From positions 1 to 64,000 of the forward strand of contig PGZZ01000010.1 of assembly GCA_002841545.1 (NCBI GenBank): a stretch of DNA of 64,000 nucleotides. The letters are read 5' to 3'. The translations under genes and the position numbers were made by a program. The stretch's first letter is position 1; each line of letters begins with the position of its first letter. Source of the stretch: Firmicutes bacterium HGW-Firmicutes-16. Its GTDB lineage: Bacteria; Bacillota; Clostridia; Oscillospirales; Oscillospiraceae. Of the stretch, positions 1 through 64,000 are shown one piece after another. Below the pieces are notes generated by a model. It saw nothing but the letters and a program-made list of their open reading frames with translations. It was not told the DNA's origin and searched no databases.

Positions 1-28
1 ATAATTTGAAAGGGAAGTGTAAAATTTA

Positions 29-1438
29 ATGGAAAAAATCATTCTGATCTGTGTTATCGCGGTTCTGGCGTTATCTCTTGTACTGTTTATTGTCCGCCGC
101 TACAAAAGATGCCCATCCGACAAAGTGATGGTTATCTACGGCAAGGTCGGCAGCGACAAAGACGGCTCCGCTCGAAGCGCAAAGTGCATACACGGCGGCG
201 CGGCGTTCATATGGCCGGTGTTTCAGTCATATGAATTTCTTGATCTGACGCCGCTGAGCATTTCCGTCGATTTGGAGAACGCTCTTTCCCGACAGAACAT
301 CCGTATCAACGTCCCCAGCCGTTTTACGGTTGGTATTTCAACCGAAATTGGCGTCATGCAGAACGCTGCCGAGCGCCTTTTGGGACTTAAGCTCGACGAG
401 GTCCAGGAGCTTGCAAAGGACATCATTTTCGGACAGCTCCGTCTTGTTGTTGCTACTATGGACATTGAGGAAATCAACACCGACCGTGATAAGTTCCTTG
501 AAGCAGTGTCCCGCAATGTCGAGGGCGAGCTGAAAAAAATTGGTCTGCGGCTTATTAACGTAAACGTCACCGACATTTCGGACGAAAGCGGTTATATTTC
601 GGCGCTTGGCAAGGAAGCGGCTGCAAAGGCAATTAATGACGCAAAGAAAACTGTTGCAGAAAAAGAGCGTGACGGTTCTATCGGCGAGGCAAACGCCGTC
701 CGTGACCAACGCGTCGAGGTCGCACAGGCGAATTCAATTGCAATACAGGGTGAAAACACGGCGCAAATCGAAATTGCGAGCTCCAACGCCGCAAGGCGTG
801 AGAAAGAGGCAGAATCGCTCCGCATAGCTACCGCGGCAGAGAAAATTCAGTCCGCAAAAGCTCTTGAAGAAGCCTATGCTGCCGAACAACAGGCCGAAGC
901 AGCTCGTTACGCCCGCGAAAAAGCAACACAAGAGGCTGATATAATCGTCAAGACTGAGATAGCAAAGCGCAAGTTGGAACTTGAGGCAGAGGCGGAAGCT
1001 GAGATGACTCGCCGCAAGGCAAGAGGTGAGGCGGATGCTATCAGAGCCAAGATGGAAGCTGAAGCCGAAGGTCAGAAGTCAATACTTATGAAGCAGGCGG
1101 AAGGCTTGAATGAGATAGTCAAGGCCGCCGGCGGCAACCCCGCCGATGCAATCAGACTGCTGTTGGCAGACAAGATGGAAGAGCTTATGCGCATCCAGGT
1201 CGATGCTGTCAAGAACATAAAGATCGACAAGATCACCGTCTGGGACGGCGGCGAAAGCGACGGTAAGACCGCGACAGCGGGCTTTGTCTCCGGCCTCATG
1301 AAATCTGTACCTCCGATGAGCGAGTTGTTCAACATGGCAGGTATGAACCTGCCCGAATTTATGGGTACTCCTAAGGACGCACCTCATATAATAACACCAG
1401 AGCAGACTCCAATACAGGAACAGGATCAAGACAAATAG
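29..1438 (+). CDS. Flotillin/SPFH (band-7) family membrane protein with a long Ala/Glu-rich coiled-coil tail
   Basis: 469-aa ORF with an N-terminal TM helix, an SPFH-like core and an extended EA-rich heptad region typical of bacterial FloT-like flotillins. RBS-like GGGAAG upstream. Confidence 0.8.
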   Translation: MEKIILICVIAVLALSLVLFIVRRYKRCPSDKVMVIYGKVGSDKDGSARSAKCIHGGAAFIWPVFQSYEFLDLTPLSISVDLENALSRQNIRINVPSRFTVGISTEIGVMQNAAERLLGLKLDEVQELAKDIIFGQLRLVVATMDIEEINTDRDKFLEAVSRNVEGELKKIGLRLINVNVTDISDESGYISALGKEAAAKAINDAKKTVAEKERDGSIGEANAVRDQRVEVAQANSIAIQGENTAQIEIASSNAARREKEAESLRIATAAEKIQSAKALEEAYAAEQQAEAARYAREKATQEADIIVKTEIAKRKLELEAEAEAEMTRRKARGEADAIRAKMEAEAEGQKSILMKQAEGLNEIVKAAGGNPADAIRLLLADKMEELMRIQVDAVKNIKIDKITVWDGGESDGKTATAGFVSGLMKSVPPMSELFNMAGMNLPEFMGTPKDAPHIITPEQTPIQEQDQDK

Positions 1439-1475
1439 TTTCAAAAGAGACCATCAAACAAAGAAGAGCGAAAAT

Positions 1476-1512
1476 AAGCCCCAAAAGCTTGGACTAAGCT
1501 TTTGGGGCTTAT
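1476..1512 (+). terminator. Intrinsic terminator hairpin after the flotillin gene
   Basis: 15-bp perfect stem aagccccaaaagctt/aagcttttggggctt with a 5-nt loop. The U-tail is weak. Confidence 0.5.
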
Positions 1513-1763
1513 ATCAATGATGCAATGAACATAATAAGGGCCGCTCGTGTTGTGGTTTCTCAGCATACCCAAAATTTATTTAGCTCAATTAACATCGTTT
1601 AGTATTTATACGTATTGTATTTCTACATAGGCTTGTTGCATTTTGTCGCCATATATTGTAATATTGGCACGGATACACACAAATCAGGGCAATTATATCT
1701 CGGGGACTACATAATCGTTTTGGTAAAAAAATAATGTGATTATCTGAACATGGAGGGGTAAAA

Positions 1764-2903
1764 ATGAGCAAAAAAAGACTGACGACTTGGGAAGCAGCAT
1801 GCATTATTACAGGCTACGGTGTTGGCGGCGGCGTTCTGAGTATGCCATACCTGGCGGAGAAGATAGGCCTTCTTCCTTCCCTTGTGCTACTTGTTATAGC
1901 TCTTTTGGCAAGTTACATACTCCATCTGATGATAGCGGATTTGGCGCTCAAAGTTTCGGAAGGAGGACAGATCGTTGCCTGCCTGTCCCAATTCTTGTTT
2001 CGCGGAAAGCTGAAGAAATTACTTACGACGCTGTTTTTCGTTCTTATGACCTTGATACTCTTTACCAATCTGGCGGCCTACATTTCCGGATCGAAAGAAA
2101 TTATAGTAGGGCTTCTGCCGATTCCAAGCTTCGTTGCAACGCTTATCTTTTATGTTATCGCCGCTTCCGTCGTCCTCTTCGGACTGAAGGCTGTCGGCGT
2201 CAGTGAGAAGATATCAGTCGCAGTCATATTCGGCTTGATCACCGTGCTGGCTGTTGCCTCATTCTTTGCGCCTTCCCATGCGCTTCCGCTTACCGGAGGC
2301 TCCGTCAATGGAACGCTTGCCTTCTACGGTATGGCTATGTTTGCAATGGCGGCCTTCTTCTCTGTCCCCCAAGCAGTGGAAGGCCTGAATAAAGATAAAA
2401 AACAAATCAAAAAGGCCGTGTTTCTCGGCCTGTTCAACAATTTTATCATTATCGTCGTGATTACCTTCTGCGCCCTGCTAGCATCTGATAAAGTCACGGA
2501 GGTAGCCATGGTCGGTTGGAGCGCCGGCATCGGCCCCTGGGCGCAGATTGTCGGAGGCTTGTTTACCATCCTCGCCATGCTTACCACTTATTGGTCCTTG
2601 TCTTTTGCGCTGGGCTCCATCGTGGAGGAACAGATGAAATGGGATGCAAGGCTTTGTTGGCTCATTGCCACGTTACCTTCGTTGATCCTAGCTCTGTTCA
2701 ACTTTGGCAGCTTTATGGAGTTCATGCGTCTGGCTGGAGGCCTGATATCAATTATCATTGCTATTATGGTCGTGCCCGCCTATCTCAATGCCCGGCGGGA
2801 GGTGGAAGGGTCCATCCTGACACACTGCGGGGGTAAGGTTACGGCCGCCGTAATTATTATAGCCTATATTCTCATGGGCATCGGAAGTGTGATTCCGATA
2901 TGA
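1764..2903 (+). CDS. Amino-acid permease, aromatic/hydroxy amino-acid (HAAAP/Trp-Tyr permease-like) family
   Basis: 379-aa polytopic membrane protein. N-terminal segment TGYGVGGGVLSMPY resembles amino-acid permease signatures. RBS GGAGGGG sits 7 nt upstream. Stop overlaps the start of the next gene. Confidence 0.55.
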   Translation: MSKKRLTTWEAACIITGYGVGGGVLSMPYLAEKIGLLPSLVLLVIALLASYILHLMIADLALKVSEGGQIVACLSQFLFRGKLKKLLTTLFFVLMTLILFTNLAAYISGSKEIIVGLLPIPSFVATLIFYVIAASVVLFGLKAVGVSEKISVAVIFGLITVLAVASFFAPSHALPLTGGSVNGTLAFYGMAMFAMAAFFSVPQAVEGLNKDKKQIKKAVFLGLFNNFIIIVVITFCALLASDKVTEVAMVGWSAGIGPWAQIVGGLFTILAMLTTYWSLSFALGSIVEEQMKWDARLCWLIATLPSLILALFNFGSFMEFMRLAGGLISIIIAIMVVPAYLNARREVEGSILTHCGGKVTAAVIIIAYILMGIGSVIPI

Positions 2904-4486
2904 AAAGAACCCTTTTTTATGGCGGCATATTTCATTCAGGTGTCAGTGAGGATGACACTTTCCGCTTTCTGGAAGTCACGGATGGGACGATTACAGGTAT
3001 ATTTCAGGAAAAGCCTGCGGACGTTAGATATAAGAATGAGGTTTCTCTGGGCGGAAAACATGTCTATCCCTGCCTGATTGACGCGCATGTTCACATGCTC
3101 TTTTCCGTAGTAGTCATGGCCATGGGCTTCAATGTCTGCGAAATCACGCAGGATGGTGTCGAGCCGCACAATTTGGCCGGAGTGGAAAAGAAAATTCGGG
3201 ATTATGCGGCGAGGCAGCCCAAGAACGCTGTCATCGCCGCCAACAACTATATCCTCACCGCAGTGGACGAGAGGCGTCTTCCCACTAAGGACGAATTGGA
3301 CGAATGGGCCGGCGGACGACCCATTGTAATATACAACATCGACGGCCACTGTAGTGCTCTTTCCACGAAAATGCTCTTAAAGCTAGAAATCGAACCTACG
3401 GGACACAACGGTATTTTATCCGGTGCGGCCCATGAACGTGTGCAAGGTCGGTTGACGGACATTATCGGCGCAGCTATCACGCTACCTTTACTGGCAAAAG
3501 GCTGTGCCAATTTTCAGAATGCCTGTGCTAAATACGGCATCAGTGTCGTCGGAGCGCTCGAAGGCAACGGCGACTCTCCAAAGGATGCTACGACGGCTCT
3601 CATCGTGAAGCTGGCCAGGCACTTCGATGTGGGCGTCCGTTTCTATTTTCAGTATTTCGATCTGGGAAAAACCGAAAAATTTGCGAAATATCAGAAGCAC
3701 CTACGGGTTGGCGGCTGTGGCGATTGGGAAATGGATGGAGCCACCGGCTCCCATTCCGCTGCCTTTCATGTTCCGTTCAAGGACACCGGCACGATTGCGC
3801 CCTGCTACTATGAACAAGACTTTGTGGATCGCGTTGTGAAGGAGGCCGAAGAGAAGGGTTACCAAATCGCAAGCCACGCTATCGGTGAAGCAGCTATCGA
3901 GCGCATCATTGCAGCTCTGAATAAAACGACTTCCGGGCGGCTGCACCGTATCGAACACTGTGAGTTCCACAATGATAAGTCGCTGGAAGAGCTGAAAAAG
4001 CTTCGTTATGCTGTCATGATGCAGCCGGGCTATGCCTGGATCGATAAGCGCTATCTGAACACTTACACTCAGTTTCTGCCTCAGGAGATCGTTAACCGTC
4101 TGCGGTTTAAAACCCTTTACGATGCGGGCATCTGTATTTGCGGCTCCAGTGACAGTCCTGTGCAGGACATGGATCCATGGCTGCAGATGCTTGGCATGGT
4201 AGATTTCTATAATCCGGAGGAGTCCATCACCCCCTTTGAGGCTTTTCGCTGTTATACGATCAATCCTGCCAGAGCCATTCTGGAAGAGGACGAACGCGGC
4301 ACGCTGGAAGTCGGCAAAGTGGCTGATTTCTTCACTGCAGACGAAGATCTTTTTGCTGTACATCCGAAAGACATCGTGTCCTTCCGGCCGCAGTGTACCT
4401 ATTACGGCGGACGGCCCTACCGCAAGAAAAAGGGGACTAGTGCTGAATTGCTTTGGTCGATGTTGAAAAGAGCCAAACCTGTTTGA
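2900..4486 (+). CDS. Amidohydrolase-family (metal-dependent TIM-barrel) hydrolase
   Basis: 528 aa. Has the HxH motif (CLIDAHVHM) and a distal HxxE/D signature typical of the amidohydrolase-3 superfamily. Translationally coupled to the upstream permease (ATGA overlap). Confidence 0.75.
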   Translation: MKRTLFYGGIFHSGVSEDDTFRFLEVTDGTITGIFQEKPADVRYKNEVSLGGKHVYPCLIDAHVHMLFSVVVMAMGFNVCEITQDGVEPHNLAGVEKKIRDYAARQPKNAVIAANNYILTAVDERRLPTKDELDEWAGGRPIVIYNIDGHCSALSTKMLLKLEIEPTGHNGILSGAAHERVQGRLTDIIGAAITLPLLAKGCANFQNACAKYGISVVGALEGNGDSPKDATTALIVKLARHFDVGVRFYFQYFDLGKTEKFAKYQKHLRVGGCGDWEMDGATGSHSAAFHVPFKDTGTIAPCYYEQDFVDRVVKEAEEKGYQIASHAIGEAAIERIIAALNKTTSGRLHRIEHCEFHNDKSLEELKKLRYAVMMQPGYAWIDKRYLNTYTQFLPQEIVNRLRFKTLYDAGICICGSSDSPVQDMDPWLQMLGMVDFYNPEESITPFEAFRCYTINPARAILEEDERGTLEVGKVADFFTADEDLFAVHPKDIVSFRPQCTYYGGRPYRKKKGTSAELLWSMLKRAKPV

Positions 4487-4523
4487 CAAAGATGGCTATG
4501 GTATTGTACTTGAGCCTTCAAAA

Positions 4524-4551
4524 AAACGCTCTCTAAAAAGAGCGTTTTTTT
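4524..4551 (+). terminator. Rho-independent terminator
   Basis: Stem aaacgctct/agagcgttt followed by a T7 run. Confidence 0.7.
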
Positions 4552-4675
4552 GCTTATGATCAATTGCGAGAACTTTTTGCCGCAGCTGTTTTTCGGGGAC
4601 TATTGCGTGAATTGTTCGAAATAATATTATCTCGTTATTCTATAAGTAATTTATTATTTTAACTCCACAGCTGAA

Positions 4676-5722
4676 TTATATCGTTTTTACCTGCTTTAAA
4701 TATTTCTTGATTTCCAGATACGCCGTCCAGAAGGAAATGATACTTACTGCACTCTGATTCGGATTCAATCTGTCAATTTCAATTCCGTCATAACATCCGC
4801 CGGTCTCGTCATCCAAGAGGGTGAGATTTCTAGAATTCTTACCTACATACCACAAAAAGCAGGTTTTGGCCTTAGCTATATACTCAATATTATTTGTGAC
4901 GAGGAAAGCTTCTATATAGGCAGAGGTTGCTTCGCTGGCCTCTAATGTTTGCTCATCAAACTGAAAAGCTTCATTTTCGCTGTTTTGTAAGCCGTTTTTG
5001 CCAATTGGTCTAAAATAACCCTCGGTAAAGGTTTTGCCCTCCAAAAACTGAAGGCTCTCTAAGCCTACTTTCAAATATCGTGCTTCCTTTGTGACCTTAA
5101 ACGCTGTAAGTAAGGCCCTTGGCAATGCCGCATTGCAGCAGGTCAAGCTGTCTTCAAACCATAGCCAAGTGTCGTTTTTGTAATGCATATAATGATCCGC
5201 CAGCAAAGCCGCCAACTTAGAAATATATCCATTGGTTTTTTCCTCATCCAGATAGTTCAGCCCGATGATTACATATGCGATTGCTCTGGATGAAGTCCGC
5301 TTCATGCAATTCGGCAAGGCTTTGTCAATCAAATCCCTCACAGCTTTTTTGATACTAAGCGGAGTGTTATTGTCCGAATAAGCATAGCAAAGCGCCCCAA
5401 GGCACCGCCCAAAGCATTCTTCCGGAACTTCTTCTTCCAAAAATTCACGGTTATATCCCATTGAATTTCGAAAAGTCCCATCTTCTTTTTGAGCATTGGA
5501 TAAAAAGGATACATATTTATAAATCAGGTTTTCAACTTTTTTCGAATGCGTTTGCTCGAAAAGCTTGACTGCCATAATTAGTGCTCGTGCGTTGTCGACG
5601 CTTGTATATCCCTTCGAGAGATCGGGAACTCCATAATTTGAATGCTGAAGCATTCCGGTGTCATCGGTCATACGAAAAATGTGATCTGTTTTTAATTTTG
5701 TTGGCAAATTATCGGCTATCAT
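4676..5722 (-). CDS. Hypothetical protein, possibly an (alpha/alpha)6-toroid glycoside-hydrolase-like fold
   Basis: 348-aa ORF with good coding statistics. No signature motif could be assigned confidently from sequence alone. Confidence 0.35.
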   Translation of the reverse strand: MIADNLPTKLKTDHIFRMTDDTGMLQHSNYGVPDLSKGYTSVDNARALIMAVKLFEQTHSKKVENLIYKYVSFLSNAQKEDGTFRNSMGYNREFLEEEVPEECFGRCLGALCYAYSDNNTPLSIKKAVRDLIDKALPNCMKRTSSRAIAYVIIGLNYLDEEKTNGYISKLAALLADHYMHYKNDTWLWFEDSLTCCNAALPRALLTAFKVTKEARYLKVGLESLQFLEGKTFTEGYFRPIGKNGLQNSENEAFQFDEQTLEASEATSAYIEAFLVTNNIEYIAKAKTCFLWYVGKNSRNLTLLDDETGGCYDGIEIDRLNPNQSAVSIISFWTAYLEIKKYLKQVKTI

Positions 5723-5935
5723 TTGGTACCCCCTGTTTGGTAATGACTAAATTACGTAATCTATATTCTTTCATAGCAACGAGAAAACTTATACGCATTC
5801 AATGCGCTAAATTGAGAAGCCGCCATGGGCAAAGTTGAAGAAAGCTCGGCTTTTGAATCTCGCAGAACTTTCTTCTTAGAGCTGTTTTAAATTATCAATT
5901 TTGACGCAAATAAATTTGTATATGTCTATCCGTAC

Positions 5936-6048
5936 TATCTTTTGGCCTTCTTTGCTGAGACAGTTTCAATCACAGCTACCGGCTGCTCGGTTACTTTCTC
6001 AATCTTTTTCTTCTTTTTCATTTGCTTGTTTGGATTCTTATCTCCCAT
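5936..6048 (-). CDS. Candidate 37-aa lysine-rich small protein (MGDKNPNKQMKKKKKIEKVTEQPVAVIETVSAKKAKR)
   Basis: ATG preceded by GGTGA. Highly basic peptide lying in an otherwise long AT-rich intergenic region. Not in the ORF track because it is under 60 aa. Confidence 0.2.
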
Positions 6049-6318
6049 GTTGTTTCACCGCCTTATACTTTTATTAAGTATTATTTGCTACTAATGTATA
6101 ATTTATACAGTTGATTCTATTAAAAAAAGCCACATTAATAAAAGTGACTTTAAGTAGGGCTATCCATTTTGCTGTTAGCACTCTTCACTGCTGAGTGCTA
6201 ATTCTAGTATACCACAAGTTTTCGTAAAGTCAAATTTACCTTATATTATTCGCAATACTGATTGAATAATAACTTGAAAATTTGCAGACAGTATAATAAA
6301 AAAATAGGAGGCGGTCTT

Positions 6319-6549
6319 ATGAAAACAAATCCTGACAACCGCAAAGATAATGTCGAAAATATTCAGAAAAACATCAATATGACTATTCATAACATGGAAT
6401 TGGCAGATGAAATGATCGCGAAAACTGACAATAAAAAAACAAAAGAAGAGCTTGGCGCAAAGAATGAGAGGCGTGAAGACGCTTTGGAAGGAATGCGTAA
6501 AGAAATTAAGGATGAGGCTAACGCCAGAGACAAAAACAATAGAAATTAA
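6319..6549 (+). CDS. tlp: Small acid-soluble spore protein Tlp (thioredoxin-like protein) homolog
   Basis: 76-aa product. The pattern PDNRKDNVENIQ...KNERREDALEGMRKEIKDEANARDKN matches the B. subtilis Tlp pattern DDRSDNVEKLQ...NREQSIQAFRSEIKDE. Strong RBS AGGAGG 7 nt upstream of ATG 6319. Confidence 0.7.
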   Translation: MKTNPDNRKDNVENIQKNINMTIHNMELADEMIAKTDNKKTKEELGAKNERREDALEGMRKEIKDEANARDKNNRN

Positions 6550-6570
6550 AGTAATGAAGCCTAAATTGAT

Positions 6571-6612
6571 AAATACCACAAGATGGTTGAGTATCTTGTG
6601 GTATTTATTATA
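6571..6612 (+). terminator. Intrinsic terminator after tlp
   Basis: 13-14-bp perfect stem aaataccacaagat/atcttgtggtattt followed by a T-rich tract. Confidence 0.7.
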
Positions 6613-6776
6613 ATTACACAGTTTTTTGTCGCAGTATACTCATCAATAATGAGCGCAAATCAAACCTTTTTCTGCCTTACGTAGACTCTGTACAAATATC
6701 TGATAAATGATATAATATCTGCATTGCAAATACTGCACATACACCTACACTGTCGGTGGGACATATTGAGGTTAAA

Positions 6777-7604
6777 ATGGAAAAATATCAGGAAATCGAA
6801 AGAAGCATCATAAAAAAGTACCGCAAAGAGATATGGAACAGATTTATAGACGCGGTAGTCCAGTATCAGCTCGTTCAGGAAGGCGACAACATAGCCGTCT
6901 GCATTTCCGGCGGCAAGGACTCCATGCTGATGGCAAAGTGCATGCAAGAGCTCCAAAGACATGGAAAACACAAAATCGGACTTGAATTTCTTATAATGGA
7001 TCCGGGCTATAACCCAATGAATAGGCAGAAAATAATCGACAATGCGAAGCTTATGAACGTACCTATAAAAATGTTCGAAACCGATATTTTCGATATTGTT
7101 GCCGGTACGGACAGGTCCCCCTGCTATCTGTGCGCCAGAATGCGTAGAGGATATCTGTATAGTCATGCTAAAGAACTCGGATGTAATAAAATCGCGCTTG
7201 GACATCATTTCGACGATGTAATCGAAACCATTTTAATGAGTATGTTCTACGGAGCGGAGTATAAATCCATGATGCCGAAGCTCCACAGTACAAACTTTGA
7301 GGGAATGGAGCTTATCCGCCCCATGTATATGGTCAGGGAAGAGGATGTTCTCAAATGGAAAAGATACAATGAGCTGGACTTCATCCAATGCGCCTGCCGC
7401 TTTACCGAAAACTGCGCGCTGGACGAAAACGCAGGCGTTTCCAAAAGGCTGGAAATGAAGGCCCTGATAAAAAATCTGCGGCAGACCAGCCCAGGCATAG
7501 ATCAGAACATTTTTAACAGCGCGCAAAATGTCAATCTGAATACTGTAATCGCGTATAGAGACAAAACCGGTAAACATAGTTTTCTGGATACTTATAACGA
7601 TTAG
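6777..7604 (+). CDS. ttcA: PP-loop ATP pyrophosphatase, tRNA 2-thiocytidine synthetase TtcA-like
   Basis: SGGKDS PP-loop motif plus two CxxC motifs (CYLCARM, CACRF), typical of TtcA-family tRNA thiolation enzymes. The start was placed at ATG 6777, which has a GAGGT RBS. The ORF-track start is an upstream GTG. Confidence 0.7.
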   Translation: MEKYQEIERSIIKKYRKEIWNRFIDAVVQYQLVQEGDNIAVCISGGKDSMLMAKCMQELQRHGKHKIGLEFLIMDPGYNPMNRQKIIDNAKLMNVPIKMFETDIFDIVAGTDRSPCYLCARMRRGYLYSHAKELGCNKIALGHHFDDVIETILMSMFYGAEYKSMMPKLHSTNFEGMELIRPMYMVREEDVLKWKRYNELDFIQCACRFTENCALDENAGVSKRLEMKALIKNLRQTSPGIDQNIFNSAQNVNLNTVIAYRDKTGKHSFLDTYND

Positions 7605-7630
7605 AAGGACTTCTTTTCTTGCATATAAAA

Positions 7631-7670
7631 CGCCTGCAGCAATTTCATTCGCCGCAGGCGCTATTTTTAT
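7631..7670 (+). terminator. Intrinsic terminator
   Basis: Stem cgcctgc/gcaggcg followed by ctattttta. Confidence 0.5.
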
Positions 7671-7807
7671 ACTGATTTGTCCATTTATAGTCTGTTTTAC
7701 CATATTTGCGTCTGCCTTTTAAAGGTTCCTGGCATATCCATATTTTTTTATCTGCCTTAGCTGATTAATACATAATACATGCAAAAACTAATGCCGGAGG
7801 TGTTCAT

Positions 7808-8440
7808 ATGAAACACATGAGAAAATTTAAAATGCTGATAACCTGTATCCTTGCTTCAGCATTGTTATTATTCCCCATTCAGGCATTTGCACAGAGCGGT
7901 ACGCATACGGTCGCGCCGGGGGACAGCATGTGGAAGATTGCCGTCAGATATCAGATCGGCGTGAGTGAACTGATTCAGGCAAATCCGCAAATAAGCAACC
8001 CCTCGCAAATTTATCCGGGGCAGAAAATTAACATTCCGAGTATAGATGACGTGAAATCTCTGGAACAAAAGGTTATCGATTTGGTTAATCAGCAGAGAGC
8101 CAATAATGGGCTGCCGGCGCTGAAAGCCAACTGGGAAATTTGCCGCGTGGCGCGCTATAAGTCACAGGATATGATAAACAAGGGCTATTTTGCCCATCAG
8201 TCTCCTACCTATGGTTCACCATTCAACATGATGGAGAACTTTGGGATAAAGTTTTCGGCTGCGGGAGAAAACATCGCCTATGGACAGCGGACTCCTCAAG
8301 AGGTTATGACCACATGGATGAATTCTCCGGGCCATCGAAGCAATATATTAAATGCGACCTATAACCAAATAGGTGTCGGTGTTGCAAAGACTTCCAGCGG
8401 CACTTTCTATTGGACGCAGATGTTTATCAAATATCCTTAA
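7808..8440 (+). CDS. Secreted LysM-domain plus CAP/SCP (YkwD-like) domain protein
   Basis: Signal peptide. LysM motif HTVAPGDSMWKIAVRYQIGVSELIQANP. C-terminal CAP domain motifs (GENIAYGQ, WMNSPGHRSNIL). Confidence 0.8.
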   Translation: MKHMRKFKMLITCILASALLLFPIQAFAQSGTHTVAPGDSMWKIAVRYQIGVSELIQANPQISNPSQIYPGQKINIPSIDDVKSLEQKVIDLVNQQRANNGLPALKANWEICRVARYKSQDMINKGYFAHQSPTYGSPFNMMENFGIKFSAAGENIAYGQRTPQEVMTTWMNSPGHRSNILNATYNQIGVGVAKTSSGTFYWTQMFIKYP

Positions 8441-8470
8441 TAGGTGAACGGAAACAATATTTCGGCGACT

Positions 8471-8511
8471 AAAAACGCCTCAGAGAAAATTAATCTCTGA
8501 GGCGTTTTTGC
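8471..8511 (+). terminator. Rho-independent terminator
   Basis: 15-bp stem aaaaacgcctcagag/ctctgaggcgttttt. Confidence 0.8.
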
Positions 8512-8543
8512 TAATGTTTGATAAAAATATTGTTTGCAAAAAT

Positions 8544-8969
8544 ATGGACGAAATGAAAAGCAGTTTGGAGAACTGTTTAAAAGAAGACAGCACATTTTTG
8601 AATGCCTAAGTCGAACTATCAAAAATACTACGTCGGCAGGGAGACATAGCAAATGCTGAAAAATACTGCGAGGGGGTTCTCGGTAAAAATAAACATTATA
8701 GCGAAGCTCTGCGCTGTTTAGCGGTAATCAGGCTATTGAACGGCGACAAAGAAGATGGGCTGGATTTAGCATATCAGGCCTTTGAGCAGGACCCAGATGG
8801 GCTTTTTATACGGGACACTTATATCGTAGCACTACACGAAAACGATAAGAGCGACGAGACAGATGCTCAAATTAAAGAGTACCTTGCAAAAGGCAACACA
8901 CTTGACGAAGATACTCAAGCGTACTTAGACGGTAAAATATCTCTCCGCGATTTATACATCGACGAATAG
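8544..8969 (+). pseudogene. TPR-like small protein interrupted by an in-frame TAA stop at 8607-8609
   Basis: ATG 8544 (MDEMKSSLENCLKEDSTFLNA) and the downstream TPR-like ORF (VELSKILRRQGDIANAEKYCEGVL...LYIDE) are in the same frame, separated only by TAA. The ORF track reports just the 3' part, from an internal TTG at 8736. Confidence 0.4.
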
Positions 8970-8983
8970 GGAGGAGCAATATT

Positions 8984-9519
8984 ATGATTTTTCCTATACC
9001 GGGCATATTAATTCTGCAATAACTTTCCCGGGCGTAATTGTTCACGAGCTTGCACATCAACTATTCTGTCGCCTAATGCGTGTACCGGTTTATGAGGTGA
9101 AGTATTTTCAATTGAAAAATCCCTGCGGTTATGTAATACATGAGGCGACTGAAAGCCCCTTAAAAACCTTTTTTATTTCAATCGGACCGTTTTTAGTTAA
9201 CACCATTGTCGGAATGATAGTTATTGCACCAGCGGCAATTGAATTGATAAAATTTAAAGATTATTCAAATCCACTGAACTTAGTCTTAGGCTGGCTTGGT
9301 TTTTCAATTTTGATGCATGCTTTCCCGAGTTCGGGCGACGCAAAAGTGTTGGTTAAAGACATATTAAAAAACAAGAATGTAAATATATTTGTAAGAATAA
9401 TAATTGCGCCAGTAATAGGTCTTATTTACGTTGGTGCTTTCGGTTCAATAGTGTGGCTTGACTTTTTATATGCTTTATTAATTGCCATGGTAATCCCTAA
9501 TCTGCTTTTATTGTTTTAG
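8984..9519 (+). pseudogene. Membrane protein with an N-terminal HExxH (zincin-like, DUF3267-like) motif, apparently frameshifted at a T5 homopolymer (8988-8992)
   Basis: Strong RBS AGGGAGGAG lies 7 nt upstream of ATG 8984, which hits a stop after 12 codons. One extra T in the T-run would give MIFSYTGHINSAITFPGVIVHELAHQLFCRLMRVPVYEV..., continuous with the track ORF 9076..9519 (three or four TM helices). Confidence 0.5.
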
Positions 9520-9647
9520 AAAGAAGATTGAAAACCGCAATTTTTCAGGCTTTATTTTATAATTTGTCAGAACCGGTGTAAAATTGAGATACAATAAAAA
9601 GGGCTGTACAGCATCGTTGCTGTACAGCCCTTTTCGTTGGCGCTTAA

Positions 9648-11114
9648 TTACTGATGATCCGCGCCGGTGATGTAGTTATAGAATGCGGCGTTTACATATA
9701 GGTCACTGGATTCAACCTTCAAATCAGGTGCTTCCTTTGCAACCACTGCCACTGTCTTGGCGACATTTTCAGGCAAACTGAAGGGATGGATGGAGTAGGC
9801 GCCATCACGAATCACGTTGTCCTTCAGAAGCTTGAAACTGGTGTTTTCCATCTTGACTGTGGAGGAGTAGAGCGGCTGCCACCAGGAGCCGGTCAGCAGG
9901 GGAACCGTGGGCTTACCGTCGGCATCAACAATGTTGTCATACTTTTTGGCGTAGTCCTCGATGACACCGTTGAAGGCCTCTTTGTCGGCGGTTGTGTCAA
10001 ATTCAAGCTTAAGGTCGTATTCCATAGCGTAGCACAGCCAGCGTCCGCCCGCAATTTCTTTGAGCTCGTAGGTGGGTGTTGCCTGAACCTTTGTGGGATC
10101 GCCCCACTCTACCATGTACTCGTAGATGGATACTTTAGGCTCCATCTGTACCTTAGCGTCAATGCCCTCGCTGTTGAGAAGGCCGATGAGCTGTACGGCG
10201 TGGGTTATGTCACTGTGGCCATACTGAAGGGTATATTTCGGGAGGAAGTTGGCGTTGTAGCCGTCATATTTCAGACCGTAGCCGGTGCTCGCGCCCTGAA
10301 TAACCAGCTGTGCGCCAAGTGCGGATAGCTTCTCATCGTCAAAGTTAGTGAAGGAATTCCATGTGGATTGAAGCTTTGCATAGATGTCGGAATCGCTGGC
10401 GTTGCCAAGGTAGTTGCGGCCCTTGCCGGCGACGTCAGAAGCGGCCATCAGCAGGGCGTCAGCGGTGGCGGCGTCCAGTGCAGAGCTGAAATTATAAGTG
10501 GACATGGCCATATCGGTGTCCAGTGCGGCGGCCACATAGGCGGCGTACGTATCGGAAATGCCTGTAACACCGTAAGCTGCCAGACGCTCGGCGACTTTAT
10601 CGACATCCACCGGAGCGGTATATGTAAGAGCCAGCTTCTCCATGCCAGCGGCGCAGACAACGGCCTTGACCGCTTCGGCAACAGTTAGATTTCCGGTGCC
10701 GCTGGTTTTGGATCCGCCGATTTTTACCAGAGCGGCGTCAAAATCGGTGCGGGAGACGGTTGCTGAGAAGGGGGCGATGCCAAAGTAGGTCTGCAGATAT
10801 TCGGCATTCTTGTCGTCCGCTGCATAGCCGCTTACATAAGCGGTGTTTGTTGCGGTATCCCATGCTACGTTCTTGCCCAAGGCCTCGCTCAAGGCTCTCA
10901 GAGGCAGATAGGTGGTACCGTTACTTGAAAAGACATCTACTGCTTTGCCGTTGATATCGGTTGGGACGAGCTTACTGTCGTCTAGGTAGACGGAGATACC
11001 GGAGTCCACCTGAAGGGTCTTCCTCACGAGACTTGCCGCACCTGCGGGTATTGCCAGAGTCAGGATCAATGCTGCGGCAATTATGCCGCTCAGAAAACGT
11101 GGGTGCTTTTTCAT
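9648..11114 (-). CDS. Secreted protein with an N-terminal copper-amine-oxidase-like (stalk) domain. The C-terminal region is of unknown function.
   Basis: The start was placed at MKKHPRFLSGIIAAALILTLAIPAGA (signal peptide, RBS AAGGAGC). The CAO-N-like segment is ISVYLDDSKLVPTDINGKAVDVFSSNGTTYLPLRALSEALG. Confidence 0.6.
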   Translation of the reverse strand: MKKHPRFLSGIIAAALILTLAIPAGAASLVRKTLQVDSGISVYLDDSKLVPTDINGKAVDVFSSNGTTYLPLRALSEALGKNVAWDTATNTAYVSGYAADDKNAEYLQTYFGIAPFSATVSRTDFDAALVKIGGSKTSGTGNLTVAEAVKAVVCAAGMEKLALTYTAPVDVDKVAERLAAYGVTGISDTYAAYVAAALDTDMAMSTYNFSSALDAATADALLMAASDVAGKGRNYLGNASDSDIYAKLQSTWNSFTNFDDEKLSALGAQLVIQGASTGYGLKYDGYNANFLPKYTLQYGHSDITHAVQLIGLLNSEGIDAKVQMEPKVSIYEYMVEWGDPTKVQATPTYELKEIAGGRWLCYAMEYDLKLEFDTTADKEAFNGVIEDYAKKYDNIVDADGKPTVPLLTGSWWQPLYSSTVKMENTSFKLLKDNVIRDGAYSIHPFSLPENVAKTVAVVAKEAPDLKVESSDLYVNAAFYNYITGADHQ

Positions 11115-11241
11115 TTGATTGTGCTCCTTTCTTCCCTTTGCTAAATTTATTGAAATCACGTCCTTGTGAAATTCAGACGTTACTCTTACCGCCACTGTTT
11201 TTTCTTACCGGAAGCTGGGTTCGCTCCCTAGTCAATCGGGC

Positions 11242-12033
11242 TTATTCTGTGGTTTCGCCCTTTTTTTTCGCCGTTGTCTCGGTTACCGAGATACCAAGCT
11301 CACGTAAAAAGCGCCGCCAACCGGCGTCCTCCAGCTGGTCGATGATAACGCCGCTAAACAATTCGAAACCGCCGATGCGGTAGAAATTAATCTGATCCAA
11401 TTTGGTCTGATCGACTACCAGATATCGACGCTTGGAGTGCTGCAGCATAATTCTCCGCAGTGCTCCGCTTTCCTCACTGCCATCGGTGATGCCTGCCTCT
11501 CGGTCTAAGCCACGACAGGAAACGAAGCACAAGTCGGCGTAGTGGCGACCCAGCAGCTCGCGAGCATCTTCTCCCGTAAATGACTGATTGCGTATGTCCA
11601 GTTTCCCGCCGGCCAATAGAAGCGTACTGCTCCGGCTTTCTGCAAATACTTGGGCGATCATTAGAGAATTGGTTACGACCATCACCCCCGTCATTAAGGA
11701 TAAGTACCTCGCAATGCTCAGACAGGTGGTGCTATCGTCGAGAAATACCGTGTCTCCTTCACGCACAAGACCGGCGCAAACGCGTCCTATGGTGTCCTTA
11801 ACATCGGTCAGGACGGACTCGCGTATGCTGGCGTCGATTTCGTTACGAACACCGTCGGGGACGTAAGCTCCGCCGTAAGTCTTAATCAATTTGCCCTCTT
11901 GCTCAAGAACGGCCAAATCCTTACGTATGGTTTCCCCAGTTACGTCGAAAAGAACGCACAGTTCCTTAACAATTACACTCTTATTACGGGTTACCAGATC
12001 CATGATCCGGGCCCGCCTCTCCGGAGCCAGCAC
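11242..12033 (-). CDS. DeoR/GlpR-family transcriptional regulator
   Basis: N-terminal HTH (MLAPERRARIMDLVTRNKSVIVKELCVLFDVTGETIRKDL) and a C-terminal DeoR sugar-binding domain. Confidence 0.85.
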   Translation of the reverse strand: MLAPERRARIMDLVTRNKSVIVKELCVLFDVTGETIRKDLAVLEQEGKLIKTYGGAYVPDGVRNEIDASIRESVLTDVKDTIGRVCAGLVREGDTVFLDDSTTCLSIARYLSLMTGVMVVTNSLMIAQVFAESRSSTLLLAGGKLDIRNQSFTGEDARELLGRHYADLCFVSCRGLDREAGITDGSEESGALRRIMLQHSKRRYLVVDQTKLDQINFYRIGGFELFSGVIIDQLEDAGWRRFLRELGISVTETTAKKKGETTE

Positions 12034-12535
12034 GGTTACTCACCTCCAAAAGGCTTAGAAGGCATTAGTTCTTGCTCTCCCGCCTGCTTAAATAATCGCG
12101 ATTTATGCTAAGTGAAAGAAATGTATAATCATATGCGGAAGTTTTATTGATATGCCAATCAAATCAAAGACAAAACAAAGTCTCTATAAATAGCAGAAAT
12201 GCAGCTATGATACTGAAGAATTGCAAAATAGTTTTTTAATATACCATTAATTGGAATAAATAATGCATTCGTTAGACATAATTCGAGCATTCTTGCAAAA
12301 GAAGCTTCGGACTGATAAGTTTGGATTTTCTTTTATTGTTATTATTATAAACTATATTCCAAAAAAATCAACCAAATTTCGGATTTATTTCCACATGATG
12401 TGCCTTTTATCAGGTATAAATAAACTGCCTATAAAAGTTTGTGCGGATTTTCATACGTGAACTGTGATTTCTTGCGCTAACAAACCTTTACAATAATCTG
12501 ACAGGGCCGATAATGTGAAATTTTATCTCTTTGTA

Positions 12536-12564
12536 TTGCATCACAATGCCAATTGGACTATAAT
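12536..12564 (+). promoter_or_regulatory. Sigma-A-like promoter for the NlpC/P60 gene
   Basis: TTGCAT, 17-nt spacer, TATAAT. Lies about 45 nt upstream of ATG 12610. Confidence 0.4.
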
Positions 12565-12609
12565 GATTGTAACAATTAGTAACAACTTGCAATAAATTGG
12601 TGATTAAAA

Positions 12610-13872
12610 ATGCTTAATACTTATTCAAATTCAAATCGGAATAGATCGTTATTAGCGGGACTTATGGTGTTCGTTCTGATGTTTACCATGATTCCGGCGC
12701 TTTTCGGCACGTCGGCTGAAGCCGTCAGTAGATCTCAATTAAATGCATTAAAGCAGCAGCAGGCTGAGCTTGCCGAAAAAAAGGCCGGCATGCAAGCTCA
12801 GGCAGATGCCTTGAGCGGCCAAGTGGCTTCACAGACTGAGAAGCTCGATCTTCTGGCTCAGCAGCTCGAAGTTACCAATCAGGAGCTCGAAGTCATATCC
12901 GAGCAGATTGCGATATATACGAACACAATAGCGCAAATGGAAAATGAGCTTGCCGCTGACAAACAGAAGGAGCAGCAGCTCATCGAAAAATACAGAGTTC
13001 GCTTGAGGGCGATGGAGGAAAGCGGGAACGCTTCATACATATCAATTTTAATAGGCGCCGGCAGCTTTCAGGATCTTTTGAGCCGTATAGACTCTATTAA
13101 GTCAATCATGGAATATGATAATAACCTCATCAATGAGGTTAAGGAAGCTCAAATCGCGGTCCAAAACGCAAAAGCGGACATGGAAGCCGAGATGGCTTCG
13201 CAGCAGGAAGCCTTTATAGCGTATCAGGAAAAACAGGCGGACCTTGAAGTGCAGAAAACGGAAGCTCAGGCCGTTCTGGACAGCTTGGCCGCTGATTCAG
13301 CGGATTATGAAAAACAGCTTGAATCCGTTAAAGCGCTGCAGTCGTCAATTAACGGACAAATCAGCAGTGTTGCGAGCGCTTTGGCGGAGCAGGAACGCAT
13401 ACAGGCGGAGCAAATTGCCTCAAATCAAATTTCCTCGGGCAACAGCGGCAGCAACAACGGCAACAACACCGGCTGGTATGGCGACTCGGCAGGGACAGGC
13501 ACCGGACAGGATATAGTCGATTATGCAAAAACCTTTCTCGGCGTCCCATATGTCTACGGCGGCACCTCTCCGTCAGGCTTTGATTGCTCCGGTCTTGTTT
13601 ACTATTGCTATAAGCACTTCGGCTACTCAGTAAACCGCACTGCGGCAGGTCTCGCATACTCTGGGACACCGGTGTCGTCGACTTCGCTGCAGATCGGGGA
13701 TATCATACTTTTTACCTCGACAGACGGGAGCTATGTTGGTCACACGGGGCTTTACATTGGCGGCGGTCAGTTCATCCATGCACCTCATACCGGAGATGTT
13801 GTAAAGATATCGAATCTTTCGGATACCTACTACACGAATCACTATTGGGGAGCAAGACGGGTTATTTCATAG
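12610..13872 (+). CDS. Secreted coiled-coil protein with a C-terminal NlpC/P60 peptidoglycan endopeptidase domain (CwlO-like)
   Basis: Signal peptide, long heptad/Q-rich coiled coil, and the C-terminal NlpC/P60 motifs GVPYVYGGTSPSGFDCSGLV and GHTGLYIGGGQFIHAP. Confidence 0.85.
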   Translation: MLNTYSNSNRNRSLLAGLMVFVLMFTMIPALFGTSAEAVSRSQLNALKQQQAELAEKKAGMQAQADALSGQVASQTEKLDLLAQQLEVTNQELEVISEQIAIYTNTIAQMENELAADKQKEQQLIEKYRVRLRAMEESGNASYISILIGAGSFQDLLSRIDSIKSIMEYDNNLINEVKEAQIAVQNAKADMEAEMASQQEAFIAYQEKQADLEVQKTEAQAVLDSLAADSADYEKQLESVKALQSSINGQISSVASALAEQERIQAEQIASNQISSGNSGSNNGNNTGWYGDSAGTGTGQDIVDYAKTFLGVPYVYGGTSPSGFDCSGLVYYCYKHFGYSVNRTAAGLAYSGTPVSSTSLQIGDIILFTSTDGSYVGHTGLYIGGGQFIHAPHTGDVVKISNLSDTYYTNHYWGARRVIS

Positions 13873-13975
13873 CATAATGTGACATACTTCTTTTAACGGT
13901 GTTTTCGGTTTTTCAAATACAAAATTTGATTTACGCTGATAGCTGGCATTTTTGTTTACTGATGAGGTAAGGCTT

Positions 13976-14326
13976 ATGCAGGAGAAAATCGGTGTACTAA
14001 CAATCGACGACTATATTTCGGCATGCCCCGAAGATATTCAACCAAAGCTTAAAGAACTGCGGCGGATTATTTCGAATGCAGAACCTGAGATGACTGAAAA
14101 GATTAGCTGGCAGATGCCTACGTTCTATCTTAAAAGCAATGTCATCCACTTCGCGGCACACAAAAAACACATCGGCCTATACCCCGGACCAAAAGCAATT
14201 GAGGTGTTTTCTCATAGACTTGAAAGCTATAAAACTTCTAAGGGAGCGATACAAATACCAAACGATACGCCTCTGGATAGGAATCTAATCAGAGACATCG
14301 TTAGGTTTAATATTGAAATTAGATAA
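13976..14326 (+). CDS. DUF1801 (YdhG-like) domain protein
   Basis: The pattern DDYISACPEDIQPKLKELRRII...ISWQMPTFY matches the DUF1801 architecture. ATG 13976 has a GAGGT RBS. Confidence 0.55.
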   Translation: MQEKIGVLTIDDYISACPEDIQPKLKELRRIISNAEPEMTEKISWQMPTFYLKSNVIHFAAHKKHIGLYPGPKAIEVFSHRLESYKTSKGAIQIPNDTPLDRNLIRDIVRFNIEIR

Positions 14327-14341
14327 TTAACTTGATTTAAG

Positions 14342-14380
14342 AGATCGGTGTTCTCAGTGAATACCGATCTTTCTTTATTT
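14342..14380 (+). terminator. Intrinsic terminator
   Basis: Stem agatcggt/accgatct followed by ttctttattt. Confidence 0.6.
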
Positions 14381-14427
14381 AGAATAATTCCGTTTTTCAA
14401 CGAAATACTATTTACGAGGTGAGCGGA

Positions 14428-14574
14428 ATGAATAAAGACAAATCGAACAGGCAAAAGCTGAAAGCGCATACACCGGAAAAAGTGGAACAAACGGGAAATC
14501 CTCAGTCCGATGAAGACCAAAACCAGCATCACAACGTAAAGAAAGTGTCGCTGGGTCCGAACACAAAACGCTGA
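14428..14574 (+). CDS. 48-aa hydrophilic basic protein, SASP-like minor spore protein candidate (MNKDKSNRQKLKAHTPEKVEQTGNPQSDEDQNQHHNVKKVSLGPNTKR)
   Basis: RBS GAGGTGAGCGG upstream of the ATG. Composition resembles minor small acid-soluble spore proteins. Not in the ORF track (under 60 aa). Confidence 0.35.
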   Translation: MNKDKSNRQKLKAHTPEKVEQTGNPQSDEDQNQHHNVKKVSLGPNTKR

Positions 14575-14589
14575 ACGGAGAGGACAAAT

Positions 14590-14829
14590 ATGTCAAAAGC
14601 AAGCGTATATTTTTCAGTAAAAAATCCGGTCGGAAACCATGGGACGAAGGAGCTTAAGCGTGAGCTTGATGCTCTGCATGGTGTGCTTTCTGTAAGTGTC
14701 AGTGACAGAAACGATAATATTGCTGTAGACTTTGATACTTCGGGCGTGAATCAGGATCAAATTAAAACACAGCTTGAGATATTGGGGTATGATATTACTC
14801 AAACGCATCTAGAAAATCACTTCATGTGA
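14590..14829 (+). CDS. 79-aa hypothetical small protein
   Basis: RBS GGAGAGG upstream. Tightly spaced with the flanking small ORFs, suggesting a three-gene small-protein operon. Confidence 0.4.
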   Translation: MSKASVYFSVKNPVGNHGTKELKRELDALHGVLSVSVSDRNDNIAVDFDTSGVNQDQIKTQLEILGYDITQTHLENHFM

Positions 14830-14845
14830 AATAGGGGAGAAGTTA

Positions 14846-14980
14846 ATGCCTAAGGACAGTCAGCCTGACAACAAAAAGGCCAGAAAAGAAAAAGCAAACG
14901 GACAAACACCTATAACTAAGGAAAATCAAAATCAAAACAGGAACGCAAAAAAACAATCCATTAAACATAATGATGTATAA
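14846..14980 (+). CDS. 44-aa lysine/asparagine-rich small protein, SASP-like candidate (MPKDSQPDNKKARKEKANGQTPITKENQNQNRNAKKQSIKHNDV)
   Basis: RBS GGGGAGAAG lies 6 nt upstream. It is followed by the hairpin aagccgccaaa/tttggcggctt. Confidence 0.35.
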   Translation: MPKDSQPDNKKARKEKANGQTPITKENQNQNRNAKKQSIKHNDV

Positions 14981-15162
14981 TTTTCAAAGCCGCCAAAATG
15001 AATTTGGCGGCTTTGCTATTGTATGATACAATTATAAACACTACGCAGGCACGTCGCAGTGATATATTGCTTATTATAGGGGAATATGTTTTTTAAAGCG
15101 GGAAAAGCGTAAAATAAGATATAACAATTTATACAACGGGGTTTGGCTGAGGGGAAAGCATA

Positions 15163-16914
15163 ATGAAAAAAGATCAGAGAGTAAAGCACGAATTTAATTA
15201 CTTGAAGAAACAATATCCGAGGTTTAAACAGCAGGCTGCGGAGACCAAAAACAGCAAGCTATGGCATATTGAGGCTGTAATAAGAAATAAAATCAAGGAC
15301 TTGAGAGCCTTGCAGTCGGCGAGCCTCGAAGACTACCGTCAGATTTATGACGGCTATGTCGAGCTGCTTGAGGATGTCTCGGTGCGCCTACTTTCACACT
15401 ATAATAAGATCAATAAAACGGAGTACGAGTTCAAGAAAATTGTTGGGGGCAATTTCAGGGCGTATTTGAATTCAGGAATAATCTCCGTGCTAGTAACGAA
15501 CCACATCCCAAAGATAGTTGCCGAAGAATTCGGCAGACTTCTGCCGGATAACCCGAAGGACGAGTACCCGCTTGCAAGAAAAATGAAACGAAAGTTTTTT
15601 CTTCATCTGGGTGAAACCAATACGGGAAAAACATATAACGCACTGCAGAGGTTAAAGCAAAGTAAAAACGGAGTTTATCTTGCGCCGCTTCGAATTCTGG
15701 CTTTGGAGAACTTTGAACGGCTGAACAAAGACGATGTCCCCTGCAATCTGCTCACAGGTGAAGAGGAAGTTAGAGTTGAGGGCGCAAGGCATTCGAGCTG
15801 CACTGTTGAAAAGGCAAACATACAGGAATTCTATGAAGTTGCCGTGATTGATGAGATTCAGATGACAGGCGATTCGCAGCGCGGAGATGCATGGACTCGC
15901 GCAATTCTAGGACTTTGCTGCCCTGAAATACATCTTTGCGGAGCGCTGAACGCAAAAGAACAACTAGTTCGAATGATTACAGACTGCGGAGATGAATTTG
16001 AGATAAAGGAATACTCCCGTCTTGTACCGCTTCAAACACAGGGGGCTCATGTGAAATTTTCCGATGTGCGAAAAGGGGATGCGCTGGTTGCGTTTTCAAA
16101 AAGGAAGGTTCTGTCGTATTCCGCATATTTTTCGGAACGCGGAATCAAGAACAGTGTAATCTATGGCGATTTGCCTCCGGAGGTAAGACGACTTCAGTAC
16201 GATGCCTTCATCAGCGGGGAGAATCATGTTTTGGTATCGACGGATGCCATAGGAATGGGCGTAAATCTGCCAATCAGAAGAATCATATTTACAGAAATCA
16301 AGAAATTCGACGGAGAGGAATTCCGCTATCTTACATCACAGGAAACAAAGCAGATAGCCGGCAGAGCGGGACGCATCGGGATATATGATGTGGGGTATGT
16401 GGCCTGCATGGAAGACGATATATCTTTTATAGAATCGAGGCTCGAAGTTCCGGATAATGAAATCGAAAAGGCCGTTGTCGGGCCGAGCGAGGCTATACTA
16501 AGCATCGGCATTTTACCGCTCAAGGAAAAGCTGGCGCTTTGGAGCACAAGAGAAGAAGCCTTGACTTATTACCGAAAAAAGGACGTTCGAGATTATATTC
16601 TGGTCTTGGACAAGCTTAGACCTTATAATCTGCCAGAAACAATTGAGTGGCGTCTTATGATGCTCCCGTTCGACGTGAACAGCGAAGCGCTTTTGAACCA
16701 GTTCATTTGCTTTGTGGAGGAATGCTTCACCTTGAAGGCTGAAAAGCTGTCGAAGCCCGAGCTGACGGCATATTCGCTTTCGAATTATGAAGAGTACTAC
16801 CAAAAGGTGAACCTCTACTATTCGTTCTCAAAGAGCATTAACCTTGATTTTGATGAGCAGTGGGTGTATGAGATAAGAAAACAGGTCAGTGATGAGATAA
16901 ACCGGCTTTTGTAA
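15163..16914 (+). CDS. SUV3-like superfamily-2 RNA helicase
   Basis: Walker A GETNTGKT and the SUV3 signature ...YLAPLRILALENFERL...CNLLTGEE, plus the helicase C-terminal domain. Confidence 0.6.
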   Translation: MKKDQRVKHEFNYLKKQYPRFKQQAAETKNSKLWHIEAVIRNKIKDLRALQSASLEDYRQIYDGYVELLEDVSVRLLSHYNKINKTEYEFKKIVGGNFRAYLNSGIISVLVTNHIPKIVAEEFGRLLPDNPKDEYPLARKMKRKFFLHLGETNTGKTYNALQRLKQSKNGVYLAPLRILALENFERLNKDDVPCNLLTGEEEVRVEGARHSSCTVEKANIQEFYEVAVIDEIQMTGDSQRGDAWTRAILGLCCPEIHLCGALNAKEQLVRMITDCGDEFEIKEYSRLVPLQTQGAHVKFSDVRKGDALVAFSKRKVLSYSAYFSERGIKNSVIYGDLPPEVRRLQYDAFISGENHVLVSTDAIGMGVNLPIRRIIFTEIKKFDGEEFRYLTSQETKQIAGRAGRIGIYDVGYVACMEDDISFIESRLEVPDNEIEKAVVGPSEAILSIGILPLKEKLALWSTREEALTYYRKKDVRDYILVLDKLRPYNLPETIEWRLMMLPFDVNSEALLNQFICFVEECFTLKAEKLSKPELTAYSLSNYEEYYQKVNLYYSFSKSINLDFDEQWVYEIRKQVSDEINRLL

Positions 16915-16922
16915 GCGCATTA

Positions 16923-16960
16923 TTAACTTTTTAGAGGACGGATAGGCTTTGCCTATCCGT
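16923..16960 (+). terminator. Rho-independent terminator
   Basis: 15-bp stem agaggacggataggc/gcctatccgtcctct followed by ttt. Confidence 0.75.
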
Positions 16961-17048
16961 CCTCTTTTCGCTCGTCATTCAATAAAGTCAGACAATCAGG
17001 CATCACACATTTTACAAGAAATTAGTGCAGCTTATTGAAAGATGGTGT

Positions 17049-18533
17049 TCACAGGTTCCCCTGAAACACAGTATCCGTATCCTTGCATAAGTACTGAACG
17101 GCCTTGCGCCCTGTTTCAAGAGCTACCGGCAGTCCGCCGGGACTTGTCAAGCGCTGTCCGGCGAAGTAGACGTTCTGAATGCTTTCGGGTACAGACGGAT
17201 AGTTCGCCTGTTTTTCTCCCTTGCCCATTAAGGTCATCCACGAGCCCTTGTAGGAATTCAGATAGCGCTCATAGGTAAGAGGTGTAGCTACGTCCCATAC
17301 AGCGATTTTTCCGGCAGTCTGTGGATATTTCTTTGCAAGAATTTCAATAAAGGCTTCCGCAAGCTTTTCTTTCTCAGTCTGATATGTACCGTTTTCTTTG
17401 CAGCTTTTCCAGAAATCGTAGCTGTCCCCGCCGACGATAGACGTGACGGCGGTGCAGCCCTCCGGAGAGTAACCCTTATAGCCTGCATAGTTGCAGAGCC
17501 CCACATACGGCTGCTGTATACTGCCGCACACCAGAGGCTCATCTGGTACAAAGGCTATTCTTTCCGGCAAATCAGACAAATCAGCCTCTACGCCCAGGCA
17601 GATAAATGTGTCGAGCATCGGCTTAGTGTTTTCGCGCATTTTTTCCGCCCACGGTTCATGGATAGGAGCCTCGAACAATTTGTCGATTGCTACAAGAGTG
17701 TCCTGCGTAACGATTACCGCATCTGCTGGAATGAGCTCCCCGTTAATAATAACGCCATTGGCTACGCCGTTTTTGACAGATACTTTGCTTACGGGTTTAC
17801 CGTATTGTATAAAACCGCCGAGCTTTTCAAGATTCTTTGCCATACGGTTTGCCATGGCGAGTGAACCGCCCAAGGGATAGCCGCCATCACCGGATGCAAG
17901 CGTTGCAAGAGTGAATATTAGGCCTGTTGCGGCATATTCGGGGCCTATGATATTCTGAATGAAATGCCTTAAAATCGGACTTTTAAACCGTTCGGCATAT
18001 TCCTTCACCGACTGTTTTCCGTAATAAGACATGCGGGGAAATGCGGGCAGCATTTTTATAATTGACGATATGGGCATGGAGGCTTTGTTCTTTACCTTTA
18101 CGCACTTGATATCCATTACGGGCATAGCAACCTTTGAAAATTTCTTAATATCCTTGCACAAGCTGTCGATTTCCTTTTTATCCTCTGGCGAAAGTTCAAG
18201 GAAATGCTTGTGGAGCTTCTCTACATCACGGTAGAGATACGCCGTTTTGCCGTCAAGGTCAAAGGCCAGAAACGGGTCGACGTTATAAACGGGAACACTG
18301 TCGTCCAATGCGCCAACTTCATGCCACAGCTTATTCAAAGGGACTTCTTTAGATGACCCTGTCAACCAGTGCATACCGCCCTCGAATAAGTAGCCTTTTC
18401 GACGCCAGCTTGTGGAGGCACCTCCGGGTATAGTGTGACTTTCATAAATTGTCACGTCAAAGCCGCTCTGACGGGCATAAATTCCTGCGGTAAGTCCGGC
18501 GATTCCTGCGCCGACAACAACAATTTTTTTCAT
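17049..18533 (-). CDS. FAD-dependent oxidoreductase, phytoene-desaturase-like family
   Basis: Rossmann dinucleotide motif MKKIVVVGAGIAGLTAG...YESH..PGG at the N-terminus. 494 aa. Confidence 0.75.
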   Translation of the reverse strand: MKKIVVVGAGIAGLTAGIYARQSGFDVTIYESHTIPGGASTSWRRKGYLFEGGMHWLTGSSKEVPLNKLWHEVGALDDSVPVYNVDPFLAFDLDGKTAYLYRDVEKLHKHFLELSPEDKKEIDSLCKDIKKFSKVAMPVMDIKCVKVKNKASMPISSIIKMLPAFPRMSYYGKQSVKEYAERFKSPILRHFIQNIIGPEYAATGLIFTLATLASGDGGYPLGGSLAMANRMAKNLEKLGGFIQYGKPVSKVSVKNGVANGVIINGELIPADAVIVTQDTLVAIDKLFEAPIHEPWAEKMRENTKPMLDTFICLGVEADLSDLPERIAFVPDEPLVCGSIQQPYVGLCNYAGYKGYSPEGCTAVTSIVGGDSYDFWKSCKENGTYQTEKEKLAEAFIEILAKKYPQTAGKIAVWDVATPLTYERYLNSYKGSWMTLMGKGEKQANYPSVPESIQNVYFAGQRLTSPGGLPVALETGRKAVQYLCKDTDTVFQGNL

Positions 18534-19162
18534 TATAATTTCCTCCTTATAATATCAACAACCCAATCACTTTCGGGGTAAGGCATATCCGGTTGCATAG
18601 CCATTTGCTCTGCAATTCCCTGAATCGCGCACCAATATGCAATTGCAAGCGCGTCTGGATTGCCTTCCCGAATGCTGCCGTTTTCCTGACCTTTTTGAAT
18701 AAGCAGGGAAGTCGGCGTATAAATATCAAAGCCTAGAAGCATTTCCTTTACGTTCTGCGGTGCTGCATCGTTAAAAGCTGCCTGACTCATCAAAACAAAC
18801 ATTTTTGCAAAAAAAGGTTCAGTTTGCAGATAGTAAAATAGCTGCTTTGCAGTATCCTCAAAGAACTCCAGCGGTTCTTTATCGGAGGGAGCAACGGTTT
18901 GCATGGGACCCATAATCCCAAGCTCTATTAACTCTTCGTATAGGCTTTCTTTAGATTTAAAATAGTGAAATAGAAGTCCCACACTCATTCCGACTCTCTC
19001 GGCAATATCGCTGATTTTTGTGGCGGCGTAGCCCTTGCGGATAAACAGGTCAAGGGCGGCTTCAAGAATTTCTTCACGGCGCTTTTGTTTTTGATCATCA
19101 CGAATACCCAAATTGTTGAACCTCGATTCAATGAACGCATATTCAATATATACTCGATGCAA
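18533..19162 (-). CDS. TetR/AcrR-family transcriptional regulator
   Basis: TetR HTH KGYAATKISDIAERVGMSVGLLFHYFKSKE. Its stop overlaps the downstream oxidoreductase start. Confidence 0.7.
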   Translation of the reverse strand: MHRVYIEYAFIESRFNNLGIRDDQKQKRREEILEAALDLFIRKGYAATKISDIAERVGMSVGLLFHYFKSKESLYEELIELGIMGPMQTVAPSDKEPLEFFEDTAKQLFYYLQTEPFFAKMFVLMSQAAFNDAAPQNVKEMLLGFDIYTPTSLLIQKGQENGSIREGNPDALAIAYWCAIQGIAEQMAMQPDMPYPESDWVVDIIRRKL

Positions 19163-19220
19163 ATGAATTTGTCAAGAAAAAGCTGAACACTTTTTGTAAT
19201 TCGTTTAGCTGCAGACAGCC

Positions 19221-19272
19221 ACACAAAATTCAACGCCCTTGCGCCAGTCGAATATGACGCAAGGGCGTTGAA
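19221..19272 (-). terminator. Rho-independent terminator (minus strand) ending the symporter operon
   Basis: 15-bp perfect inverted repeat ttcaacgcccttgcg/cgcaagggcgttgaa, followed on the minus strand by UUUUGUGU. Confidence 0.75.
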
Positions 19273-19305
19273 CTATTATTTGCAAATCAATGAAGAATGA
19301 AAGGG

Positions 19306-20919
19306 TCAGTCTGAGACCGCAAGTGGGACTACTTCATCAGCCTCTTTGGCGTTTCCGATTATCGCCCACGCAATAAGCGCGGCTATTATGGATAACGGCA
19401 GGGAAACAACAATTGCATCCACCATTGAGAGAGTGCTGAGCGGTGTATCCCTCACGATTGACGTAGTACCGAAGATTAGTTTGCATATCTGCAGGCTACC
19501 GGAGGTTTTCTCCTGAACAAAGAACAGCCAGAGAAGACTTGTTGCGGAACCTGTGAGTATGCTTGCAATAGCTGCCTTCTTCGGAAATTTCTTAATATAG
19601 AGCGCAGCAATATAGGTCGGCAGAAAAGCAGCTGCGCACAGACCGTAAAACATAGAAGTGCCGATTGCAATTATCGCCATGCTGACGTCCAGCTTGCTGG
19701 AAAGCCAGGTAAGCAGCATGCTGATTATAAGCCCGATCATCATTGCAATACGGGTCAAAGGAATAGTGTCAGCTTTGAGCTTAAGCGATTGCTTCAAAAA
19801 GTCGCTTCCGAGAGCCGTTCCCATTGTATGGATAAGGGCGCTAAGTGTGGAAATACCCGCCGCCATGAGCACGACGAGGAAAACTCCGCCGAACCACTCG
19901 GGCAGGAAGGTTTTGATGAAGATGGGTATGATGCCGTCGTTTGAACCGGCGGCGATGATCGAAACCTGTCCAGTAGTGTTATAGAAAGCAACGTTGGATA
20001 GAGCCCCGACCGTAAAAGCTACGCCTGTCATGAATAGGATGAAGATACCGCCCGAGAGGACTGCGCGATTTAGTTCCCGGCCGCTTTTAACCGTCATAAA
20101 CTTCACCGAGAGCTGAGGCTGAGCGAGAACGCCGATTCCAACGCCCGCCACAAGAGTTGTTACTATGTTCCACCAGACCGGCGTGCCGCCTTTTGGCATT
20201 GTGGTCCAGCCTGTGAAGCCGCCTTTTATGAGCTTTTCTACCTGTTCCGTTATGCCCGGTTTAGTTATAAGCTCTGAAAGAGCAGTATGAGCGCGTGTCA
20301 CGCCGCCGAGCATCGAATAGGTATAAATGATGAGAAAGGCCATGCCTGCAAACATTATTGCACCTTGGAAAGCATCCGCATACATGATGCCTTTAAGCCC
20401 GCCCATTATAACGAATACCGCGACAAGAACTCCAACTATTATAAGTACAACATCAAAGCCGGCTCCGGTATAATTCGATACGAAATCAACGATTCCCTTT
20501 AGCACCGCCGAAGCATAGACCGGCATGAACAAAAAGATAAGGATTCCGGCATAGCCCTGTATAAATTTTGAATTAAAGCGGCGTGCAAAGAGCTCCGGCA
20601 TTGTATTTGAACCCAGTTTGTAACCGATTTCTCTCGTTTTCTTGCCGAATACAACGAAAGCGATTAAAACTCCGACGAAAATATTGAATACAGTAAGCCA
20701 TAACAGCCCCATTCCGAACTGCCCTGCAGCGCCTCCAAAACCGACGATGGCTGAGGTACTGATAAAGGTGGCACCGTAGGACAGAGCCATAACAATTGGA
20801 TGCATGTCCCTTCCGGCCAGAAGATAATCGCTGGTGGTCTTTGTTTTCTTGAAGCCTATGTAGGAGAATAACGACAATACCAAAACATAAACAATCAGGC
20901 TTACTATAATATAAATCAT
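19306..20919 (-). CDS. Sodium:solute symporter (SSS) family transporter
   Basis: 537-aa protein with 13 or more TM helices and PutP/PanF-like SSS topology. Translationally coupled to the upstream small accessory gene (ATGA overlap). Confidence 0.85.
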   Translation of the reverse strand: MIYIIVSLIVYVLVLSLFSYIGFKKTKTTSDYLLAGRDMHPIVMALSYGATFISTSAIVGFGGAAGQFGMGLLWLTVFNIFVGVLIAFVVFGKKTREIGYKLGSNTMPELFARRFNSKFIQGYAGILIFLFMPVYASAVLKGIVDFVSNYTGAGFDVVLIIVGVLVAVFVIMGGLKGIMYADAFQGAIMFAGMAFLIIYTYSMLGGVTRAHTALSELITKPGITEQVEKLIKGGFTGWTTMPKGGTPVWWNIVTTLVAGVGIGVLAQPQLSVKFMTVKSGRELNRAVLSGGIFILFMTGVAFTVGALSNVAFYNTTGQVSIIAAGSNDGIIPIFIKTFLPEWFGGVFLVVLMAAGISTLSALIHTMGTALGSDFLKQSLKLKADTIPLTRIAMMIGLIISMLLTWLSSKLDVSMAIIAIGTSMFYGLCAAAFLPTYIAALYIKKFPKKAAIASILTGSATSLLWLFFVQEKTSGSLQICKLIFGTTSIVRDTPLSTLSMVDAIVVSLPLSIIAALIAWAIIGNAKEADEVVPLAVSD

Positions 20920-21050
20920 TTATTGTCATCCTCCTTTTCCTTAGTGGCGTCCTTGTTCCAATTGAGAACTCCGTAAACGACACAGAAAATTGCGCCGCCG
21001 GCAGATAGTAGATAGGCAAGACAAATTGATACATCTGTCAATCCCAACAT
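20916..21050 (-). CDS. Symporter small accessory membrane protein (DUF997/YhdT-like)
   Basis: 44 aa (MLGLTDVSICLAYLLSAGGAIFCVVYGVLNWNKDATKEKEDDNK) with a single TM helix. RBS GGGAGG. Such a small membrane protein overlapping the start of an SSS gene is the canonical arrangement. Confidence 0.55.
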   Translation of the reverse strand: MLGLTDVSICLAYLLSAGGAIFCVVYGVLNWNKDATKEKEDDNK

Positions 21051-21154
21051 GTTTTTTCCTCCCTTTTCTTTTTTAGTTATTGTTGAAATGCTACGGTGTG
21101 GAAGGAGCGTGAGGGCCGTGGTTTTCGAAATTTTGCCTAAGGCCTGAGAAATAC

Positions 21155-21440
21155 AAAAAAGCCTTCCATCCCTATAAAAATAGGGACGAAAGGCTCTATA
21201 AGCATTCCGCGATACCACCCTGGTTCACATATACCAAAAGATATAATGCGCGCTCTTTATCGGATACTGATCATATCCTATCCCTTTAACGGAGGACTCC
21301 GCACCCACCTACTAATTTTTCAGAGGGCGCGCTCGGAAGGGAACTTCGGCGGATTTATCTTTAGGTCTGCTTTCAGTCAACGACAGACCCTCCCTGATAA
21401 GACAGCACAGCGTACTTTCCTTCTTCATCGCGTTTTAGTG
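21155..21440 (-). promoter_or_regulatory. T-box riboswitch leader (minus strand) with terminator/antiterminator, upstream of the symporter operon
   Basis: The minus strand reads AACCAGGGUGGUAUCGCGG, which matches 13 of 14 positions of the T-box consensus AGGGUGGNACCGCG. It is followed by a 15-bp terminator stem (agcctttcgtcccta/tagggatggaaggct) plus U6. An F-box-like CCGUUA and a GCGAUGAAGAAGG K-turn-like start lie upstream. Confidence 0.65.
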
Positions 21441-21453
21441 TTAAATTAATCGA

Positions 21454-21483
21454 AGTATACAGGATTAACCAGTGCGTTGTCAA
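21454..21483 (-). promoter_or_regulatory. Sigma-A-type promoter for the T-box leader (minus strand)
   Basis: Minus strand TTGACA, 18-nt spacer, extended -10 TGtATACT. Confidence 0.5.
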
Positions 21484-21642
21484 CAGTTATTTTTGTGGCG
21501 GCATAATAAGTCGCGATAAACAAGAGCGCTGAAAGAACTACACGTATTTCCTAGGAAATACATGCAACCAATCATTAATCGCGGATAATAGCAGGAGCCG
21601 CAGCTGGTGAGATTGCGGGCTCCTGCTATTTTTACAATTTGT

Positions 21643-22137
21643 CTAAATCTCAATTTTTATATAGTCCTGCTCTTCAAGAAATATCTTGTAGGTATCGGTC
21701 AGATAGGTTCTCTCAGGCAGACAGATAAGCAGTGTGCCGTCGCCGTGGAGGGGGAAGGGTGCGCCGTGCCAAGCGCCTGCGCGGAAAATTGTCATTGTGC
21801 CTTTTGGGATAATAAATGCCTCAAGCTTATCGGGCTCCGGTACTCCGCCGTTTGCGGGACCTGCATACATCACCATGTCGTCGTCAAAGGGCATCATGAC
21901 CTCAGAGGCTTCGGAATGGTATTCTACGTCACGAATCAGCATTTCGCGCGGGCCGACCTTCAGCGAGCCGAAGGCGATGGTCGCGGAGGAAGCCATGGGC
22001 GCAAGAGCCATATCGCGGTGGAAGGTGCAGGGGTAAGAACCCAGACCATAGGCGTCACCGGGGTCTGCTATGTTTGCAAGATAACCATAGGGCGCCCAAT
22101 TTTCCTGAGTCACAGGTACTGCTTTAATTGTTTTCAT
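21643..22137 (-). CDS. Cupin-like protein of the ureidoglycolate-lyase (AllA)-like fold, function unknown
   Basis: 164 aa. The N-terminus (IKAVPVTQENWAPYGYLANI) resembles AllA-family proteins. Start was placed at ATG 22137, which has a GGGTG RBS. It is the last gene of the lsrR-lsrK operon. Confidence 0.4.
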   Translation of the reverse strand: MKTIKAVPVTQENWAPYGYLANIADPGDAYGLGSYPCTFHRDMALAPMASSATIAFGSLKVGPREMLIRDVEYHSEASEVMMPFDDDMVMYAGPANGGVPEPDKLEAFIIPKGTMTIFRAGAWHGAPFPLHGDGTLLICLPERTYLTDTYKIFLEEQDYIKIEI

Positions 22138-22150
22138 AGCCACACCCTTT

Positions 22151-22501
22151 TCAGAATTTGTAGTTTTCTACTGATACCTTGTCGATTTCTTGATAAGGCG
22201 CCAAGGTTGAAACCATCTTTATAGGCTTATCGCTTACATTTATGCAGTAGTGCACTTCATTCGGCTCGATATGAATGAAGTCGCCGGCCTTCATATGGTT
22301 TACCGTTCCATCAACTACGATGTCCACTTCACCCTCGATAATATAGAAATTTTCCTCCATCACATTGTGATAGTGGGCGTCGAAATCATCACCGGGCATG
22401 AACTGCACAAGAGCAAAATTCATGCGCGGGCCTTTCATGAGATACTTTGGCCCACTGTCTCCAAAGCGGTACTCTCTCTCATTTTCATTCAGAACAAACA
22501 T
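22151..22501 (-). CDS. Cupin-domain protein
   Basis: Cupin motifs HYHNVMEENFYIIEGEV and GDFIHIEPNEVH. Start was placed at ATG 22501, which has a GGAGG RBS. Lies 36 nt downstream of lsrK. Confidence 0.6.
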   Translation of the reverse strand: MFVLNENEREYRFGDSGPKYLMKGPRMNFALVQFMPGDDFDAHYHNVMEENFYIIEGEVDIVVDGTVNHMKAGDFIHIEPNEVHYCINVSDKPIKMVSTLAPYQEIDKVSVENYKF

Positions 22502-22537
22502 GGCGTTACCTCCAGTAAAATATTTTTGCACGGCGGT

Positions 22538-24103
22538 TTATACGCCGGGTGCTCTCCACATATTTTTCGTTAATCCTCTATCGGTGAGGCTGAGCTGAGC
22601 CGCATAGACTTCATGCCAGATGGGATACATTTTTTCGTAAACTGCATGATTTACAAGGTCGGGTGTAAAAGTGCGTTCGATTTTGGCGATGCGTCTCGCT
22701 GTTTCGGGAATGTCTTTGTATATGCCAACGCCGTAGCCTGCGAGTATCGAGGCGCCGAGAGCGGTGGCCTCCTTGACTACGGGCACCTTTACGGGCATTC
22801 CCATCACGTCCGCAAGTATCTGACACCAGAGCGTGCTTTTAGAAGCGCCGCTTGCGAAGATAATCTCGCTGGGACGGTTGCCGGTGGCCTCTTCGACAAG
22901 CTCCATGTGCCCTTTGGCAAGCATTGCGGTGTTCTCGAGTATTGCGCGATAGAAGGTAAAGCGGCTGAACTTTTCGGGATCCAGCTCGAAATTAGTAAAG
23001 GTGGGGGAGGCGTGCTTCCAGCTGATAAAGTTCATCACGTCGGAAAAACAACACATCATTCCATAGCAGCCCGCAGGTATTTTCTCCGCTTCTCTGTTCA
23101 TAAGGTCGTAAGGATCTTCTCCGGTTTCTTCCGCCTGCTTCTTTTCAAGCTGGCAAAAGCCATCGCGGAACCAACGCATGACAAGCCCCGGCTTGAACGC
23201 GAGCGCTTCATATTGCCAGACTCCGGGTACGGCGTGACAGTTAACGCGCACGCGGCAGCCTTCGTCGGTTTTTCCGGTTGCGGTGTTAAATTCGTATTGC
23301 CAGAAGCTTCCGCCAAGAACCACCGCCTGATTGGGCTCGGTTGCGCCGAGACCAATGGTTCCCAGCTGGCAATCGCCTCCGCCGACGACTACGGGCGTAC
23401 CTTCTTTTAGTCCTGTTTGTTCAGCACCGACCGCACTGATACCCGAAAGCACGGTGCCGCATTCTACGACGGGAGGGAAAATGTCCCCTCGCAGACCGCA
23501 TTTTATCGCGATTTCAGGATCCCAGTCGCGTTTTTGCAAATCTAATATTCCGGTTGTTGAACCATTTGAGGGTTCAACAGCGAGTTCGCCTGTCAGTTTA
23601 TAGATAAGCCAGTCGTTGAACATTCCGAGCTTTGCGACACGCTTATATATTTCCGGCTCCTTGTCCTTTACCCACAGCAAACGAGGCAGTGCGCCGAGAG
23701 CATAGGTTTCTCCGGTTTTGCTGTATATTTCCTTCTCGAGCAGCGGATCAAGCCCGATTAGCTTTGCGACCTCATCGTTGCTGCGAGCATCGACGTTGGC
23801 GCAGGCCCAAATTTCCTTACCGTCTGAGTCGTAGAGAACAATGCCCTCACGCATAGAGGTCGTTGACACCGCGGCGATATCCGCAGGCGAAATTCCCGTC
23901 TGCGCCAGTACACCCTTAATACAACCGGACGCAAGACGCCAGTTAAACTCCCAGTCAAAGTTCATACTTCCGGGGTATCTCGGGTCTTCCTTGTGTTCCC
24001 ATTCTTCCTGGACGCATCCAAGCTGCTTGCCCTCTGTGTCGAACAATACAGCACGCACGCTGCCTGTTCCCGCATCCACGGCTAATAGATACTGGTCTGA
24101 CAT
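22538..24103 (-). CDS. lsrK: FGGY-family carbohydrate kinase, autoinducer-2 kinase LsrK-like
   Basis: The N-terminal YLLAVDAGTGSVRAVLFDTEGKQLG...EWEHKEDPRYPGSMNFDWEFNW closely parallels E. coli LsrK ([24 protein letters not shown]...EW.HL..P.VPGSMEFD). Start was placed at ATG 24103 (RBS GGGAGG). Confidence 0.8.
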   Translation of the reverse strand: MSDQYLLAVDAGTGSVRAVLFDTEGKQLGCVQEEWEHKEDPRYPGSMNFDWEFNWRLASGCIKGVLAQTGISPADIAAVSTTSMREGIVLYDSDGKEIWACANVDARSNDEVAKLIGLDPLLEKEIYSKTGETYALGALPRLLWVKDKEPEIYKRVAKLGMFNDWLIYKLTGELAVEPSNGSTTGILDLQKRDWDPEIAIKCGLRGDIFPPVVECGTVLSGISAVGAEQTGLKEGTPVVVGGGDCQLGTIGLGATEPNQAVVLGGSFWQYEFNTATGKTDEGCRVRVNCHAVPGVWQYEALAFKPGLVMRWFRDGFCQLEKKQAEETGEDPYDLMNREAEKIPAGCYGMMCCFSDVMNFISWKHASPTFTNFELDPEKFSRFTFYRAILENTAMLAKGHMELVEEATGNRPSEIIFASGASKSTLWCQILADVMGMPVKVPVVKEATALGASILAGYGVGIYKDIPETARRIAKIERTFTPDLVNHAVYEKMYPIWHEVYAAQLSLTDRGLTKNMWRAPGV

Positions 24104-24154
24104 ATTCGCACCTCCCAAAAAGAATTAATAAGTATAGTATTGCACAATATTGTG

Positions 24155-25075
24155 CTATTCACCGTTTTTGGCGAGTACTGCTTCGGCAGTATCCTCGTCT
24201 GTTATAAGTACATTGAGAAGTCCCGCGCGCAGAGCGCCCAGTATGGCGTCAACCTTGTTAACGCCCGCAGAAACGCCGATGACACGGTTCAGGGATTTAA
24301 GTGTCTGCAAAGGTGTGCTTATGAGACGGCTGTCAAGTTCCGCACCGACAGGCTCGCCGTTCTTGTCGTAGAAATGACACAGCACGTCTCCAACGGCATT
24401 CTGCATTGAGAGCAGGCGAAAATCGTTTTTGGTTATCGTGCCGCCTTTGACAACCGTTGCGTCGTCGTTCATGCCGCCTATGCCCACAACTGTTGCGGAG
24501 GCGAGCTTATGCATCATCAGAACCTCCTGAACGGAGGGCTCGGCGATAATCGCCTTTGCCATTTCTGAGGACGACACGACGAGAGGGGCTGGCATGAGGA
24601 AGAGCTTCGCGTTGAATATGCTGGATTTCGCTTCCGGTAGATAGCAGCTAACACCGCCGGAAAGAGAAATTATTGACAGGGTCTTTTCGGTGGTCGTAGC
24701 AAGATAATTGAGTACCTTGCCGAGCGTATAGCCGTAACCCATATTTATATAGTCGTTTTCCGAGGCGGATGATTCAATATACATAGCAGCGGCATATGCC
24801 ACGTTCTCGGCCGCGCCCATACCGTTCACCGGTGAAGGTACAATAAATACATCGCTGAGGCCCCAGGTGTCGGCCATTTTTTTCTCAATGTCGAAACGGC
24901 GAAAGCTGTCCTCCCTAAGTCGGAAGCTGACAATGCCGCTCTGGCGAGCCATGTCCAGAAGCTTCATTACATGTACGCGTGTGACTCCGAGCTTTTCTCC
25001 AATGCTCTGCTGAGTAAGTCCGCCGACATAGTAGTACCACGCGGATTTTGCCATGAGAATTTCTTCGTATTCCAC
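24155..25075 (-). CDS. lsrR: SorC/DeoR-type sugar-binding transcriptional regulator, LsrR-like
   Basis: The N-terminal HTH (AWYYYVGGLTQQSIGEKLGVTRVHVMKLLDMARQSGIVSFRL) is LsrR/CggR-like. C-terminal SorC sugar-phosphate-binding domain. Confidence 0.8.
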   Translation of the reverse strand: MEYEEILMAKSAWYYYVGGLTQQSIGEKLGVTRVHVMKLLDMARQSGIVSFRLREDSFRRFDIEKKMADTWGLSDVFIVPSPVNGMGAAENVAYAAAMYIESSASENDYINMGYGYTLGKVLNYLATTTEKTLSIISLSGGVSCYLPEAKSSIFNAKLFLMPAPLVVSSSEMAKAIIAEPSVQEVLMMHKLASATVVGIGGMNDDATVVKGGTITKNDFRLLSMQNAVGDVLCHFYDKNGEPVGAELDSRLISTPLQTLKSLNRVIGVSAGVNKVDAILGALRAGLLNVLITDEDTAEAVLAKNGE

Positions 25076-25332
25076 AAAATCACCTCAATAATTGATAGGA
25101 CGCACCATATATGTAATATTATGCTACAATTGTCAGATAAAACAACAATTGTATCGCGGCGCGACAAAAATCTTTTGTTATAAGCATAACAGCTCTCTCG
25201 GCTGATGTCAATATGCCACTCGCTGATTTTCCGGCATAATGTCCATAAAAATTTGAAAACCTCCAATTACACCCATGATAATTGCCGAACAAGAAGAAAA
25301 TAACAGACGTATTAAAAAAATCGGTAGATATA

Positions 25333-25361
25333 TTGACAAACAGCAAATCATGATTTATGAT
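25333..25361 (+). promoter_or_regulatory. Sigma-A-like promoter for lsrACDBF
   Basis: TTGACA, 17-nt spacer, TATGAT. About 75 nt upstream of the TTG start at 25438. Confidence 0.45.
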
Positions 25362-25437
25362 AAACAAAAAGAGGTCAGAGAAACATACAAATGTCGGAAC
25401 AAGTGACAATTATTCTAGCGTTAAGGGGGGAGCACAA

Positions 25438-26961
25438 TTGATCGAAAGTAATGGTGCACCAAAATTACTGTCTGTCCGGGGAATAACGAAAGCCTTCGGC
25501 ACCAATAGGGTACTTAAGTCTGTTGCGCTTGATCTTGAGCAGGGAGAGATTCTCGCGCTGATCGGCGGAAACGGCGCCGGTAAAAGCACGCTGATGAAGA
25601 TAATTATGGGTATCTATCAACCCGACGGCGGAGAGATAACCATAAACGGAAAAATAACGGCTATGACAAAGCCGTCCGTTGCGCTTTCGTCGGGCATATA
25701 CATGGTTCCACAGGAGCCCATGCTGTTCCCGAACATGACGGTCGAGGAAAACATAACGATGGGCTTCAAAGAGAGCCAACGTGAGCTGCGAAACCGACTC
25801 AAAAATATAATGGAAGACATCGGCTGGAAATTCGACCTAGGACGCAAGGCAAGCAGCCTGTCCATAGCGGAGCAGACTCTGGTCGAAATACTACGCGCAC
25901 TCCTTCGCGAGGCAAAGGTTCTCATTTTGGATGAGCCTACATCAGCTCTGACCTTTGACGAGGTCGAAAGCTTTTTCCGCGTGATCGAGGATCTGCGAAA
26001 AAAGGGAATAGGCATCATTTATATTACGCATAGACTTGCAGAGGTCTTTGAGATTGCCACTCACGTTTCAATTATGTGCGACGGTATCATAACACTGCAT
26101 GGCCCGGTGGTCGATTTCAACAGGGAAATGCTTGTTAAAAGCCTCATGCCGCCGAATACCGAGCATGTCGAAAGCAAAGCGAATGAGTGCAAGATAATGG
26201 ACTACGAAGGGAAAAAGCCGGTTTTCGAGCTTCAAAATTTCAGCGGCTTCGGTTTTAACAATATATCATTAAAAGTGTATCCGGGTGAAATTCTGGGCGT
26301 GGCGGGCGTTGTCGGCGCGGGACGCACCGAGCTTGTCAGCACCATCTTCGGCAGAGACAAGGTTCTGGGCGGTCACGCGGTTCTGGACGGCGCGGACATC
26401 ACCGGCATGAAAACAAAGGATATTCTTAAAGCGGGAATTAACTATGTTCCTGAGGATAGATACCTTTACGGAATCTACGGTATCAGCTCCGTCGGGTCCA
26501 ATATGTCGAGCGCAAGCCTAAACGACAAGTCACTCGGACGTTTCATCCTTAATCGTAAGAATGAGCAGTCACTGGCTCAGACTTACATAGACAATTTCAG
26601 AATTAAGGTCACCGATCAGGAGCAGCTTATGTCGAGTCTCTCCGGCGGCAATCAGCAAAAGGTCGTGCTCGGGCGTTCGCTTTCCACTAAGCCGAAGCTC
26701 GTTATCATGGACGAGCCTACCCGAGGCATCGATGCCGCAGCTCGCGGAGATATATACACCATTATCCAGAAGCTCCGTGACGAGGGGGTCGCAATATTGC
26801 TCGTGTCCTCTGACATGGAGGAAATTATCGAATTGGCCGACAGAGCTGTCTGCGTTTTCCAAGGAAGGATAAACGCCGAGCTCTGCAAGGAAGAAATTAC
26901 TCAGGATAAGCTCACCTCCGCGTCATTCGGTGTGGTGACAGAAAAGGAGGGGGCAGTATGA
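25438..26961 (+). CDS. lsrA: Sugar ABC transporter ATP-binding protein with duplicated ATPase domains, LsrA-like
   Basis: Two Walker A / ABC signature sets (GGNGAGKST..LSGGNQQ). Start was assigned to TTG 25438, which has an AAGGGGGG RBS 7 nt upstream. The longer track ORF carries a non-homologous extension. Confidence 0.8.
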   Translation: MIESNGAPKLLSVRGITKAFGTNRVLKSVALDLEQGEILALIGGNGAGKSTLMKIIMGIYQPDGGEITINGKITAMTKPSVALSSGIYMVPQEPMLFPNMTVEENITMGFKESQRELRNRLKNIMEDIGWKFDLGRKASSLSIAEQTLVEILRALLREAKVLILDEPTSALTFDEVESFFRVIEDLRKKGIGIIYITHRLAEVFEIATHVSIMCDGIITLHGPVVDFNREMLVKSLMPPNTEHVESKANECKIMDYEGKKPVFELQNFSGFGFNNISLKVYPGEILGVAGVVGAGRTELVSTIFGRDKVLGGHAVLDGADITGMKTKDILKAGINYVPEDRYLYGIYGISSVGSNMSSASLNDKSLGRFILNRKNEQSLAQTYIDNFRIKVTDQEQLMSSLSGGNQQKVVLGRSLSTKPKLVIMDEPTRGIDAAARGDIYTIIQKLRDEGVAILLVSSDMEEIIELADRAVCVFQGRINAELCKEEITQDKLTSASFGVVTEKEGAV

Positions 26962-27986
26962 AGCTTAAAAAAATGATGGGCAGAACCCGCTGGATTTCGA
27001 GCTTAGTTTTTCTGGTTGCCCTCTTTCTGATAGTCGGAAGCATAAACAGCTCGTTTCTAACTGCGGAAAGCATAATCAGCTGCCTTAATAACAGCGTGGT
27101 TTACATGCTCCTTGCCGTCGGTATAGCATTCGTTATACTCTGCGGAGAAATAGATGTTTCGATCGGCGCGACGATGGGACTCGCTGCTGCAATGGCGGGT
27201 ACAATGGCTCAGAATGGTCAGAGCTTGGGCGTTATGATAGTCTATGCTCTTGTTCTCGGCATAGCTGTCGGAGTGTTCAACGGCATAGGCGTCGCAATCC
27301 TAGGCATCCCCTCGCTAATATTCACACTCGGCGCCGGCGGTATCCTGCGTGGAATCGTGTATCTCTATTCCGGCGGCCGTACAGTCGAAAACTTCGCCGG
27401 CAGCTTCACATCACTCAATAATACCACGGTCTTTTCTGGAATAACTTGGTTCTTTACCTTGGCATTCGTCATCGTCATAGCCGTATATTTCATCCTGACT
27501 TATACGAAAAGAGGAAAGTATTTCATTGCTGTTGGCGATAATATTAACGGCGCGATACTTGTTGGTCTGCCCGCAAAGCAAACAAAAATTGTGGCTTACA
27601 TCATTTCCGGCTGCTTCGCTGCCTTTGCAGGTATTATATTTGCCTCCAAATATGGACAAGTTAATATTGTTGCGGGTTCAGGTTATGAAATGTCGGCCAT
27701 TGCGGCCTGCGTCATCGGCGGAATTTCGCTGACGGGCGGTCTTGGCGACGTAATAGGCGCGATGATAGGCGCTGTAATAATGGCGTCGATTACGAAGATA
27801 CTCGTTTTCGTCGGCCTATCTTCTGATTACAACAACACAATAACAGGCGTCATGCTAATAACGATAGTTGTAGTGGACGCATTGACACAGCGCCGTGCTA
27901 CCGAAAGTGCGAGGCGCAAGCGGCTTGCGGCAAGATCAGCCCCCGGTGCTTCACCGCAGCCTTTGGCTGAGGAGGTAGCAATATGA
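26958..27986 (+). CDS. lsrC: ABC transporter permease, LsrC-like
   Basis: Ribose-type ABC permease topology. Start overlaps the lsrA stop. Confidence 0.75.
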   Translation: MKLKKMMGRTRWISSLVFLVALFLIVGSINSSFLTAESIISCLNNSVVYMLLAVGIAFVILCGEIDVSIGATMGLAAAMAGTMAQNGQSLGVMIVYALVLGIAVGVFNGIGVAILGIPSLIFTLGAGGILRGIVYLYSGGRTVENFAGSFTSLNNTTVFSGITWFFTLAFVIVIAVYFILTYTKRGKYFIAVGDNINGAILVGLPAKQTKIVAYIISGCFAAFAGIIFASKYGQVNIVAGSGYEMSAIAACVIGGISLTGGLGDVIGAMIGAVIMASITKILVFVGLSSDYNNTITGVMLITIVVVDALTQRRATESARRKRLAARSAPGASPQPLAEEVAI

Positions 27987-29038
27987 AAACGAACTTCCTT
28001 AAAGGACTTGGTGCTAAGCTCAAAACTTGGGAATTTGCCCTGCTTATGATTCTCGTTGCTGAGTTTGTTGTATTCGGCGCTGTTAACCCTAAGTTCCTCG
28101 CTTTGAATTCTCTCTTTTCGAGTGTCAACAATTACATCAGCATCTGTATAATTTCTCTATTTGTAACTTTCGTCATGATTACCGGAGGCATCGATATTCA
28201 GGCGAGTTCCATCGTCGGTCTTACCTCGATTGTTATCGGTGTCAGCTGGAGCGATCTCGGACTCAACATCTGGGTCTGTATAATACTCGCAATTGTTGTC
28301 GCAGCGGTCTGCGGTGCTATTTCAGGATATTTCGTTGCGTTCTGCAACGTGCAGCCGATGGTAGTCACGCTCGGAGGCAGTTTCCTCTACTCGGGTATAG
28401 CCCTCCTTATATCCACGCTTTCGAGCACTCCGGCTTACATGGGCATAGGCGGTTTTCCGGGCAAAACAGCGGAAGGTATCTACACCTCCTTCCGTCTGCT
28501 CGGGAAGTGGAAACTTTTTGACATGATTCCAATTCAGCTTCTCATCTATTTCGGTCTCGTTGTTATCTGTTATATACTGCTTCACAAATCAAAATACGGA
28601 CGTAAAGTCTTCCTTGTGGGTATTAACCGTAATACGGCAGAACTCTCGGGAATAAATTCCCGCCTTATCATAATGAGTACTTATATTCTGACGGGAATTG
28701 GAGCCGCAATTGCGGGTATACTATTAACTGCCAATGTTGATTCCGCAAAAAGTGATCTTGGCTCAACGTTTACCTTGTCAATCATCACGGCGGTCGTTCT
28801 CGGCGGTACCTTGAGTACCGGCGGAAAGGGCAGCATTATAGGCACAGCTCTCGCGTCACTTGTAATCTGTATCATGCGCTTCGGTCTGCCGATTTGCTTC
28901 GGCGTCAGCACACAGAACCTCGATTTGCCGATGGGAATTATGCTTGTCGTCATAATCGCTGGCCGCGCTATAACAAGCAGGCTTAAACTCTCATCCGGCT
29001 CTGTCCGCAAAGGCCGTCTAGTGCAGAAAACGCACTAA
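27983..29038 (+). CDS. lsrD: ABC transporter permease, LsrD-like
   Basis: Second ribose-type permease. Start overlaps the lsrC stop. Confidence 0.75.
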   Translation: MKTNFLKGLGAKLKTWEFALLMILVAEFVVFGAVNPKFLALNSLFSSVNNYISICIISLFVTFVMITGGIDIQASSIVGLTSIVIGVSWSDLGLNIWVCIILAIVVAAVCGAISGYFVAFCNVQPMVVTLGGSFLYSGIALLISTLSSTPAYMGIGGFPGKTAEGIYTSFRLLGKWKLFDMIPIQLLIYFGLVVICYILLHKSKYGRKVFLVGINRNTAELSGINSRLIIMSTYILTGIGAAIAGILLTANVDSAKSDLGSTFTLSIITAVVLGGTLSTGGKGSIIGTALASLVICIMRFGLPICFGVSTQNLDLPMGIMLVVIIAGRAITSRLKLSSGSVRKGRLVQKTH

Positions 29039-29102
29039 AACCGGTATCCTGGAACTCGACGTTCCTTGATATAAAAATTTAATATTTATCGGAGGAAAAT
29101 CA

Positions 29103-30227
29103 ATGAAAAAGATGTTGGCTCTCTTGCTGGCTCTCTGCATGGTGCTTGCACTTGCAGCATGCACCAGCAACAAACCCGCAGCATCAGCATCTCCTGCAGC
29201 ATCTCCCGCAGCATCAGCAGCAACCGGTGAAGTCAAGGACATTAAGGGCATGACCGTTGCATTCATCCCTAAACTGACCGGAAACTCCTTCTTTGAAGCC
29301 GCAAACGACGGCGCTCAGAAGTATGCCGCCGATTGGGGCATCACCGTTAAGTACATGGGCAGCGCAACTGCCTCTGTAACTGACCAGCTGACCGTTATCG
29401 ACCAGGCCATCGCAGAAGGCGTTGACGCAATCGCAATCTCTTCCGTTGACGCAAAGGCACTCGACGAAAAATTGAAGGAAGCCCAGGATGCCGGCATCGT
29501 AGTCTGCACATGGGATTCCGACGTATCCTCTGACGCACGTTCAATCATGGTATCCCAAGGCACAGCAGACATCCTCGGACCAATGCTGGTTGAGATGGGC
29601 GTTAAGTCCCTGACCGAACGCGGCAAGGATCCCACCAAGGACGCAATCAAGTATGTTTGGCACTATTCACAGGCAACCGTTGCAGACCAGAACTCCTGGT
29701 ATGTTGCCGGCGAAGCTTATATCAAAGAGAAGTATCCTAACTGGGTCGTAGTAAGCGAGCCCTTCTACTCCGAGCAGGACAGCCAGAAGTCCGTTTCCGT
29801 CGGCGAATCCATCCTCGAAGCATATTCAGACATCGACCTTATCATCTGCAATGACTCTACCGCACTTCCCGGCCAGTGCCAGGCTGCCCAGAACAAGGGC
29901 CTTACTGCAGAAGACATCACCATCACCGGCTTCTGCACTCCTTCCGGCATGAAGAGCTACCTCGATGCAGGCATCACCACCCGTTGGGGACTATGGGACT
30001 GCGGTATTCAGGGCGGACTCGGCTGCTACTTCGCAGCATACCTCGCAGCAGGTAACACAATCAAGGTCGGCGATACCATCAATGTTCCCGGTATAGGCGA
30101 CTGCACAGTTATCGCAAATGACCAGCTCGTTTCTGGCGATACCACTGCCGACACGAATAACGGCGTCGTGCTTCTGCCTGAGCGTGTTGAGTTCACCAAG
30201 GACAACATCGCACAGTACAACTTCTAA
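29103..30227 (+). CDS. lsrB: Periplasmic-binding-protein-type substrate-binding lipoprotein, LsrB-like
   Basis: Lipobox LALAAC followed by a type-I PBP fold. RBS GGAGGA. Confidence 0.75.
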   Translation: MKKMLALLLALCMVLALAACTSNKPAASASPAASPAASAATGEVKDIKGMTVAFIPKLTGNSFFEAANDGAQKYAADWGITVKYMGSATASVTDQLTVIDQAIAEGVDAIAISSVDAKALDEKLKEAQDAGIVVCTWDSDVSSDARSIMVSQGTADILGPMLVEMGVKSLTERGKDPTKDAIKYVWHYSQATVADQNSWYVAGEAYIKEKYPNWVVVSEPFYSEQDSQKSVSVGESILEAYSDIDLIICNDSTALPGQCQAAQNKGLTAEDITITGFCTPSGMKSYLDAGITTRWGLWDCGIQGGLGCYFAAYLAAGNTIKVGDTINVPGIGDCTVIANDQLVSGDTTADTNNGVVLLPERVEFTKDNIAQYNF

Positions 30228-30317
30228 GCCAGGTTATACTATCAAAGTTTTTGGGGCGCGGGCTGACCGCGCCCCATTTTAAAAAAATACTTATCATATT
30301 TCAAGGAGGAAATTACA

Positions 30318-31205
30318 ATGGCGGATAAAGATGGATTGAAGGTTGCGAAAGACTATCATATGGATTGTCCTTTTGCCAATACGAACGGATTCCACGTGAA
30401 GGGAGCCGGTAACCTCGACTGGGGCATGAAAAAGCACCTATCCAACATTTTCGACCCTAAAAGCGGCAACACAGTCATGTTTGCATTTGACCACGGTTAT
30501 TTTATGGGCTCCACTGCGGGTTTGGAACGGCTCGATCTTGTTATCCCGCCGGTGATTCCCTATGTTGATGTCCTGATGGGTACTCGCGGCGCACTTCGTG
30601 CCTGCATTCCGCCCGATAACCGCAAGGGCGTAGCGCTGCGCGTTACCTCAGGCTCCTCAATGCTCGACGAAGACCTTTCACATGAGGTCATTGCGGTCGA
30701 TATCGAGGACGCTATCCGCATGAACGCCGACTGCATGGCAGTGCAGACCTTCATCGGAGCGGACGGACAGCTCTCCAGTCTGGATAACCTTTCACGCTGC
30801 ATAAACCTAGGTCTGCGCTACAGCATACCCGTCATGGGCGTTGTAGCTGTCGGAAAGGATATGGAGCGCACGGATCGTTTCTTCAAGCTCGCAACAAGGA
30901 TACTGGCGGAGCTTGGTGCAAACATTGTCAAAACCTATTACTGTGAGAATTTCGAAGAGGTCGTTGCTGCCTGCCCTGTGCCGATTGTCGTCGCAGGCGG
31001 CAAAAAGCTGCCTGAGGACGAAGCGCTTACTCTCGCATATAACTCCATAAAGGGCGGAGCAAACGGCGTTGACATGGGACGCAATATATTCCAGAGCGCG
31101 CACCCAGTTGAAATGGCGATGTCCGTCCGCAAGGTCGTGCACGAAGGCTTCACAGATAAAGAGGCGTTCGAGTATTACACCGATCTTATTAACACAAAGG
31201 CCTGA
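30318..31205 (+). CDS. lsrF: Class-I aldolase family protein, LsrF-like 3-hydroxy-5-phosphonooxypentane-2,4-dione thiolase
   Basis: Near-collinear with E. coli LsrF. Ours reads MADKDGLKVAKDY..FHVKGAGNLDWGMKKHLSNIFDPKSGNTVMFAFDHGYF...VAGGKKLPEDEAL. E. coli reads [51 protein letters not shown]...IAGGKKLPEREAL. Confidence 0.8.
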   Translation: MADKDGLKVAKDYHMDCPFANTNGFHVKGAGNLDWGMKKHLSNIFDPKSGNTVMFAFDHGYFMGSTAGLERLDLVIPPVIPYVDVLMGTRGALRACIPPDNRKGVALRVTSGSSMLDEDLSHEVIAVDIEDAIRMNADCMAVQTFIGADGQLSSLDNLSRCINLGLRYSIPVMGVVAVGKDMERTDRFFKLATRILAELGANIVKTYYCENFEEVVAACPVPIVVAGGKKLPEDEALTLAYNSIKGGANGVDMGRNIFQSAHPVEMAMSVRKVVHEGFTDKEAFEYYTDLINTKA

Positions 31206-31227
31206 CCGACAAGGCCTTAAATTCAAA

Positions 31228-31280
31228 AAGAGACTGCCGCGCAAGGGATCTGAGATCCTGTGTGCGGCAGTCTCTTTTTA
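31228..31280 (+). terminator. Bidirectional intrinsic terminator between lsrF (+) and the liv operon tail (-)
   Basis: 11-12-bp stem gagactgccgc/gcggcagtctc, flanked by A5 upstream and T5 downstream. Confidence 0.6.
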
Positions 31281-31285
31281 AGCTT

Positions 31286-31912
31286 TCAGCGGATGAACAG
31301 GGGAATAGCTTTCTCGATAGTATCTACGCAGCCGTCTTCTCCCAGCTCGGAAGAATCCAAACTGATGTCGAAGTGTGCGGCGTCGCGCCAATCATTTCCC
31401 GTATAATATCGGTAATACTCTGCGCGACGTTTGTCTTCCTTAGAGATGTACCTTGCTATCTCCTTGTCGCTCCATGCGAGCGAGAAATAGGCCACTTTCT
31501 TCTTTCTCTTTTCGAGCGGAGCATGTATAAAGACGCGAAGCACATCTGTGCGGCCTGCCAGCAGATAATCGGCACAGCGACCGACTATAATACAGCTGCC
31601 GCTGCTTGATGCCAATTCCTTTATAACCTTGGCCTGAAACTCGAATAGGTTTTTGGTGGAGATGAAATCATCGTCGTCCGGAGGAAGAACCTCTCCGGAG
31701 TAGATTTTCTTAGCGGCTGTCATCATTTCAAGCTTCCCGATGTGCTCATCAGATTCCCCGAAGAGACCCTCACGGATACCGCTGACGTCAGAGGCCAGCC
31801 GCAGAAGATCGCGGTCATAGAAAGGGATATTTAGCCGCTCGGAAAGTTTAGCCGCGATATTGCGTCCTCCGCTGCCGGTTTCCCTCGCGATGGTGATTAT
31901 GAAATGTTCCAT
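31286..31912 (-). CDS. Cytidylate-kinase-like family (AAA/NMP-kinase-like) protein
   Basis: N-terminal ITIARETGSGGRNIAAKLSERLNIPFYDRDLL, typical of the Cytidylate_kin2 family. Last gene of the liv cluster. Confidence 0.55.
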   Translation of the reverse strand: MEHFIITIARETGSGGRNIAAKLSERLNIPFYDRDLLRLASDVSGIREGLFGESDEHIGKLEMMTAAKKIYSGEVLPPDDDDFISTKNLFEFQAKVIKELASSSGSCIIVGRCADYLLAGRTDVLRVFIHAPLEKRKKKVAYFSLAWSDKEIARYISKEDKRRAEYYRYYTGNDWRDAAHFDISLDSSELGEDGCVDTIEKAIPLFIR

Positions 31913-31950
31913 AGTAAGCCCCTTTCATTCTGAATTCTACTCGTCTTACC

Positions 31951-32655
31951 CTAAGCCCCCAGATAAGCCTTGCGGACTCTGTCGTCCTCTGACAGTGCCT
32001 TGGCGGAGCCCTCCATAGCAATAGTTCCGGTTTCCAGAACATATGCTCTGTCGGAGATAGCCAGCGCCATTTTCGCGTTCTGCTCAACCAGTAATATAGT
32101 TATGCCGCTTTCATGCAATTCCTGTATGATTGCAAAAATTTCTTTGACAAGGATGGGGGAGAGTCCCATTGAGGGCTCGTCCATAAGCAGCATTTTGGGG
32201 TTCGTCATCAGTGCTCGGCCTGTGGCCAGCATCTGCTGCTCGCCGCCGGACAAAGTTCCGGCCAGTTGCTTATATCGCTCTCTGAGCCGCGGAAAATGTG
32301 CATAGACCATTTCGAGGTTCTCGCTGATCTTTTTCTGGTCTTTTAGAATATATGCGCCCATCCTCAGATTCTCTTCCACAGTCAGTCTGGCAAAAACGTG
32401 ACGGCCTTCGGGAACATGAGCCAAGCCAAGATTTATGATTTTGTTGGCTTGCATTTTCTGCAGATTCTGACCGTCCAGCAATATTTCGCCTGTGGCGGCG
32501 GGCAGAAGACCGGAGATGGTGTGCAAAATCGTAGTTTTGCCGGCCCCGTTAGCACCGACAAGAGAGACCAGTTCGCCGTCGTTGACTTTGATGGAAATAC
32601 CCTTGATGGCGTGAATGGCTCCGTAAAAGACGTTCAGGTCTTTAACTTCCAGCAT
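31951..32655 (-). CDS. livF: Branched-chain amino-acid ABC transporter ATP-binding protein, LivF-like
   Basis: Walker A GANGAGKTT, signature LSGGEQQ. 234 aa. Confidence 0.85.
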   Translation of the reverse strand: MLEVKDLNVFYGAIHAIKGISIKVNDGELVSLVGANGAGKTTILHTISGLLPAATGEILLDGQNLQKMQANKIINLGLAHVPEGRHVFARLTVEENLRMGAYILKDQKKISENLEMVYAHFPRLRERYKQLAGTLSGGEQQMLATGRALMTNPKMLLMDEPSMGLSPILVKEIFAIIQELHESGITILLVEQNAKMALAISDRAYVLETGTIAMEGSAKALSEDDRVRKAYLGA

Positions 32656-32670
32656 TTCTCTAACCCCTCC

Positions 32671-33444
32671 TTATTCGCCCAGATAGGCCGCAATGACCTT
32701 CGGGTCTTTGGCTATCTCTTCCGGCAAACCGCTTGCAATCGTAAGACCGTAATCGATGACCTGAATGCGCTCGCATATGTTCATAACAAGGGACATATCG
32801 TGCTCGATAAGCAGAATCGAAATGCCGAAGCGGTCGCGAATAGCGTTGATGCACTCAAGCAGCTCGGCAGTTTCCGTGGGGTTCATGCCCGCGGCGGGCT
32901 CGTCTAGGAGAAGCAGTCTCATATCGGTTGCGAGAGCTCTTGTGATCTCAAGCTTACGCTGTTGACCGTAAGGAAGGTTCGCCGCCAATTGATCGGCCTT
33001 GCCCTCCAGCTTGAAAATGGACAGCAAATCCATGGCCTTTTCGGTCAGTTCGTGTTCAACTTTCCAGAATTTCGGTGTGCGGAACATGGCGTCTACCATA
33101 CCGTATTTTATATCCTTGGTGATCGCAGCCTTGACATTGTCGATAACAGACATCTGCTTGAACAGACGGATATTCTGGAAGGTGCGGGCAACACCCGAGG
33201 ACACAACCTGATGAGGCTTCTTGCCGTTAAGCACTTCGCCGTTCAGAATAACGGAGCCCACAGTCGGTAAATATACGCCCGTAAGCATATTGAAAACCGT
33301 TGTCTTGCCGGCGCCGTTCGGTCCAATCAGACCGACAAGTTCGCCTTCAAAAATTTGAATGTTAAAATCCTGTACTGCCTTTAGACCGCCGAAAGTGATG
33401 CCCAGGTTTCGTGTCTCAAGAACAGGCTTTTTGCTCTCAGTCAT
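32671..33444 (-). CDS. livG: Branched-chain amino-acid ABC transporter ATP-binding protein, LivG-like
   Basis: Walker A GPNGAGKTT, signature LPYGQQRKLEI (LivG-type). Confidence 0.85.
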   Translation of the reverse strand: MTESKKPVLETRNLGITFGGLKAVQDFNIQIFEGELVGLIGPNGAGKTTVFNMLTGVYLPTVGSVILNGEVLNGKKPHQVVSSGVARTFQNIRLFKQMSVIDNVKAAITKDIKYGMVDAMFRTPKFWKVEHELTEKAMDLLSIFKLEGKADQLAANLPYGQQRKLEITRALATDMRLLLLDEPAAGMNPTETAELLECINAIRDRFGISILLIEHDMSLVMNICERIQVIDYGLTIASGLPEEIAKDPKVIAAYLGE

Positions 33445-34585
33445 TCGATTTCGCCTCCTTGTTGCCCGCCTTCTGCAGAGCCTTCTTGGCTCGGTGTTCT
33501 TTTATGTCACGGACAAAGTTTAGAAGAGAAAATTCATAGGTGCCGAAAATACCTCTGGGACGGAACATAATAACCGCAATCAGGATAATAGCATACACCA
33601 GCATTGGATAAGCGAATATGCCGCCTAGGAAACCCGGCAGTGACTTTACCCAGAGACCGTTTTTGATTTGATAGTTTACAAAGAACATGACTATTGCCGA
33701 AACCACCGACCCTGTAAGCGAACCCATGCCGCCGAGCACAACCATTACAACAATGAAGGTGGAGTTCAATATTCCGCCGTTTGTGAAAGCAAAGGAGGAA
33801 GTCGAAAGCGTGGCGTTGGCGCAGGCATATAATGCTCCGGCTATTCCAGCAAAGAATGCTGAGAAGGTAAAGGTAAATATTTTATAATAGGAAGTGTTTA
33901 TCCCCGAGGCCGACGCGGCAATCTCGTCGTCACGTATTGCCTTGATGGCGCGGCCGTATTTGGAACGGATAAACATAAACATCATCGTAAGACAGATTAG
34001 CGTTACTATCAGAGCCACCCAGAGGTAAGTAACCTTGGACGCCGTGCCGAAACCCAACCCGTTTTTATAAAGAGACGCGGAGGCAGAGCCAAGGGAAAGC
34101 CCTTCCTGACCTGCAAAGGGTATGTTGTTTATGATATTCACGATTATCATGCCGAAACCGAGAGTGATAATCGCAAGATAATCGCCCTTCAGACGCAGGG
34201 CGGGGATGCCGACCAAAAGCCCGACGAGCGCAGCCAGAATACCGGCGGCTAGAATACAGCCGATTAGAACAAGAACAAAGGCTGGACCGGCTTTTTCAGT
34301 GAATACCCCAGCGCGTTGAAAGGCCAGAGAAATCAGAGCCGCCGCATAGGCACCGATTGCCATAAAGCCGCAGTGACCCAATGAAAGCTGACCCAGAAAG
34401 CCCAGTATCAGATTCAGCGAAGCCGCAAGTATTATCAGATAGCAGCACTGCCAGAGACTGGGGACAATAATTAGCCTGAACTGTTCGTTTCCGCCAAATG
34501 CCGATTTAATAAAGGCAAATGCAACTATTATTACGGCAATAACAGCGGTGTTGATAATATAGCCTTTTCCAGTTCTCTTTTTCAT
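33437..34585 (-). CDS. livM: Branched-chain amino-acid ABC transporter permease, LivM-like
   Basis: Polytopic permease overlapping livG and livH. Confidence 0.8.
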   Translation of the reverse strand: MKKRTGKGYIINTAVIAVIIVAFAFIKSAFGGNEQFRLIIVPSLWQCCYLIILAASLNLILGFLGQLSLGHCGFMAIGAYAAALISLAFQRAGVFTEKAGPAFVLVLIGCILAAGILAALVGLLVGIPALRLKGDYLAIITLGFGMIIVNIINNIPFAGQEGLSLGSASASLYKNGLGFGTASKVTYLWVALIVTLICLTMMFMFIRSKYGRAIKAIRDDEIAASASGINTSYYKIFTFTFSAFFAGIAGALYACANATLSTSSFAFTNGGILNSTFIVVMVVLGGMGSLTGSVVSAIVMFFVNYQIKNGLWVKSLPGFLGGIFAYPMLVYAIILIAVIMFRPRGIFGTYEFSLLNFVRDIKEHRAKKALQKAGNKEAKSND

Positions 34586-35502
34586 ACTTTCTCACCCACA
34601 TTCTTTCCAAGAATACCGGCAGGCTTAATGATCAGCACAATAATGAGAATCAGGAACACAAATGTGTCTGCCATACTGGAGCTAACGTAGCTTGTGGTAA
34701 AGGATTCCACGAGACCGATGATGAGTCCACCCAGCATTGCCCCGGGGATGATCCCGATGCCGCCCAGAACGGCAGCCACAAACGCTTTCAGACCAAGCAT
34801 CATGCCCATGGTTGTATAAACCTTGGGATACTGCGCCATATACATAAGAGCCGCGACGGCCGAAAGTCCGGAGCCAATGGCAAACGTCAAAACAATAGTG
34901 CGGTTGACATTAATACCCATGAGGATTGACGCTTCCTTATCCTCCGAAACGCAGCGCATCGCGCGACCCAGCTTTGTCTTTTGAGTGAACTGATACAGCA
35001 CAACCATGACGACTGCACTGATAACTATTGTCGAGACAGTGGTCCATTCCATTGTTACGCCTGCAATAGAAAATCCGCCCGTTGAAAAGATCTGGCTTGC
35101 AACTACAGGATTAGGCCCGATTGCGGGAATAGCCTGCGCAAGATTTTCCAGCAGCATGCTGACGGCGATTGCCGTAATAAGCGCGGTCATCGAAGTTCCT
35201 TTTTTCCTTATTGGACGGTATGCCACAAGTTCCGTGGTCATACCCACAAGTGCGCAGCACAAAATGGCGAAAACAACAGAGGTCCAGGCTGGCAGACCCA
35301 TGGCAAGTGCAAGCGGTATCGTGAAAATCATGGTGTAGCCGCCTACCATAATAAAATCGCCGTGCGCAAAATTGATGAGGCGGATGATGCCGTACACCAT
35401 GGTATAGCCCAGTGCCACCAAAGCGTATATACTGCCGAGCCGCAGTCCCACGATCAACGTCTGTATAAATGTACTCACGTTGTGTCCATTGCCACCTTTC
35501 AA
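34582..35502 (-). CDS. livH: Branched-chain amino-acid ABC transporter permease, LivH-like
   Basis: Polytopic permease with conserved LivH architecture. Confidence 0.8.
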   Translation of the reverse strand: MKGGNGHNVSTFIQTLIVGLRLGSIYALVALGYTMVYGIIRLINFAHGDFIMVGGYTMIFTIPLALAMGLPAWTSVVFAILCCALVGMTTELVAYRPIRKKGTSMTALITAIAVSMLLENLAQAIPAIGPNPVVASQIFSTGGFSIAGVTMEWTTVSTIVISAVVMVVLYQFTQKTKLGRAMRCVSEDKEASILMGINVNRTIVLTFAIGSGLSAVAALMYMAQYPKVYTTMGMMLGLKAFVAAVLGGIGIIPGAMLGGLIIGLVESFTTSYVSSSMADTFVFLILIIVLIIKPAGILGKNVGEKV

Positions 35503-35576
35503 TCAGAAAAACAGGGGAGGCGCGCCCATTTAAAGGAGCGCCCCCCGTTTTTCTTCTAAGAGTTATTGATAAATGC

Positions 35577-36800
35577 TTATGCCTGAGGAAGTTCCTTGAC
35601 CACGTCCACAAGCTTGGTTGTGACCGTAGTACCTTCAGAGGTGAAGGATATGATTGATGCGCCCTTGGTCGGAGTGCCGGAAGCATCAAGAGAGAAGGTG
35701 CCGGTTACGCCTGTATAGACTGCGGAGGTATCGGCCAGAGCGTCACGTACAGCAGTGGCATCAGTGGAGGCGGCCTTCTCGATAGCCTGCTTATACATAT
35801 AAACTGCGTCATATGCAAGAGCGGAGATGGCGTTCGGGGTGGCGCCGAATTTTGCTTCATAGGCTTTTACGAAAGACTGAACCTTATCAGAGGTGTCAGC
35901 TGGATCGTAGTGGTTGGTCCAATAGACGTCATTGAAGACGCTTAGGTCAGCGCCGTCTACGACATAGTCGGGAGTGCTGTCGTAGCCGTCAGCGCCCATG
36001 ATGATGCCCTTATAGCCGGCAGCACGAGCCTGGGTGACGATATAGGGTCCGATAACATCATAGTAATAGGGAGCATAGACGAACTCAACGCCGGCCTTTA
36101 CCATGGATGCAAACTGGTTGGTGTAATCCTGAACGTCCAAAGATGCGGTTGACTCAACGGCCTTAACTGTTACGCCGTATTTTTCGCAGGCGGTGTTGAA
36201 GGAGTCATACAGGCCCTTGGAATAAGTATCAGCTGCGCAGTACACAACGCCGACTTCGGTGTATCCGGACTGCTTTGCATAGGCAGCAGCGATAGCGCCC
36301 TGGAAGCTGTCAGCATAGCAGGCACGGAATACATAGTCATCCACAGTTGTGATGGAGTCTGCGGTGGCGGACGGTGTCAGAAGACAAACCTGTTCTTCGT
36401 TAGCTGCATCGGTGATAGCGGAGGTACAGCCGCTCGTTACGGAGCCGATGATGAGGCCGATGCCCTGAGAAACAAGGGAGTTGAATGCGTTGAGGCACTC
36501 AGTCGGGTCAAACTGATCGTCAGCGTTTACTATCTTGACCTGACTTCCGTTGATGCCGCCTGCGGCGTTGATTTCTTCAACAGCCAAATCGACAGCGGTT
36601 GTTACGGCGGAGCCGTAAGCTGCGAGTGAACCGGTGTTAGGGGAAATGGTGCCGATGGTGATTTCTCCGCCTGCGGCTGGTGTTTCAGCTGCATCGGATG
36701 CTGCGGGTGTGGCACTAGCTGCTGAGCCGGAGCCTCCGCAAGCTGCGAGGCTTAAGCACATGCAAGCTGCGAGCAAGAGACATGCAAGTTTCTTTTTCAT
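35577..36800 (-). CDS. livJ: Branched-chain amino-acid ABC transporter substrate-binding lipoprotein, LivJ/LivK-like
   Basis: Lipobox LAAC plus a type-I PBP (Leu/Ile/Val-binding) fold. RBS AGGAGGAAG. Confidence 0.8.
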   Translation of the reverse strand: MKKKLACLLLAACMCLSLAACGGSGSAASATPAASDAAETPAAGGEITIGTISPNTGSLAAYGSAVTTAVDLAVEEINAAGGINGSQVKIVNADDQFDPTECLNAFNSLVSQGIGLIIGSVTSGCTSAITDAANEEQVCLLTPSATADSITTVDDYVFRACYADSFQGAIAAAYAKQSGYTEVGVVYCAADTYSKGLYDSFNTACEKYGVTVKAVESTASLDVQDYTNQFASMVKAGVEFVYAPYYYDVIGPYIVTQARAAGYKGIIMGADGYDSTPDYVVDGADLSVFNDVYWTNHYDPADTSDKVQSFVKAYEAKFGATPNAISALAYDAVYMYKQAIEKAASTDATAVRDALADTSAVYTGVTGTFSLDASGTPTKGASIISFTSEGTTVTTKLVDVVKELPQA

Positions 36801-36841
36801 TATTTTCTTCCTCCTATTAAAATGACTGGTACTGAAAAACG

Positions 36842-36940
36842 CAACAAGACAAATGAAAATGCCTCGTTGCGTTTATATTATCTTACATCGTCAGGGTATT
36901 CCTTGTCAATTAACTATTTAAACCAAAAAAGCGAAGTCAA
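36842..36940 (-). promoter_or_regulatory. Putative promoter plus a leader hairpin with U-tract upstream of livJ (minus strand)
   Basis: Minus strand has TTGACA-N17-(TG)TAAGAT. It is followed by the hairpin acgcaacgag/cttgttgcgt plus UUUUU, about 30 nt before the livJ RBS. Confidence 0.35.
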
Positions 36941-37165
36941 TATTAGAGGATTTGTTGCTATCTGTCTATTCTATCTCTTTCGGACTGTATTTGCAGGATG
37001 AGCTAATATGATTATGCACTATGTTCATGGTGTGGAAACAAATGTTCATGGAAACAAACGGCGTCGTCCGCTTCATACAGTTTACAAAATACCATACATA
37101 TGTATTGACCGTTCTACTAAAATATGGTATTGTCGAATCAGTAAAAATTAAAAGGGAGGATACAT

Positions 37166-37801
37166 ATGCTGTTCGGAGATTTATCCAACAAGCCGCTGGC
37201 TGACGCGGCGAAACAGATGGTGCGTGACCCATCCAACTTCAACTGGACGTTCATAGCTATTTTTGCCATCGTGGTCATCATCTATGTAAACGAGATACAA
37301 AAAAAGGAGTATAAGGCTATAGCTGCGGCGCTGGCGCTTTACTCGGTGCATTGGTTCTATGAGATAACGAATGCTGTCATCAACCATTTTGCGGGCTATG
37401 CACTGTGGACAGTTTCGGCAGCGAGCACCTCTTTTATTCTGCTCATCGGCGTTTCGTGGGAATTGTCGATGATGTTCTCCATAGCTGGCTTTACTTCGAA
37501 GCTCCTACCTGATGACAAGGATAAAAAGATATTTGGCATCAACAACCGAATAGTTTTTGCCATAGGCTCTGCACTGATGTTCTCGGTGGTTGAGATATTC
37601 CTTGCTTGGACGCCCGCTTTTATATGGGTATTTCCTTGGTGGGGCGCGATTCCCGTGTTCATCACGACCTATATCCCGTTTTTCCTCGCGAGCTACCTTA
37701 TATATGACAAGAAGGCGAAAACACAGAAGACCTTCATCATCACGATGTTCGCAATCGACGCCGTGGCGCTTGCCGTGCTGATACCTCTGGGGATTATATA
37801 G
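37166..37801 (+). CDS. Hypothetical polytopic membrane protein
   Basis: 211 aa with 5-6 predicted TM helices. RBS AAGGGAGGA. No recognisable motif. Confidence 0.4.
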   Translation: MLFGDLSNKPLADAAKQMVRDPSNFNWTFIAIFAIVVIIYVNEIQKKEYKAIAAALALYSVHWFYEITNAVINHFAGYALWTVSAASTSFILLIGVSWELSMMFSIAGFTSKLLPDDKDKKIFGINNRIVFAIGSALMFSVVEIFLAWTPAFIWVFPWWGAIPVFITTYIPFFLASYLIYDKKAKTQKTFIITMFAIDAVALAVLIPLGII

Positions 37802-37810
37802 AAACCGAAT

Positions 37811-37858
37811 AAAAGCCTCGCCGTGATTTTGTGCTAGAAAATAGGCGAGGCTTTTTGT
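37811..37858 (+). terminator. Rho-independent terminator
   Basis: 11-bp stem aaagcctcgcc/ggcgaggcttt followed by tttgtatttt. Confidence 0.75.
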
Positions 37859-37892
37859 ATTTTGTTATAAACCTGCAAATCGAAAACAGTTA

Positions 37893-37922
37893 TTGACAAA
37901 ATGCGAATCCTGTTGTTATACT
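37893..37922 (+). promoter_or_regulatory. Sigma-A-type promoter for the T-box-vor operon
   Basis: TTGACA, 17-18-nt spacer, TATACT. Confidence 0.5.
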
Positions 37923-37929
37923 TTAAATT

Positions 37930-38192
37930 ACTAAAACTCAAACCAAAGGCGTTGACGGAGAGAGTAAGTTTCAATCGAACGTTCCAGCGAGCCGGGAATG
38001 GTGCAAGCCCGGTACAAGTAGTTTGAAACCGAAAATCACTCCTGAGCTGCGGACCGAACGGGAAACCAAGTAGGCTCCGACGGATTCCCCCGTCATAGGG
38101 AAGGCATATGATTGTACGCTTCAAACGGGTGGTATAGCGAAAGAGCTTTTTAAAAGGCTTTCGTCCCTTTTGTGGAACGAAGGTCTTTTTTT
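37930..38192 (+). promoter_or_regulatory. T-box riboswitch leader, probable isoleucine (AUC) specifier, with an intrinsic terminator
   Basis: T-box motif AAACGGGUGGUAUAGCG at 38123-38139. Antiterminator GGG[UGGUAUA]GCGAAAG...CUUUCGUCCC. Terminator stem aggctttcgtccc/ggaacgaaggtct plus U7 at 38154-38192. By analogy with glyQS (AAGAA-GGC-A-CUUC), the Stem-I elements GGAG-AGAGUAAG ... AAA-AUC-A-CUCC place the specifier at AUC, 38035-38037. Confidence 0.65.
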
Positions 38193-38220
38193 ATATCCAC
38201 TTTTATTACCGGAGGAAAAA

Positions 38221-38808
38221 ATGATGGCTACAAATGAGTTAGTCGAGATTCGCTGGCACGGTCGAGGGGGACAGGGAGCAAAAACAGCCTGTCTGCTGCT
38301 CGCGGAGGTGGCGGCGCTGGAAGGGAAATTCGTACAGGGTTTTCCGGAATACGGACCGGAGCGCATGGGCGCACCGATAACGGCGTATAACCGCATATGC
38401 GAAAAACGGTGTACCGTCCATTCAAACATCTACTATCCGAACTATGTGGTCGTTGTGGACGAGAGTCTGCTGGACAGTGTCAATGTCACTGCGGGACTAA
38501 AAGAGGGCGGAGCTGTGATTATCAACACGCCTAGCTCTCCCGAGGAAATACGTCCGAAGCTGAGTGGCTGGACCGGCAGGGTCAGCACAATTGACGCCCG
38601 CCGTATTTCGGAAGAGATTCTGGGAAAGAACTTCCCGAATACTCCGATGCTGGCTGCCGTCGTCAAGGTGAGCGGCGTTTTGGACGTTGAGCGTTTTCTA
38701 GCTGATATTGAAGATTCCTTCAGACATAAATTTGCGTCCAAGCCTCAGGTCATAGAGGGAAACATGGCGACACTCAAGAAATCCTTAGAGGAGGTGCAGG
38801 AAGGATGA
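38221..38808 (+). CDS. 2-oxoacid:ferredoxin oxidoreductase gamma subunit (Por/Vor family)
   Basis: N-terminus EIRWHGRGGQGAKTA is the gamma-subunit signature. RBS GGAGG. The track ORF begins inside the upstream terminator; ATG 38221 was chosen. Confidence 0.8.
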   Translation: MMATNELVEIRWHGRGGQGAKTACLLLAEVAALEGKFVQGFPEYGPERMGAPITAYNRICEKRCTVHSNIYYPNYVVVVDESLLDSVNVTAGLKEGGAVIINTPSSPEEIRPKLSGWTGRVSTIDARRISEEILGKNFPNTPMLAAVVKVSGVLDVERFLADIEDSFRHKFASKPQVIEGNMATLKKSLEEVQEG

Positions 38809-39113
38809 TCCATGCAAAGGATATTAACGAACGTACCCCGTGGGAGGAAATGACCCCGGGCGGTGAGATATATGAGCCGGGCACCGCAAGGGATTTTGAT
38901 ACAGGTACATGGAGAACAGACACACCCGTTTTCATTGCCGAAGCCTGCAAGCACTGTATGCTCTGTGTCCCGTTCTGTCCGGACAGCGCAATCCCCGTAA
39001 AAAACGGAAAGCGTCTTGAATTTGACTTTATGCACTGCAAGGGCTGTGGTATCTGCGTAACTGTCTGCCCCTTCGCCGCGATAAAAATGGTGTCCGGAGG
39101 TGATGCAGAATGA
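38805..39113 (+). CDS. 2-oxoacid:ferredoxin oxidoreductase delta subunit (2x[4Fe-4S] ferredoxin-like)
   Basis: Two CxxCxxCxxxCP motifs (CKHCMLCVPFCP, CKGCGICVTVCP). Overlaps the flanking genes. Confidence 0.8.
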   Translation: MIHAKDINERTPWEEMTPGGEIYEPGTARDFDTGTWRTDTPVFIAEACKHCMLCVPFCPDSAIPVKNGKRLEFDFMHCKGCGICVTVCPFAAIKMVSGGDAE

Positions 39114-40294
39114 GTATTTGCTTTTCCGGTAACGAGGCTGTAGCTTACGCTATGAAGCAGATAAATCCCGACGTTATGGGCGCGTTCCCGATAACTCCGT
39201 CCACGGAGATCCCCGAGTATTTCGCACAGTTTGTTGCGAACGGCGAGGTCAACACCGAGTTCGTGACCGTAGAGTCCGAGCACAGCTCAATGTCCGTGTG
39301 CATTGCGGCTGAAGCGGCTGGAGCCAGAAGCGTCTGCGCGACCTCCTCCTGCGGACTTGCGCTGATGTACGAAATGCTCTACGTCGCCGCGTCCGACCGC
39401 CTTCCAATAACGCTCGCCTGCGTAAACCGTGCGCTTTCGGGACCAATCAATATTAATAACGACCACTCGGATTCGATGGGCGCCCGCGATACCGGCTGGA
39501 TACAAATCTATGCCGAAAACAATCAGGAGGCCTACGATAATTTCATCATGTCCGTGCCTATAGGCGAGAGCGTGCGTCTGCCCGTTATGGCCTGTATGGA
39601 CGGCTTTATAACGAGCCACGCCGTTGAGAATATCGAGCTTTTAGAAACGGACTCCGTGCACGGATTCGTAGGGGCTTATGAGCCCGAAAACTATTTGCTG
39701 AAAAAGGAAAATCCTCTGGCTATAGGGCCATATGATATAAGCGCGTATTACATGGAGCACAAGGTACAGCAAGCCGAAGCTATGAAGAGCGCGAAGCAGC
39801 GCATACTCGAGGTGGGGACGGCGTTTGAGAAGCTTTCTGGTCGCAGTTACGGACTTTTTGAGGAATACCGTATGGAGGATGCCGAGCTTGCGATAGTCCT
39901 TATCGGCTCAAGTGCAGGAACGGCCAAGGAAGCGGTTGAAAATCTGCGCGAACAAGGTGTCAAGGCGGGACTTGTAAAGATAAGAGTGTTCCGTCCCTTC
40001 CCGAGTGAGGAGCTTGCGAAGGCTCTCGCCAATACCAAGGCAGTAGCAGTTTTGGATAAATCCGAGGGCTTTTCGGCAAACGGGGGACCTGTATTTGCCG
40101 AGACCCGCAGCGCCTTGTACGATTTGAAGGAACGTCCGTATCTTATTAATATCGTCTACGGTCTGGGCGGTCGTGACTTTAAAACGGAGGATGCCGAAAA
40201 GGTGTTCGCAAGACTTGCGAGAATCGCGGCTACGGGAGAGACCGGACTCGTATACACCCACATGGGACAAAGAACAAGGGAGGCGATAGTATGA
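39110..40294 (+). CDS. 2-oxoacid:ferredoxin oxidoreductase alpha subunit
   Basis: 394-aa Por/Vor alpha-subunit architecture. Overlapping start and stop. Confidence 0.8.
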   Translation: MSICFSGNEAVAYAMKQINPDVMGAFPITPSTEIPEYFAQFVANGEVNTEFVTVESEHSSMSVCIAAEAAGARSVCATSSCGLALMYEMLYVAASDRLPITLACVNRALSGPININNDHSDSMGARDTGWIQIYAENNQEAYDNFIMSVPIGESVRLPVMACMDGFITSHAVENIELLETDSVHGFVGAYEPENYLLKKENPLAIGPYDISAYYMEHKVQQAEAMKSAKQRILEVGTAFEKLSGRSYGLFEEYRMEDAELAIVLIGSSAGTAKEAVENLREQGVKAGLVKIRVFRPFPSEELAKALANTKAVAVLDKSEGFSANGGPVFAETRSALYDLKERPYLINIVYGLGGRDFKTEDAEKVFARLARIAATGETGLVYTHMGQRTREAIV

Positions 40295-41229
40295 ACACGG
40301 TTTATGACCTGAAGCGTGAGGTTGAAAAGCCCGCGCGTTTGACAGGTGGGCATCGCCTTTGCGCTGGCTGCGGAGCTGGCATCGTCGTGTCGGGAGTCCT
40401 CCGCGCATTGAATGAAGAGGACAGGGCCGTTGTGGTGAATGCCACCTGCTGTCTCGAGGTTTCAACCTTCATGTACCCCTACACCGCCTACACGGACAGC
40501 TACATACACACTGCCTTTGAAAACGCCGGGGCGACCTGCTCAGGAGTCGAAGCGGCATATAATGCGCTCAAGCGCCGAGGGAAGGTTGACGACACAGTTA
40601 AGTTCATCACCTTCGGCGGTGATGGCGGTACCTATGACATCGGATTTCAATCCCTTTCGGGAGCGATGGAGCGCGGTCACGACATGGTCTATGTTTGCTA
40701 CGACAACGAGGCCTATATGAACACCGGTATACAGCGCTCATCCTCAACTCCGCAGTTTGCCCGCACGACTACAACTCCCGTCGGTTCATCCAGACAGGGG
40801 AAGCTGCAGAACAAGAAAGACCTGACCGAGATACTGGTCGCTCACAACATCCCGTATGCGGCGCAGACCGCTCCTATGGGCAACCTTAAAGACCTGCACA
40901 CTAAGGCGCACAAGGCCATCTATACTGAAGGCGCATGCTTTTTGAACATACTTTCACCTTGTCCGCGCGGCTGGGATTACCCAATGGCAAAGCTGCCCGA
41001 GATTATTAAGCTTGCGGTCGACACCTGTGTCTGGCCTCTCTATGAGGTGGAAGAAGGTGTCTGGCGTCTGAGCTATACGCCGAAGAAAAAGCTTCCCGTA
41101 GAAGACTATCTCCGCTCACAGGGTAGGTTCAGACATATGTTCCAAAAGGGCAACGAGTGGATGCTCGAAGAAGCGCAGAAATATGTGGATCAGAAATGGG
41201 AGCGTCTGCTCGAGCGCACCGGCGGCTGA
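40291..41229 (+). CDS. 2-oxoacid:ferredoxin oxidoreductase beta subunit (TPP-binding)
   Basis: TPP/Fe-S motifs (CAGCG, GGDGG.YDIG) of Por/Vor beta subunits. Confidence 0.8.
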   Translation: MNTVYDLKREVEKPARLTGGHRLCAGCGAGIVVSGVLRALNEEDRAVVVNATCCLEVSTFMYPYTAYTDSYIHTAFENAGATCSGVEAAYNALKRRGKVDDTVKFITFGGDGGTYDIGFQSLSGAMERGHDMVYVCYDNEAYMNTGIQRSSSTPQFARTTTTPVGSSRQGKLQNKKDLTEILVAHNIPYAAQTAPMGNLKDLHTKAHKAIYTEGACFLNILSPCPRGWDYPMAKLPEIIKLAVDTCVWPLYEVEEGVWRLSYTPKKKLPVEDYLRSQGRFRHMFQKGNEWMLEEAQKYVDQKWERLLERTGG

Positions 41230-41315
41230 CAAAAGAATCGTAAAAAACATCTACCACTCGTCATGTGAATTATGGTATGATATACCATAAAACTGTAAAC
41301 AAGGAGGCTTTGTCT

Positions 41316-42233
41316 GTGGAAAATACAATGTTCACTAATGGTGTCATTTTATCCTGGCTTGAATATTTTTCGCGGAATGTTGATATCAGTCTAGCAAAAC
41401 TGAAAATGCTTGACATTACGGGGAACAACAAGAACCTCATTCCCGCAATCATGTGCAATCGAGCGGTGCTGGTTTTTACCGATGCAGGACATCCCGACAT
41501 TTTTTACGATATGTGGAATGCGGAGCTTGGAGACTGCGAAATTTGGTATAACGAGGGCTCGGAGCCGTCCGGCAATATGAGGCACGACAAGCTTTCCGAT
41601 ATGATAAACCGAGGAATCAACGCTTCCGCCGCCATGCTTATTTTGAATCCGAATGCCGCAACGAATTATCAGATAGGTATGGAAAACAGACGCTTTTCCT
41701 GCGGCTCGGTCAATTACGTTTGCAGAGAAGTTCGAGCTGTTATAATGAATAAGCTCAATCTCAGAGACGGGGACAATATCTGCATAATCTCCGGTGAGAG
41801 CATCGCAGTCGAAGCTGCCATGATAGCTTCCGAGGGCAGCGTCATCGCCGTCGAATATGACGGACGGGATCGCGACACCATGAAAGAGAATGTCGATAAG
41901 TTCGGATTAAATAATGTCTCGATTGCTGAGTCTCTCAAGAACGACACACTTTCTGGACTGCCGGTGCCGGACAAGGCATTCATAGTTGCTTCAAAGAAGC
42001 TCGGAGGCGAGATAAAGAGCCTGATTGCAATGAACCCCTACATGGATTTCGTTATCTACACGCTGGATTTCGAACTTCTGACCGAGATTCCCACTCTGTT
42101 CCGCGAGAGCGGTATTGAACGAACCGAGGCGATACACATCGAGGTGTCGCGCGTCAACAGCAAAAACATGGCGGAGCCCTTTCCGGCCCCGTGGCTTATA
42201 TCCGGAAAAAGAACAAAAAGCGAATATTATTAA
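41316..42233 (+). CDS. CbiE/CbiT (CobL)-like methyltransferase-fold protein with degenerate SAM-binding motifs
   Basis: C-terminal half is collinear with CbiT: DGRDRDTMKENVDKFGLNNVSI...LPVPDKAFI versus ERD.EAL.LIRRNAERFGV.NVE..LP.PDAVFI. However, the glycine-rich SAM loop reads ISGESIAVE instead of GAGSGS. GTG 41316 lies 8 nt after AAGGAGG. Confidence 0.35.
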   Translation: MENTMFTNGVILSWLEYFSRNVDISLAKLKMLDITGNNKNLIPAIMCNRAVLVFTDAGHPDIFYDMWNAELGDCEIWYNEGSEPSGNMRHDKLSDMINRGINASAAMLILNPNAATNYQIGMENRRFSCGSVNYVCREVRAVIMNKLNLRDGDNICIISGESIAVEAAMIASEGSVIAVEYDGRDRDTMKENVDKFGLNNVSIAESLKNDTLSGLPVPDKAFIVASKKLGGEIKSLIAMNPYMDFVIYTLDFELLTEIPTLFRESGIERTEAIHIEVSRVNSKNMAEPFPAPWLISGKRTKSEYY

Positions 42234-42246
42234 TAAGCACAGCAAA

Positions 42247-42274
42247 ACCGCCCTCAAAAGAGGGCGTTTTTTTT
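42247..42274 (+). terminator. Rho-independent terminator
   Basis: Stem cgccctc/gagggcg followed by T8. Confidence 0.8.
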
Positions 42275-42328
42275 GTTTAAGCCCATGTGCCCTTCGCAGT
42301 AACAAAATATTTTTAACTTGAGTAATAT

Positions 42329-42787
42329 ATGACTGAGGTGAGACAGGTGGATACTAGAGAACTTTTTGCAAGAATGATCAGATGCGAAGCGGGTGGCGAG
42401 GGACTCGCCGGAATGAGGGCCGTCGCAACCGTATGCATGAACCGCGTTAGGGTACCGTATGGAGAGTATCAAAGGGTGAATCTGGGTAGCCTCAGAAATG
42501 TGCTAACCCAGATGTGTCAATTTTCATGCTATAAAACAACGATAGGCGGAGAGCCAAATATGCAGAATGTCTGGAACATGACGCCAGAGGCAGTTCATTA
42601 TCAGGTAGCTGACTGGGCCATGAACGGGGGTATATATTCGGGTGTAACATCCGACTCTTTATGGTATATGAACCCGTTTATTCCAACATGTCCAAACTTT
42701 TTCCCTTATAATCAGACCGGTTATTGGTTTACAAGGATAAATGACCACTGTTTTTATAACCCGATGCCGTCATATGGAGATACTTGA
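42329..42787 (+). CDS. cwlJ: Cell-wall hydrolase, SleB/CwlJ family (spore cortex-lytic enzyme domain)
   Basis: The motif LFARMIRCEAGGEGLAGMRAVATVCMNRV matches the Hydrolase_2 (CwlJ/SleB catalytic domain) signature. Confidence 0.7.
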   Translation: MTEVRQVDTRELFARMIRCEAGGEGLAGMRAVATVCMNRVRVPYGEYQRVNLGSLRNVLTQMCQFSCYKTTIGGEPNMQNVWNMTPEAVHYQVADWAMNGGIYSGVTSDSLWYMNPFIPTCPNFFPYNQTGYWFTRINDHCFYNPMPSYGDT

Positions 42788-42799
42788 AGGAGGTATTTT

Positions 42800-43210
42800 A
42801 TGAGCAACAATGTAAGCTGGATGGGAAATCGCGTGATTGACCCGGGCGCGACCCGTCAGATTCCGCAGCCTTCAACTACAACAAGCCCTGCGCCGCAAAT
42901 GTCCCCTGGCATGCCGATGTCCCCTGGGATGCCGATGTCCCCGATGCAACCGATCACTCCCATCGTTCCTATTACTCAGCAGGGCCCCCCACCGTCAACC
43001 GAGAAGGGTTACATACCCTACTATCTGGCAAGCAACATAGGAAAAAATGTACGGGCGGAATTTATAATCGGCACCACTCAGTACGCCGACAAAACCGGAA
43101 TGATTACAGAGGTGGGCATTAACTATTTCGTTCTTCGCGATATCAATTCACGTACTGATGTGATGTGCGACCTATACTCGGTTAAATTTGTTACAGTGTT
43201 ATTGCCATAG
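42800..43210 (+). CDS. gerQ: Spore coat protein GerQ (YwdL)-like
   Basis: C-terminal N.GK...G.I.E.G...D...CDLY.V.F pattern (LASNIGKNVRAEFIIGTTQYADKTGMITEVGINYFVLRDINSRTDVMCDLYSVKFV). Immediately downstream of cwlJ, as in the Bacillus cwlJ-gerQ operon. Low-complexity P/M/S-rich N-terminus. Confidence 0.5.
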   Translation: MSNNVSWMGNRVIDPGATRQIPQPSTTTSPAPQMSPGMPMSPGMPMSPMQPITPIVPITQQGPPPSTEKGYIPYYLASNIGKNVRAEFIIGTTQYADKTGMITEVGINYFVLRDINSRTDVMCDLYSVKFVTVLLP

Positions 43211-43348
43211 GATATGGGCTCCCATTACAACAAATCGTCCGTCCGGAATCCGGATGGGCGTTTTGTTATAATTGCAAATTATTCGAGTTTGATAATCGCT
43301 GAATAAAAAGCAATAATATGTTTGAATAAAGCATAAGGAGCACAAAAG

Positions 43349-45940
43349 ATGGCGACTAAAATCGAACCCAATATCGTATATCCACTGAATGGTGGATACG
43401 TCGGCGACCTTGCGCCTACACTTCGCGGCACGGGCGAACCGGGAGCCTCCGTGACAGGACAGCTGGACGGAAAGCCTTTTTCCGCAGCAGTTTCTGATAA
43501 CGGCGTGTGGTCTTATAGAGCGGAGCAACAGCTGCAGGATTTGACTGAGCATTCTCTAAGCTTGAGTCAGACAGACCAAATCGGACAAACAAGTCCCGCA
43601 AAAACCGTATCTTTCAGAACAGATACACAGCTCCTGCTTCACCATACCCTGAAATACCCTCAGAATAACCAGATTATAAAAACAAATTCTCCGATTATAA
43701 GCGGGACGGGAAAAGCCGGAGCGACAATCGAGGCTGAGCTTGGCGGAAAGATTTATAATACGGTCGTCGATAGAAACGGCTCATGGCAGATACAGGCAAA
43801 TGCCGTTCCAGAGGGTTCGTCCTTTCTTTATGTCATTCAAAAGGACATGGGAAATATGAGCCCTGCGCTCTGCGCAGGCTTCATGGTCGATACGATTGCG
43901 CCCTCAGGGCCGACCGTGGAATTTCCCGCCGATCAGAGCTTTATCAATAATCCGATTCCCACGTTTTGCGGCGAAGGTGAACCGAACGCTTCAATCAGCG
44001 CGGTCGTCGACGAGAAAAAATATTTTGCACAGGTGAATCAGCAGGGTAAGTGGAACTTTGAAATCAGCGAAGGGCTAATGGATGACACTCACATTCTCTC
44101 AACAAGGCAAATTGATCTTGCAGGCAATATCAGTCCCGAGATTATAAGTATTTTTACGATTAAAACGGTGCAGCCTTCCCCGCCCGTAATAGTCAGTCCC
44201 ATAAGCGGGTCAATAACAGCGGATACTTCTCCTGAAATATCTGGTATGGGCGAAAAAGGCTGCGTCATTTTAACCCGAATATATGATAAAGTGTATAGCA
44301 CTGAGGTCGGGCGAGATGGCACATGGCAGATGACGATTTCAGATAAACTTGCAGACGGAACGCATACCCTTAAGGTGTATCAGGCGGATAAAGCCGGAAA
44401 TATTAGCTCTGATGCGGAGCTGACGCTAAGGGTAGATACGTCGGTTCCGGCGGCACCCGTAATTATTTATCCTGAAAAGGGCGGATACGTTTCCAGCAAA
44501 AATTTCATGGTCAGAGGAACGGGTGAGCCGGATTCAAAGGTGATTTGCACGGTTGCCGGCAAGGAATATACCGCACCTGTTGCGCCTGACGGGAGCTGGG
44601 CTGTCGATGTTACAAATAATGAAAATATTAAATACAAAATGGATTATACTATCTCGGCAAAGCAGGTAGACCTCGCGGGAAATGAGAGCACTGCAGTCAA
44701 AACGGTGTTCGATGTTGACCCCGAGCGGCTGAAAGCGCCGGAAATCGCCTTTCCTACGAACGGAACGAGCATTAACACTCCGAATCCGCTTATAACCGGA
44801 ACGGGCAAAGCAGGTGCAAAGGTCGAGCTATCTCTGAACGGCAAAAAATATACTGCTGCCGTTCAGAGCAACGGCACATGGGCGGCACAGATTACGGAAG
44901 ATTTGTCAAAGGGTGCAAATACCCTGATTCTAAGCCAGACTGATTGCGGAAATGTCAGCCAATCAGAATCTGCAAGCTTCAATGTAAAGCTTTCAAATCC
45001 GCCGTGCCCTACTATCGATACGCCGACAGATAAACAGCCCGTCGCAAGCGCTGACGTTATTATAAGTGGCAGGGGAGAAGCGGGGGCGCAGGTGAACATT
45101 AAACTTGATGATGCTTGTTACCATACGCAGGTCGGAGCGGATTGCTCATGGGAATACACCGTTTTGGGACTCTTACAGGGCATCCATGCAATGCTTGTGA
45201 GTCAAAAGGACCAGTCCGGAAACGAGAGTGCCTGTGCCAGTGTGTGCTTTGCCACAATGCCTGCGCAGCCGAACCTGAATCGAAAGAGCTATCCCACAGC
45301 GTATACGATAAGCTATAATCCTCCCGGACCGGAGCTCGCTTCAAAGACGATTGCAACGCTCAGAACAAGCAATCCCGTAACTTATAATAAGGTGCTTGGT
45401 AATGAGTTTTCAATGATAATTCCGGCAAACGGCACCTACGATTTTAATTATATCGAGGAAAATGGGACAAGCGGCAGCGTGACGGCGGGCGTCACCTGGA
45501 TTGATAACGAAGCGCCGATAATTGTCATCGAACCTTCCGGAAAGTACTATTCCTCCGATAAAACGGTCAGTTTCTATAAATTCGGCGGCTCCAGTATCAA
45601 AGCTGCGCTCCTTAACGGAACGCCTTTTAAAACAGGTACAAAAGTATCTGCGGAGGGCAAGTACCAGATCGAGATAACTGACAAGGCAGGCAATATCGCC
45701 GCGGGATGCTTTGTTATAGACAGGAGCTCGCCCACCGTTACAGGAGCAGAAAACAATATGGTCTACAATACCGACGTAACGCTGAATTGGTCAGATGATA
45801 TATCGGGAATTAAAAGTTCGGTGCTGAACGGGCTGAACATCCTGCCCGGGACTGTTTTAACCGAAAACGGCGCATATACGCTCACTGTGACCGATTTTGC
45901 CGATAACATCACGGAAAGAAGCTTTAGCATACAAAAATAA
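43349..45940 (+). CDS. Large (863 aa) protein with about seven tandem bacterial Ig-like domains and a distinct C-terminal domain; no signal peptide
   Basis: Repeated ~90-aa units with the consensus YP.NG......P...GTGE.GA.V...L.GK.Y.A.V..NG.W.......L..G.H.L...Q.D.AGN.S. RBS AAGGAG. Confidence 0.6.
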   Translation: MATKIEPNIVYPLNGGYVGDLAPTLRGTGEPGASVTGQLDGKPFSAAVSDNGVWSYRAEQQLQDLTEHSLSLSQTDQIGQTSPAKTVSFRTDTQLLLHHTLKYPQNNQIIKTNSPIISGTGKAGATIEAELGGKIYNTVVDRNGSWQIQANAVPEGSSFLYVIQKDMGNMSPALCAGFMVDTIAPSGPTVEFPADQSFINNPIPTFCGEGEPNASISAVVDEKKYFAQVNQQGKWNFEISEGLMDDTHILSTRQIDLAGNISPEIISIFTIKTVQPSPPVIVSPISGSITADTSPEISGMGEKGCVILTRIYDKVYSTEVGRDGTWQMTISDKLADGTHTLKVYQADKAGNISSDAELTLRVDTSVPAAPVIIYPEKGGYVSSKNFMVRGTGEPDSKVICTVAGKEYTAPVAPDGSWAVDVTNNENIKYKMDYTISAKQVDLAGNESTAVKTVFDVDPERLKAPEIAFPTNGTSINTPNPLITGTGKAGAKVELSLNGKKYTAAVQSNGTWAAQITEDLSKGANTLILSQTDCGNVSQSESASFNVKLSNPPCPTIDTPTDKQPVASADVIISGRGEAGAQVNIKLDDACYHTQVGADCSWEYTVLGLLQGIHAMLVSQKDQSGNESACASVCFATMPAQPNLNRKSYPTAYTISYNPPGPELASKTIATLRTSNPVTYNKVLGNEFSMIIPANGTYDFNYIEENGTSGSVTAGVTWIDNEAPIIVIEPSGKYYSSDKTVSFYKFGGSSIKAALLNGTPFKTGTKVSAEGKYQIEITDKAGNIAAGCFVIDRSSPTVTGAENNMVYNTDVTLNWSDDISGIKSSVLNGLNILPGTVLTENGAYTLTVTDFADNITERSFSIQK
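43370..45270 (+). repeat. Intragenic tandem array of about 7 divergent Ig-like domain coding repeats (~270-290 nt each)
   Basis: Seen at the protein level within the 43349..45940 product. The nucleotide copies are diverged. Confidence 0.5.
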
Positions 45941-45957
45941 AGCCATTCAAGCAAAAA

Positions 45958-45990
45958 AGACCTGAAAACATCTTGTTTTCAGGTCTTTTC
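45958..45990 (+). terminator. Bidirectional intrinsic terminator between convergent genes
   Basis: Stem gacctgaaaac/gttttcaggtc, flanked by A6 upstream and T4 downstream. Confidence 0.75.
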
Positions 45991-45996
45991 GTGCTT

Positions 45997-47421
45997 TCAT
46001 TTCAGAACACTGATCGCATCCTTAATTGTCTTTTCGAAGGCTTCTCTGCCGTATTTATCGACCTGATCCTTATCCTTCTCGCCATGGGTGAGGCAACCAG
46101 CACCGGCTATACACCCGCCAGTACAGGCCATGCCCTCGATGAAGTTTGCATCCAGCTTTTTAGCTCGCAGGCGGAGCAGAGCGGCACGACACTCTTCGAG
46201 TCCGTCACAGGAAATGGGTTTGTAACTAAAGTCTGTTATGCCGTTTTCCTTCAGACCTTCTCGGACGGCGTCCGCAAGACCTCCGCTTCGGGCGAAGATG
46301 CGCCCGAAGTACGAGGCGTTATCCAAAACTTCCTCTTCAGCCGTTGTTATATCTACGCCCTTTCCGTCAAATAGCGCCTGAAGTTCTTCAAAGGTGATGA
46401 CGCTGTCGATATAGGGTCTGACCTCATCCTTGCGCATTTCGGATTTCTTCGCTGTGCAGGGGCCGATGAAAACGACCTTCGCGTCGGGATCTCTTGATTT
46501 TATGTATTTCCCCAAAATTGCCATTGGCGACAGGTTATGCGAGACGTGCCCCAGAAGGTCGGAAAATTCATGCTTAATGTAGCTTACGAAAGCAGGGCAG
46601 CAGGAGCTTGTTAGAAGTCCGCGCTCATTGAGCTCCCGACTTTCTGCGTCCGCAACCATATCGGCACCTAGAGCGGTTTCTACCACAGAATGGAAACCTA
46701 GCTGCTTTATGCCCGATACTACCTGACCGATTTTTGCGTAGTTGAATTGACTTGATATGGAGGGCGCAACAAGTGCATACACCTTGTAGTTCTCGTTGTT
46801 GCAGCTGTTTTTGAGAAGCCCGATTACGTCGAGAATTAACGATTTGTCCATGATCGCACCAAAGGGGCACTGATAGACACAGGCTCCGCAGCCAACGCAT
46901 TTGAGGTTGTTGATTTCGGCGGTCTTGTCCTCCGACATGCTTATTGCCTTGACCTTGCAGGCGTTTTCACAGGGACGCTTTCGGCTTACAATAGCGGTGT
47001 AGGGACAGACCTTTGCACAGCGTCCGCACTCGACGCATTTTGATTTGTCGATCCGTGCCTTCTGCTCGTGGTCAAAGACTATTGCTCCGCGCGGACAGGC
47101 ATCCTCGCAGCGGTGCGCGATGCAGCCACGGCAGGACTCCGTAATCTCGAAGCCGCCGACGGGGCACTCGTCACACGCGATGTCGATGACCTCAATAATA
47201 TTTGGATTTGACCTGTCTCCGCCCATCGCAAGCTTGACTCTTTCGCCGAGGATGGCTCTTTCCTTGTATACGCAGCATCTCATTGTCGGCTGTTTGCCCG
47301 GAACTATAGTTTTGGGAATGTCCATGACATTCTCGAGAAGTCTGCCCTCAAAGGCAAGCCTTGCGACCTCTGTCAAAACCTTATATTTCAGATGCTGTAC
47401 CTTTGTATCGAATTTTCTCAT
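45997..47421 (-). CDS. hydA: [FeFe]-hydrogenase HydA-like protein (two ferredoxin-like 4Fe-4S domains plus an H-cluster domain) with an atypical N-terminal ~70-aa region
   Basis: H-cluster motifs L1 TSSCCPAFV, L2 GPCTAKKSE and L3 EGMACTGGCIAGAG. Multiple CxxCxxCxxxCP motifs. Confidence 0.7.
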   Translation of the reverse strand: MRKFDTKVQHLKYKVLTEVARLAFEGRLLENVMDIPKTIVPGKQPTMRCCVYKERAILGERVKLAMGGDRSNPNIIEVIDIACDECPVGGFEITESCRGCIAHRCEDACPRGAIVFDHEQKARIDKSKCVECGRCAKVCPYTAIVSRKRPCENACKVKAISMSEDKTAEINNLKCVGCGACVYQCPFGAIMDKSLILDVIGLLKNSCNNENYKVYALVAPSISSQFNYAKIGQVVSGIKQLGFHSVVETALGADMVADAESRELNERGLLTSSCCPAFVSYIKHEFSDLLGHVSHNLSPMAILGKYIKSRDPDAKVVFIGPCTAKKSEMRKDEVRPYIDSVITFEELQALFDGKGVDITTAEEEVLDNASYFGRIFARSGGLADAVREGLKENGITDFSYKPISCDGLEECRAALLRLRAKKLDANFIEGMACTGGCIAGAGCLTHGEKDKDQVDKYGREAFEKTIKDAISVLK

Positions 47422-47463
47422 ATCGCGCCTCCGATTTAAGGCTAAGGGTGAAATCCCATTACC

Positions 47464-48642
47464 TTAAAAGTAGCTTACCTTGATTTTCTTTCCCATTTTC
47501 TTCAAACATTCCGCAAGCTGGTCTACAAGTCTCATTTTTATGCTGAAATTGATCGGCAGATTCGGATTTTGATGTGCCGGATTGACTGCCATACCCACGA
47601 AGAAGTTTATATCCGTGGCTTCCTCAAAAAGCAGCCGTGCAATAAGTGACGCTCCATCCTTTTTATAGCCCCAGACCTTATAAGACTCGTTGTCTTTCAG
47701 ATAATCCTGCGAGTAAGTGAGCACCTTGTTAATTGTAATTACGCCCTCGGTTACAAGGTCGATTCCTTCGCATTCCGCAGTCGGCGGAATGTCGTTGTCG
47801 AAGTATTCAAGCTTTGTTCGCAGCGGTTTATGCAAATATTCGGACGCGATGGTCGAGGTCGTACCGCCGCAGACGATGTGCTTTCCCTCCTTGGAGAAGA
47901 ATAGGGACATCATCCGACCGCATTCGCTCGGATCGGAGGGAGGACCTATCACGAGATTCATCGGCTCTCTTTTGCGAATTTTTACGGTGCAAACCGTGGT
48001 GTCGTCGCCCGGCCTACCGCCGTAAAGGCTGTTGCATTCGTCAAGAAGCATTGTCGTCAAAGTTTTTGCTGTGAAGCCGATGTGAACGAAAGTTTTTACA
48101 AAATCGATGATGTTCTCACGTTTCCAGCCCAGATTCAGCGTCACACCGATTCCGGCATGGGGAGCACCATCGCTCAAAGCAATGAAAATATCGTCCTCTT
48201 TAATGCGTATCTTTGATTTTAGTATCTTTTTACCCGCTATATCAATCGTTTCGGTCGGGTAGTCGATGTTTTCACCGCCACGAAGCAGGATGACTTTGGG
48301 ATTGTCATATTGAATCAGTTCCGCCTCGGTGCCGTTCACAATGTGGATAATCGTAAAGGTCGAGTAGGCGACGCCGCGCACTGAGCACACGGGCAAAGTC
48401 TGCGCAATGGTTTCGACACACTCTTCGATACTCATGCCCGCCGCCATCATCGTTGAGATAATCTTTGATGTCAAAGTTGAGAGAATGCTCGCCTTGACGC
48501 CGCTTCCAAGCCCGTCGGCAAGGACAATTACCATGGAATTCTCACCGTGCTCGACGACCTCAACATGGTCGCCGCACAGCTCTTCTCCGAATTTGTTGAG
48601 GCTGCTGCAGCCTATATCCGCGCAAAGATTATTCATCTCCAA
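47464..48642 (-). CDS. PP2C-type (SpoIIE/RsbU-like) serine phosphatase fused to a ~190-aa C-terminal domain of unknown function
   Basis: N-terminal PP2C-like core (VIVLADGLGSGVKASILS... DDIFIALSDGAPHAG). Start overlaps the hydS stop. Confidence 0.6.
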   Translation of the reverse strand: MEMNNLCADIGCSSLNKFGEELCGDHVEVVEHGENSMVIVLADGLGSGVKASILSTLTSKIISTMMAAGMSIEECVETIAQTLPVCSVRGVAYSTFTIIHIVNGTEAELIQYDNPKVILLRGGENIDYPTETIDIAGKKILKSKIRIKEDDIFIALSDGAPHAGIGVTLNLGWKRENIIDFVKTFVHIGFTAKTLTTMLLDECNSLYGGRPGDDTTVCTVKIRKREPMNLVIGPPSDPSECGRMMSLFFSKEGKHIVCGGTTSTIASEYLHKPLRTKLEYFDNDIPPTAECEGIDLVTEGVITINKVLTYSQDYLKDNESYKVWGYKKDGASLIARLLFEEATDINFFVGMAVNPAHQNPNLPINFSIKMRLVDQLAECLKKMGKKIKVSYF

Positions 48643-50308
48643 GCGACTCCTTCAATTTCGTGAGAGCGATCTTAGTCTCAGCGGTGGTTTCGCCCAGAAG
48701 CGAAGCGATTTCCTGAACCACGCGCATCTGCTTTTCAATGACCTTGTCGGTTATCTCTATGGTTTTAAGGCTGATTTCCTCTTTCTTCTGACGCTCGGTC
48801 TCTTCGTCGGTGACGTCGCGCAGTATGCACAGCAGCATGCGGTAAACCTTGTCCAGAACAATGGTCTGCTCAATGTATTTTTTGTACTCGGCAAGATATA
48901 ACCTGCTATTGCGCAGGGATCTGCCAGTTCGCAGTACTTCCGAAAAGGCGGCGGGCTCAAGTATGCATACGACGTTTGCTCCCACGATATCCGAAGCGCT
49001 TTTAATATTAAGTATGTTTAGCGCGGCGGGATTAATCTGCTGGACTTCAAGACTCTCACTCAGAACGATGATGCCGTTGGGGCTGTTCCGAAGGATATTT
49101 GACGAAAAGGTCTCGGCCTTGTCCTTCAAAAACGGGGTGCACATCGAGAGTTCTGCCTTGCCCTGAAATACCGCTATCGCTTTTTCACGGCAGGAGTTGT
49201 AACCGCAGCTTCCACAGTTGAGCTCGTCCTCGGGAGTGTTTTTGCCCATTTTGAGTAAAATCTCGCTGAGCTGAAGCTCGTTGGGATAGGTCTGGGGGTG
49301 AACAAGGGACTCAAACGTTCTTGATATGCTGTCTTTCGAGGGTGCGTTCACGGTGAAGTCACTCCAGCCCGCAAATTTGCTGACAGCAATATAGTCCTGC
49401 AAGGGTGCGTGACGGGTGCTGCTCATCGCCGGACCACCGATACAGCTGCCAACACAGGAGGACATTTCGACAAAGCATCTTGTGATATTGCCAACCGAAA
49501 TATCGCGCAAGGTGCTAATGCAGTTTTCTTGACCGTCAACTGAAAAATAGCTATATTCCTCCGAAACGCAGTCCATGGACTTCAAGATGCCGCCGGAAGT
49601 CGGGAAGATCCGCGTGCGTCCATTTTCACTTGAGTCGTCTGCCTGTGAGACAGGCTCGATGCCTTCCGACTTGAGCCAGTTTGCAAGCTCGTCGAAGGTC
49701 AGCGCGCAGTCGACATCGCAGGGAAATTCGTCCGCTTCATATTTCTTTGAAATACAGGGGCCAATGAAAACAGTTTTTGCCTCGGGGTATCTGCTTTTTA
49801 TATCGCGGCAGTGCGCCACCATCGGAGAGACGACCTTGGCAAGGCGGGAGATAAGCTCCGGAAAATGCTTCTGTATCATGAGATTGACGGAAGGACAGCA
49901 GGACGAGATGATAATCTCCTGCTCACCGCACTTTATGAGTTCTTCATATTGCTTTTTCACTATCACGGCACCGCGCGCGGTTTCTTCCGCGGCGCAAAAG
50001 CCAAGCTTTTTGAGCGCCTGTTCCATACCGCCAATGCCAATCCCGGGGAAAGCGGCGGCAAAGGACGGCGCAAGACTGACGATGACGGGTTCACTCCCGC
50101 GAAGCAGAGCCTTTGCCTTATCGATATCGTCCCTGACAACCTTTGCGTTTTGGGGGCAGACGATGAAGCACTGACCGCACAGAATGCATTCGTCGGCAAT
50201 AATGTGGGCCTGATTCTCGGAAAAACTTATGGACTTTGTCGGGCAGTGCCTAATGCACTTATAGCAGTTTTTGCAGTTGGCTTCTTTTAGACGTATATAA
50301 TCTGACAC
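48629..50308 (-). CDS. hydS: Sensory [FeFe]-hydrogenase HydS-like protein: Fe-S domain, H-cluster domain and C-terminal PAS domain
   Basis: H-cluster-like motifs ISSCCPSV, GPCISKKYE and EMSSCVGSCIGGP. Additional CxxCxxC clusters. C-terminal PAS-like region (NSPNGIIVLSESLEVQQINPAALNIL...). Start was set at GTG 50308, which has a GGAGG RBS 8 nt upstream. The longer track ORF would overlap the upstream ferredoxin gene. Confidence 0.75.
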   Translation of the reverse strand: MSDYIRLKEANCKNCYKCIRHCPTKSISFSENQAHIIADECILCGQCFIVCPQNAKVVRDDIDKAKALLRGSEPVIVSLAPSFAAAFPGIGIGGMEQALKKLGFCAAEETARGAVIVKKQYEELIKCGEQEIIISSCCPSVNLMIQKHFPELISRLAKVVSPMVAHCRDIKSRYPEAKTVFIGPCISKKYEADEFPCDVDCALTFDELANWLKSEGIEPVSQADDSSENGRTRIFPTSGGILKSMDCVSEEYSYFSVDGQENCISTLRDISVGNITRCFVEMSSCVGSCIGGPAMSSTRHAPLQDYIAVSKFAGWSDFTVNAPSKDSISRTFESLVHPQTYPNELQLSEILLKMGKNTPEDELNCGSCGYNSCREKAIAVFQGKAELSMCTPFLKDKAETFSSNILRNSPNGIIVLSESLEVQQINPAALNILNIKSASDIVGANVVCILEPAAFSEVLRTGRSLRNSRLYLAEYKKYIEQTIVLDKVYRMLLCILRDVTDEETERQKKEEISLKTIEITDKVIEKQMRVVQEIASLLGETTAETKIALTKLKESLGDE

Positions 50309-50345
50309 TGGATATTCCTCCGTTTCCGCACGTTTTGGAACAAGC

Positions 50346-50585
50346 TCAGAGCTTTGCAAGAACTTCCTTTTCAAAGAAGCTTCGAACGCCATCGGGGCTG
50401 AGTGAATGGATTGTTTCATCAATCTTGACACTGACCCCGCTCTGGCAGGCACCAAGACAGAAGGTTCCGATGAGCTCAACCTTGTCCCCAAGACGGTTTT
50501 CCTCTATTAGCGCCTGAAGCTGCTCCACGATCTGCCTTGAACCTTTAAGGTGGCAGGAGCTTCCTATGCAAACAGTTAGTTTCAT
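50346..50585 (-). CDS. Thioredoxin-like [2Fe-2S] ferredoxin
   Basis: 79 aa with four Cys in C..SC...........C...C spacing (CIGSSCHLKG...FCLGACQ), typical of Trx-like 2Fe-2S ferredoxins. Confidence 0.6.
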   Translation of the reverse strand: MKLTVCIGSSCHLKGSRQIVEQLQALIEENRLGDKVELIGTFCLGACQSGVSVKIDETIHSLSPDGVRSFFEKEVLAKL

Positions 50586-50604
50586 TTCAGTCTCCTTTTA
50601 CAAT

Positions 50605-51249
50605 TTAAATCTGCTGGAGCAGACTCTCTTTTTGTGACAGATTCTTTGATAGGACGGCAAGAGAAGCCGCTATGTTTTCGTTTTTAAGTATAACATCCTT
50701 CGGAACGATAAGGTGAATCGGGGCGAAATTCCAGATTGCCTTAATGCCGCTTGCTACAAGGCTGTCGCAGACCTTCTGCGCTTCAGATGCAGGAACGGTA
50801 ATTATTCCAAGCTCAATCTTCATGCGCTTGCACAGATTCTCCATTTTGCTCAAGGGAAGTATCTGCTTTCCGCTATCGTCCGCTCCGCATATTTCGGAAT
50901 CGCAGTCGAAGCCTGCGACGATGTTCAGCCCGTAGGCTCGAAAGCCCTGATATGAAAGAAGCGCCTTGCCGAGCTTTCCGGCCCCGACGAGAATGGCGTC
51001 GTTCACATTGTCATAGCCGAGGTAACCCTCAATGTCGCGAATAAGCTCTTTAGTGCAGTAGCCGACTTTCGGCTTTCCACCATCCGACACCGAGGATAGG
51101 TCTTTTCTGACCTGAATCTCGCCGAAGCCAAGTGCGTTCCCGAGAGCCTTTGCGGAGATGTTCTTTTCCTTTTCCGATGGCAGAGCCCTAAGATGTTGCA
51201 GATAGAGCGGAAGCCGCTGCAGAGTTTGCATTGAAATCGCTTTTGCCAT
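50605..51249 (-). CDS. rex: Redox-sensing transcriptional repressor Rex
   Basis: N-terminal winged-helix TLQRLPLYLQHLRAL plus a Rossmann NADH-binding domain (ILVGAGKLGKAL). Confidence 0.85.
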   Translation of the reverse strand: MAKAISMQTLQRLPLYLQHLRALPSEKEKNISAKALGNALGFGEIQVRKDLSSVSDGGKPKVGYCTKELIRDIEGYLGYDNVNDAILVGAGKLGKALLSYQGFRAYGLNIVAGFDCDSEICGADDSGKQILPLSKMENLCKRMKIELGIITVPASEAQKVCDSLVASGIKAIWNFAPIHLIVPKDVILKNENIAASLAVLSKNLSQKESLLQQI

Positions 51250-51283
51250 TAATATCCCTCCCGAACCCGAATCTGAGATTCCA

Positions 51284-51333
51284 ATTAGATAATGGTATAT
51301 CGATAATCTATTATCGATATACCATTATCTAAT
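51284..51333. repeat. Perfect 50-bp palindrome (24-nt arms, 2-nt centre) immediately upstream of the rex start
   Basis: AATTAGATAATGGTATATCGATAAT-CT-ATTATCGATATACCATTATCTAATT, ending 35 nt upstream of rex ATG 51249. Confidence 0.9.
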
Positions 51334-51379
51334 GCTCTTGTCAATGTCTTTTTTGGAAAATGTGCAATTAATAGCAAAA

Positions 51380-51413
51380 GGCCCCGCGATTCGGTAATCG
51401 CGGAGCCTTTTTT
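51380..51413 (+). terminator. Hairpin with T-tract (terminator-like) in the FNT-rex intergenic region
   Basis: Stem ggccccgcgat/atcgcggagcc followed by T6. Oriented for plus-strand termination although the flanking genes are on the minus strand, so it may act bidirectionally. Confidence 0.4.
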
Positions 51414-51522
51414 GTGTTTATTTACCGAAAGCGTTCAAGATCTTTGCAAGCGTGTTCAATTTGGTAATCTTCTGCGCTGATAGCCATCAATAAAGAGAGT
51501 ATTCCTACGCTTGTGTAAAGTT

Positions 51523-52152
51523 TTATAAGATTGTTGAAGTGACCTTCTCATTTTTATCCTTCGCCATTTCACAGAGCCAGCTCAGGAGCAGAGCGCCGAC
51601 CGTGTTGCCGAGGATTATTATGAGAAGGAGTAAAACATTCAGATTCCGCGCTAGATTGAAATAGAACATGTCCGCAATGCTGTGCTCAAAGCCTGATAGT
51701 ATGAATATCATCACAATGAAGATGACCCCCAGAGCCTTGCCGACGTAGCTTTCAATAGACCTGAACAGCTCGACACCCAAAAACATCAGCATCCCGCAGA
51801 AAATTGCCAGAATGAACATGCTTATGTAGCTGTCACCCAGCTTTACGGCGGTAACTGCCGCCACAGTTTCCATTATATTCAGGCGCGTAAACCTTATCAT
51901 AACGGAGACAAAAAGCGTACCGAGGAAGTTGCCGACCAGAGTTATGAGAAGGTCCCGTACATATTCCCGGTTGAGGTTCAGCACCAGATATCCAATCTTT
52001 CCGGTGAAGAGATTCAGCTTCATGTTCAAAATTGCGAACAGTCCGAATGAAAACAAAAAACTGCCGATGAGCTTGTTCTCGCACATAAGAAAAATTACGC
52101 ATCCGATACTGATGAGAATTCCGGCTAAAAAGCTCCTTATCAAAACCCGCAT
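51523..52152 (-). CDS. Formate/nitrite transporter (FNT) family channel, short variant
   Basis: 209 aa, six TM helices. FNT signature FEHSIADM and the LFTG motif. Confidence 0.55.
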   Translation of the reverse strand: MRVLIRSFLAGILISIGCVIFLMCENKLIGSFLFSFGLFAILNMKLNLFTGKIGYLVLNLNREYVRDLLITLVGNFLGTLFVSVMIRFTRLNIMETVAAVTAVKLGDSYISMFILAIFCGMLMFLGVELFRSIESYVGKALGVIFIVMIFILSGFEHSIADMFYFNLARNLNVLLLLIIILGNTVGALLLSWLCEMAKDKNEKVTSTIL

Positions 52153-52308
52153 GTTTCACCTCTGTTTTTTTCTAAGCAGAAATGGAAGCTCCGCTAGTAT
52201 AAGTATACAGAAGATTCGACGCTTTTTCAATAAGGCTGTTTAGCCGATTATTCTTGTAAATATATGCAATAATGGGTAAAAAGGCCGGAATTCGGTCCCA
52301 ATTACCGC

Positions 52309-53172
52309 TCAAGCTTTCTCTTTTGGCAGGCGGAAGCCAGTCGGTAAGGGCGCCTTGATGACAAGGGCGTCTCCGGTTTGGGGATGTGAAAGCTCAAGAA
52401 CACTGGCGTGCAGACCAAGCCTGCTAAGTGAGCTTGCGTGCCCGCCGTACTTTTTGTCGCCGACGATGGGGTGCCCGAGCTCCTTCATATGGACGCGAAT
52501 CTGGTTTTTGCGCCCTGTGTCTATCAGTACGCGCACATAGGAATAGCGTGCATTTTCCTTAATTACCTCGTAATTTGTGATTGCGAGCTTGCCCTCGCCG
52601 TAAGATGCCGAATAGACGAGATGGCTTTCCGTCTCGCGCAGCAGGCTTTCGCGCCGCCCTTTTTTTTCAGCGAAAACACCCTCGCAGATTGCGATGTACT
52701 CTCTTTTTGTTACGATTTCATCCCATGAGTTCTGCATTTTGTCGCGCAATTCGGCGTTCTTTGAAAACAGGAGAACGCCGGATGTGTCCCTGTCAATACG
52801 ATGCACAACATACAAGGGTTCGATGCCGCTATCCCGCAAAAGCCTTATCGCAGTGTTTTCCTTCTCAAGCTCGGTTGCAACGGACAAAAGTCCGGCAGGC
52901 TTGTTGACTGCCAGAAGATACTCGTCCTCATATATAATTGGAAGCGGAGACGAGTATGAGCTCACATCCGACTGAGTTATCTTAACCGTCTGACCACATT
53001 TGACGGGATAATCGAACTTGCTGGTTATGATGCCGTCCACAGAAATCATGCGGTGCTCCAGACAGGATTTTGCCTTGCCCGAGGGGAGCTTTGGCAGCTC
53101 CTTCCGGACGGTTTCCAGAAGTTTACCGTCCTCTTTAACCTCAAAAACGGTATCACCTTTTGTATTTTTCAA
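52309..53172 (-). CDS. RluA-family pseudouridine synthase with an N-terminal S4-like domain
   Basis: Catalytic motif HRIDRDTSGVLLFSKN. Confidence 0.8.
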   Translation of the reverse strand: MKNTKGDTVFEVKEDGKLLETVRKELPKLPSGKAKSCLEHRMISVDGIITSKFDYPVKCGQTVKITQSDVSSYSSPLPIIYEDEYLLAVNKPAGLLSVATELEKENTAIRLLRDSGIEPLYVVHRIDRDTSGVLLFSKNAELRDKMQNSWDEIVTKREYIAICEGVFAEKKGRRESLLRETESHLVYSASYGEGKLAITNYEVIKENARYSYVRVLIDTGRKNQIRVHMKELGHPIVGDKKYGGHASSLSRLGLHASVLELSHPQTGDALVIKAPLPTGFRLPKEKA

Positions 53173-53322
53173 TAGCCGCCCTCCTTTTCATTAAAGGTAG
53201 TATATGGTTTATTGTAGCATCATATTAGCCTGCGGGCAAGCCTTTGCTTCGCTTACCGCTTGCAATATTAGTCGAATTTTGTATAATGGAGCTTAGGGCA
53301 ACATGAACTGAAAGGGAAATCC

Positions 53323-53793
53323 ATGACAAAGACAAACGCAATGCGGCTTCTGGACGCGGCGGGCATTATTTACAAAACAACGGAATACGAATACGATGAA
53401 GCTGACCTTTCCGGAACCCATGCCGCACAGGCAATCGGTATGCCTGCCGAGCAGGTGTTCAAGACACTTGTGACGAGAGGGGACAAAAACGGAATAAACG
53501 TTTTCTGCATACCCGTGTGCTGCGAGCTGGATTTGCGTAAGGCGGCGGCTGTTTCGGGCAATAAGAAAATTGAGATGACCCATGTTAAAGAGCTTCTCGA
53601 TCTGACGGGATATATACGAGGCGGCTGTTCGCCGATAGGAATGAAGAAGCAATACCCTAGCTACATTGACGAAACAGTGGAGCTTTTCGACGAAATCGCG
53701 GTGAGCGCAGGGCTTCGCGGTCATCAGATAATAATTGCGCCAGACAATTTACTTTCATATCTAAAGGCAACAAAAGTCGACATCACGGCGTAA
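53323..53793 (+). CDS. ybaK: Cys-tRNA(Pro)/Cys-tRNA(Cys) deacylase YbaK-family
   Basis: 156 aa. YbaK/ProX deacylase-domain pattern (ITLVTRGDKNGINVFCIPV...GGCSPIG). Confidence 0.75.
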   Translation: MTKTNAMRLLDAAGIIYKTTEYEYDEADLSGTHAAQAIGMPAEQVFKTLVTRGDKNGINVFCIPVCCELDLRKAAAVSGNKKIEMTHVKELLDLTGYIRGGCSPIGMKKQYPSYIDETVELFDEIAVSAGLRGHQIIIAPDNLLSYLKATKVDITA

Positions 53794-53998
53794 GATAATT
53801 GGATGTACTCCAAGCAATATAACATTCGCATGCTTACGCTCCCGCTTCAGTAATGAAGCGGGAATATTCATTTTAGAGGAAAAATACGATTCTATACTTG
53901 ACAAATAAGAAGAAGAGGTCTATATTACATAACAGTGTTATTAAATAATACGGTGTTACTAATAATAACGGCTCACTAATCTCGAGGAGGTATGCCAG

Positions 53999-54586
53999 AT
54001 GGGGAGAGAAGACCAGAAAATGCGGAGTGACGGCGTGCGGCAGGCAATTCTGGATACCGCGCTGGAAATCGGACTTCAGGAGGGATTTGAGGCGATTTCC
54101 GTCAGAAAGATTATTAACAAGATGAAGTATTCAACAGGCGTCGTGTATCACTATTTTGCTGACAAACAGGAAATCATCGACGCGCTGGAGGAATCGGAAA
54201 CTGAAAAGTTTCGTGGAATCGTCAGTTCACTTCTGGATGAATCCAAAGACAGCGCCCATAACGTGACTACGGTATTTCACAGGATAATGCGACTCGCGCT
54301 GGAAGAACCTGAAAAGTACAACTTAATTGTTATGCACAAGTACGCGAGAAATAATCCAAGCCCTCCAATGTGGCTCTCGTTTATGGCAGAAAACCTCAAA
54401 AGAGATATGGAGACCGGTATAGTCAGGGAGCTTAACGCAGAAAAAGCCGCATTTTCAATCTGGAGCTCGTTTGTCGGCTTTAACCTAATGATTTCAAGGC
54501 TTCCCAACCTAAGCGAGGATGAGGCAGAGCATATGTTCAAAACTCAATCTGATATTATTTTGAAAGGAATTATAAATCATGAATGA
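53999..54586 (+). CDS. TetR/AcrR-family transcriptional regulator
   Basis: HTH EGFEAISVRKIINKMKYSTGVVYHYFADKQE. RBS GGAGG 8 nt upstream of ATG 53999. Overlaps the downstream flavodoxin-like gene. Confidence 0.7.
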   Translation: MGREDQKMRSDGVRQAILDTALEIGLQEGFEAISVRKIINKMKYSTGVVYHYFADKQEIIDALEESETEKFRGIVSSLLDESKDSAHNVTTVFHRIMRLALEEPEKYNLIVMHKYARNNPSPPMWLSFMAENLKRDMETGIVRELNAEKAAFSIWSSFVGFNLMISRLPNLSEDEAEHMFKTQSDIILKGIINHE

Positions 54587-55001
54587 AATTAACATTATTT
54601 ACGCAACAATGACCAAGCACTCAAAGAAAATCGCTGAGGCTGTCGGAACGGCGCTGAAGGTAAAAGCTCAGAACGTCAAGGAAAGCCCCGTATTGGGAGA
54701 AACAGGACTTTTGTTCATCGTCGGTGGTCTTTACGGAGGCGAAAGCATGCCGGAAATGCTGGAGTTTGTTAAAAGCATGGACGCTGCGAAGATAAAAAGT
54801 GCGGCGCTCATAACCTCAAGTGTTTCTAATAAAAAGGGGCAGGACAGCGTTCGCAAACTGCTCGAGGAAAAGGGCATCAAGGTTGTTAACGAAATACGCT
54901 GCTTTGGAAATTTCACCGTCGTAAAGCTCGGGCATCCCAACAAAACCGAAATAAGCCGTGCGGTCGATTTTGCAAAAGCGCTCGCGGATAAAGGAGTCTA
55001 A
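54579..55001 (+). CDS. Flavodoxin-like domain protein
   Basis: 140 aa. The N-terminus IYATMTKHSKKIAEAV is flavodoxin-like. Translationally coupled to the TetR gene. Confidence 0.5.
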   Translation: MNEINIIYATMTKHSKKIAEAVGTALKVKAQNVKESPVLGETGLLFIVGGLYGGESMPEMLEFVKSMDAAKIKSAALITSSVSNKKGQDSVRKLLEEKGIKVVNEIRCFGNFTVVKLGHPNKTEISRAVDFAKALADKGV

Positions 55002-55004
55002 TAC

Positions 55005-55403
55005 TTGAAGAAGGGTTTGAAAATCCTGCTCATTGTAATAGCGGTAATTGCTGCAATCGTCCTTGCCGCCTATCTGTTAATGAAAAACAGCGCCGATAAA
55101 GCTCTGTCAAACATAGTCTTTGAGAACGTAGATATGGCTCAGTCAGTGGATGGTACATATATCGGTGAAACAGACGCCGGAATGGTCTATGTAAAGGTCG
55201 CGGTGACAGTAGAGAATCATGCGGTCACGGACATCGATATCCTTGAGCACAAAAACGGCAGAGGCGCAAAGGCTGAAGCGATAACGGATACAATCATTGC
55301 TGACAACAGCTACGATGTTGATGACGTCAGCGGGGCGACACTCTCAAGCAAAGCAATAAAAAGCGCCGTGAGCAAGGCACTGAAGCAAAGCTGCGGCACA
55401 TAA
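55005..55403 (+). CDS. Membrane-anchored FMN-binding domain protein
   Basis: N-terminal TM helix plus the FMN_bind-like motif DDVSGATLSSKAIKSAV. TTG start 4 nt after the previous stop. Confidence 0.55.
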   Translation: MKKGLKILLIVIAVIAAIVLAAYLLMKNSADKALSNIVFENVDMAQSVDGTYIGETDAGMVYVKVAVTVENHAVTDIDILEHKNGRGAKAEAITDTIIADNSYDVDDVSGATLSSKAIKSAVSKALKQSCGT

Positions 55404-55414
55404 AAATGACAAAA

Positions 55415-55441
55415 GGGATCGCTCGGAGGCGGTCCCTTTTG
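55415..55441 (+). terminator. Intrinsic terminator
   Basis: Stem gggatcg/cggtccc (one G-U pair) followed by ttttgcttg. Confidence 0.5.
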
Positions 55442-55626
55442 CTTGGGAAAATGTTACGAGGAAATATGAATGTGTTCGATAAAAATAACATACGACATGA
55501 AACTTAATTATACTTAAAAAGTAGACCGAAACTTCCGTAGATAGGTGCAACCGGCAAACTTGCAAAAATAAGTATTTTGATATATTATGATAAAAAAAGG
55601 AAGCTCTCGATTTCTATCACGGAGGA

Positions 55627-56508
55627 ATGGATATGAAAGTTTTAAATAAAATTACAGGTAGTCTGCTGATAATTGCGATGCTTTTTTCGCTTCTCAGCGA
55701 TGCCTGTTTTGCGGTGACTAGCGACTATACAATCAAGGATGGTATGCTGAAAGCCTACACGGGTACCGAAAAAGACCTTACTATCCCTAATAATCTGGGT
55801 ATTACGAGAATTGAAATGTATGCGTTCACAAACTGCGAGACCTTGACCTCAGTGACGATACCCGCAAATATCGAATACATCGACTCGAGAGCATTTATGG
55901 GTTGCAGTAGGCTGACTAGCATTTCCGTTGTGTCTGGAAACGCTAATTATAAGAGTGTCAGTGGCGTGCTGTTTAATAAGGATATTACTCAGCTCGTAAC
56001 ATATCCTTTCGGCAAGATAGGAGACTATACGATACCCTCCGGCGTGACAGAGATACAGACGATGGCTTTCTTCGGTTGTCAAGGGCTGTCATCGGTTGCG
56101 ATACCGGAAGGTGTGAAGAAAATAGGAGATGCTGCCTTTGCAGGCTGCCCGTTGCTTACGGAGGTAACGATTCCTGCAAGTTTGGAGTATCTTGAGAACA
56201 CGACCTTCGGTCAGTGCAGAGCTTTGATAAAGATTGGAGTTGTGAAAGGAAACACGAACTACGCGAGTATGGACGGCGTGCTGTTCAACAAGGACATGAC
56301 GGAGCTGCTCTGCTTTCCAAGCGGGAGAGCTGGCAGCTACAAGGTGCCATCAAGCGTCAGGACGATTGGTAACTGCGCTTTTAACAACTGTACTTTGCTA
56401 TTTGGAGTGACGATTCCTCTGGGGATAACCAAAATTGAAGCTGATGCGTTTCTCATGCACCGCGCTGATGAGGGCAATCATTTCGTCGACTGTGATAAGT
56501 ATCAGTGA
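55627..56508 (+). CDS. Secreted leucine-rich-repeat (BspA-type LRR) protein, N-terminal part of a probably frameshifted gene
   Basis: Signal peptide. At least six repeats with the consensus AF.gC..LtsVtIP. The reading frame ends abnormally (LMHRADEGNHFVDCDKYQ*) while the LRR consensus continues in the +1 frame. Confidence 0.65.
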   Translation: MDMKVLNKITGSLLIIAMLFSLLSDACFAVTSDYTIKDGMLKAYTGTEKDLTIPNNLGITRIEMYAFTNCETLTSVTIPANIEYIDSRAFMGCSRLTSISVVSGNANYKSVSGVLFNKDITQLVTYPFGKIGDYTIPSGVTEIQTMAFFGCQGLSSVAIPEGVKKIGDAAFAGCPLLTEVTIPASLEYLENTTFGQCRALIKIGVVKGNTNYASMDGVLFNKDMTELLCFPSGRAGSYKVPSSVRTIGNCAFNNCTLLFGVTIPLGITKIEADAFLMHRADEGNHFVDCDKYQ

Positions 56509-57043
56509 CGATGCTTTCGGCAACTGTCCTAATGTCACGCTGTATGGCGCTGCGGGCTCATATGCTGAAACCTACACCAAAGCAAACAAGCTAAGCTTCT
56601 CGCTTCTGACTGTGGTCGCGTCTCCAACCGCAGCGACGGTGCTTGTAAACGGAAAAATGGTAGCCTTTGATGCGTATAACATTGGCGGTAACAACTACTT
56701 CAAGCTCCGCGACCTCGCAATGGCGCTGAGCGGCTCTGACAGACAGTTTGAGCTTGGTTGGAACTCTTTGAAAAATGCTATCTCGCTCTCGACGGGAGAG
56801 ACTTATACACCGGTGGGCGGAGAGCTTGCGGTTTCGTCCGGGACAACGTCGGTGAGCGCGCTTTTTTCGACGGCGTCGGTGTTTCTGAACGGAACCGAGA
56901 TATGCCTCAAAGCCTATAATATAAACGGCAACAACTATTTCAAGCTGCGTGACGTCGGCGAGGCAATAGATTTTGGTGTGACATGGAATGCCGAAAAGAG
57001 CACGATAGAAATAGATACGACAAGCGGATATGTCTTTGAATAA
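56435..57043 (+). CDS. LRR tail plus two copper-amine-oxidase-N-like stalk repeats, C-terminal part of the same disrupted gene
   Basis: The frame continues the LRR consensus (SCTALMRAIISSTVISISDDAFGNCPNVTLYG). Then two copies of AYNIGGNNYFKLRDLAMAL / AYNINGNNYFKLRDVGEAI. Confidence 0.55.
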   Translation: MKLMRFSCTALMRAIISSTVISISDDAFGNCPNVTLYGAAGSYAETYTKANKLSFSLLTVVASPTAATVLVNGKMVAFDAYNIGGNNYFKLRDLAMALSGSDRQFELGWNSLKNAISLSTGETYTPVGGELAVSSGTTSVSALFSTASVFLNGTEICLKAYNINGNNYFKLRDVGEAIDFGVTWNAEKSTIEIDTTSGYVFE

Positions 57044-57058
57044 CTTATAAAATCAAAG

Positions 57059-57089
57059 GAACGCGGCAAAACAGCCGCGTTCTTTTTTT
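57059..57089 (+). terminator. Rho-independent terminator
   Basis: Stem gaacgcgg/ccgcgttc followed by T7. Confidence 0.8.
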
Positions 57090-57096
57090 GCACTTA

Positions 57097-57810
57097 TTAT
57101 CGACATCTGTAGCCAATCTTTTCTTCCCACCAGCCGAAGGCGATTCTCCCTGCGGCCGGCTCCAATGCCCCCTCGGCGAGGGATAGAAACACGAGAAAAT
57201 TTCCTCCGGGAGGGAAGATGAGCTTGCCGTTCTCGCTCTCGACCAAGGTCACCTCAGGCTCTCCTCTTCGAACGAAGGCCTTCACGCCGCCGCTCGGGGA
57301 ACCTGAAACATCCGATGCAAGCTGGAGCTTCACACGAGGAGTCGGAACCGGACGAAAAGCAGTATTGGAGGGCGTTACAAGAGCTGATTCCGAAGGAGTA
57401 CCGGGCGCTTCGGCGTTAAACCAGAACTGTGCCCGAAACGGAGACGACGAAATGTCCGTCACTGTCCAGACATTGACAAAAAGATTCACACCCGAGTCGG
57501 GCGGATTGTAGAGCCTTGCCCATGCGCTCGTGCCGTTTCCAAAGGTCAGCTCGTCTGCATAGCCGATGAAATACTGCCCTATAGCTGATTCGTAAGTCTC
57601 AATCGGGATGTTGACGCTCTGGGGTAAATGCAAATATTCAATATTTTTATTACCGCTCATATTTTTCAAATTAACCACCCTGTCAAAATGTTGTCTAATC
57701 CAATATATGACGAAAGGTGCGATTTTGCGCAGAAATATAAAGGCACCCATAAAACAGGCGCCTTTACTAGGATGCTTGATTGAATGGTCAACTGTAAAGT
57801 TTACCGACAA
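57097..57810 (-). CDS. Hypothetical protein (237 aa as called; the true start may be internal)
   Basis: The ORF overlaps the 3' end of the SDR gene by 23 nt. The N-terminal 50 aa are hydrophobic. No recognisable motif. Confidence 0.3.
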   Translation of the reverse strand: MSVNFTVDHSIKHPSKGACFMGAFIFLRKIAPFVIYWIRQHFDRVVNLKNMSGNKNIEYLHLPQSVNIPIETYESAIGQYFIGYADELTFGNGTSAWARLYNPPDSGVNLFVNVWTVTDISSSPFRAQFWFNAEAPGTPSESALVTPSNTAFRPVPTPRVKLQLASDVSGSPSGGVKAFVRRGEPEVTLVESENGKLIFPPGGNFLVFLSLAEGALEPAAGRIAFGWWEEKIGYRCR

Positions 57811-58576
57811 TCTTATTGCTTAGATTGTCGGAAAGGAGCTTTGCAATCGAAACGAAAAGCTTATACTTGGTTCCCGCCGTGTATAGGACTTTGGGGTTTT
57901 TCTTCTGAGAGACTCGATAAACCACGGACGCAATGTAATCGGGGCTCATACCGCCGATTTCATCCTTTTCCATGGATGAGACCGCCCTCTTTATCGTTTC
58001 GCCGTAATACGCGTAGCCGTCCTCACATTTTTCCCTCGCCTCGGTAAAGCCCGTATGGACATCACCCGGCATGACGGCGCTCACCCTAATGCCGAAAGGA
58101 CGCACCTCGTTCGCGAGCGCGAGAGTCAGTGAGTTAATAGCTGCCTTTGTGGCGGAATAGAACGCCTGAAACGGAATCGAAAGCGGCGCTGCGACGGAAC
58201 TGAGATTTATTATCCGCGAGCCTTGAGTTTTACGCAGATAGGGGAGAGCCTCTTTGCAGCAGAGGAAGGTGCCGAAAAAATTAACGTCAAAAATCCGATG
58301 TGCCTGCTCGAAAGACGTGAATTCCACGGCGCCCGAAATGCCCATTCCCGCATTGTTTATGAGAAGATCAATTCTTTTTTCCTTATCAAAGACCTCTTTG
58401 AAGGCACTTTGAATGTCCTCCGGCTTAGTAATGTCGGTGGTGACGTGAGAAATACCGTTTTCGCTCTTTCCGGTGCGGCTCAGCTCATAAACGATCCAGC
58501 CCTTGTCTTTAAAAAGGCGCGCCGAGCTTTTTCCGATGCCGCTGCTGCCGCCCGTTATTACAACTACATTGCCCAT
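57788..58576 (-). CDS. Classical short-chain dehydrogenase/reductase (SDR), 3-ketosphinganine-reductase-like context
   Basis: TGGSSGIGKS Rossmann motif and the YSATKAA catalytic Tyr/Lys motif. Start was placed at MGNVVVITGG (ATG 58576), overlapping the upstream gene's stop. Confidence 0.75.
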   Translation of the reverse strand: MGNVVVITGGSSGIGKSSARLFKDKGWIVYELSRTGKSENGISHVTTDITKPEDIQSAFKEVFDKEKRIDLLINNAGMGISGAVEFTSFEQAHRIFDVNFFGTFLCCKEALPYLRKTQGSRIINLSSVAAPLSIPFQAFYSATKAAINSLTLALANEVRPFGIRVSAVMPGDVHTGFTEAREKCEDGYAYYGETIKRAVSSMEKDEIGGMSPDYIASVVYRVSQKKNPKVLYTAGTKYKLFVSIAKLLSDNLSNKIVGKLYS

Positions 58577-59748
58577 TTGTCGCTCTCCAGAACGCTCTTC
58601 ATAATGTCCATCGCCTCGTCGAGAATGGACTCGGTATGAGATGCCATATAGCTCGTGCGTAACAGGCATTCCGCGGGAGGAGTTGCGGGGGGCAGGACGG
58701 GGTTAACATAGACGCCCGCGTCATACAGGTCCTTGGCAATGCCGAGCGTACGGAGCTTGTCATAAGTATAGATAGGAACGATGGGCGTCGTGCTCTCCAA
58801 GTGCTTAATATCACGCTTAGTAAGGCCGTCGCGCACATAACGGGAATTACGGGCGAGATTATCAACGAGCTCCGGATGCGCTGTGAGCTCGCGAAGGGCA
58901 GCAAGCGCACAGGCGCAGCTCGCCGGAGTCATCGAAGCCGAGAAAATGAAGGGGCGAGAGCTGTGGCGCACAAAATCGGCGATTCTTTCCGAGGATGCCA
59001 TGTAGCCGCCGAGAGAAGCTAGGGATTTTGAAAAAGTGCCCATGTAGATATCGACTTCCTTTTCAAGTCCGAAAAGGCTTGCCGTACCGCGTCCGCCTTC
59101 GCCGACAACGCCCAGACCGTGCGCGTCGTCAACCATCGTGCGAGCACCGTATTTTTTCGCAAGCCGTACAATCTCGGGTAAGTTCGCAACGTCGCCGCCC
59201 ATACTGAAAACGCCGTCCGTCACCACCAAAATGCCTGCTGTTTCGGGAACGCTTTGGAGCATACGTTCGAGGTCCTGCATGTCGTTATGTTTAAATCGGA
59301 GCATTTTTCCGTAGCTCAGTTTGCAGCCGTCATAAATGCTCGCGTGGTTTTCCTTGTCGCAGATGACATAGTCGGTACGCCCGACTATCGCGCTTATGAT
59401 GCCGAGATTGGACTGAAAGCCGGTTGAAAAGGTGACAACCGCTTCTTTATGTAGAAATTCCGCCAGCTCCGCCTCCAACTCAAGGTGCATATTCAGTGTG
59501 CCGTTTAGAAAGCGCGAGCCGGAGCAGCCGGTACCATATTTCTCGATTGCCTTTATACCAGCCTCGATAACATTCTGGTTAATCGTAAGTCCCAAGTAAT
59601 TGTTGGAACCGAGCATTATCCTACGCTTACCCTCCATAACAACTTCGATGTCTTGGCGGGACTCGAGAGCGTGAAAGTAGGGATATACTCCCATCTCGCG
59701 AACCTCGTCCGCCGGAGACTTGTGTTCGCATTTTTCAAAAATATCCAT
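58564..59748 (-). CDS. PLP-dependent alpha-oxoamine synthase, serine-palmitoyltransferase (SPT)-like
   Basis: The PLP-lysine motif GTFSKSLASLGGY is the SPT-type signature, as opposed to BioF GTLSKALG or Kbl GTLGKALG. 394 aa. Confidence 0.7.
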   Translation of the reverse strand: MDIFEKCEHKSPADEVREMGVYPYFHALESRQDIEVVMEGKRRIMLGSNNYLGLTINQNVIEAGIKAIEKYGTGCSGSRFLNGTLNMHLELEAELAEFLHKEAVVTFSTGFQSNLGIISAIVGRTDYVICDKENHASIYDGCKLSYGKMLRFKHNDMQDLERMLQSVPETAGILVVTDGVFSMGGDVANLPEIVRLAKKYGARTMVDDAHGLGVVGEGGRGTASLFGLEKEVDIYMGTFSKSLASLGGYMASSERIADFVRHSSRPFIFSASMTPASCACALAALRELTAHPELVDNLARNSRYVRDGLTKRDIKHLESTTPIVPIYTYDKLRTLGIAKDLYDAGVYVNPVLPPATPPAECLLRTSYMASHTESILDEAMDIMKSVLESDKWAM

Positions 59749-59772
59749 TATTATCCTCCTTCAGCTATGTGC

Positions 59773-60207
59773 CTATTCCTTTGTTTTCAGGTTCTTCGAA
59801 ATCTCCTCAGCAAGCAGCCTCGAGAGCTTCTGCAATACGGATTTTTCCGTATCGGAAAAATCTCTTGTGATGCTCGAAACATCGGGAATCTGACTGCCGT
59901 AGTAATCCAGAAACTTATTTGTCACGACAAGTCGGCATTCGCGCTTGTCGGTTTCGCAAAGCTGCTTCGTGATGTAGCCCTTGGAAACGAGAGAGATTAC
60001 CTTGTACGAAGCGTTTGGCTGCGATATCCCTAAAAAATCAGCGAATTCACCGATTGTAGGTTCTCCCAGAAGATAGATGACTTCCACCGAAAAAGCTTCC
60101 GTTGCGCTCAGGCTTCCCGGTTTTTCATTAATTGTTGCAAAAAGCTTTTGATAATGCGCTAGGCGAAGATAACGATAGAGCTCTTCAAAGTCTGTAGTCA
60201 TAAGCAT
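59773..60207 (-). CDS. MarR-family transcriptional regulator
   Basis: Winged HTH (LSATEAFSVEVIYLLGEPTIGEFADFLGISQPNASYKVISLVSKGYI). First gene of the marR-SPT-SDR cluster. Confidence 0.75.
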   Translation of the reverse strand: MLMTTDFEELYRYLRLAHYQKLFATINEKPGSLSATEAFSVEVIYLLGEPTIGEFADFLGISQPNASYKVISLVSKGYITKQLCETDKRECRLVVTNKFLDYYGSQIPDVSSITRDFSDTEKSVLQKLSRLLAEEISKNLKTKE

Positions 60208-60501
60208 CCCTCAATATAGATAAAAAAATTTATATAAAATATCAAATACATAATAGCACTGACTGACATAAGTTGCAAGCGAAAACTTCACCAATGTTTT
60301 TCATAAACTAAGCAGTTTTATTAATGATTAAATCTGGTGGGATTAAGCGAACGCTTCGCGTTTAGGCGCGCGGTTTATCATTTGTGACTAATAGACAAGG
60401 GGATTTGTGCAGCAAAATTATGATTTAGCAGGCTTTTAATAGTTTAAAAAAGGTAGTATAATGTAGAAAACAGAATAACGCTATTTGTGGAGATTGTATT
60501 A

Positions 60502-62031
60502 ATGAAAAACGAAACGATTTTGGTTCTCGATTTTGGCGGACAGTATAAAGAGCTGATTGCGTCGCGAGTAAGACAGCTTTCGGTCTATTCGGAGATCAAG
60601 CCCGGAAACATTTCAGCAGACGAGATTAGAAGAATTGCACCTATAGGATTGATTCTCACGGGTGGACCGAAAAGCGTTTACGGTCCTGATGCACCGAAAT
60701 GCGATCCTGAGGTATTCTCGCTCGGAATACCGGTGCTGGGTATTTGCTACGGCATGCAGCTCATGTGCTACACCCTTGGAGGCAAGGTTGTGCCGGGACT
60801 CGGCGGAGGCGAATACGGACGTATCCGTACGAAGCTCCAAACAGGATACAAGCTCTTCGAAGGGCTTAGCGAAAACGCCATGACCCTTATGAGCCACGGC
60901 GACATGGTTAAGGAACTGCCCGAGGGCTTTGCGCTCCTCGCTTCGACTGCGCACTGCAAAAACGCCGCTTTTTCCTGCGAGGAGCGCGGACTATACGCCG
61001 TGCAGTTTCATCCCGAGGTCAAGCATACCGACAAGGGTACTGAGCTTCTGCGCAACTTCCTCTTTACAATTTGCAAAGCCAAGGGCGACTATAATATAGA
61101 CGATTATCTTGAAGCGGCGGCTGCCGATATCAGGAAAAAGGTGGGGGACAAGAGAATATTACTCGCACTCTCCGGTGGGGTGGACTCGTCCGTCTGCGCG
61201 GCGCTCATCGAAAAAGCCGTTCCCGGCATGCTCACCTGCGTGTTCGTCGACCATGGTCTTATGCGTAAGAACGAGGGTGACAAAATTGAGGCTGTTTTCT
61301 CGAAAAGACAGCTCAATTTCATCAGAGTTAATGCTTCCGTAAGGTTCCTAAGTGAACTGAAGTGTGTTTCCGATTCAGAAAAAAAGCGTAAAATAATCGG
61401 AAAAGAGTTCGTCGAAGTGTTTCAGGAGCAAGCGAAGATGCTTGGCGACATTCCGTTTTTGGCGCAGGGCACAATCTATCCAGATGTTGTTGAATCCGGC
61501 GGAGGCACCACTGCCACGATTAAGAGCCACCACAATGTCGGCGGACTGCCTGAGAATATCGGCTTCGAGGGACTCATAGAGCCTTTACGCGGACTTTTCA
61601 AGGACGAGGTCAGGGCGCTCGGCAGAAAGCTGAATTTACCCGACGAGCTAGTCAACCGTCAGCCCTTCCCGGGACCCGGACTCGCCGTACGAATACTGGG
61701 CGAGATAACCCCCGAAAAGCTTGAAATTCTGCGGGAGGCGGACAGCATCGTCTGCGAGGAAATCGACAAAATGAAAAACCCGCCCAGCCAATATTTTGCG
61801 GTTCTGCCGGGAGTTCGCTCCGTCGGCGTGGCTGGAGACGAGCGTAAATATGACGATATAATTGCCGTAAGAGCCGTCATCACCAGCGACTTTATGACCG
61901 CCGAGTACGCGCCGCTTTCACACAGCCTGCTTTCGAAAATTTCGTCGAGAATTTCGAACGAGGTCAAGGGAGCAGGTCGCGTTGTATATGATATTTCGGG
62001 AAAACCGCCTGCAACCGTCGAGTGGGAATAA
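60502..62031 (+). CDS. guaA: GMP synthase (glutamine-hydrolysing)
   Basis: N-terminal class-I glutamine amidotransferase (ILVLDFGGQY...GICYGMQ...HPE), PP-loop SGGVDSS, and C-terminal GMP-synthase dimerisation domain (...ATVEWE). Confidence 0.9.
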   Translation: MKNETILVLDFGGQYKELIASRVRQLSVYSEIKPGNISADEIRRIAPIGLILTGGPKSVYGPDAPKCDPEVFSLGIPVLGICYGMQLMCYTLGGKVVPGLGGGEYGRIRTKLQTGYKLFEGLSENAMTLMSHGDMVKELPEGFALLASTAHCKNAAFSCEERGLYAVQFHPEVKHTDKGTELLRNFLFTICKAKGDYNIDDYLEAAAADIRKKVGDKRILLALSGGVDSSVCAALIEKAVPGMLTCVFVDHGLMRKNEGDKIEAVFSKRQLNFIRVNASVRFLSELKCVSDSEKKRKIIGKEFVEVFQEQAKMLGDIPFLAQGTIYPDVVESGGGTTATIKSHHNVGGLPENIGFEGLIEPLRGLFKDEVRALGRKLNLPDELVNRQPFPGPGLAVRILGEITPEKLEILREADSIVCEEIDKMKNPPSQYFAVLPGVRSVGVAGDERKYDDIIAVRAVITSDFMTAEYAPLSHSLLSKISSRISNEVKGAGRVVYDISGKPPATVEWE

Positions 62032-62035
62032 AACA

Positions 62036-62080
62036 TGCCCCGAAAACCCTGCATTTGCAAGGCTTTCGGGGCCGCTTATT
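62036..62080 (+). terminator. Hairpin terminator after guaA
   Basis: 9-bp stem gccccgaaa/tttcggggc. Weak T-tract. Confidence 0.5.
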
Positions 62081-62115
62081 TGTATCTGACTCCATTTTAT
62101 CTAAGTAGGTGATAT

Positions 62116-62154
62116 GAAAATTGCAGGGATGGCTCGTTTGAACCGTCCCTGCAA
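62116..62154 (-). terminator. Intrinsic terminator for the flagellin gene (minus strand)
   Basis: 9-bp stem ttgcaggga/tccctgcaa followed on the minus strand by UUUUC. Confidence 0.6.
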
Positions 62155-62188
62155 TGATTGGTTTAAGAGATTGGCTAAGCTGCTACTC

Positions 62189-63751
62189 TTACTGAAGCAG
62201 TTGCAGGATAGACTGCGGGTTCTGGTTTGCCTGCGCAAGCATTGCCTGAGCTGCCTGAGAAAGGATGTTCATCTTGGTATAGTTCATCATTTCTTTTGCC
62301 ATGTCTGTATCACGGATACGGCTGTTAGCAGCGTCCATGTTCTCAGTCGTGGTGTCCATACTGTTTATAGCATATTCAAGACGATTCTGGAGAGCACCAA
62401 GGTTGCCGCGGTTTGTTGAAACTGTGTTAATAGCAGACTTAATTGTTGCAATTGAGTTGCCTGCCGCTGTCTGAGTAGAAACGTCCAAACCTGCGGTTCC
62501 GAGACCTTCAGCTGTGAGGTCTCCAACGGAAACAGTAACCTTGTTGAATGAATCGTTGCTGTCACCGACCTGAAGGATTAGGCCGCCACTAGTCGACGAA
62601 CTACCGCCACCGGCACCATCGGGTAGGCCAGCACCGCCAACAAGCGTGTAAGCACCAAAGAAAGTATCAGGAGCAGCAACAACTCCATATTTTCTGGTAC
62701 CGTCAAAGCTTACTCTCATCTCAGCCCCTGCGTCACTGAGCGCGGAGTTGATTTCATCTGCAGAATATGTCTTTGCGGTGTCGAGATATACATTTGCGCT
62801 GCCATCAGCCAGAACCTCTGCCGTGCCTGCGGGGTTAAAAGCATTTCCAACTCCAAAATCAAGCATATCCCAATTTGCCTCAGTGCCGGCCTTTGAGGCT
62901 GTAACGGTTACCCCGGTTGTGGAGTTTGTTGAACTTGCCTGCTTTGGGTCTGCCGTGGTAACAGTTACACTAGAACCGACTGAAGTGGGTCCGGTTATTG
63001 TTATATCATTATTAAGGGTAATCTTCATTGTCTGTGCAGCTGCGGGAGCTCCTGATGCACTGGCAATAGCTGTATCAAGGTCTGTCTGATTAAAGGTAGT
63101 AGCAGCATTGGCTTGAAGGGTTACCGTCAATGACGTTCCGGACCAAGCAGCACTCATGTTTTTTGCTGCGGATGCTCCGGATGCTATTGTAATTTGTAGA
63201 CCCGCAGGAGCAGATGCCTTGAAGTCAATCGTGTGGGCTGCAAGACCATTGTTAGCAGCTCCACTAACACCGGTGGCGCCGCTTGAGCCGATACTGAGAG
63301 GAACAGTGGTAGTGACGGTTCCGAGAGACCCGTCGAGAAGGTTAATGCCATTGAAGTTCGTGGATTTCGCTATGCGTGTGATTTCGGTGTTGAGTGAGTC
63401 TACCTCAGTCTGTATAGCGTCACGGTCAACATTATCCTGGATTGTTCCGTTTGCAGACTTTGTTGCAAGCGATACCATTCGATTGAGCATGCTGTGTACT
63501 TCTGTCAGCGCGCCTTCAGCGGTTTGAACTAGAGAAATACCGTCCTGAGAGTTTGCGGAAGCCTGTGTTAGTCCCTGAATTTGAGCCTTCATTTTTTCGC
63601 TGATTGCGAGGCCGGATGCATCATCGCCTGCACGGTTGATGCGATAGCCGGAAGAAAGTTTTTCAAGGCTCTTTGCAAGCTGCGTGTTGTTTGTGCTCAA
63701 CTGACGATAAGCGTTAGTTGACATGGTATTGGTCCTTACAACCATACCCAT
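62189..63751 (-). CDS. fliC: Flagellin
   Basis: Conserved N-terminal D0/D1 (LSSGYRINRAGDDASGLAISEKM) and C-terminal (LGALQNRLEYAINSMDTTTENMDAANSRIRDTDMAKEM...LAQANQ) flagellin domains, with a long variable Thr/Ser/Ala-rich central region. RBS GGAGG. Confidence 0.9.
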   Translation of the reverse strand: MGMVVRTNTMSTNAYRQLSTNNTQLAKSLEKLSSGYRINRAGDDASGLAISEKMKAQIQGLTQASANSQDGISLVQTAEGALTEVHSMLNRMVSLATKSANGTIQDNVDRDAIQTEVDSLNTEITRIAKSTNFNGINLLDGSLGTVTTTVPLSIGSSGATGVSGAANNGLAAHTIDFKASAPAGLQITIASGASAAKNMSAAWSGTSLTVTLQANAATTFNQTDLDTAIASASGAPAAAQTMKITLNNDITITGPTSVGSSVTVTTADPKQASSTNSTTGVTVTASKAGTEANWDMLDFGVGNAFNPAGTAEVLADGSANVYLDTAKTYSADEINSALSDAGAEMRVSFDGTRKYGVVAAPDTFFGAYTLVGGAGLPDGAGGGSSSTSGGLILQVGDSNDSFNKVTVSVGDLTAEGLGTAGLDVSTQTAAGNSIATIKSAINTVSTNRGNLGALQNRLEYAINSMDTTTENMDAANSRIRDTDMAKEMMNYTKMNILSQAAQAMLAQANQNPQSILQLLQ

Positions 63752-64000
63752 AAATATACCTCCATGTATTATTTTCTTCGAAAAGCATCCGTGCTCTCCG
63801 AGCTATAAGTTTGTTTTTCAACCACGAAGCGAACTATGCACAGATCACTTCAAAATCGAAACACTAACTTACTGAATGAATATGGTGCGGCGGTTTTTTT
63901 TAGCCCAAACATGGCCACAATGGTACATTGGACACTTACATTTATTGAAGGACAACTGCTCACCGCACCAACGCATGTCCCACCGACTTTTACATCGGGG

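Follow-up and report, generated by a model that had tools for sequence, protein, structure and literature searches.

A conserved T-box leader, most likely sensing tRNA-Phe, precedes a sodium:solute symporter operon with a candidate aryl-acid substrate

RESULTS

A small membrane protein and an SSS carrier form an operon behind a T-box leader

The window (the whole stretch of 64,000 nucleotides that was analysed) carries on its minus strand genes for a 44-amino-acid membrane protein and a sodium:solute symporter (SSS), preceded by a promoter and a T-box leader (Table 1). The carrier matched the SSS family (PF00474 / TIGR00813) over the full PF00474 profile, positions 1-406, with 151.5 bits compared to a gathering score of 22.8, and more than 6,000 homologues were found. 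The first-pass annotation had set it apart from the PutP and PanF paradigms of the family, and the profile scores agreed. PutP (TIGR02121) was the best bacterial profile match, at 145.8 bits against an equivalog cut-off of 515.5; PanF (TIGR02119) scored 127.8 bits against 328, and ActP (NF006903) 24.9 bits against 750. The nearest solved structures were those of SMVT, NIS and SMCT1, all of which are carboxylate or anion carriers.

The small protein had been annotated as DUF997-like. This identity was rejected, because a Pfam search returned neither DUF997 nor any other family, even at E<=10; instead, the protein matched the full 33-position profile of NF045580 (56.6 bits; cut-off, 35), and its orthologues have the Pfam domain PF28215 (Symport_access). 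Its reading frame is preceded by a GGGAGG ribosome-binding site, and its stop codon overlaps the SSS start by 4 nt (ATGA). A small gene upstream of the carrier was seen in every locus inspected, the partner measuring 40 to 60 amino acids. Small partners of SSS carriers are known from PanF, which is paired with YhdT (DUF997), and from ActP, which is paired with YjcH (DUF485). The present pair resembles these in that a tiny membrane protein precedes the carrier and is translationally coupled to it, but the partner is an NF045580/PF28215 protein with a conserved NWNK motif and, judged by inspection, a single predicted helix; the carrier lies far below the PanF and ActP cut-offs.

The two-gene operon likely ends at the hairpin behind the SSS stop codon. 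The gene that follows (TetR, 18533-19162) has an apparent TTGACA-type promoter of its own, read from the sequence by eye, and the same gene order was found in an 89%-identical relative (L161). At the orthologous loci, TTGACA and a -10-like box occupied the position equivalent to that of the leader promoter.

Table 1. Features of the leader and the operon (positions within the window)
Feature	Position	Strand	Remarks
Sigma-70-type promoter of the leader transcript	21454..21483	-	TTGACA-18 nt-TATACT, 11/12 positions match (promoter scan)
T-box leader	21179..21437	-	RF00230; Stem I, Stem II, IIA/B pseudoknot region, extra hairpin, Stem III, antiterminator
Stem I	21329..21432	-	K-turn GAUGA.../...GAGC, specifier loop with S-turn AGUA/GAA, distal tRNA-elbow platform (covariance-model alignment)
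Proposed specifier UUC (Phe)	21341..21343	-	alternative frame GUU at 21342-21344
Extra hairpin GGAUAU-loop-GUAUCC	21262..21278	-	between F-box and Stem III; insertion relative to the Rfam model
T-box sequence AGGGUGGUAUCGCG	21221..21208	-	13/14 positions as in the consensus, one mismatch
Antiterminator helix A1/A2 with 7-nt bulge	21181..21221	-	AGGG[UGGUAUC]GCGGAA...UUCGUCCCU
Intrinsic terminator	21152..21197	-	18-pair stem (21197..21158, counting G-U), 4-nt loop, U run (terminator scan)
44-aa single-pass membrane protein	20916..21050	-	"symporter small accessory protein", NCBIfam NF045580
537-aa sodium:solute symporter (SSS)	19306..20919	-	PF00474, E=4e-44; uncharacterised subfamily
Hairpin 3' of the SSS stop codon	19231..19270	-	terminator-like site in scan

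Anatomy of the leader

An Rfam covariance-model scan identified the leader as a T-box (RF00230) with 101.4 bits, compared to a gathering score of 93 (E=3e-21; full model, positions 1-219). The leader, its F-box CCGUUA, its Stem I start GCGAUGAAGAAGGAAAGUA and a 14-mer with 13 consensus positions (AGGGUGGUAUCGCG) had all been proposed in the first-pass annotation and were confirmed. In the covariance-model alignment, the Stem I K-turn, the specifier-loop S-turn with the codon and the distal platform had high posterior probability, and the F-box, the Stem II S-turn (GAA/AGUA) and the K-turn start also aligned to the model. The T-box sequence contains a UGGU bulge, found in all leaders compared, which would pair with the ACCA 3' end of a tRNA whose discriminator is A73.

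Between the antiterminator and the terminator the strand UUCGUCCCU is held in common, which makes the two structures mutually exclusive. The antiterminator folded with -12.2 kcal/mol when the 3' arm of the terminator was left out, and the terminator with a ΔG of -30.9 kcal/mol (z, -5.3); the terminator arms covaried across the leaders. A terminator followed by a U run had been annotated as well, with a stem of 15 bp; both are present, while the stem is longer (Table 1). By its anatomy, the leader is a genuine T-box of the transcription-terminating type ahead of the small-protein and SSS-carrier operon. The additional hairpin had unchanged arms in 12/12 aligned leaders (alignment A2, columns 209-236) and was also seen in the leaders of L161 and L163-L165. 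It was absent from the leader of a pheS gene (L028), and it appears to be specific to the leaders of this group.

The leader had been labelled the second T-box of this DNA, correctly, since another lies at 37943..38171 on the plus strand (87.5 bits, below the gathering score). That T-box, with an Ile specifier, apparently precedes a VOR/POR-type 2-oxoacid:ferredoxin oxidoreductase. No tRNA genes were found within the 64-kb window.

The leader is conserved with the operon

The scan and the specifier-loop alignment, extended to orthologues, showed the same leader before the orthologous gene pair in 18 distinct loci: the window and 17 others (L002, L003, L006, L007, L058, L063, L161, L081, L082, L092, L109, L005, L001 and L163-L166). 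Every locus with at least 65% identity had it, with one exception; in the close orthologue L004, nothing of the leader is left. The orthologous leaders scored between 99.6 and 123.8 bits, apart from two with 88.2 and 79.8 bits, the latter broken by a run of N. Compensatory changes were observed in 31 of the 61 predicted consensus pairs. At the base of Stem I, for example, A2 columns 14/103 held AU in six sequences, GC in five and GU in one, and columns 15/102 held AU in seven and GC in five. While the stems covaried, GAAGUUCCCU was invariant in all 18 leaders; the loop motifs were invariant too, and the functional motifs stayed the same across carriers of 48 to 100% identity. Invariant motifs combined with compensatory stem changes across lineages are the signature of purifying selection.

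It is therefore hardly credible that the T-box is decaying or has lost its function, with the operon being effectively constitutive or otherwise regulated. The pyrimidine after the codon, the single mismatch in the 14-mer and the leaderless L004 could be taken as signs of decay, but they are set against full-length matches at or above the gathering score in many lineages, the compensatory substitutions and the motif invariance.

UUC is the favoured reading of the specifier

The sequence of the specifier region is GAA-G-UUC-C-CUUC, and the first-pass annotation had left the choice between GUU (Val) and UUC (Phe) undecided, pointing to the C that takes the place of the usual purine after the codon. 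This C (position 21340) is real: in either frame, the base 3' of the codon was C in all 18 leaders, contrary to the purine requirement. In T-boxes with a Stem II the base after the codon is partly unstacked (PMC7583486), and this may relax the requirement.

Several observations argue for UUC. The Rfam alignment placed UUC in the codon columns. The "+0" frame of TBDB, which takes nucleotides 2-4 of the bulge counted from its 3' end, is UUC here, and according to TBDB, C is preferred in the third codon position, a preference that the Stem II S-turn enforces structurally; this leader has such an S-turn. UUC makes up 99% of Phe specifiers, whereas GUU accounts for 8% of Val specifiers, and U-ending specifiers rarely have a matching tRNA (TBDB). 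The register was calibrated on three further leaders. The pheS leader of an Oscillospiraceae MAG (L028) has GAAG-UUC-G in the same columns (GAAGUUCG) and thus the heptamer GAAGUUC in common with the present leader; the register is the same in the other T-box of the window, which has GAA-A-AUC-A (Ile); and the third was an Ala T-box (GCC-G) in L003. A search for more T-boxes in L007, L067, L085 and L157 yielded nothing new. We therefore read the specifier as UUC and consider tRNA-Phe the tRNA most likely to be sensed, the frame being the one that these comparisons favour.

The GUU frame would mean that tRNA-Val is sensed and that the carrier imports valine or branched-chain amino acids, or else isobutyrate as a precursor of Val. 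It draws on an invariant G-C pair: RNAalifold paired the G of A2 column 18 with column 99, the second of the C residues 3' of UU, which could extend the base stem to five pairs. With this extra pair the "+0" frame would shift to GUU, and GUU-C would form the glyQS-like arrangement "GAA-NNN-N". Covariation cannot decide the frame, because the 18/99 pair never varies. The UGGU bulge fits an A73 discriminator, which is common to tRNA-Phe and tRNA-Val, and therefore does not discriminate between them. Against GUU stand its rarity among Val specifiers, the scarcity of tRNAs matching U-ending specifiers, the codon columns of the covariance model and the heptamer in common with the pheS leader; its remaining support lies in the gene neighbourhoods described below.

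A third possibility is that the invariant GUUCCC is read in several frames (GUU/Val, UUC/Phe, UCC/Ser), the leader responding to at least two tRNAs. Six consecutive invariant bases exceed the need of one codon, and in TBDB two or more frames are admissible for thousands of leaders, one alternative-frame case having been studied experimentally. However, the S-turn, the codon and the closing pairs explain the invariance equally well, the G73 of tRNA-Ser would pair with UGGU by wobble only, and it is hard to see why a transporter should answer to amino acids that are unrelated. Nothing here requires such a mechanism, and we consider it very unlikely.

Homologous carriers are linked to aryl-acid genes

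Among 160 homologous loci, 28 contained a gene for a PaaK-like phenylacetate-CoA ligase, mostly adjacent and co-directional, and 26 one for an ACT_8 protein; IorB and IorA, of indolepyruvate:ferredoxin oxidoreductase (IOR), were encoded in 12 and 7 loci, respectively. Profile scores of these neighbours were 560-588 bits for TIGR02155, 649 bits for IOR_alpha and 228 bits for IorB. This context spans at least nine phyla, methanogens included, with representatives in Bacteroidota, Bacillota, Spirochaetota, Fibrobacterota, Planctomycetota, Actinomycetota, Verrucomicrobiota, a Dissulfurispiraceae MAG and Methanobacteriaceae (L071). The PaaK-like, ACT and IOR genes were the sole neighbours of the carrier kept across phyla. 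Genes for MetF, DapB, a GTPase, radical SAM, MatE-like and ferredoxin-like proteins and a pyridine-nucleotide oxidoreductase were discarded as context, each occurring in few loci and without a common theme.

A branched-chain context was seen in six loci, all from spirochaetes, in which an acetolactate synthase gene adjoins the carrier. It lends weak support to the GUU frame, for which the Ile T-box before a VOR/POR-type enzyme can also be cited, as it would make salvage of branched-chain precursors plausible in this organism. However, the acetolactate synthase neighbour is confined to spirochaetes, in the loci inspected it is followed not by an ilvN-like gene but, as the next conserved one, by a GTPase gene, and the only context found across phyla, PaaK and IOR, is aromatic. 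Sensing of tRNA-Val is therefore improbable. Of the branched-chain or aromatic substrate suggested in the first-pass annotation, the aromatic half is the one favoured by the codon evidence, and the branched-chain half has become less likely.

The T-box-bearing operons themselves stand apart from these clusters. A tblastn search of the 64-kb window for PaaK, ACT, IorA, IorB, acetolactate synthase and the cluster-3 TetR gave only a weak TetR match, elsewhere in the window; with no PaaK or Ior match, aryl-acid genes are not local. Within 10 kb on either side of five T-box-clade orthologues, no conserved neighbours were found, and the contexts were unrelated. Because the operon is free-standing in this clade, its link to aryl acids rests on homologues of 48 to 60% identity, and at such distances changes of substrate among SSS carriers can occur. 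The nearest relatives without a T-box (56-60% identity) lie within PaaK-ACT-SSS operons, and in L003, whose carrier is about 77-79% identical to that of the window and has the T-box, iorAB is located 2 kb away. Gracilibacter homologues of 48% identity still have a UUC T-box, so that T-box control spans a wider range of identity than the PaaK-linked members do.

In L008, an orthologue without a T-box, a suggestive Phe-rich leader peptide (MTYAAAIFTARFFSF...) followed by a terminator was noticed. As a general feature, such a peptide was rejected, as it did not recur in L004, L009-L016, L086 or L101.

DISCUSSION

The probable phenylalanine specifier in Clostridia and the PaaK/ACT/IOR clusters elsewhere are two independent lines that converge on phenylalanine-related metabolism, and the carrier probably imports phenylalanine or its precursor phenylacetate. 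We propose that a tRNA-Phe-specific attenuating T-box controls the 44-aa subunit and an SSS symporter, presumably coupled to Na+, whose favoured substrate is phenylacetate, related aryl acids or arylpyruvates; we give this proposal an even chance of being right. Transcription would begin at the TTGACA/TATACT promoter, and UUC in the Stem I specifier loop would be shown to the GAA anticodon of tRNA-Phe. The ACCA end of uncharged tRNA would pair with the UGGU bulge and stabilise the antiterminator, letting RNA polymerase read into the operon; with charged tRNA, the 18-pair terminator would form. As charging of tRNA-Phe falls, the carrier would appear and, working presumably inward, import something that restores the Phe pool. 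Phenylacetate could do so by way of phenylacetate-CoA ligase, reductive carboxylation by IOR and transamination.

The first-pass annotation had taken the T-box as a sign of an amino-acid substrate. For this carrier, that step is not safe, because the only neighbours conserved across phyla are PaaK-like, ACT and IOR genes, and such a context suits import of an aryl acid as a Phe precursor no less than import of Phe. L-Phe is nevertheless the main alternative to phenylacetate: under the same T-box, the carrier would import L-Phe or aromatic amino acids, feeding fermentation in the PaaK/IOR clusters and protein synthesis in Clostridia. IOR also runs oxidatively on arylpyruvates derived from amino acids, PutP, the best bacterial profile match at 145.8 bits, is an amino-acid carrier, and no aryl-acid genes adjoin the operon in the T-box clade. 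However, a catabolic IOR already yields the CoA thioester, which would make a co-transcribed AMP-forming phenylacetate-CoA ligase unnecessary. The cluster also occurs in Methanobacteriaceae (L071), and methanogens are not known to ferment amino acids. The closest solved homologues, moreover, are carboxylate or anion carriers. We therefore hold import of L-Phe to be rather unlikely, although the catalogued T-box-regulated transporter families were all assigned amino-acid specificities from their T-boxes (PMC2494555).

That catalogue (Wels et al. 2008, PMC2494555) comprises ABC, APC, DAACS, LIVCS, MFS, NhaC and NSS transporters and does not include SSS; one of its examples is an NSS-family carrier of the Bacillus cereus group that has a Phe T-box. 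The present system is like these in its predicted induction by uncharged tRNA and in the use of the specifier to infer the substrate, but here the gene neighbourhood independently points to a precursor acid, not necessarily to an amino acid. Among class I T-boxes (long Stem I plus Stem II, RF00230; e.g., Firmicute pheS and tyrS leaders), the leader is typical in scoring above the gathering score and in the GAAG-UUC that it has in common with a pheS leader. It differs in the C after the codon, the possible extra G-C pair in the base stem and the extra conserved hairpin, and in regulating an SSS carrier with an accessory subunit instead of tRNA synthetase or biosynthetic genes. In our literature search, neither an SSS carrier nor IOR/PaaK nor a 2-oxoacid:ferredoxin oxidoreductase turned up in connection with a T-box.

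A route by which IOR makes aromatic amino acids from aryl acids is documented for Methanococcus maripaludis (Porat et al., as cited in PMC4162585), and synthesis of Phe from phenylacetate in rumen cultures (PMC7356843). Homologues of the carrier lie, in a methanogen too, in iorA-iorB-ACT-paaK clusters, which encode the enzymes of this route, whereas the window itself is without paaK or ior. No transporter has been assigned to the route in the papers examined. On this basis, we tentatively suggest that the SSS carriers associated with Symport_access proteins, a subfamily that counts its members among anaerobic bacteria and methanogens in the thousands, are importers of aryl acids for a PaaK-IOR-aminotransferase route, gated in Clostridia by a tRNA-Phe T-box; this wider claim could well prove wrong. 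Candidate substrates are phenylacetate and possibly also indoleacetate or 4-hydroxyphenylacetate.

An SSS carrier for phenylacetate has a precedent in Pseudomonas putida, whose phenylacetate permease (PhaJ/Ppa) is ActP-like and genetically linked to phenylacetate-CoA ligase. Family and ligase linkage are alike in the two cases, but the carrier studied here is weakly related to the ActP type (24.9 bits). If it does carry phenylacetate, it would represent an independent subfamily, found in anaerobes and linked to anabolic IOR and not to the aerobic paa pathway.

While the riboswitch mechanism is textbook, the leader is of value for what it labels. An SSS subfamily that extends from Bacillota to methanogens gains a directly testable substrate prediction. 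If the substrate is phenylacetate, the carrier would supply the uptake step of an aryl-acid route on which methanogens and anaerobes of the rumen and gut draw, and T-box control would be extended from amino acids to fermentation-acid precursors. Together with the Ile T-box on a VOR/POR-type enzyme, this would hint at a wider theme, in which tRNA charging controls the salvage of fermentation acids by reductive carboxylation. Finally, the constant pyrimidine after the codon and the extra hairpin offer a natural test of the purine-after-codon rule in T-boxes with a Stem II.

A T-box leader precedes the symporter operon

The RNA upstream of the sodium:solute symporter (SSS) operon is a member of the T-box family RF00230, and the hallmarks that the first-pass annotation had listed were all seen in the RF00230 alignment. 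The leader contains the start of the K-turn, GCGAUGAAGAAGGAAAGUA, a specifier loop with an AGUA/GAA S-turn, and a Stem II with a separate GAA/AGUA S-turn. Also aligned were the F-box (CCGUUA), Stem III and the T-box sequence AGGGUGGUAUCGCG (13 of 14 consensus positions). Folding with the 3′ arm of the terminator withheld gave an antiterminator of the classic form with a 7-nt UGGUAUC bulge (-12.2 kcal/mol). The leader had correctly been called the second T-box of the window, as a weaker one is found on the plus strand.

Compared to the RF00230 family, the leader has a pyrimidine as the base that follows the codon, perhaps an additional closing pair and, in common with the other aligned SSS leaders, an added conserved GGAUAU/GUAUCC hairpin between F-box and Stem III. 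The arms of this hairpin were invariant and its loop was variable (approximately 4 to 16 nt) in all aligned SSS leaders. It was also present in L161, an 89% identical relative, and in L163 to L165 (longer loci around close relatives), but it was not found in L166 or in the putative pheS leader of L028. As the stem sequence is invariant and does not covary, the hairpin hints at a sequence-specific contact.

Features of the window and of homologous loci
Feature	Coordinates	Strand	Properties
Promoter TTGACA-18-TATACT	21483..21454	minus	11/12 consensus positions
T-box leader	21437..21179	minus	end-to-end RF00230 match, 101.4 bits (gathering score 93), E=3e-21
Extra hairpin GGAUAU/GUAUCC	21262-21278	minus	insertion relative to Rfam model; columns 209-236 of the 12-leader alignment
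Terminator	21197..21152	minus	18 pairs + U run; dG -30.9 kcal/mol, z -5.3
Small protein ORF	21050..20916	minus	44 aa; GGGAGG ribosome-binding site
SSS carrier	20919..19306	minus	537 aa; start overlapped by stop codon of 44-aa ORF
Hairpin 3′ of carrier	19270..19231	minus	likely operon end
TetR-family gene and overlapping FAD amine-oxidase/phytoene-desaturase-family gene	17049-19162	minus	FAD protein, 494 aa
Branched-chain-type ABC substrate-binding protein	35577-36800	minus	
Other T-box	37943-38171	plus	87.5 bits, below gathering score 93
POR/VOR-type oxidoreductase, four genes	38221-41229	plus	gamma-delta-alpha-beta
L003, Ala-T-box cluster	7263-7042, 5746-6972, 7367-9554	minus	T-box, 96.8 bits
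L008, leader small ORF	3662-3763	plus	MTYAAAIFTARFFSFINGVNKVFLSCYRIYSLI, 5 Phe
L058, second module	~3640-3790		
L063, second module	~3640-3800		

The leader is conserved among close relatives of the carrier

We compared 160 loci homologous to the carrier locus (80 genome, 80 metagenome) and five longer loci around close relatives. A T-box between the promoter and the small-ORF/SSS pair was present at 17 further distinct loci, with scores of 100.5 to 123.8 bits in L002, L003, L006, L007, L058 and L063 and of 79.8 to 113.8 bits in L161, L081, L082, L092, L109, L005 and L001; the leaders of L163 to L166 were recognised at the motif level. Where the carrier was at least 65% identical to that of the window, the leader was found at every locus but one, L004, where the promoter is a plain one without a T-box. 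It was also found at two Gracilibacter loci with a carrier identity of only 48%. In an alignment of 12 leaders, 31 of the 61 consensus pairs showed compensated pairing with changes on both sides; one Stem I pair (columns 14/103), for example, was AU in six leaders, GC in five and GU in one. Because these pairs are maintained through two-sided changes, the sequence comparison indicates that the leader structure is under selection and not due to chance.

Some leaders displayed further elements. In the Gracilibacter MAG loci L058 and L063, the complete T-box and terminator are followed by a second module without its own Stem I or II, which comprises a hairpin resembling Stem III, CGGGUGGUACCGCGGG and another strong terminator, upstream of the same small-ORF/SSS pair; it would be a tandem "discriminator-only" unit. 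L008, a 64% identity orthologue without a T-box, has a Phe-rich small ORF in its leader; after it comes a strong hairpin terminator (CGCCUGUGGU...ACCACAGGCG, then U7). This arrangement could constitute Phe-codon attenuation. It is a single case, and no such ORF was seen in the other T-box-less leaders.

The specifier most probably reads UUC

The first-pass annotation had offered GUU (Val) or UUC (Phe) as the specifier. On its 3′ side, the specifier loop has the sequence GAA-G-U-U-C-C, and the closing stem (CUUC) comes next; GAAGUUCCCU was invariant in 18 of 18 leaders. In the covariance model, the three columns of the codon were occupied by U-U-C at maximal posterior probability. In the same columns, GAAG-UUC-G-CCGG was read from the T-box leader of L028 (an Oscillospiraceae MAG), which precedes a gene whose product starts MLEKLETMRTDG...KLMGKKGKLTEILKELGKL, presumably the N terminus of PheS. 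The other T-box of the window showed GAA-A-AUC-A-CUCC in this register, and an Ala-type T-box of L003 showed GCC-G. The UGGU bulge of the window leader pairs with A73 of tRNA-Phe; this discriminator base is common to tRNA-Phe and tRNA-Val (tRNA-Ser has G73) and fails to separate the two. No tRNA gene was present in the window.

TBDB gives priority to nucleotides 2 to 4 as counted from the 3′ end of the bulge; in the window leader, these are UUC. T-boxes strongly favour C as the third base of the codon, and this is structurally enforced where a Stem II S-turn is present (TBDB), as it is in the window leader. Of all Phe specifiers, 99% are UUC. The codon frame that we infer is UUC, and the specifier most probably designates Phe. 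A Val specifier appears improbable: pairing is possible between an invariant 5′-strand G (column 18, position 21415) and the second C (column 99, position 21340), which would give a 5-pair stem and place GUU in the preferred frame, but GUU makes up only 8% of Val specifiers, and U-ending specifiers rarely have a matching tRNA (TBDB). Covariation does not decide between UUC and GUU, because the bases concerned never vary. Other or multi-frame readings take up the small probability left beside Phe and Val. In either frame, the base after the codon is C instead of the conserved purine. In Stem II-containing T-boxes, this base swings off the codon-anticodon stack (reviewed in PMC7583486), and a pyrimidine may therefore be tolerated.

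The operon encodes an SSS carrier and a small accessory protein

The PF00474 domain spans the full length of the carrier, which scored far below the NCBIfam equivalog cut-offs for PutP (145.8 versus 515.5), PanF (127.8 versus 328) and ActP (24.9 versus 750). Among proteins of solved structure, it is closest to SMVT, NIS and SMCT1, all of which carry carboxylates or anions. The 44-aa protein had been described as DUF997-like; this was not borne out, as no Pfam match was obtained even at E<=10. It belongs to NCBIfam NF045580, "symporter small accessory protein" (56.6 bits; cut-off, 35), and its orthologues are tagged Pfam PF28215 (Symport_access). The operon is directly followed by a gene for a TetR-family regulator, which overlaps with an FAD amine-oxidase-family gene; this pair is also located 3′ of the SSS gene in L161. 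By eye, the TetR gene appears to have its own promoter, and the pair appears to be transcribed separately from the operon.

Gene neighbourhoods point to aryl-acid metabolism

ORFs were called and clustered in the 80 genome loci, and cluster representatives were searched against all 160 loci. The sole functional theme recurring across phyla consisted of a PaaK-like phenylacetate-CoA ligase (28 loci; AMP-binding_C_2; TIGR02155 560 to 588 bits, just under the cut-off of 646), an ACT-pair protein (PF19571; 26 loci) and indolepyruvate:ferredoxin oxidoreductase (IOR; IorB, 228 bits, 12 loci; IorA, TIGR03336, 649 bits, 7 loci). These genes mostly adjoin the carrier directly and in the same direction. 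Two Actinomycetota MAGs, for example, have the order IorA-IorB-ACT-SSS-PaaK-PaaK, Prolixibacteraceae have PaaK-ACT-small-SSS, and a Phycisphaerae MAG has SSS-PaaK-ACT-PaaK-ACT. By their titles, the genome loci concerned belong to Bacteroidota, Bacillota, Spirochaetota, Fibrobacterota, Planctomycetota, Actinomycetota, Verrucomicrobiota, a Dissulfurispiraceae MAG and Methanobacteriaceae. Ranked by identity to the carrier of the window, the first T-box-less relatives with informative context (56 to 60%: L088, L017, L085, L013 and L089) are PaaK-ACT-SSS operons. The window contains no paaK or ior genes. In L003 (carrier approximately 77 to 79% identical, with T-box), iorA-iorB lie 2 kb away. L003 has a second T-box, whose specifier appears to be GCC (Ala) with G as the next base. 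It is flanked by iorA-iorB on one side and by a class I/II aminotransferase gene on the other, in a cluster oriented convergently to the SSS operon.

The remaining recurrent neighbours occurred at few loci each and were mutually unrelated; acetolactate synthase alone bears on function. Six spirochaete loci (L029, L035, L042, L044, L054 and L055) have a TetR-family gene, the small-ORF/SSS pair and then an acetolactate synthase large-subunit gene, without a small-subunit gene beside it. The representative tested (L055) scored 583 bits with TIGR00118 (cut-off, 538). This is a branched-chain context, unlike the PaaK/IOR context elsewhere.

Methanogens are not known to ferment amino acids. As the PaaK/ACT/Ior cluster is present in a methanogen, it would probably run in the anabolic direction, with an acid rather than the amino acid as the likely imported substrate. 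Together, an AMP-forming aryl-acid ligase and IOR make up the pair of enzymes that leads from aryl acids to aromatic amino acids. This aryl-acid route is described for M. maripaludis (cited in PMC4162585), and rumen cultures make Phe from phenylacetate (PMC7356843). We infer the substrate, the Na+ coupling and the role of the small subunit. Based on homologues of 48 to 60% identity, we give about even chances to the import of phenylacetate or another aryl acid. The Phe T-box found ahead of the same carrier family in Clostridia independently points to the supply of phenylalanine. Import of L-Phe itself is less likely; both the gene neighbourhood and the Phe T-box fit it, somewhat less well than an aryl acid.

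Proposed regulation and relation to known T-box transporters

Anatomy and conservation of the RNA were observed directly; for the mechanism, we propose the following. When charging of tRNA-Phe is low, free uncharged tRNA-Phe would dock on Stem I, with its GAA anticodon paired to UUC and its elbow on the distal platform. Its free ACCA end would pair with UGGU and stabilise the antiterminator, allowing RNA polymerase to pass the terminator. The carrier and small subunit would be produced by coupled translation (ATGA overlap), and Na+-driven uptake of a Phe source would follow. Charged tRNA would be unable to stabilise the antiterminator, and the 18-pair terminator would form.

Prediction of transporter substrates from T-box specifiers is established practice; the families covered were ABC, APC, DAACS, LIVCS, MFS, NhaC and NSS, with SSS absent (Wels et al. 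2008, PMC2494555). No publication on a T-box ahead of an SSS carrier, or ahead of IOR/PaaK genes, came up in our literature search. The proposed function constitutes a useful, testable prediction for a large uncharacterised SSS carrier subfamily.

The other T-box of the window, with an Ile specifier (GAA-A-AUC-A), is located directly ahead of the four genes of a 2-oxoacid:ferredoxin oxidoreductase of the POR/VOR type (PorC_KorC, 210 bits; PorD_KorD, 97 bits; the alpha and beta subunits scored under the POR and VOR equivalog cut-offs). This arrangement suggests T-box control of Ile synthesis via reductive carboxylation of 2-methylbutyryl-CoA, on which no literature was found. Just upstream of this T-box, a branched-chain-type ABC substrate-binding protein is encoded on the opposite strand.

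Follow-up and report, generated by a model that had tools for sequence, protein, structure and literature searches.

A small cupin encoded directly after lsrK is likely the phospho-DPD (P-DPD) isomerase, and a functional analogue of LsrG, in the Lsr-type locus at positions 21643-31283 of the window (the whole 64-kb stretch analysed here). In the reading we prefer, to which we assign a probability of roughly 0.55, this 116-aa protein would be a metal-dependent isomerase of P-DPD, and the AllA/DUF4867-like protein encoded next to it an optional helper in AI-2 ring opening. If true, the exchange of LsrG for the small cupin characterises the whole Bacillota-type lsr lineage, not just this genome.

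Layout and gene content of the lsr locus

Judged from its sequence, the region is a complete and functional-looking Bacillota-type locus for AI-2 uptake and breakdown. On the minus strand, lsrR, lsrK and the genes for the 116-aa cupin and a 164-aa AllA-like protein are arranged divergently from lsrACDBF, and all nine ORFs were found where a sequence-only reading had placed them, including the two cupin genes appended to lsrR-lsrK.

21585..21625 (coordinates approximate), minus strand: hairpin downstream of the AllA-like gene, ATAGCAGGAGCC...GGCTCCTGCTAT, read from the sequence
21643..22137, minus strand: AllA/DUF4867-like cupin-fold protein, 164 aa from ATG 22137 (PF04115, 26.5 bits; PF16161, 18.3 bits)
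22151..22501, minus strand: small monocupin, 116 aa, with a canonical metal site (Pfam Cupin_2, 69.5 bits)
22538..24103, minus strand: lsrK, AI-2 (DPD) kinase, 521 aa from ATG 24103 (NCBIfam NF008187)
24155..25075, minus strand: lsrR, SorC-family repressor (PF04198, 190.8 bits)
25076..25437, no strand: divergent control region with two predicted promoters and two palindromic half-sites
25438..26961, plus strand: lsrA, ABC ATPase (top NCBIfam model LsrA, 528 bits, under its cut-off of 586)
26958..27986, plus strand: lsrC, permease (top NCBIfam model LsrC, 239 bits, below cut-off)
27983..29038, plus strand: lsrD, permease (top NCBIfam model LsrD, 230 bits, below cut-off)
29103..30227, plus strand: lsrB, AI-2-binding lipoprotein with lipobox LAAC (match to PDB 6DSP)
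30318..31205, plus strand: lsrF, 3-hydroxy-5-phosphonooxypentane-2,4-dione thiolase (NCBIfam NF006081)
31224..31279, no strand: intrinsic terminator acting in both directions, stem of 16 bp without mismatch, read from the sequence

Spacings of 36, 36 and 13 nt had been proposed for the four minus-strand genes. The junctions agree with this for the 36 nt between the lsrK stop and the cupin ATG (22501, preceded by GGAGG) and for the 13 nt between the cupin stop and the AllA-like ATG (22137; the ORF from GTG 22143 would give 166 aa). The lsrR-lsrK spacing is 36 nt with TTG 24118 only and 51 nt with ATG 24103, which is the likely lsrK start because TTG 24118 overlaps the ribosome-binding site GGGAGGTG.

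The control region contains sigma-70-like promoters for lsrR (TTGACA..TATGCT, 25211-25183) and lsrA (TTGACA..TATGAT, 25333-25361), together with two palindromic half-sites, TACAATTGT, at 25125-25153, which are candidate LsrR operators. The divergent promoters and this element are kept in two related loci (L001 and L014). The longest lsrA ORF begins at ATG 25357; translation probably starts at TTG 25438, downstream of AAGGGGGGAG, given the 506-aa LsrA orthologue in L001 and the sequence upstream of the start.

Both divergent operons terminate in hairpins. The terminator previously noticed after lsrF is real: AAAAAGAGACTGCCGC (31224-31239) pairs with GCGGCAGTCTCTTTTT (31264-31279) between an upstream A-tract and a downstream T-tract, and serves both lsrF and the convergent gene at 31286-31912; the terminator scan overlooked it because its loop exceeds 8 nt. 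The hairpin beyond the AllA-like gene probably marks the end of the lsrR-lsrK-cupin-AllA-like operon, and is terminator-like only, given its T-poor tail.

The divergent two-operon layout is that of E. coli and Salmonella (lsrRK <> lsrACDBFG), with the transporter, kinase, repressor and thiolase in common. The window differs from these systems in having no lsrG after lsrF, two cupin-fold genes after lsrK, and a lipoprotein LsrB carrying P220N and A222S. Identities to the E. coli proteins are 51% for LsrK, 52% for LsrF, 40% for LsrB, 39% for LsrA, 36% for LsrC, 37% for LsrD and 32% for LsrR, so that the "almost residue-for-residue" match once claimed for LsrK and LsrF was overstated, though both alignments are full-length.

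The identification as a complete Lsr-type locus held up. LsrK exceeded its equivalog cut-off of 528 bits with a score of 746, with the runner-up NCBIfam kinase model, XylB, far under its own cut-off, and LsrF scored 407 bits against 297, with the catalytic Lys (K203), D57 and D251 conserved relative to E. coli LsrF. HMM support for Lsr orthology at equivalog level is limited to these two; for LsrA, LsrC, LsrD, LsrB and LsrR the top model was also an Lsr model, but below its cut-off (195.7 bits against 486 for LsrR). The closest solved relative of the window LsrB, with the receptor alone compared, is the C. saccharobutylicum LsrB (6DSP; E = 5e-135, ~70% identity). K35, D116, D166 and Q167 are conserved, the two proteins have the binding-site stretch IICNDSTALP in common, and P220N/A222S agree with the 6DSP sequence. 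A clostridial LsrB group that includes C. saccharobutylicum LsrB was reportedly described by Torcato et al. in 2019.

The small cupin, a proposed counterpart of LsrG

In Proteobacteria, the conversion of P-DPD to 3-hydroxy-2,4-pentanedione-5-phosphate (P-HPD) is performed by LsrG, a cofactor-less ABM-fold enzyme. The earlier observation that lsrG is missing from the locus was borne out in the 64-kb window, where a tblastn search using E. coli LsrG as query yielded no homologue (best E-value 2.7). Four LsrG orthologues, which recognise one another at E of about 1e-22 to 1e-35, were used as phmmer queries and had no match in the window or in Bacillota-type loci. In total, no LsrG homologue was found in > 160 related loci (~20 kb searched per locus), where the remaining lsr genes cluster.

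The lsr (ait) loci of S. meliloti pSymB and Paracoccus aminophilus pAMI4 share the layout lsrACDB <> lsrR-lsrK-X, with a small gene, X, ~40 nt after lsrK. In these two, X encodes a 101-104-aa ABM protein that is an LsrG orthologue (matching E. coli LsrG at E of about 1e-22 to 1e-23), whereas in the window it encodes the cupin; the small cupin and true LsrG thus occupy the same slot. A class II aldolase-family gene stands in place of LsrF in both of these loci. The LsrG-bearing clade is separate from the cupin-bearing clade in the LsrK tree, and LsrG-bearing lineages have lsrG inside the locus in every case.

In all 75 species-representative loci (75/75; LsrK 67-87% identical) the small cupin gene lies directly 3' of lsrK. 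Among 75 metagenome contigs anchored on the cupin, 73 carry lsrK immediately upstream of it. The lsrK-cupin arrangement is therefore the norm for Bacillota-type lsr loci and no peculiarity of this genome, and the word "unusually", applied to it by the sequence-only reading, is wrong for the lineage. Orthologues of the small cupin with the same invariant residues adjoin lsrK in Bacillus sp. N5-665 (46% identity) and on the L. paracasei plasmid pMGB0761-1 (59%). The Bacillus genes form one operon, lsrR-lsrK-cupin-lsrF, unlike the divergent lsrF of the window. The pairing also occurs on contigs whose cupin one source names Anaerobiospirillum, and one natural LsrK-cupin fusion was detected, on a single 6-kb contig. 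Four loci hold an lsrF<>lsrK-cupin trio with no Lsr transporter or lsrR inside the fetched flanks, two of them flanked by housekeeping genes.

The metal ligands of the small cupin (H43, H45, E49, H84) and its N-terminal signature (R12-F13-x-D15-x-G17PKYL21) are invariant from Bacillus through Clostridia. Its AF2 model (pLDDT 87.9) is closest in fold to the Thermococcus small cupins 7ZVM/7ZVY, deposited as phosphomannose isomerases, and to KdgF (5FPX), all monocupins of about 110 aa with an HxH...E...H site (rmsd about 1.5-1.6 A, 25-28% identity over 89 aligned columns). The RFxDxGPKYL loop is a signature of the lsr-linked family that sets it off from these proteins, and the top PDB sequence match is a quercetin dioxygenase domain. 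The functions of monocupins are very diverse, and no published function for the lsr-linked small cupin was found in the literature. A RAST table of a B. cereus-group genome lists a cupin with lsrR, lsrK, lsrC, lsrD, LsrF, an ATPase and a binding protein, and does not list LsrG (PMC8876208); the RAST name of the cupin indicates that annotators had already seen its co-location with lsrK.

Given that the small cupin is in LsrG's place in every sampled Gram-positive-type locus, it is the likely LsrG substitute, and non-orthologous replacement appears to be the best reading, with partial support. The sequence-only reading had named the cupin pair as candidates to replace LsrG or to perform a different downstream step; replacement is favoured for the small cupin by its linkage, the trios and the shared slot, and not for the AllA-like protein, which is encoded in ~16-21% of loci.

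The AllA/DUF4867-like gene

The AllA-like protein has a weak Pfam match to Ureidogly_lyase (26.5 bits). It stays under the gathering cut-off of DUF4867 and falls far short of the AllA equivalog cut-offs, and none of the six genes adjoining the locus on either side is an allantoin catabolism gene. The top folds for its AF2 model (pLDDT 94.6) were the ureidoglycolate lyases 2BDR/1XSQ (TM 0.75-0.80), followed by DUF4867 (9GYZ). The invariant residues E74, H76, E81 and H126 correspond in the alignment to the 2His-2Glu metal ligands of SqvB (PMC11968277). The cupin fold and these ligands are shared with AllA and with the SftX/SqvB DUF4867 proteins of sulfoquinovose pathways (9GYY/9GYZ), which are longer (about 220-243 aa, against 164 aa). 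For DUF4867, a role in ketose ring opening or as a mutarotase has been suggested; it often adjoins, or is fused to, FGGY kinases, a neighbour it has in common with the window protein. The study concerned detected no mutarotase activity for its own DUF4867 protein (PMC11968277).

Of 71 genome loci, 15 have the gene, as do 11 of 70 metagenome loci, and it is scattered on the LsrK tree. An RbsD/FucU mutarotase gene occupies its slot in three loci (L023, L024, L030) and in L. paracasei (rbsD), and follows lsrF in six further loci. The AllA-like and RbsD/FucU genes never occurred together (16 and 9 of 80 loci, respectively), a pattern expected by chance ~13% of the time. As the gene is sparse and patchy, and RbsD/FucU is found in other loci, the AllA-like protein is likelier an accessory than half of an LsrG-replacing pair, possibly an AI-2 hemiketal ring opener or mutarotase. 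In Roseicitreum, an RbsD/FucU gene is found alongside LsrG, suggesting that mutarotase and isomerase are distinct roles.

Proposed pathway and alternatives

In the proposed pathway, AI-2 would be bound by the lipoprotein LsrB and imported by LsrACD, as suggested by homology to the solved LsrB. The AllA/DUF4867-like metallo-cupin might then speed the opening of cyclic hemiketal AI-2 to linear DPD, the form that LsrK needs; this optional step is the weakest of the pathway. LsrK would phosphorylate DPD to P-DPD (equivalog-level match), and P-DPD would relieve LsrR repression at the divergent promoters if the E. coli model applies. The metal bound by His/His/Glu/His in the 116-aa cupin would stabilise an enediolate, moving the carbonyl from C3 to C4 and yielding P-HPD, as gene context, slot equivalence and fold suggest. 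LsrF would finally convert P-HPD and CoA to DHAP and acetyl-CoA, consistent with its equivalog-level match and conserved catalytic Lys.

The foremost alternative, which we still consider unlikely, is that LsrG has no enzymatic replacement: P-DPD would isomerise spontaneously or on LsrF, and the small cupin would have a side role such as detoxification or trapping of reactive diketones, metal delivery, or processing of another AI-2 adduct. The cupin superfamily is functionally promiscuous, and Marques et al. in 2011 reportedly found that LsrG speeds up an equilibrium that is also reached without it; P-DPD may isomerise slowly without enzyme, and an isomerase is perhaps not strictly required. 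Set against this are the near-perfect two-way linkage of the cupin to lsrK and lsrF in Bacilli, Clostridia and transferred copies, its very high conservation (72-100% identity among the best 120 homologues), the swap between cupin and LsrG in the slot after lsrK, and its retention in the minimal kinase-cupin-thiolase modules, which together argue for a core pathway step. Reversed or shared roles come next, as a rather improbable case in which the AllA-like protein or the pair would isomerise P-DPD and the small cupin would, for example, catalyse KdgF-like ring opening or tautomerisation of AI-2 forms. KdgF is among its nearest folds, the 2His-2Glu site of the AllA-like protein is intact, and both genes are in the lsrK operon here; however, ~80% of such lsr loci lack the AllA-like gene and retain lsrF, the transporter-less trios keep only the small cupin of the two, the slot of alpha-proteobacterial LsrG is that of the small cupin, and the Roseicitreum arrangement again speaks for two roles.

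A scenario in which the genome carries a bona fide lsrG outside the window, with the cupins acting on a different or additional step or substrate, downstream or in parallel, seems quite improbable. ABM-domain proteins are common and short, and our inspection covered 64 kb here and ~20 kb per related locus, but the complete lack of LsrG orthologues from the > 160 loci, its absence from the B. cereus-group table (PMC8876208) and the constant presence of lsrG within the locus of LsrG-bearing lineages weigh against it. It is highly improbable that the locus handles another pentose or ketose, with the cupins as ordinary sugar isomerases. This would fit the sub-cut-off scores of LsrA, LsrC, LsrD, LsrB and LsrR, the paralogy of Lsr to ribose and rhamnose systems and the RbsD-like genes of some loci; it is opposed by the equivalog-level scores of LsrK and LsrF, the poor XylB score and an LsrB that shares the binding-site residues of the C. 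saccharobutylicum structure.

Identity and layout of the lsr locus

Judged from its sequence, the locus is an Lsr system for AI-2 uptake and processing. Four close-packed genes on the minus strand and five on the plus strand were read as ORFs from the window; the gene for the SorC-type regulator LsrR is transcribed divergently from those for the LsrACD ABC transporter, and E. coli lsr has the same gene order.

Genes of the lsr locus in the window
24155-25075, minus strand, lsrR
22538-24103, minus strand, lsrK; likely start ATG 24103, with the ribosome-binding site (RBS) GGGAGGTG upstream; longest ORF from TTG 24118
22151-22501, minus strand, small cupin (116 aa)
21643-22137, minus strand, AllA-like protein (164 aa)
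25357/25438-31205, plus strand, lsrA, lsrC, lsrD, lsrB and lsrF (five ORFs)

BLAST and HMM searches bear out the Lsr orthology proposed by the sequence-only reading. LsrK scores 746 bits against the NCBIfam AI-2 kinase equivalog NF008187 (cut-off 528), the next model being XylB (207 bits, cut-off 380), and LsrF scores 407 bits against the thiolase equivalog NF006081 (cut-off 297), with the catalytic Schiff-base lysine K203 as well as D57 and D251 conserved. The other five proteins each match their own Lsr model best, all below the equivalog cut-offs (LsrA 528, LsrC 239, LsrD 230 and LsrR 196 bits; LsrB 302 bits, cut-off 384), which appear to be tuned to enterobacteria. Identity to the E. coli K-12 proteins over the full length is 51% for LsrK, 52% for LsrF, 40% for LsrB, 39% for LsrA, 36-37% for LsrC and LsrD and 32% for LsrR; the earlier description of LsrK and LsrF as matching E. 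coli almost residue for residue thus overstated the similarity. Among species-representative genomes, the closest LsrK (87% identity) is that of an Oscillospiraceae MAG.

Against the solved LsrB of C. saccharobutylicum (6DSP), the LsrB of the window gives E = 5e-135 and ~70% identity. Of the six enterobacterial AI-2 contact residues reportedly listed by Pereira et al. in 2009, four are kept (K35, D116, D166, Q167), and the positions of P220 and A222 are occupied by N and S, exactly as in 6DSP. The alternative that the locus serves another pentose and not AI-2 is weak, because the equivalog scores of LsrK and LsrF, the match of LsrB to 6DSP and the conserved residues of LsrB and LsrF all speak against it.

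The four minus-strand genes had been described as spaced 36, 36 and 13 nt apart. The gaps between lsrK and the cupin (36 nt) and between the cupin and the AllA-like gene (13 nt) stand; that between lsrR and lsrK is 36 nt only with the TTG start and 51 nt with the likely ATG. A Shine-Dalgarno sequence precedes every downstream start of this operon, which ends in a hairpin near 21585-21625. The longest lsrA ORF begins at ATG 25357; the real start is probably TTG 25438, given the strong RBS AAGGGGGGAG ahead of it and the 506-aa length of the orthologue in the related locus L001. The plus-strand operon ends, as first described, at a terminator, a bidirectional hairpin with a perfect 16-bp stem (31224-31279) that is plain on reading the sequence and was missed by a consensus terminator scan because of its 8-nt loop limit. 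The 360-bp spacer between lsrR and lsrA carries conserved sigma-70-like promoters on both strands (25183-25361). Just past the lsrR promoter, separated from each other by 11 nt, are two palindromic TACAATTGT elements (25125-25153); they are kept in L001 and in a second related locus, L014, and are candidate LsrR operators.

LsrG and the cupin downstream of lsrK

As the sequence-only reading had stated, no LsrG was found in the locus or the 64-kb window (tblastn with E. coli LsrG, best E = 2.7). None was detected in 80 related genome loci (phmmer --max, E <= 10, E. coli LsrG query), nor in any Bacillota-type locus, 80 metagenome loci included, with three alpha-proteobacterial LsrG orthologues as queries (E ~1e-22 to 1e-24 against E. 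coli LsrG; four LsrG queries in all). The two cupins themselves fall outside the LsrG family: both are confidently predicted cupin beta-barrels, not ferredoxin-like ABM folds, and could therefore only be analogues of LsrG.

To profile the context of lsrK, one genome per species was used, and the best 80 of 318 confirmed LsrK-encoding loci were compared (LsrK 67-87% identical to that of the window; hosts in Oscillospiraceae, Lachnospiraceae, Oribacterium, Enterocloster, Clostridium, Limiplasma and Olsenella, and some MAGs labelled Chloroflexi). Wherever the sequence extends far enough past lsrK, in 75 of these loci, the very next gene is the small cupin. The arrangement of cupins after lsrR-lsrK, earlier called unusual, is therefore not so, and the locus is a typical representative of the Bacillota-type lsr group. 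Anchoring on the cupin in metagenomes gave lsrK directly upstream in 73/75 contigs, the two exceptions being contigs of < 2 kb at ~1x coverage. The family is remarkably well conserved, the top 120 of 1260 homologues being 72-100% identical and most of them 116 aa long. A protein of the MAG 'Firmicutes bacterium HGW-Firmicutes-16' is 100% identical to the cupin of the window, which makes this MAG the probable origin of the window.

In four loci, lsrF stands divergent from lsrK-cupin alone, with neither Lsr transporter nor lsrR in the fetched flanks (~10 kb).

Trios of lsrF divergent from lsrK-cupin (local coordinates of the related loci)
L056: 8818-11983
L025: 8869-12005
L039: 8478-11742
L087: 8831-11960

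Two Lachnospiraceae trios (L056, L025) have housekeeping genes on both flanks, CTP synthase/FtsH/UvrC on one and AlaX-like/methyltransferase/Hsp70 genes on the other. Kinase, cupin and thiolase thus look like a self-contained three-enzyme module, and the lack of an Lsr transporter within ~10 kb suggests that some Lachnospiraceae process DPD/AI-2 that is taken up or made by another route. In Bacillus sp. N5-665, lsrR-lsrK-cupin-lsrF form one operon, and the cupin travels with the lsr locus on a conjugative L. paracasei plasmid, a likely case of transfer. A 653-aa ORF downstream of lsrR on a single 6-kb contig (GCA_037194325.1, JBANRW010260416.1, 4015-5976) joins LsrK (residues 1 to ~520) through a short linker to the small cupin (528-637); this one occurrence, which may also be an assembly or gene-calling artefact, lends weak support to the small cupin as a counterpart of LsrG. 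In several lineages, a gene for a Mem_trans membrane protein (PF03547, auxin-efflux-carrier family) adjoins lsrF or follows the cupin (L004:1-650, L011:1-599, L029:11967-12953).

Two further contigs (L180 and L181, 1693-10351) carry a complete cupin-type lsr locus, its cupin 76% identical to that of the window and assigned by one source to Anaerobiospirillum. Their neighbouring genes encode an MscS-family channel and YggT-family, pyrroline-5-carboxylate reductase-like and topoisomerase IV/gyrase A-like proteins, which we take to look proteobacterial; this suggests that the lsr locus moved between phyla with the cupin, not LsrG. Clostridia-like lsr loci (LsrK 68-77% identical) were also seen in six MAGs labelled Chloroflexi/Flexilinea, Planctomycetaceae, Prevotella or Bacteroidales (L015, L016, L017, L072, L088, L090), through either bin contamination or horizontal transfer.

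The order is lsrR-lsrK-ABM in the operons of S. meliloti pSymB and Paracoccus pAMI4, with the ABM gene ~40 nt after lsrK and orthologous to LsrG, so LsrG and the small cupin share one slot in otherwise equivalent operons. In the LsrK tree, the LsrG-bearing proteobacterial clade is set apart from the cupin-bearing Bacillota-type clade. Three comparative observations, namely the trios, the shared slot and the split of the LsrK tree, favour the small cupin as the analogue of LsrG. The alpha-proteobacterial loci differ in a second respect: the gene after lsrB (~415-450 aa) is annotated as class II aldolase/adducin family and is not LsrF. Here the AI-2 pathway could have undergone a further non-orthologous replacement.

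Class II aldolase/adducin genes after lsrB (local coordinates)
L176: 3923-5173, S. meliloti pSymB
L178: 4059-5300, Paracoccus pAMI4
L179: 2664-4010, Roseicitreum

The small cupin as a candidate P-DPD isomerase

The small cupin scores 69.5 bits against PF07883 (cut-off 27.2) and has both cupin motifs with His/His/Glu...His ligands. H43, H45, E49 and H84 do not vary among 48 homologues or in the Bacillus and Lacticaseibacillus proteins, and neither does an N-terminal loop (R12-F13-x-D15-x-G17-P-K-Y-L21); E82, N88 and D107 are also conserved from Bacillus (46% identity) to Clostridia. The nearest folds to its AF2 model (pLDDT 87.9) are ~110-aa Thermococcus cupins deposited under the name phosphomannose isomerase (25-28% identity, rmsd ~1.5 A), and KdgF is also among them. 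Fold searches confirm the predicted fold, from which a substrate cannot be assigned. The best sequence match in the PDB is a quercetinase domain; a role as quercetinase or other dioxygenase is unlikely, because the gene keeps company with lsrK and lsrF and its hosts are mostly anaerobic Clostridia.

LsrG, as Marques et al. are said to have found in 2011 and 2014, turns phospho-DPD (P-DPD), the product of LsrK, into 3-hydroxy-2,4-pentanedione-5-phosphate, the compound that LsrF cleaves with CoA. Chemically, the step catalysed by LsrG is a ketol (enediol) isomerisation beside a phosphate ester, of a kind performed by metal-dependent cupins such as phosphomannose isomerase. The ligands, loop and modelled fold make such chemistry plausible for the small cupin, which would carry out the LsrG step on P-DPD and pass the product to LsrF and CoA. 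Taking genomic context, slot and predicted fold together, we give the assignment of the small cupin as P-DPD isomerase a probability of roughly 55%. Across the lineage, this small metallo-cupin appears to have taken the place of LsrG, joined in some loci by a helper, either a second cupin or an RbsD-type protein.

No bacterial signal between species is more widespread than AI-2, and Lsr-type uptake strips it from the surroundings, quenching the signalling of neighbours. To our knowledge, enterobacteria are the only group in which the steps inside the cell (kinase, isomerase, thiolase) have been elucidated. A role of the small cupin as isomerase would close the pathway for Lachnospiraceae, Oscillospiraceae, the Bacillus cereus group and some lactobacilli and would be a clear case of non-orthologous enzyme displacement. 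For microbiome surveys, the cupin would then mark AI-2 consumers in genomes better than lsrG does. One survey of the human gut lists 43 Firmicutes species whose genomes carry lsrK, lsrR and the Lsr transporter genes, more than half of them Lachnospiraceae (PMC12503165). This is not a new kind of system; it would be a clean, testable displacement in a well-studied signalling pathway, giving the LsrG step a second, unrelated fold in essentially all Gram-positive-type Lsr systems, and the isomerase claim is directly testable with LsrG/LsrF reagents already in use. A full-text search of 7.7 million open-access papers and bioRxiv, a scope that leaves out two key papers on Gram-positive LsrB receptors, found no pairing of lsrG with a cupin. 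The sole pairing of a cupin with lsrK is in a RAST/PATRIC table for a B. cereus-group genome (PMC8876208); the co-location has thus already been noticed by annotators, and no assigned function was found within the same literature.

The AllA-like protein and RbsD/FucU

An AllA-like gene comes after the cupin in 15/71 genome loci and 11/70 metagenome loci, and on the LsrK tree its occurrence is spread across six or more subclades. All homologues whose context was examined (55-87% identity) lie in lsrR-lsrK-cupin-AllA-like order with unrelated flanking genes, so the gene is dedicated to lsr yet dispensable. Of the proposal that the cupin pair replaces LsrG, the half concerning the small cupin is favoured, by its linkage to lsrK (75/75) and the LsrG slot, and the AllA-like protein is more likely an accessory; the original observation is confirmed and its interpretation partly supported.

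The AF2 model of the AllA-like protein (pLDDT 94.6) resembles ureidoglycolate lyases most (TM 0.75-0.80, 14-16% identity), followed by the DUF4867 structures 9GYZ/9GYY. We reject a true ureidoglycolate lyase: PF04115 is matched at 26.5 bits, barely above the cut-off of 23, the NCBIfam AllA models give 23-37 bits against cut-offs of 160-260 (~1/10), and the gene partners are always lsrK-cupin; no allantoin genes were found among the six genes adjoining the locus on either side. Against DUF4867 (PF16161) the protein scores 18.3 bits (gathering cut-off 28.7), and it is ~60-80 residues shorter than DUF4867 proteins; all 53 family members give weak matches to both PF04115 and PF16161 (best E for PF16161, 3.9e-9). 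In alignment, the invariant E74, H76, E81 and H126 correspond to the 2His-2Glu ligands that bind Fe in SqvB of B. megaterium, a DUF4867 protein of the sulfoquinovose pathway (PMC11968277). No activity of the protein was detected in that study, which put forward ring-opening of ketoses or mutarotation as a role and noted that DUF4867 is often adjacent, even fused, to FGGY kinases (PMC11968277).

In three loci (L023, L024, L030), the gene 15 nt after the cupin encodes an RbsD/FucU mutarotase (PF05025, up to 99.7 bits), and in L. paracasei the gene in the AllA-like slot is annotated rbsD.

RbsD/FucU genes (local coordinates)
L023: 11986-12393
L024: 11972-12379
L030: 6949-7356
L177: 371-766

An RbsD/FucU gene follows lsrF in six more loci (L058, L079, L080, L081, L082, L085), and in Roseicitreum it coexists with LsrG. 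AllA-like and RbsD/FucU genes occur together in 0/80 genome loci, an outcome that chance alone gives with a probability of ~0.13, so their mutual exclusion is only suggestive.

LsrB binds a cyclic hydrated form of AI-2. The C5 hydroxyl, the group that LsrK has to phosphorylate, is free in no form but the open chain; a hemiketal-opening helper is therefore sensible, and the chemistry is akin to the cleavage of a carbinolamide by AllA. The AllA-like protein would open the AI-2 hemiketal ring and feed the open chain to LsrK. This is the weakest part of the model, and we offer the ring-opening role tentatively, with the odds somewhat against it. It is rather unlikely that both assignments hold together, the small cupin as a metal-dependent P-DPD isomerase and the AllA/DUF4867-like protein as an enzyme that supplies LsrK by opening the hemiketal ring of AI-2 or by mutarotation. 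If they did, the AllA-like/DUF4867 branch of cupins beside FGGY kinases would gain its first biochemical function; the gene offers a tractable handle on the unexplained cupins of this type that accompany sugar kinases.

Past the AllA-like gene, the window has a strong terminator-like hairpin at 21197-21158. A sodium:solute symporter (SSF) gene follows on the same strand (19306-21100), preceded by a tiny membrane ORF (~44 aa) whose L001 orthologue is PF28215 'Symport_access'; the arrangement of the two is syntenic in L001.

Follow-up and report, generated by a model that had tools for sequence, protein, structure and literature searches.

Organization of the locus

The window (the whole stretch of DNA that was analysed, 64,000 nt) contains a T-box leader RNA directly upstream of genes for a four-subunit 2-oxoacid:ferredoxin oxidoreductase, and the transcription unit comprises the following features.

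37893-37922, + strand: sigma-70-type promoter, TTGACA, 18-nt spacer, TG-extended TATACT (11/12 consensus matches)
37943-38171, + strand: T-box leader RNA (RF00230 full-length match; covariation in 38 orthologous leaders)
38035-38037, + strand: specifier codon AUC (Ile) in the loop GAA-A-AUC-A, 38031-38038 (Rfam alignment register)
38127-38139, + strand: T-box sequence GGGUGGUAUAGCG (alignment to RF00230)
38127-38167, + strand: antiterminator (RF00230 fold)
38152-38196, + strand: intrinsic terminator, hairpin 38152-38189 followed by U7 (RNAfold, -17.8 kcal/mol)
38221-38808, + strand: gamma subunit, 195 aa, with a GGAGG ribosome-binding site at 38212-38216 (TIGR02175 PorC_KorC, 210 bits; Pfam POR)
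38805-39113, + strand: delta subunit, 102 aa, 2x[4Fe-4S] ferredoxin-like (TIGR02179 PorD_KorD, 96.8 bits; Fer4 domains)
39110-40294, + strand: alpha subunit, 394 aa, with the PITP substrate-binding motif (POR_N and PFOR_II domains)
40291-41229, + strand: beta subunit, 312 aa, TPP and [4Fe-4S] cluster binding, GGDGG...NEAYMNTG (TPP_enzyme_C)
41316-42233, + strand: ORF5, 305 aa, truncated CobL-like, with a GTG start 8 nt past AAGGAGG (41301-41307)
42249-42274, + strand: operon terminator, CGCCCTC-AAAA-GAGGGCG (42249-42266) followed by T8

The four oxidoreductase genes are joined by overlapping start and stop codons (the delta start overlaps the gamma stop), and the subunit profile matches confirm the gamma-delta-alpha-beta order that a first-pass annotation had placed directly after the T-box. 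That annotation ended the operon at 41229; however, neither a terminator nor a credible promoter was found between beta and ORF5, so the transcription unit runs beyond this point and takes in a co-transcribed fifth gene that had been missed. No function was enriched among the flanking genes (the commonest, CoA-transferase, accounted for 4/119), and in the gut clade the T-box precedes the four oxidoreductase genes alone, indicating that the cassette is self-contained.

A T-box leader with an isoleucine specifier

The RF00230 match spans the full model (positions 1-219) with a score of 87.5 bits and E-values of 9e-20 in a local scan and 1.3e-17 in a whole-window scan. The Rfam gathering score for this family is 93, which is 5.5 bits higher, so a default Rfam scan misses the leader. 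The first-pass annotation had made its T-box claim dependent on a hit above threshold, of which the leader formally falls short, but the E-value and the comparative evidence described below outweigh this shortfall. Stem I of the leader contains a GA/K-turn, an AG bulge, a distal loop, and the specifier loop; the other elements are Stem II, the IIA/B hairpin, Stem III, and the antiterminator. The listed promoter is the only promoter-like site found within 37700-38300. The Rfam alignment places AUC in the specifier loop, where it had been expected, and its position agrees with the TBDB rule, by which the codon takes up positions 2-4 when counted from the bulge's 3' end (PMC7778990). A tRNA with discriminator base A73 would present an ACCA end to pair with the UGGU bulge (38130-38133) of the T-box sequence; no tRNA-Ile gene was found in the window. 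The 5' arm of the terminator shares sequence with the 3' arm of the antiterminator, so only one of the two structures can form at a time.

The same leader lies ahead of the same genes in 67 of the 73 related loci with enough upstream sequence, in hosts from Oscillospiraceae, Syntrophomonadaceae, Peptococcaceae, Desulfitobacteriaceae, Pelotomaculum, Clostridium viride, Butyricicoccus, Lachnospiraceae, and others; the cassette of T-box and genes is thus found again in dozens of anaerobes. AUC is the specifier in every readable leader (66/66), preceded by A, G, U, or C, and GGUGGUA is found in 66 loci. Across 38 diverse leaders, 92% of cells are paired in the T-box fold, versus 33 to 47% with slid partners, and 18 pairs carry compensatory changes, a count matched by 0/500 shuffles; in the terminator, the same 38 leaders have 87% of cells paired, with compensatory changes at 8 pairs. 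Such changes occur in Stems I and II as well as in the antiterminator and terminator. Three earlier claims are upheld by these data: the T-box itself (by the full-length alignment, the near-consensus promoter, the covariation, and the retention of the leader), the competition between antiterminator and terminator (by overlapping helices with covariation for both), and the Ile/AUC specifier (by the alignment register and its invariance). If the leader were a decayed or chance T-box-like sequence without regulatory function, its score under the gathering score and a hairpin not flagged by a simple terminator scan would be expected, but such an origin can hardly be squared with the E-value of 1.3e-17 across the full model, with retention over 67 loci and the compensatory changes, or with the invariant specifier, and its probability appears close to negligible.

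Like transcriptional Firmicutes T-boxes (RF00230; for instance, Ile-specific ileS and ilv leaders), the leader has the full architecture, a specifier loop of the form GAA-N-codon-purine, a T-box sequence with a UGGN bulge, and a terminator with a U-run that competes with the antiterminator; Ile is usually specified by AUC, which follows the rule of a C in third position (PMC7778990). Unlike the general family, the sub-clade has a conserved A-C mismatch in Stem III, and the targets are not an aminoacyl-tRNA synthetase, a classical ilv/leu biosynthetic gene, or a transporter but a ferredoxin-dependent 2-oxoacid oxidoreductase and a CobL-derived protein. T-box control of such an oxidoreductase is absent from the accessible T-box surveys, and we found no published report of it, in keeping with the initial view that the target is unusual.

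The oxidoreductase resembles pyruvate enzymes

In profile searches, the alpha subunit scored 471 bits against PorA_Arch and 346 bits against VorA, beta 350 bits against PorB and 294 bits against VorB, and delta 92 bits against the pyruvate-enzyme model and 63 bits against the ketoisovalerate-enzyme model. None of the subunits reached an NCBIfam equivalog cut-off, Por or Vor (PorA, 550; PorB, 405; VorA, 646; VorB, 405 bits), so the enzyme is certified as neither a pyruvate nor a ketoisovalerate enzyme. The nearest solved structure is 9bt4, a four-subunit pyruvate:ferredoxin oxidoreductase, which is matched by alpha with 322 bits (9bt4_B) and by beta with 259 bits (9bt4_C). At the positions aligned to Thr31, Arg114, Leu121, Ile123, Ile843, and Asn996 of D. 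africanus PFOR, which we take to be methyl-binding pocket positions, the enzyme has T, R, I, I, V, and N, the same as 9bt4, in a comparison that covers these few positions in 9bt4 and D. africanus PFOR. The roles of the D. africanus residues were reportedly described by Chabriere et al. in 1999. The scores, the nearest structure, and the pocket residues lend partial support to an enzyme that is probably pyruvate-like rather than ketoisovalerate-like, and the "vor-type" label given in the first-pass annotation is not supported as it stands.

The PorCDAB pyruvate synthase (9bt4) has the same four subunits and domains, its PITP, Arg, TPP-binding, and Cys motifs are conserved here, and the residues at the mapped substrate-pocket positions are identical. 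It differs in that the enzyme described here stays below the PorA and PorB cut-offs (471 versus 550 and 350 versus 405 bits), is under isoleucine-specific control, and has genes linked to ORF5, not to PorE/PorF-type polyferredoxins. VorDABC of Pyrococcus, Thermococcus, and Methanothermobacter, whose reversal is the classical explanation for branched-chain amino acids made from branched-chain fatty acids, shares the superfamily and the subunit set; unlike it, the present enzyme lies far under the Vor cut-offs (346 versus 646 and 294 versus 405 bits), and its regulation involves Ile but neither Val nor Leu.

ORF5 is a CobL-derived protein

ORF5 is a truncated CobL/CbiT-like protein, in which the C-terminal half of CbiE is joined to a CbiT-like class I methyltransferase fold whose SAM loop is degenerate. 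The fold search returned the class I methyltransferase fold, with MppJ among the matches; the SAM-binding glycine loop is two residues shorter, its Asp is gone, and the GGSGG of CbiT is replaced. No generic methyltransferase profile matches ORF5, whereas true CobL relatives do match. Unlike the CobL/CbiE-CbiT precorrin-6 methyltransferase-decarboxylase, ORF5 lacks the N-terminal ~100 residues of the tetrapyrrole-methylase domain, scores under the CbiT cut-off (43 versus 78 bits), has no cobalamin genes nearby, and forms its own tight clade tied to the oxidoreductase, with about 80% identity among distant taxa and many invariant polar residues. It comes after beta in 54 loci and stays adjacent in two rearranged loci (L066 and L069); in most gut-clade loci, the T-box and the four oxidoreductase genes have no ORF5 next to them, and its more distant relatives occur on their own, adjacent to Suf/Rrf2 or rhodanese genes.

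Proposed regulation and function

Transcription would start near 37930, a few bases past the -10 box. When isoleucine is plentiful, charged tRNA-Ile would fail to stabilise the antiterminator, and the hairpin at 38152-38189 with its U-run would halt RNA polymerase ahead of the genes. Under isoleucine shortage, uncharged tRNA-Ile would pair through its GAU anticodon with the AUC specifier in Stem I and through its free ACCA end with UGGU in the T-box bulge, allowing the antiterminator to form and the operon to be read through as far as the terminator at 42249. The predicted products are a TPP- and Fe-S-dependent four-subunit oxidoreductase and the CobL-derived protein. Because the switch is on under isoleucine starvation, and induction by uncharged tRNA-Ile would raise isoleucine supply, the enzyme most likely acts as a synthase in the carboxylating direction, turning acyl-CoA, CO2, and reduced ferredoxin into a 2-oxoacid that would be a precursor of isoleucine alone. 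With roughly even confidence, we propose that this five-gene cassette, under a tRNA-Ile-specific transcription-attenuating T-box, encodes an isoleucine-starvation synthase, preferably converting propionyl-CoA to 2-oxobutyrate, which would then pass through the ordinary IlvBN/C/D/E steps. The earlier suggestion that the enzyme works reductively is retained for its biosynthetic role, which we infer from the control by isoleucine starvation, but the specific reaction named, 2-methylbutyryl-CoA plus CO2 to 2-keto-3-methylvalerate, is not borne out as stated; given the pyruvate-like scores and the pocket match to 9bt4, propionyl-CoA to 2-oxobutyrate would fit at least as well. In addition, regulation by Ile alone agrees with 2-oxobutyrate being a precursor solely of isoleucine. 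Against the propionyl-CoA proposal stands the conserved ORF5, which has no place in this simple model.

The main alternative, which we regard as possible but doubtful, is that a ketoisovalerate-type oxidoreductase runs in reverse on 2-methylbutyryl-CoA and that the resulting 2-keto-3-methylvalerate is transaminated to isoleucine. This route is equally compatible with T-box control by Ile alone; no other ilv enzymes would be required, which suits a self-contained cassette; many carriers come from gut, digesters, and sediments, with branched-chain fatty acids on hand; and in a few Syntrophomonadaceae loci an acyl-CoA transferase/ligase adjoins a paralogous oxidoreductase just upstream. However, alpha, beta, and delta score lower against Vor than Por models, and the nearest solved structure is a pyruvate enzyme, which the mapped pocket residues match. 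Moreover, the ketoisovalerate enzymes characterised so far are known to act on all three branched keto acids, so control by Val or Leu would be expected as well, whereas all 66 specifiers are Ile.

The best family scores and the closest structure would also fit an ordinary pyruvate:ferredoxin oxidoreductase/pyruvate synthase, in which the Ile T-box lifts pyruvate for acetolactate-type condensations or for isoleucine derived from citramalate, itself made from pyruvate and acetyl-CoA. This is unlikely: pyruvate is a hub metabolite for which single-amino-acid control would be odd, the Ile specifier is strictly kept, and other pyruvate oxidoreductases are usual in these anaerobes. Paralogous oxidoreductases adjoin the cassette in loci L038, L047, and L060, and P. 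acidaminophilum has an unregulated homolog. A new two-step route, in which the oxidoreductase makes a straight-chain 2-oxoacid that ORF5 then C-methylates (pyruvate from acetyl-CoA to 2-oxobutyrate, or 2-oxovalerate from butyryl-CoA to 2-keto-3-methylvalerate), would give ORF5 a catalytic role and has precedent in SgvM, MppJ, and GlmT, which carry out SAM-dependent beta-C-methylation of 2-oxoacids. The co-transcription and persistent adjacency of ORF5, its high identity and invariant polar residues, its fold, and the mostly butyrate- or valerate-metabolising carriers are consistent with such a role; the altered SAM loop, the lack of generic profile matches, the gut-clade loci without adjacent ORF5, the stand-alone distant relatives, and the cost of SAM as methyl donor for a bulk amino acid speak against it, and we consider it very unlikely.

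Both fatty acid routes have precedents. The isoleucine-only route from propionyl-CoA and CO2 to 2-oxobutyrate is credited to Buchanan 1969, Eikmanns 1983, and Monticello 1984 in PMC7476758, and ferredoxin-dependent propionyl-CoA carboxylation is documented biochemically (PMC7476758). A 2026 engineering study had to resort to Moorella nifJ for this carboxylation (PMC12879463), and neither PMC7476758 nor PMC12879463 assigns a dedicated native gene to it. This activity resembles that proposed here in being a ferredoxin-dependent acyl-CoA carboxylation to an isoleucine-only precursor in strict anaerobes, the predicted outcome of Ile-specific induction of a pyruvate-like enzyme; it differs in being known as an activity only, to which the operon would be linked by the arguments above. 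The operon and its relatives may thus provide the first gene candidates for an old route, isoleucine via carboxylation of a short fatty acid. For rumen anaerobes, the carboxylation of 2-methylbutyrate is the classical route on record (Robinson and Allison 1969, via PMC2812497), which is also inferred for M. ruminantium (PMC2812497), and C. sporogenes is described as using both acids (Monticello 1984, as cited in PMC7476758).

Structure of the leader RNA

The control elements and reading frames of the transcription unit that contains the oxidoreductase genes follow one another in the window as listed here.

Features of the oxidoreductase operon and its T-box leader
37893-37922: near-consensus sigma-70 promoter (TTGACA, 18 nt, TG-extended TATACT; 11 of 12 matches)
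37943-38171 (+): T-box leader, full-length match to RF00230 (model positions 1-219), 87.5 bits
38031-38038: specifier loop GAAA-AUC-A, with the AUC (Ile) specifier at 38035-38037, placed by the Rfam register and the TBDB rule
38127-38139: T-box sequence GGGUGGUAUAGCG, with the UGGU bulge, inside the antiterminator
38152-38189: leader terminator hairpin followed by U7, -17.8 kcal/mol
38221-38808: gamma subunit; TIGR02175, 210 bits (cut-off 81); Pfam POR
38805-39113: delta subunit, 2x[4Fe-4S]; TIGR02179, 97 bits (cut-off 60); Fer4
39110-40294: alpha subunit with PITP motif; POR_N, PFOR_II
40291-41229: beta subunit, TPP and [4Fe-4S]; TPP_enzyme_C
41316-42233 (+): ORF5, GTG start 8 nt 3' of AAGGAGG
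42249-42266: strong operon terminator followed by T8, 3' of ORF5

The leader extends for about 290 nt 3' of the promoter, up to a GGAGG ribosome-binding site followed by the ATG at 38221. Its match to RF00230 has an E-value of 9e-20 in the local scan and 1.3e-17 in the whole-window scan, which bears out the T-box proposed by the first-pass annotation. The same annotation would count the lack of a hit above threshold against the T-box, and the score does lie 5.5 bits below the Rfam gathering score of 93. This is a curation threshold rather than a structural feature, and the scores of orthologous leaders go lower still (for instance, 57 bits for the related locus L079). A default Rfam scan of the window thus misses the leader, which is detected in E-value mode only, and reports a single T-box, at 21179-21437 (-).

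In the Rfam alignment, UGA/GAG, AGAGUA, CAGCGA, the GGUGCAA loop, and GAA all occupy consensus positions, as do Stem II, the IIA/B hairpin, the T-box sequence, and, within Stem I, the GA/K-turn, AG bulge, distal loop, and GAA S-turn. Antiterminator and terminator share one strand, the 3' arm of the former (to 38167) and the 5' arm of the latter, so the two folds are mutually exclusive, as had been claimed. The hairpin was not flagged by a simple terminator scan, and the minimum-free-energy fold of the whole leader was uninformative (z = -0.28), as expected of a bistable RNA. For the UGGU bulge, the predicted partner is the ACCA end of a tRNA having discriminator A73; tRNA genes are absent from the 64-kb window. 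In all structural features tested, the leader is a normal T-box, and it falls short of the curated score threshold alone; its architecture is that of a standard T-box, and it would be expected to work as one.

Specifier and conservation of the leader

On its 3' side, the specifier loop has the sequence GAAAAUCA, immediately ahead of the closing helix CUCC. According to the TBDB description (PMC7778990), the codon fills positions 2 to 4 of this bulge, counted from its 3' end, which gives AUC. This triplet is invariant in 66/66 leaders (65 aligned plus L079), whereas any of the four bases can precede it and A mostly follows it, with C in a few; the proposed Ile specifier is therefore retained. 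The alternative registers were both rejected: AAU (-1) because all four nucleotides occur at its first position, and UCA/UCC (+1) because it would abut the helix without a 3' purine.

Relatives of the alpha subunit (72-91% identity) were found in 80 species-representative genomes, among them members of Oscillospiraceae, Syntrophomonas and other Syntrophomonadaceae, Peptococcaceae, Desulfitobacteriaceae, Pelotomaculum propionicicum, Clostridium viride DSM 6836, Butyricicoccus, Lachnospiraceae, Eubacteriaceae, and Anaerovoracaceae. In 66 of these loci, the stretch about 1 kb 5' of alpha, directly ahead of gamma, carries a GGTGGTA..GCG motif, and Rfam adds one further T-box leader (L079). The upstream sequence was too short to judge in 7 of the 80 loci, and six have no leader (Desulfosporosinus Tol-M, two Proteobacteria-labelled MAGs, one Desulfosudis-labelled MAG, L067, and L071).

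The leaders of related loci can be aligned end to end, and we mapped the T-box fold onto 38 diverse leaders so aligned. Standard pairs fill 92% of the cells, compared with 33 to 47% when the partners are slid by 1 to 3 columns; both sides change in 18 of the 43 pairs, and none of 500 shuffles matched the observed values. Across these 38 leaders, the Stem I helices have 69 to 100% of cells paired, with compensatory changes in 12/21 pairs; the antiterminator helices are 94 to 100% paired, and the terminator is 87% paired, with compensatory changes in 8/15 pairs. Taken together, conservation, the invariant AUC, and covariation identify the leader, at the level of sequence, as a real, conserved, Ile-specific transcriptional T-box. 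One position of Stem III (columns 207/218 of the leader alignment A2, window 38106 and 38117) carries an A-C mismatch in 9 of the 38 leaders, including that of the window, and A-U or G-U in the other 29; the mismatch may weaken Stem III or be a non-canonical pair.

Subunits and substrate signals of the oxidoreductase

The gamma, delta, alpha, and beta genes are chained by overlapping stop and start codons, and their models, Pfam domains, and motifs visible in alignments place the enzyme in the four-subunit Por/Vor subfamily. No subunit scores above any equivalog cut-off: alpha and beta reach 471 and 350 bits against the PorA/PorB models NF040682 and NF008819 (cut-offs 550 and 405), and 346 and 294 bits against the ketoisovalerate models NF006232 and NF008818 (cut-offs 646 and 405), while delta reaches 63 bits against the ketoisovalerate model (cut-off 166). 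The pyruvate models score higher than the ketoisovalerate models for three of the subunits (alpha, 471 versus 346; beta, 350 versus 294; delta, 92 versus 63). The nearest solved structure is 9bt4, a four-subunit pyruvate:ferredoxin oxidoreductase (322 and 259 bits), followed by oxalate oxidoreductase.

In the Desulfovibrio africanus pyruvate:ferredoxin oxidoreductase (PFOR), we take Thr31, Arg114, Leu121, Ile123, Ile843, and Asn996 to be the pyruvate-binding and methyl-pocket residues, roles reportedly described by Chabriere and colleagues in 1999. The positions aligned to these six residues of the D. africanus structure 1b0p are T, R, I, I, V, and N, the same as in 9bt4; this identity leans against a preference for branched-chain 2-oxoacids, although it is not decisive. 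The operon proteins are not unusually Ile-poor (6.3%, versus 7.8 +/- 2.4%).

ORF5, a conserved partner of the oxidoreductase

The beta-ORF5 interval contains neither a terminator nor a credible promoter. The feature outlined by the first-pass annotation is real and should run to 42274 to take in ORF5 and the terminator. A gene of about 305 aa corresponding to ORF5 lies directly 3' of beta in 54 related loci, and rearranged loci keep it beside the oxidoreductase (upstream in L066, divergent in L069). Most loci of the gut clade consist of the T-box and the four oxidoreductase genes without ORF5.

About 2900 relatives of ORF5 at ~80% identity, which are without Pfam domains, carry the name "precorrin-6B methylase" by transfer; one of them, from Firmicutes bacterium HGW-Firmicutes-16, the source of the window, is 100% identical. 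An exhaustive search identified the distant relatives as CbiE-CbiT proteins of the CobL type of about 400 aa, which ORF5 matches from their residue ~110 on. Its SAM loop reads IIS-G-ES compared with DIGAGSAS, being two residues shorter and having lost the Asp, so that an intact SAM motif I (D/E-x-G-x-G-x-G) is lacking, and the GGSGG of CbiT is replaced by ASPR/ASKK. ORF5 scores 43 bits against TIGR02469 (family cut-off 78) and matches no generic or Pfam methyltransferase profile, whereas true CobL proteins do. Cbi/cob genes are absent from the annotated section of the window, where the neighbors of ORF5 are oxidoreductase genes. The truncated CbiE start, the degenerate SAM loop, and the oxidoreductase rather than cobalamin neighbors indicate that the name is probably wrong for ORF5 and its ~2900 relatives, a family to be re-examined.

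Relatives at ~50% identity stand alone, away from the oxidoreductase (L081, 5422-9190; L083, 562-2234). One has Rrf2, SufBD, SufC, and a CsoR-like repressor as neighbors, the other a rhodanese, which gives a faint hint of a link to Fe-S/sulfur metabolism; three loci are too few to go further.

Genomic context and possible mobility of the cassette

The leaders of the window's Oscillospiraceae genome and of Syntrophomonas or Peptococcaceae genomes are 76 to 84% identical. Such identity of a noncoding leader between distantly related Firmicutes suggests that the cassette (the T-box leader plus the operon genes) has moved horizontally, riboswitch included, as a mobile metabolic module. A plasmid search returned only a distant Peptoclostridium homolog, without T-box or ORF5, and thus gave no evidence of the cassette on a known plasmid. 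The surroundings of the cassette vary between genomes. When 119 flanking genes from all loci were pooled, no partner, ilv or acid-activating, was enriched, the most frequent, a CoA-transferase, occurring in 4 loci; the genes that follow the cassette in the gut clade, DAHP synthase, prephenate dehydrogenase, and SpoVT among them, have no relation to it.

Copies at 81 to 84% identity occur in MAGs labelled Chitinophagales, Proteobacteria, or Desulfosudis (L017, L048, L051, and L055), of which only L017 keeps the T-box; horizontal transfer out of Firmicutes or mis-binning of the contigs would account for them. Some genomes of Syntrophomonadaceae and Gelria have a paralogous oxidoreductase beta gene immediately 5' of the cassette (L038, 21-2651; L047, 307-2696; L060, 46-2552). 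In L038 and L047 it is followed by a CoA-transferase of the acetyl-CoA hydrolase/transferase family, and in L060 by an AMP-forming acyl-CoA ligase; these genes could form an acid-activation module.

Just upstream in the window, on the opposite strand, is a complete LivJHMGF-type branched-chain amino acid ABC transporter operon (31951-36800, -), ahead of which no T-box was detected. Between it and the cassette, a conserved 211-aa protein without a family match is encoded at 37166-37801 (+); L001 and L002 have an ORF of the same size at this position, that of L002 being 94% identical to that of L001.

Proposed role in isoleucine synthesis

Opening of the T-box in Ile starvation should raise the supply of Ile, and the oxidoreductase should therefore act as a synthase. 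The biochemistry of making Ile by reductively carboxylating propionate or 2-methylbutyrate has been on record since 1969, and each of these anaerobic reactions yields a precursor of Ile only. Carboxylation of 2-methylbutyryl-CoA to 2-keto-3-methylvalerate (Robinson and Allison 1969, as cited in PMC2812497) is the route put forward in the first-pass annotation, together with a vor/por-type enzyme; carboxylation of propionyl-CoA to 2-oxobutyrate (Buchanan 1969, Eikmanns 1983, and Monticello 1984, as cited in PMC7476758) is the other. We favor the 2-oxobutyrate route with modest confidence because of the pyruvate-like scores and pocket residues, the strictly Ile-only regulation, and the place of 2-oxobutyrate as the natural analogue of pyruvate with one more carbon. 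The first-pass interpretation is partly supported: it was right on the T-box, on the Ile specifier, and on the biosynthetic logic, the vor label is not supported, and the substrate that it named is a candidate.

A bolder reading, which we regard as unlikely, is that the cassette encodes an unrecognized Ile-precursor pathway in which the CobL-derived ORF5 is essential to the oxidoreductase. ORF5 could then be a C-methyltransferase or a decarboxylase, repurposed to act on the 2-oxoacid product (for instance, pyruvate to 2-oxobutyrate, or 2-oxovalerate to 2-keto-3-methylvalerate), or a new fifth subunit driving the carboxylating direction, and the whole unit, riboswitch included, would spread horizontally among anaerobes.

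The accessible literature assigns no native gene to the carboxylation of propionyl-CoA to 2-oxobutyrate (PMC7476758, PMC12879463), for which a 2026 study used Moorella nifJ (PMC12879463), nor dedicated genes to the carboxylation of propionate or 2-methylbutyrate toward Ile; engineers borrow a general pyruvate oxidoreductase for this reaction. The 66 readable leaders come from at least six named groups of anaerobes and put an invariant Ile specifier ahead of one particular oxidoreductase clade; this specifier is a built-in functional label that nominates specific gene candidates for this orphan activity and makes the question testable. The cassette thereby points to genes for an orphan pathway and carries an uncharacterized conserved partner, ORF5.

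A ferredoxin oxidoreductase is not mentioned as a T-box target in two large surveys and their supplements (PMC2494555, PMC3766115) or in the TBDB main text (PMC7778990), and a full-text literature search for a T-box/oxidoreductase link found nothing; an earlier mention in Vitreschak et al. 2008, RegPrecise, or the TBDB tables is possible. Neither the regulatory class nor the enzyme superfamily is new; their combination appears to be undescribed and would bring a ferredoxin-dependent CO2-fixing enzyme under T-box control.

Other loci in the window

The second T-box (21179-21437, -) scores 101.4 bits, above the gathering score, and its specifier loop reads GAA-G-UUC-C, so that by the same register its codon is read as UUC (Phe). 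The gene 3' of it (19306-20919, -) encodes a 537-aa sodium:solute symporter of the SSS family, PutP/PanF-like, which, given the UUC T-box ahead of it, is predicted to transport phenylalanine or aromatic amino acids. An lsr-like autoinducer-2 locus at 22538-31205 encodes an LsrK kinase (746 bits, above the cut-off) and an LsrR-like regulator, which are followed by a DeoC/LacD-family aldolase and by the ATPase, two permeases, and binding protein of an ABC transporter. At 45997-51249 (-), two [FeFe]-hydrogenase-like genes, one with an extra C-terminal Fe-S domain, surround a SpoIIE/PP2C-type phosphatase gene next to a Rex-like redox repressor (CoA_binding and Put_DNA-bind_N); this group looks like a sensory-hydrogenase regulatory module.
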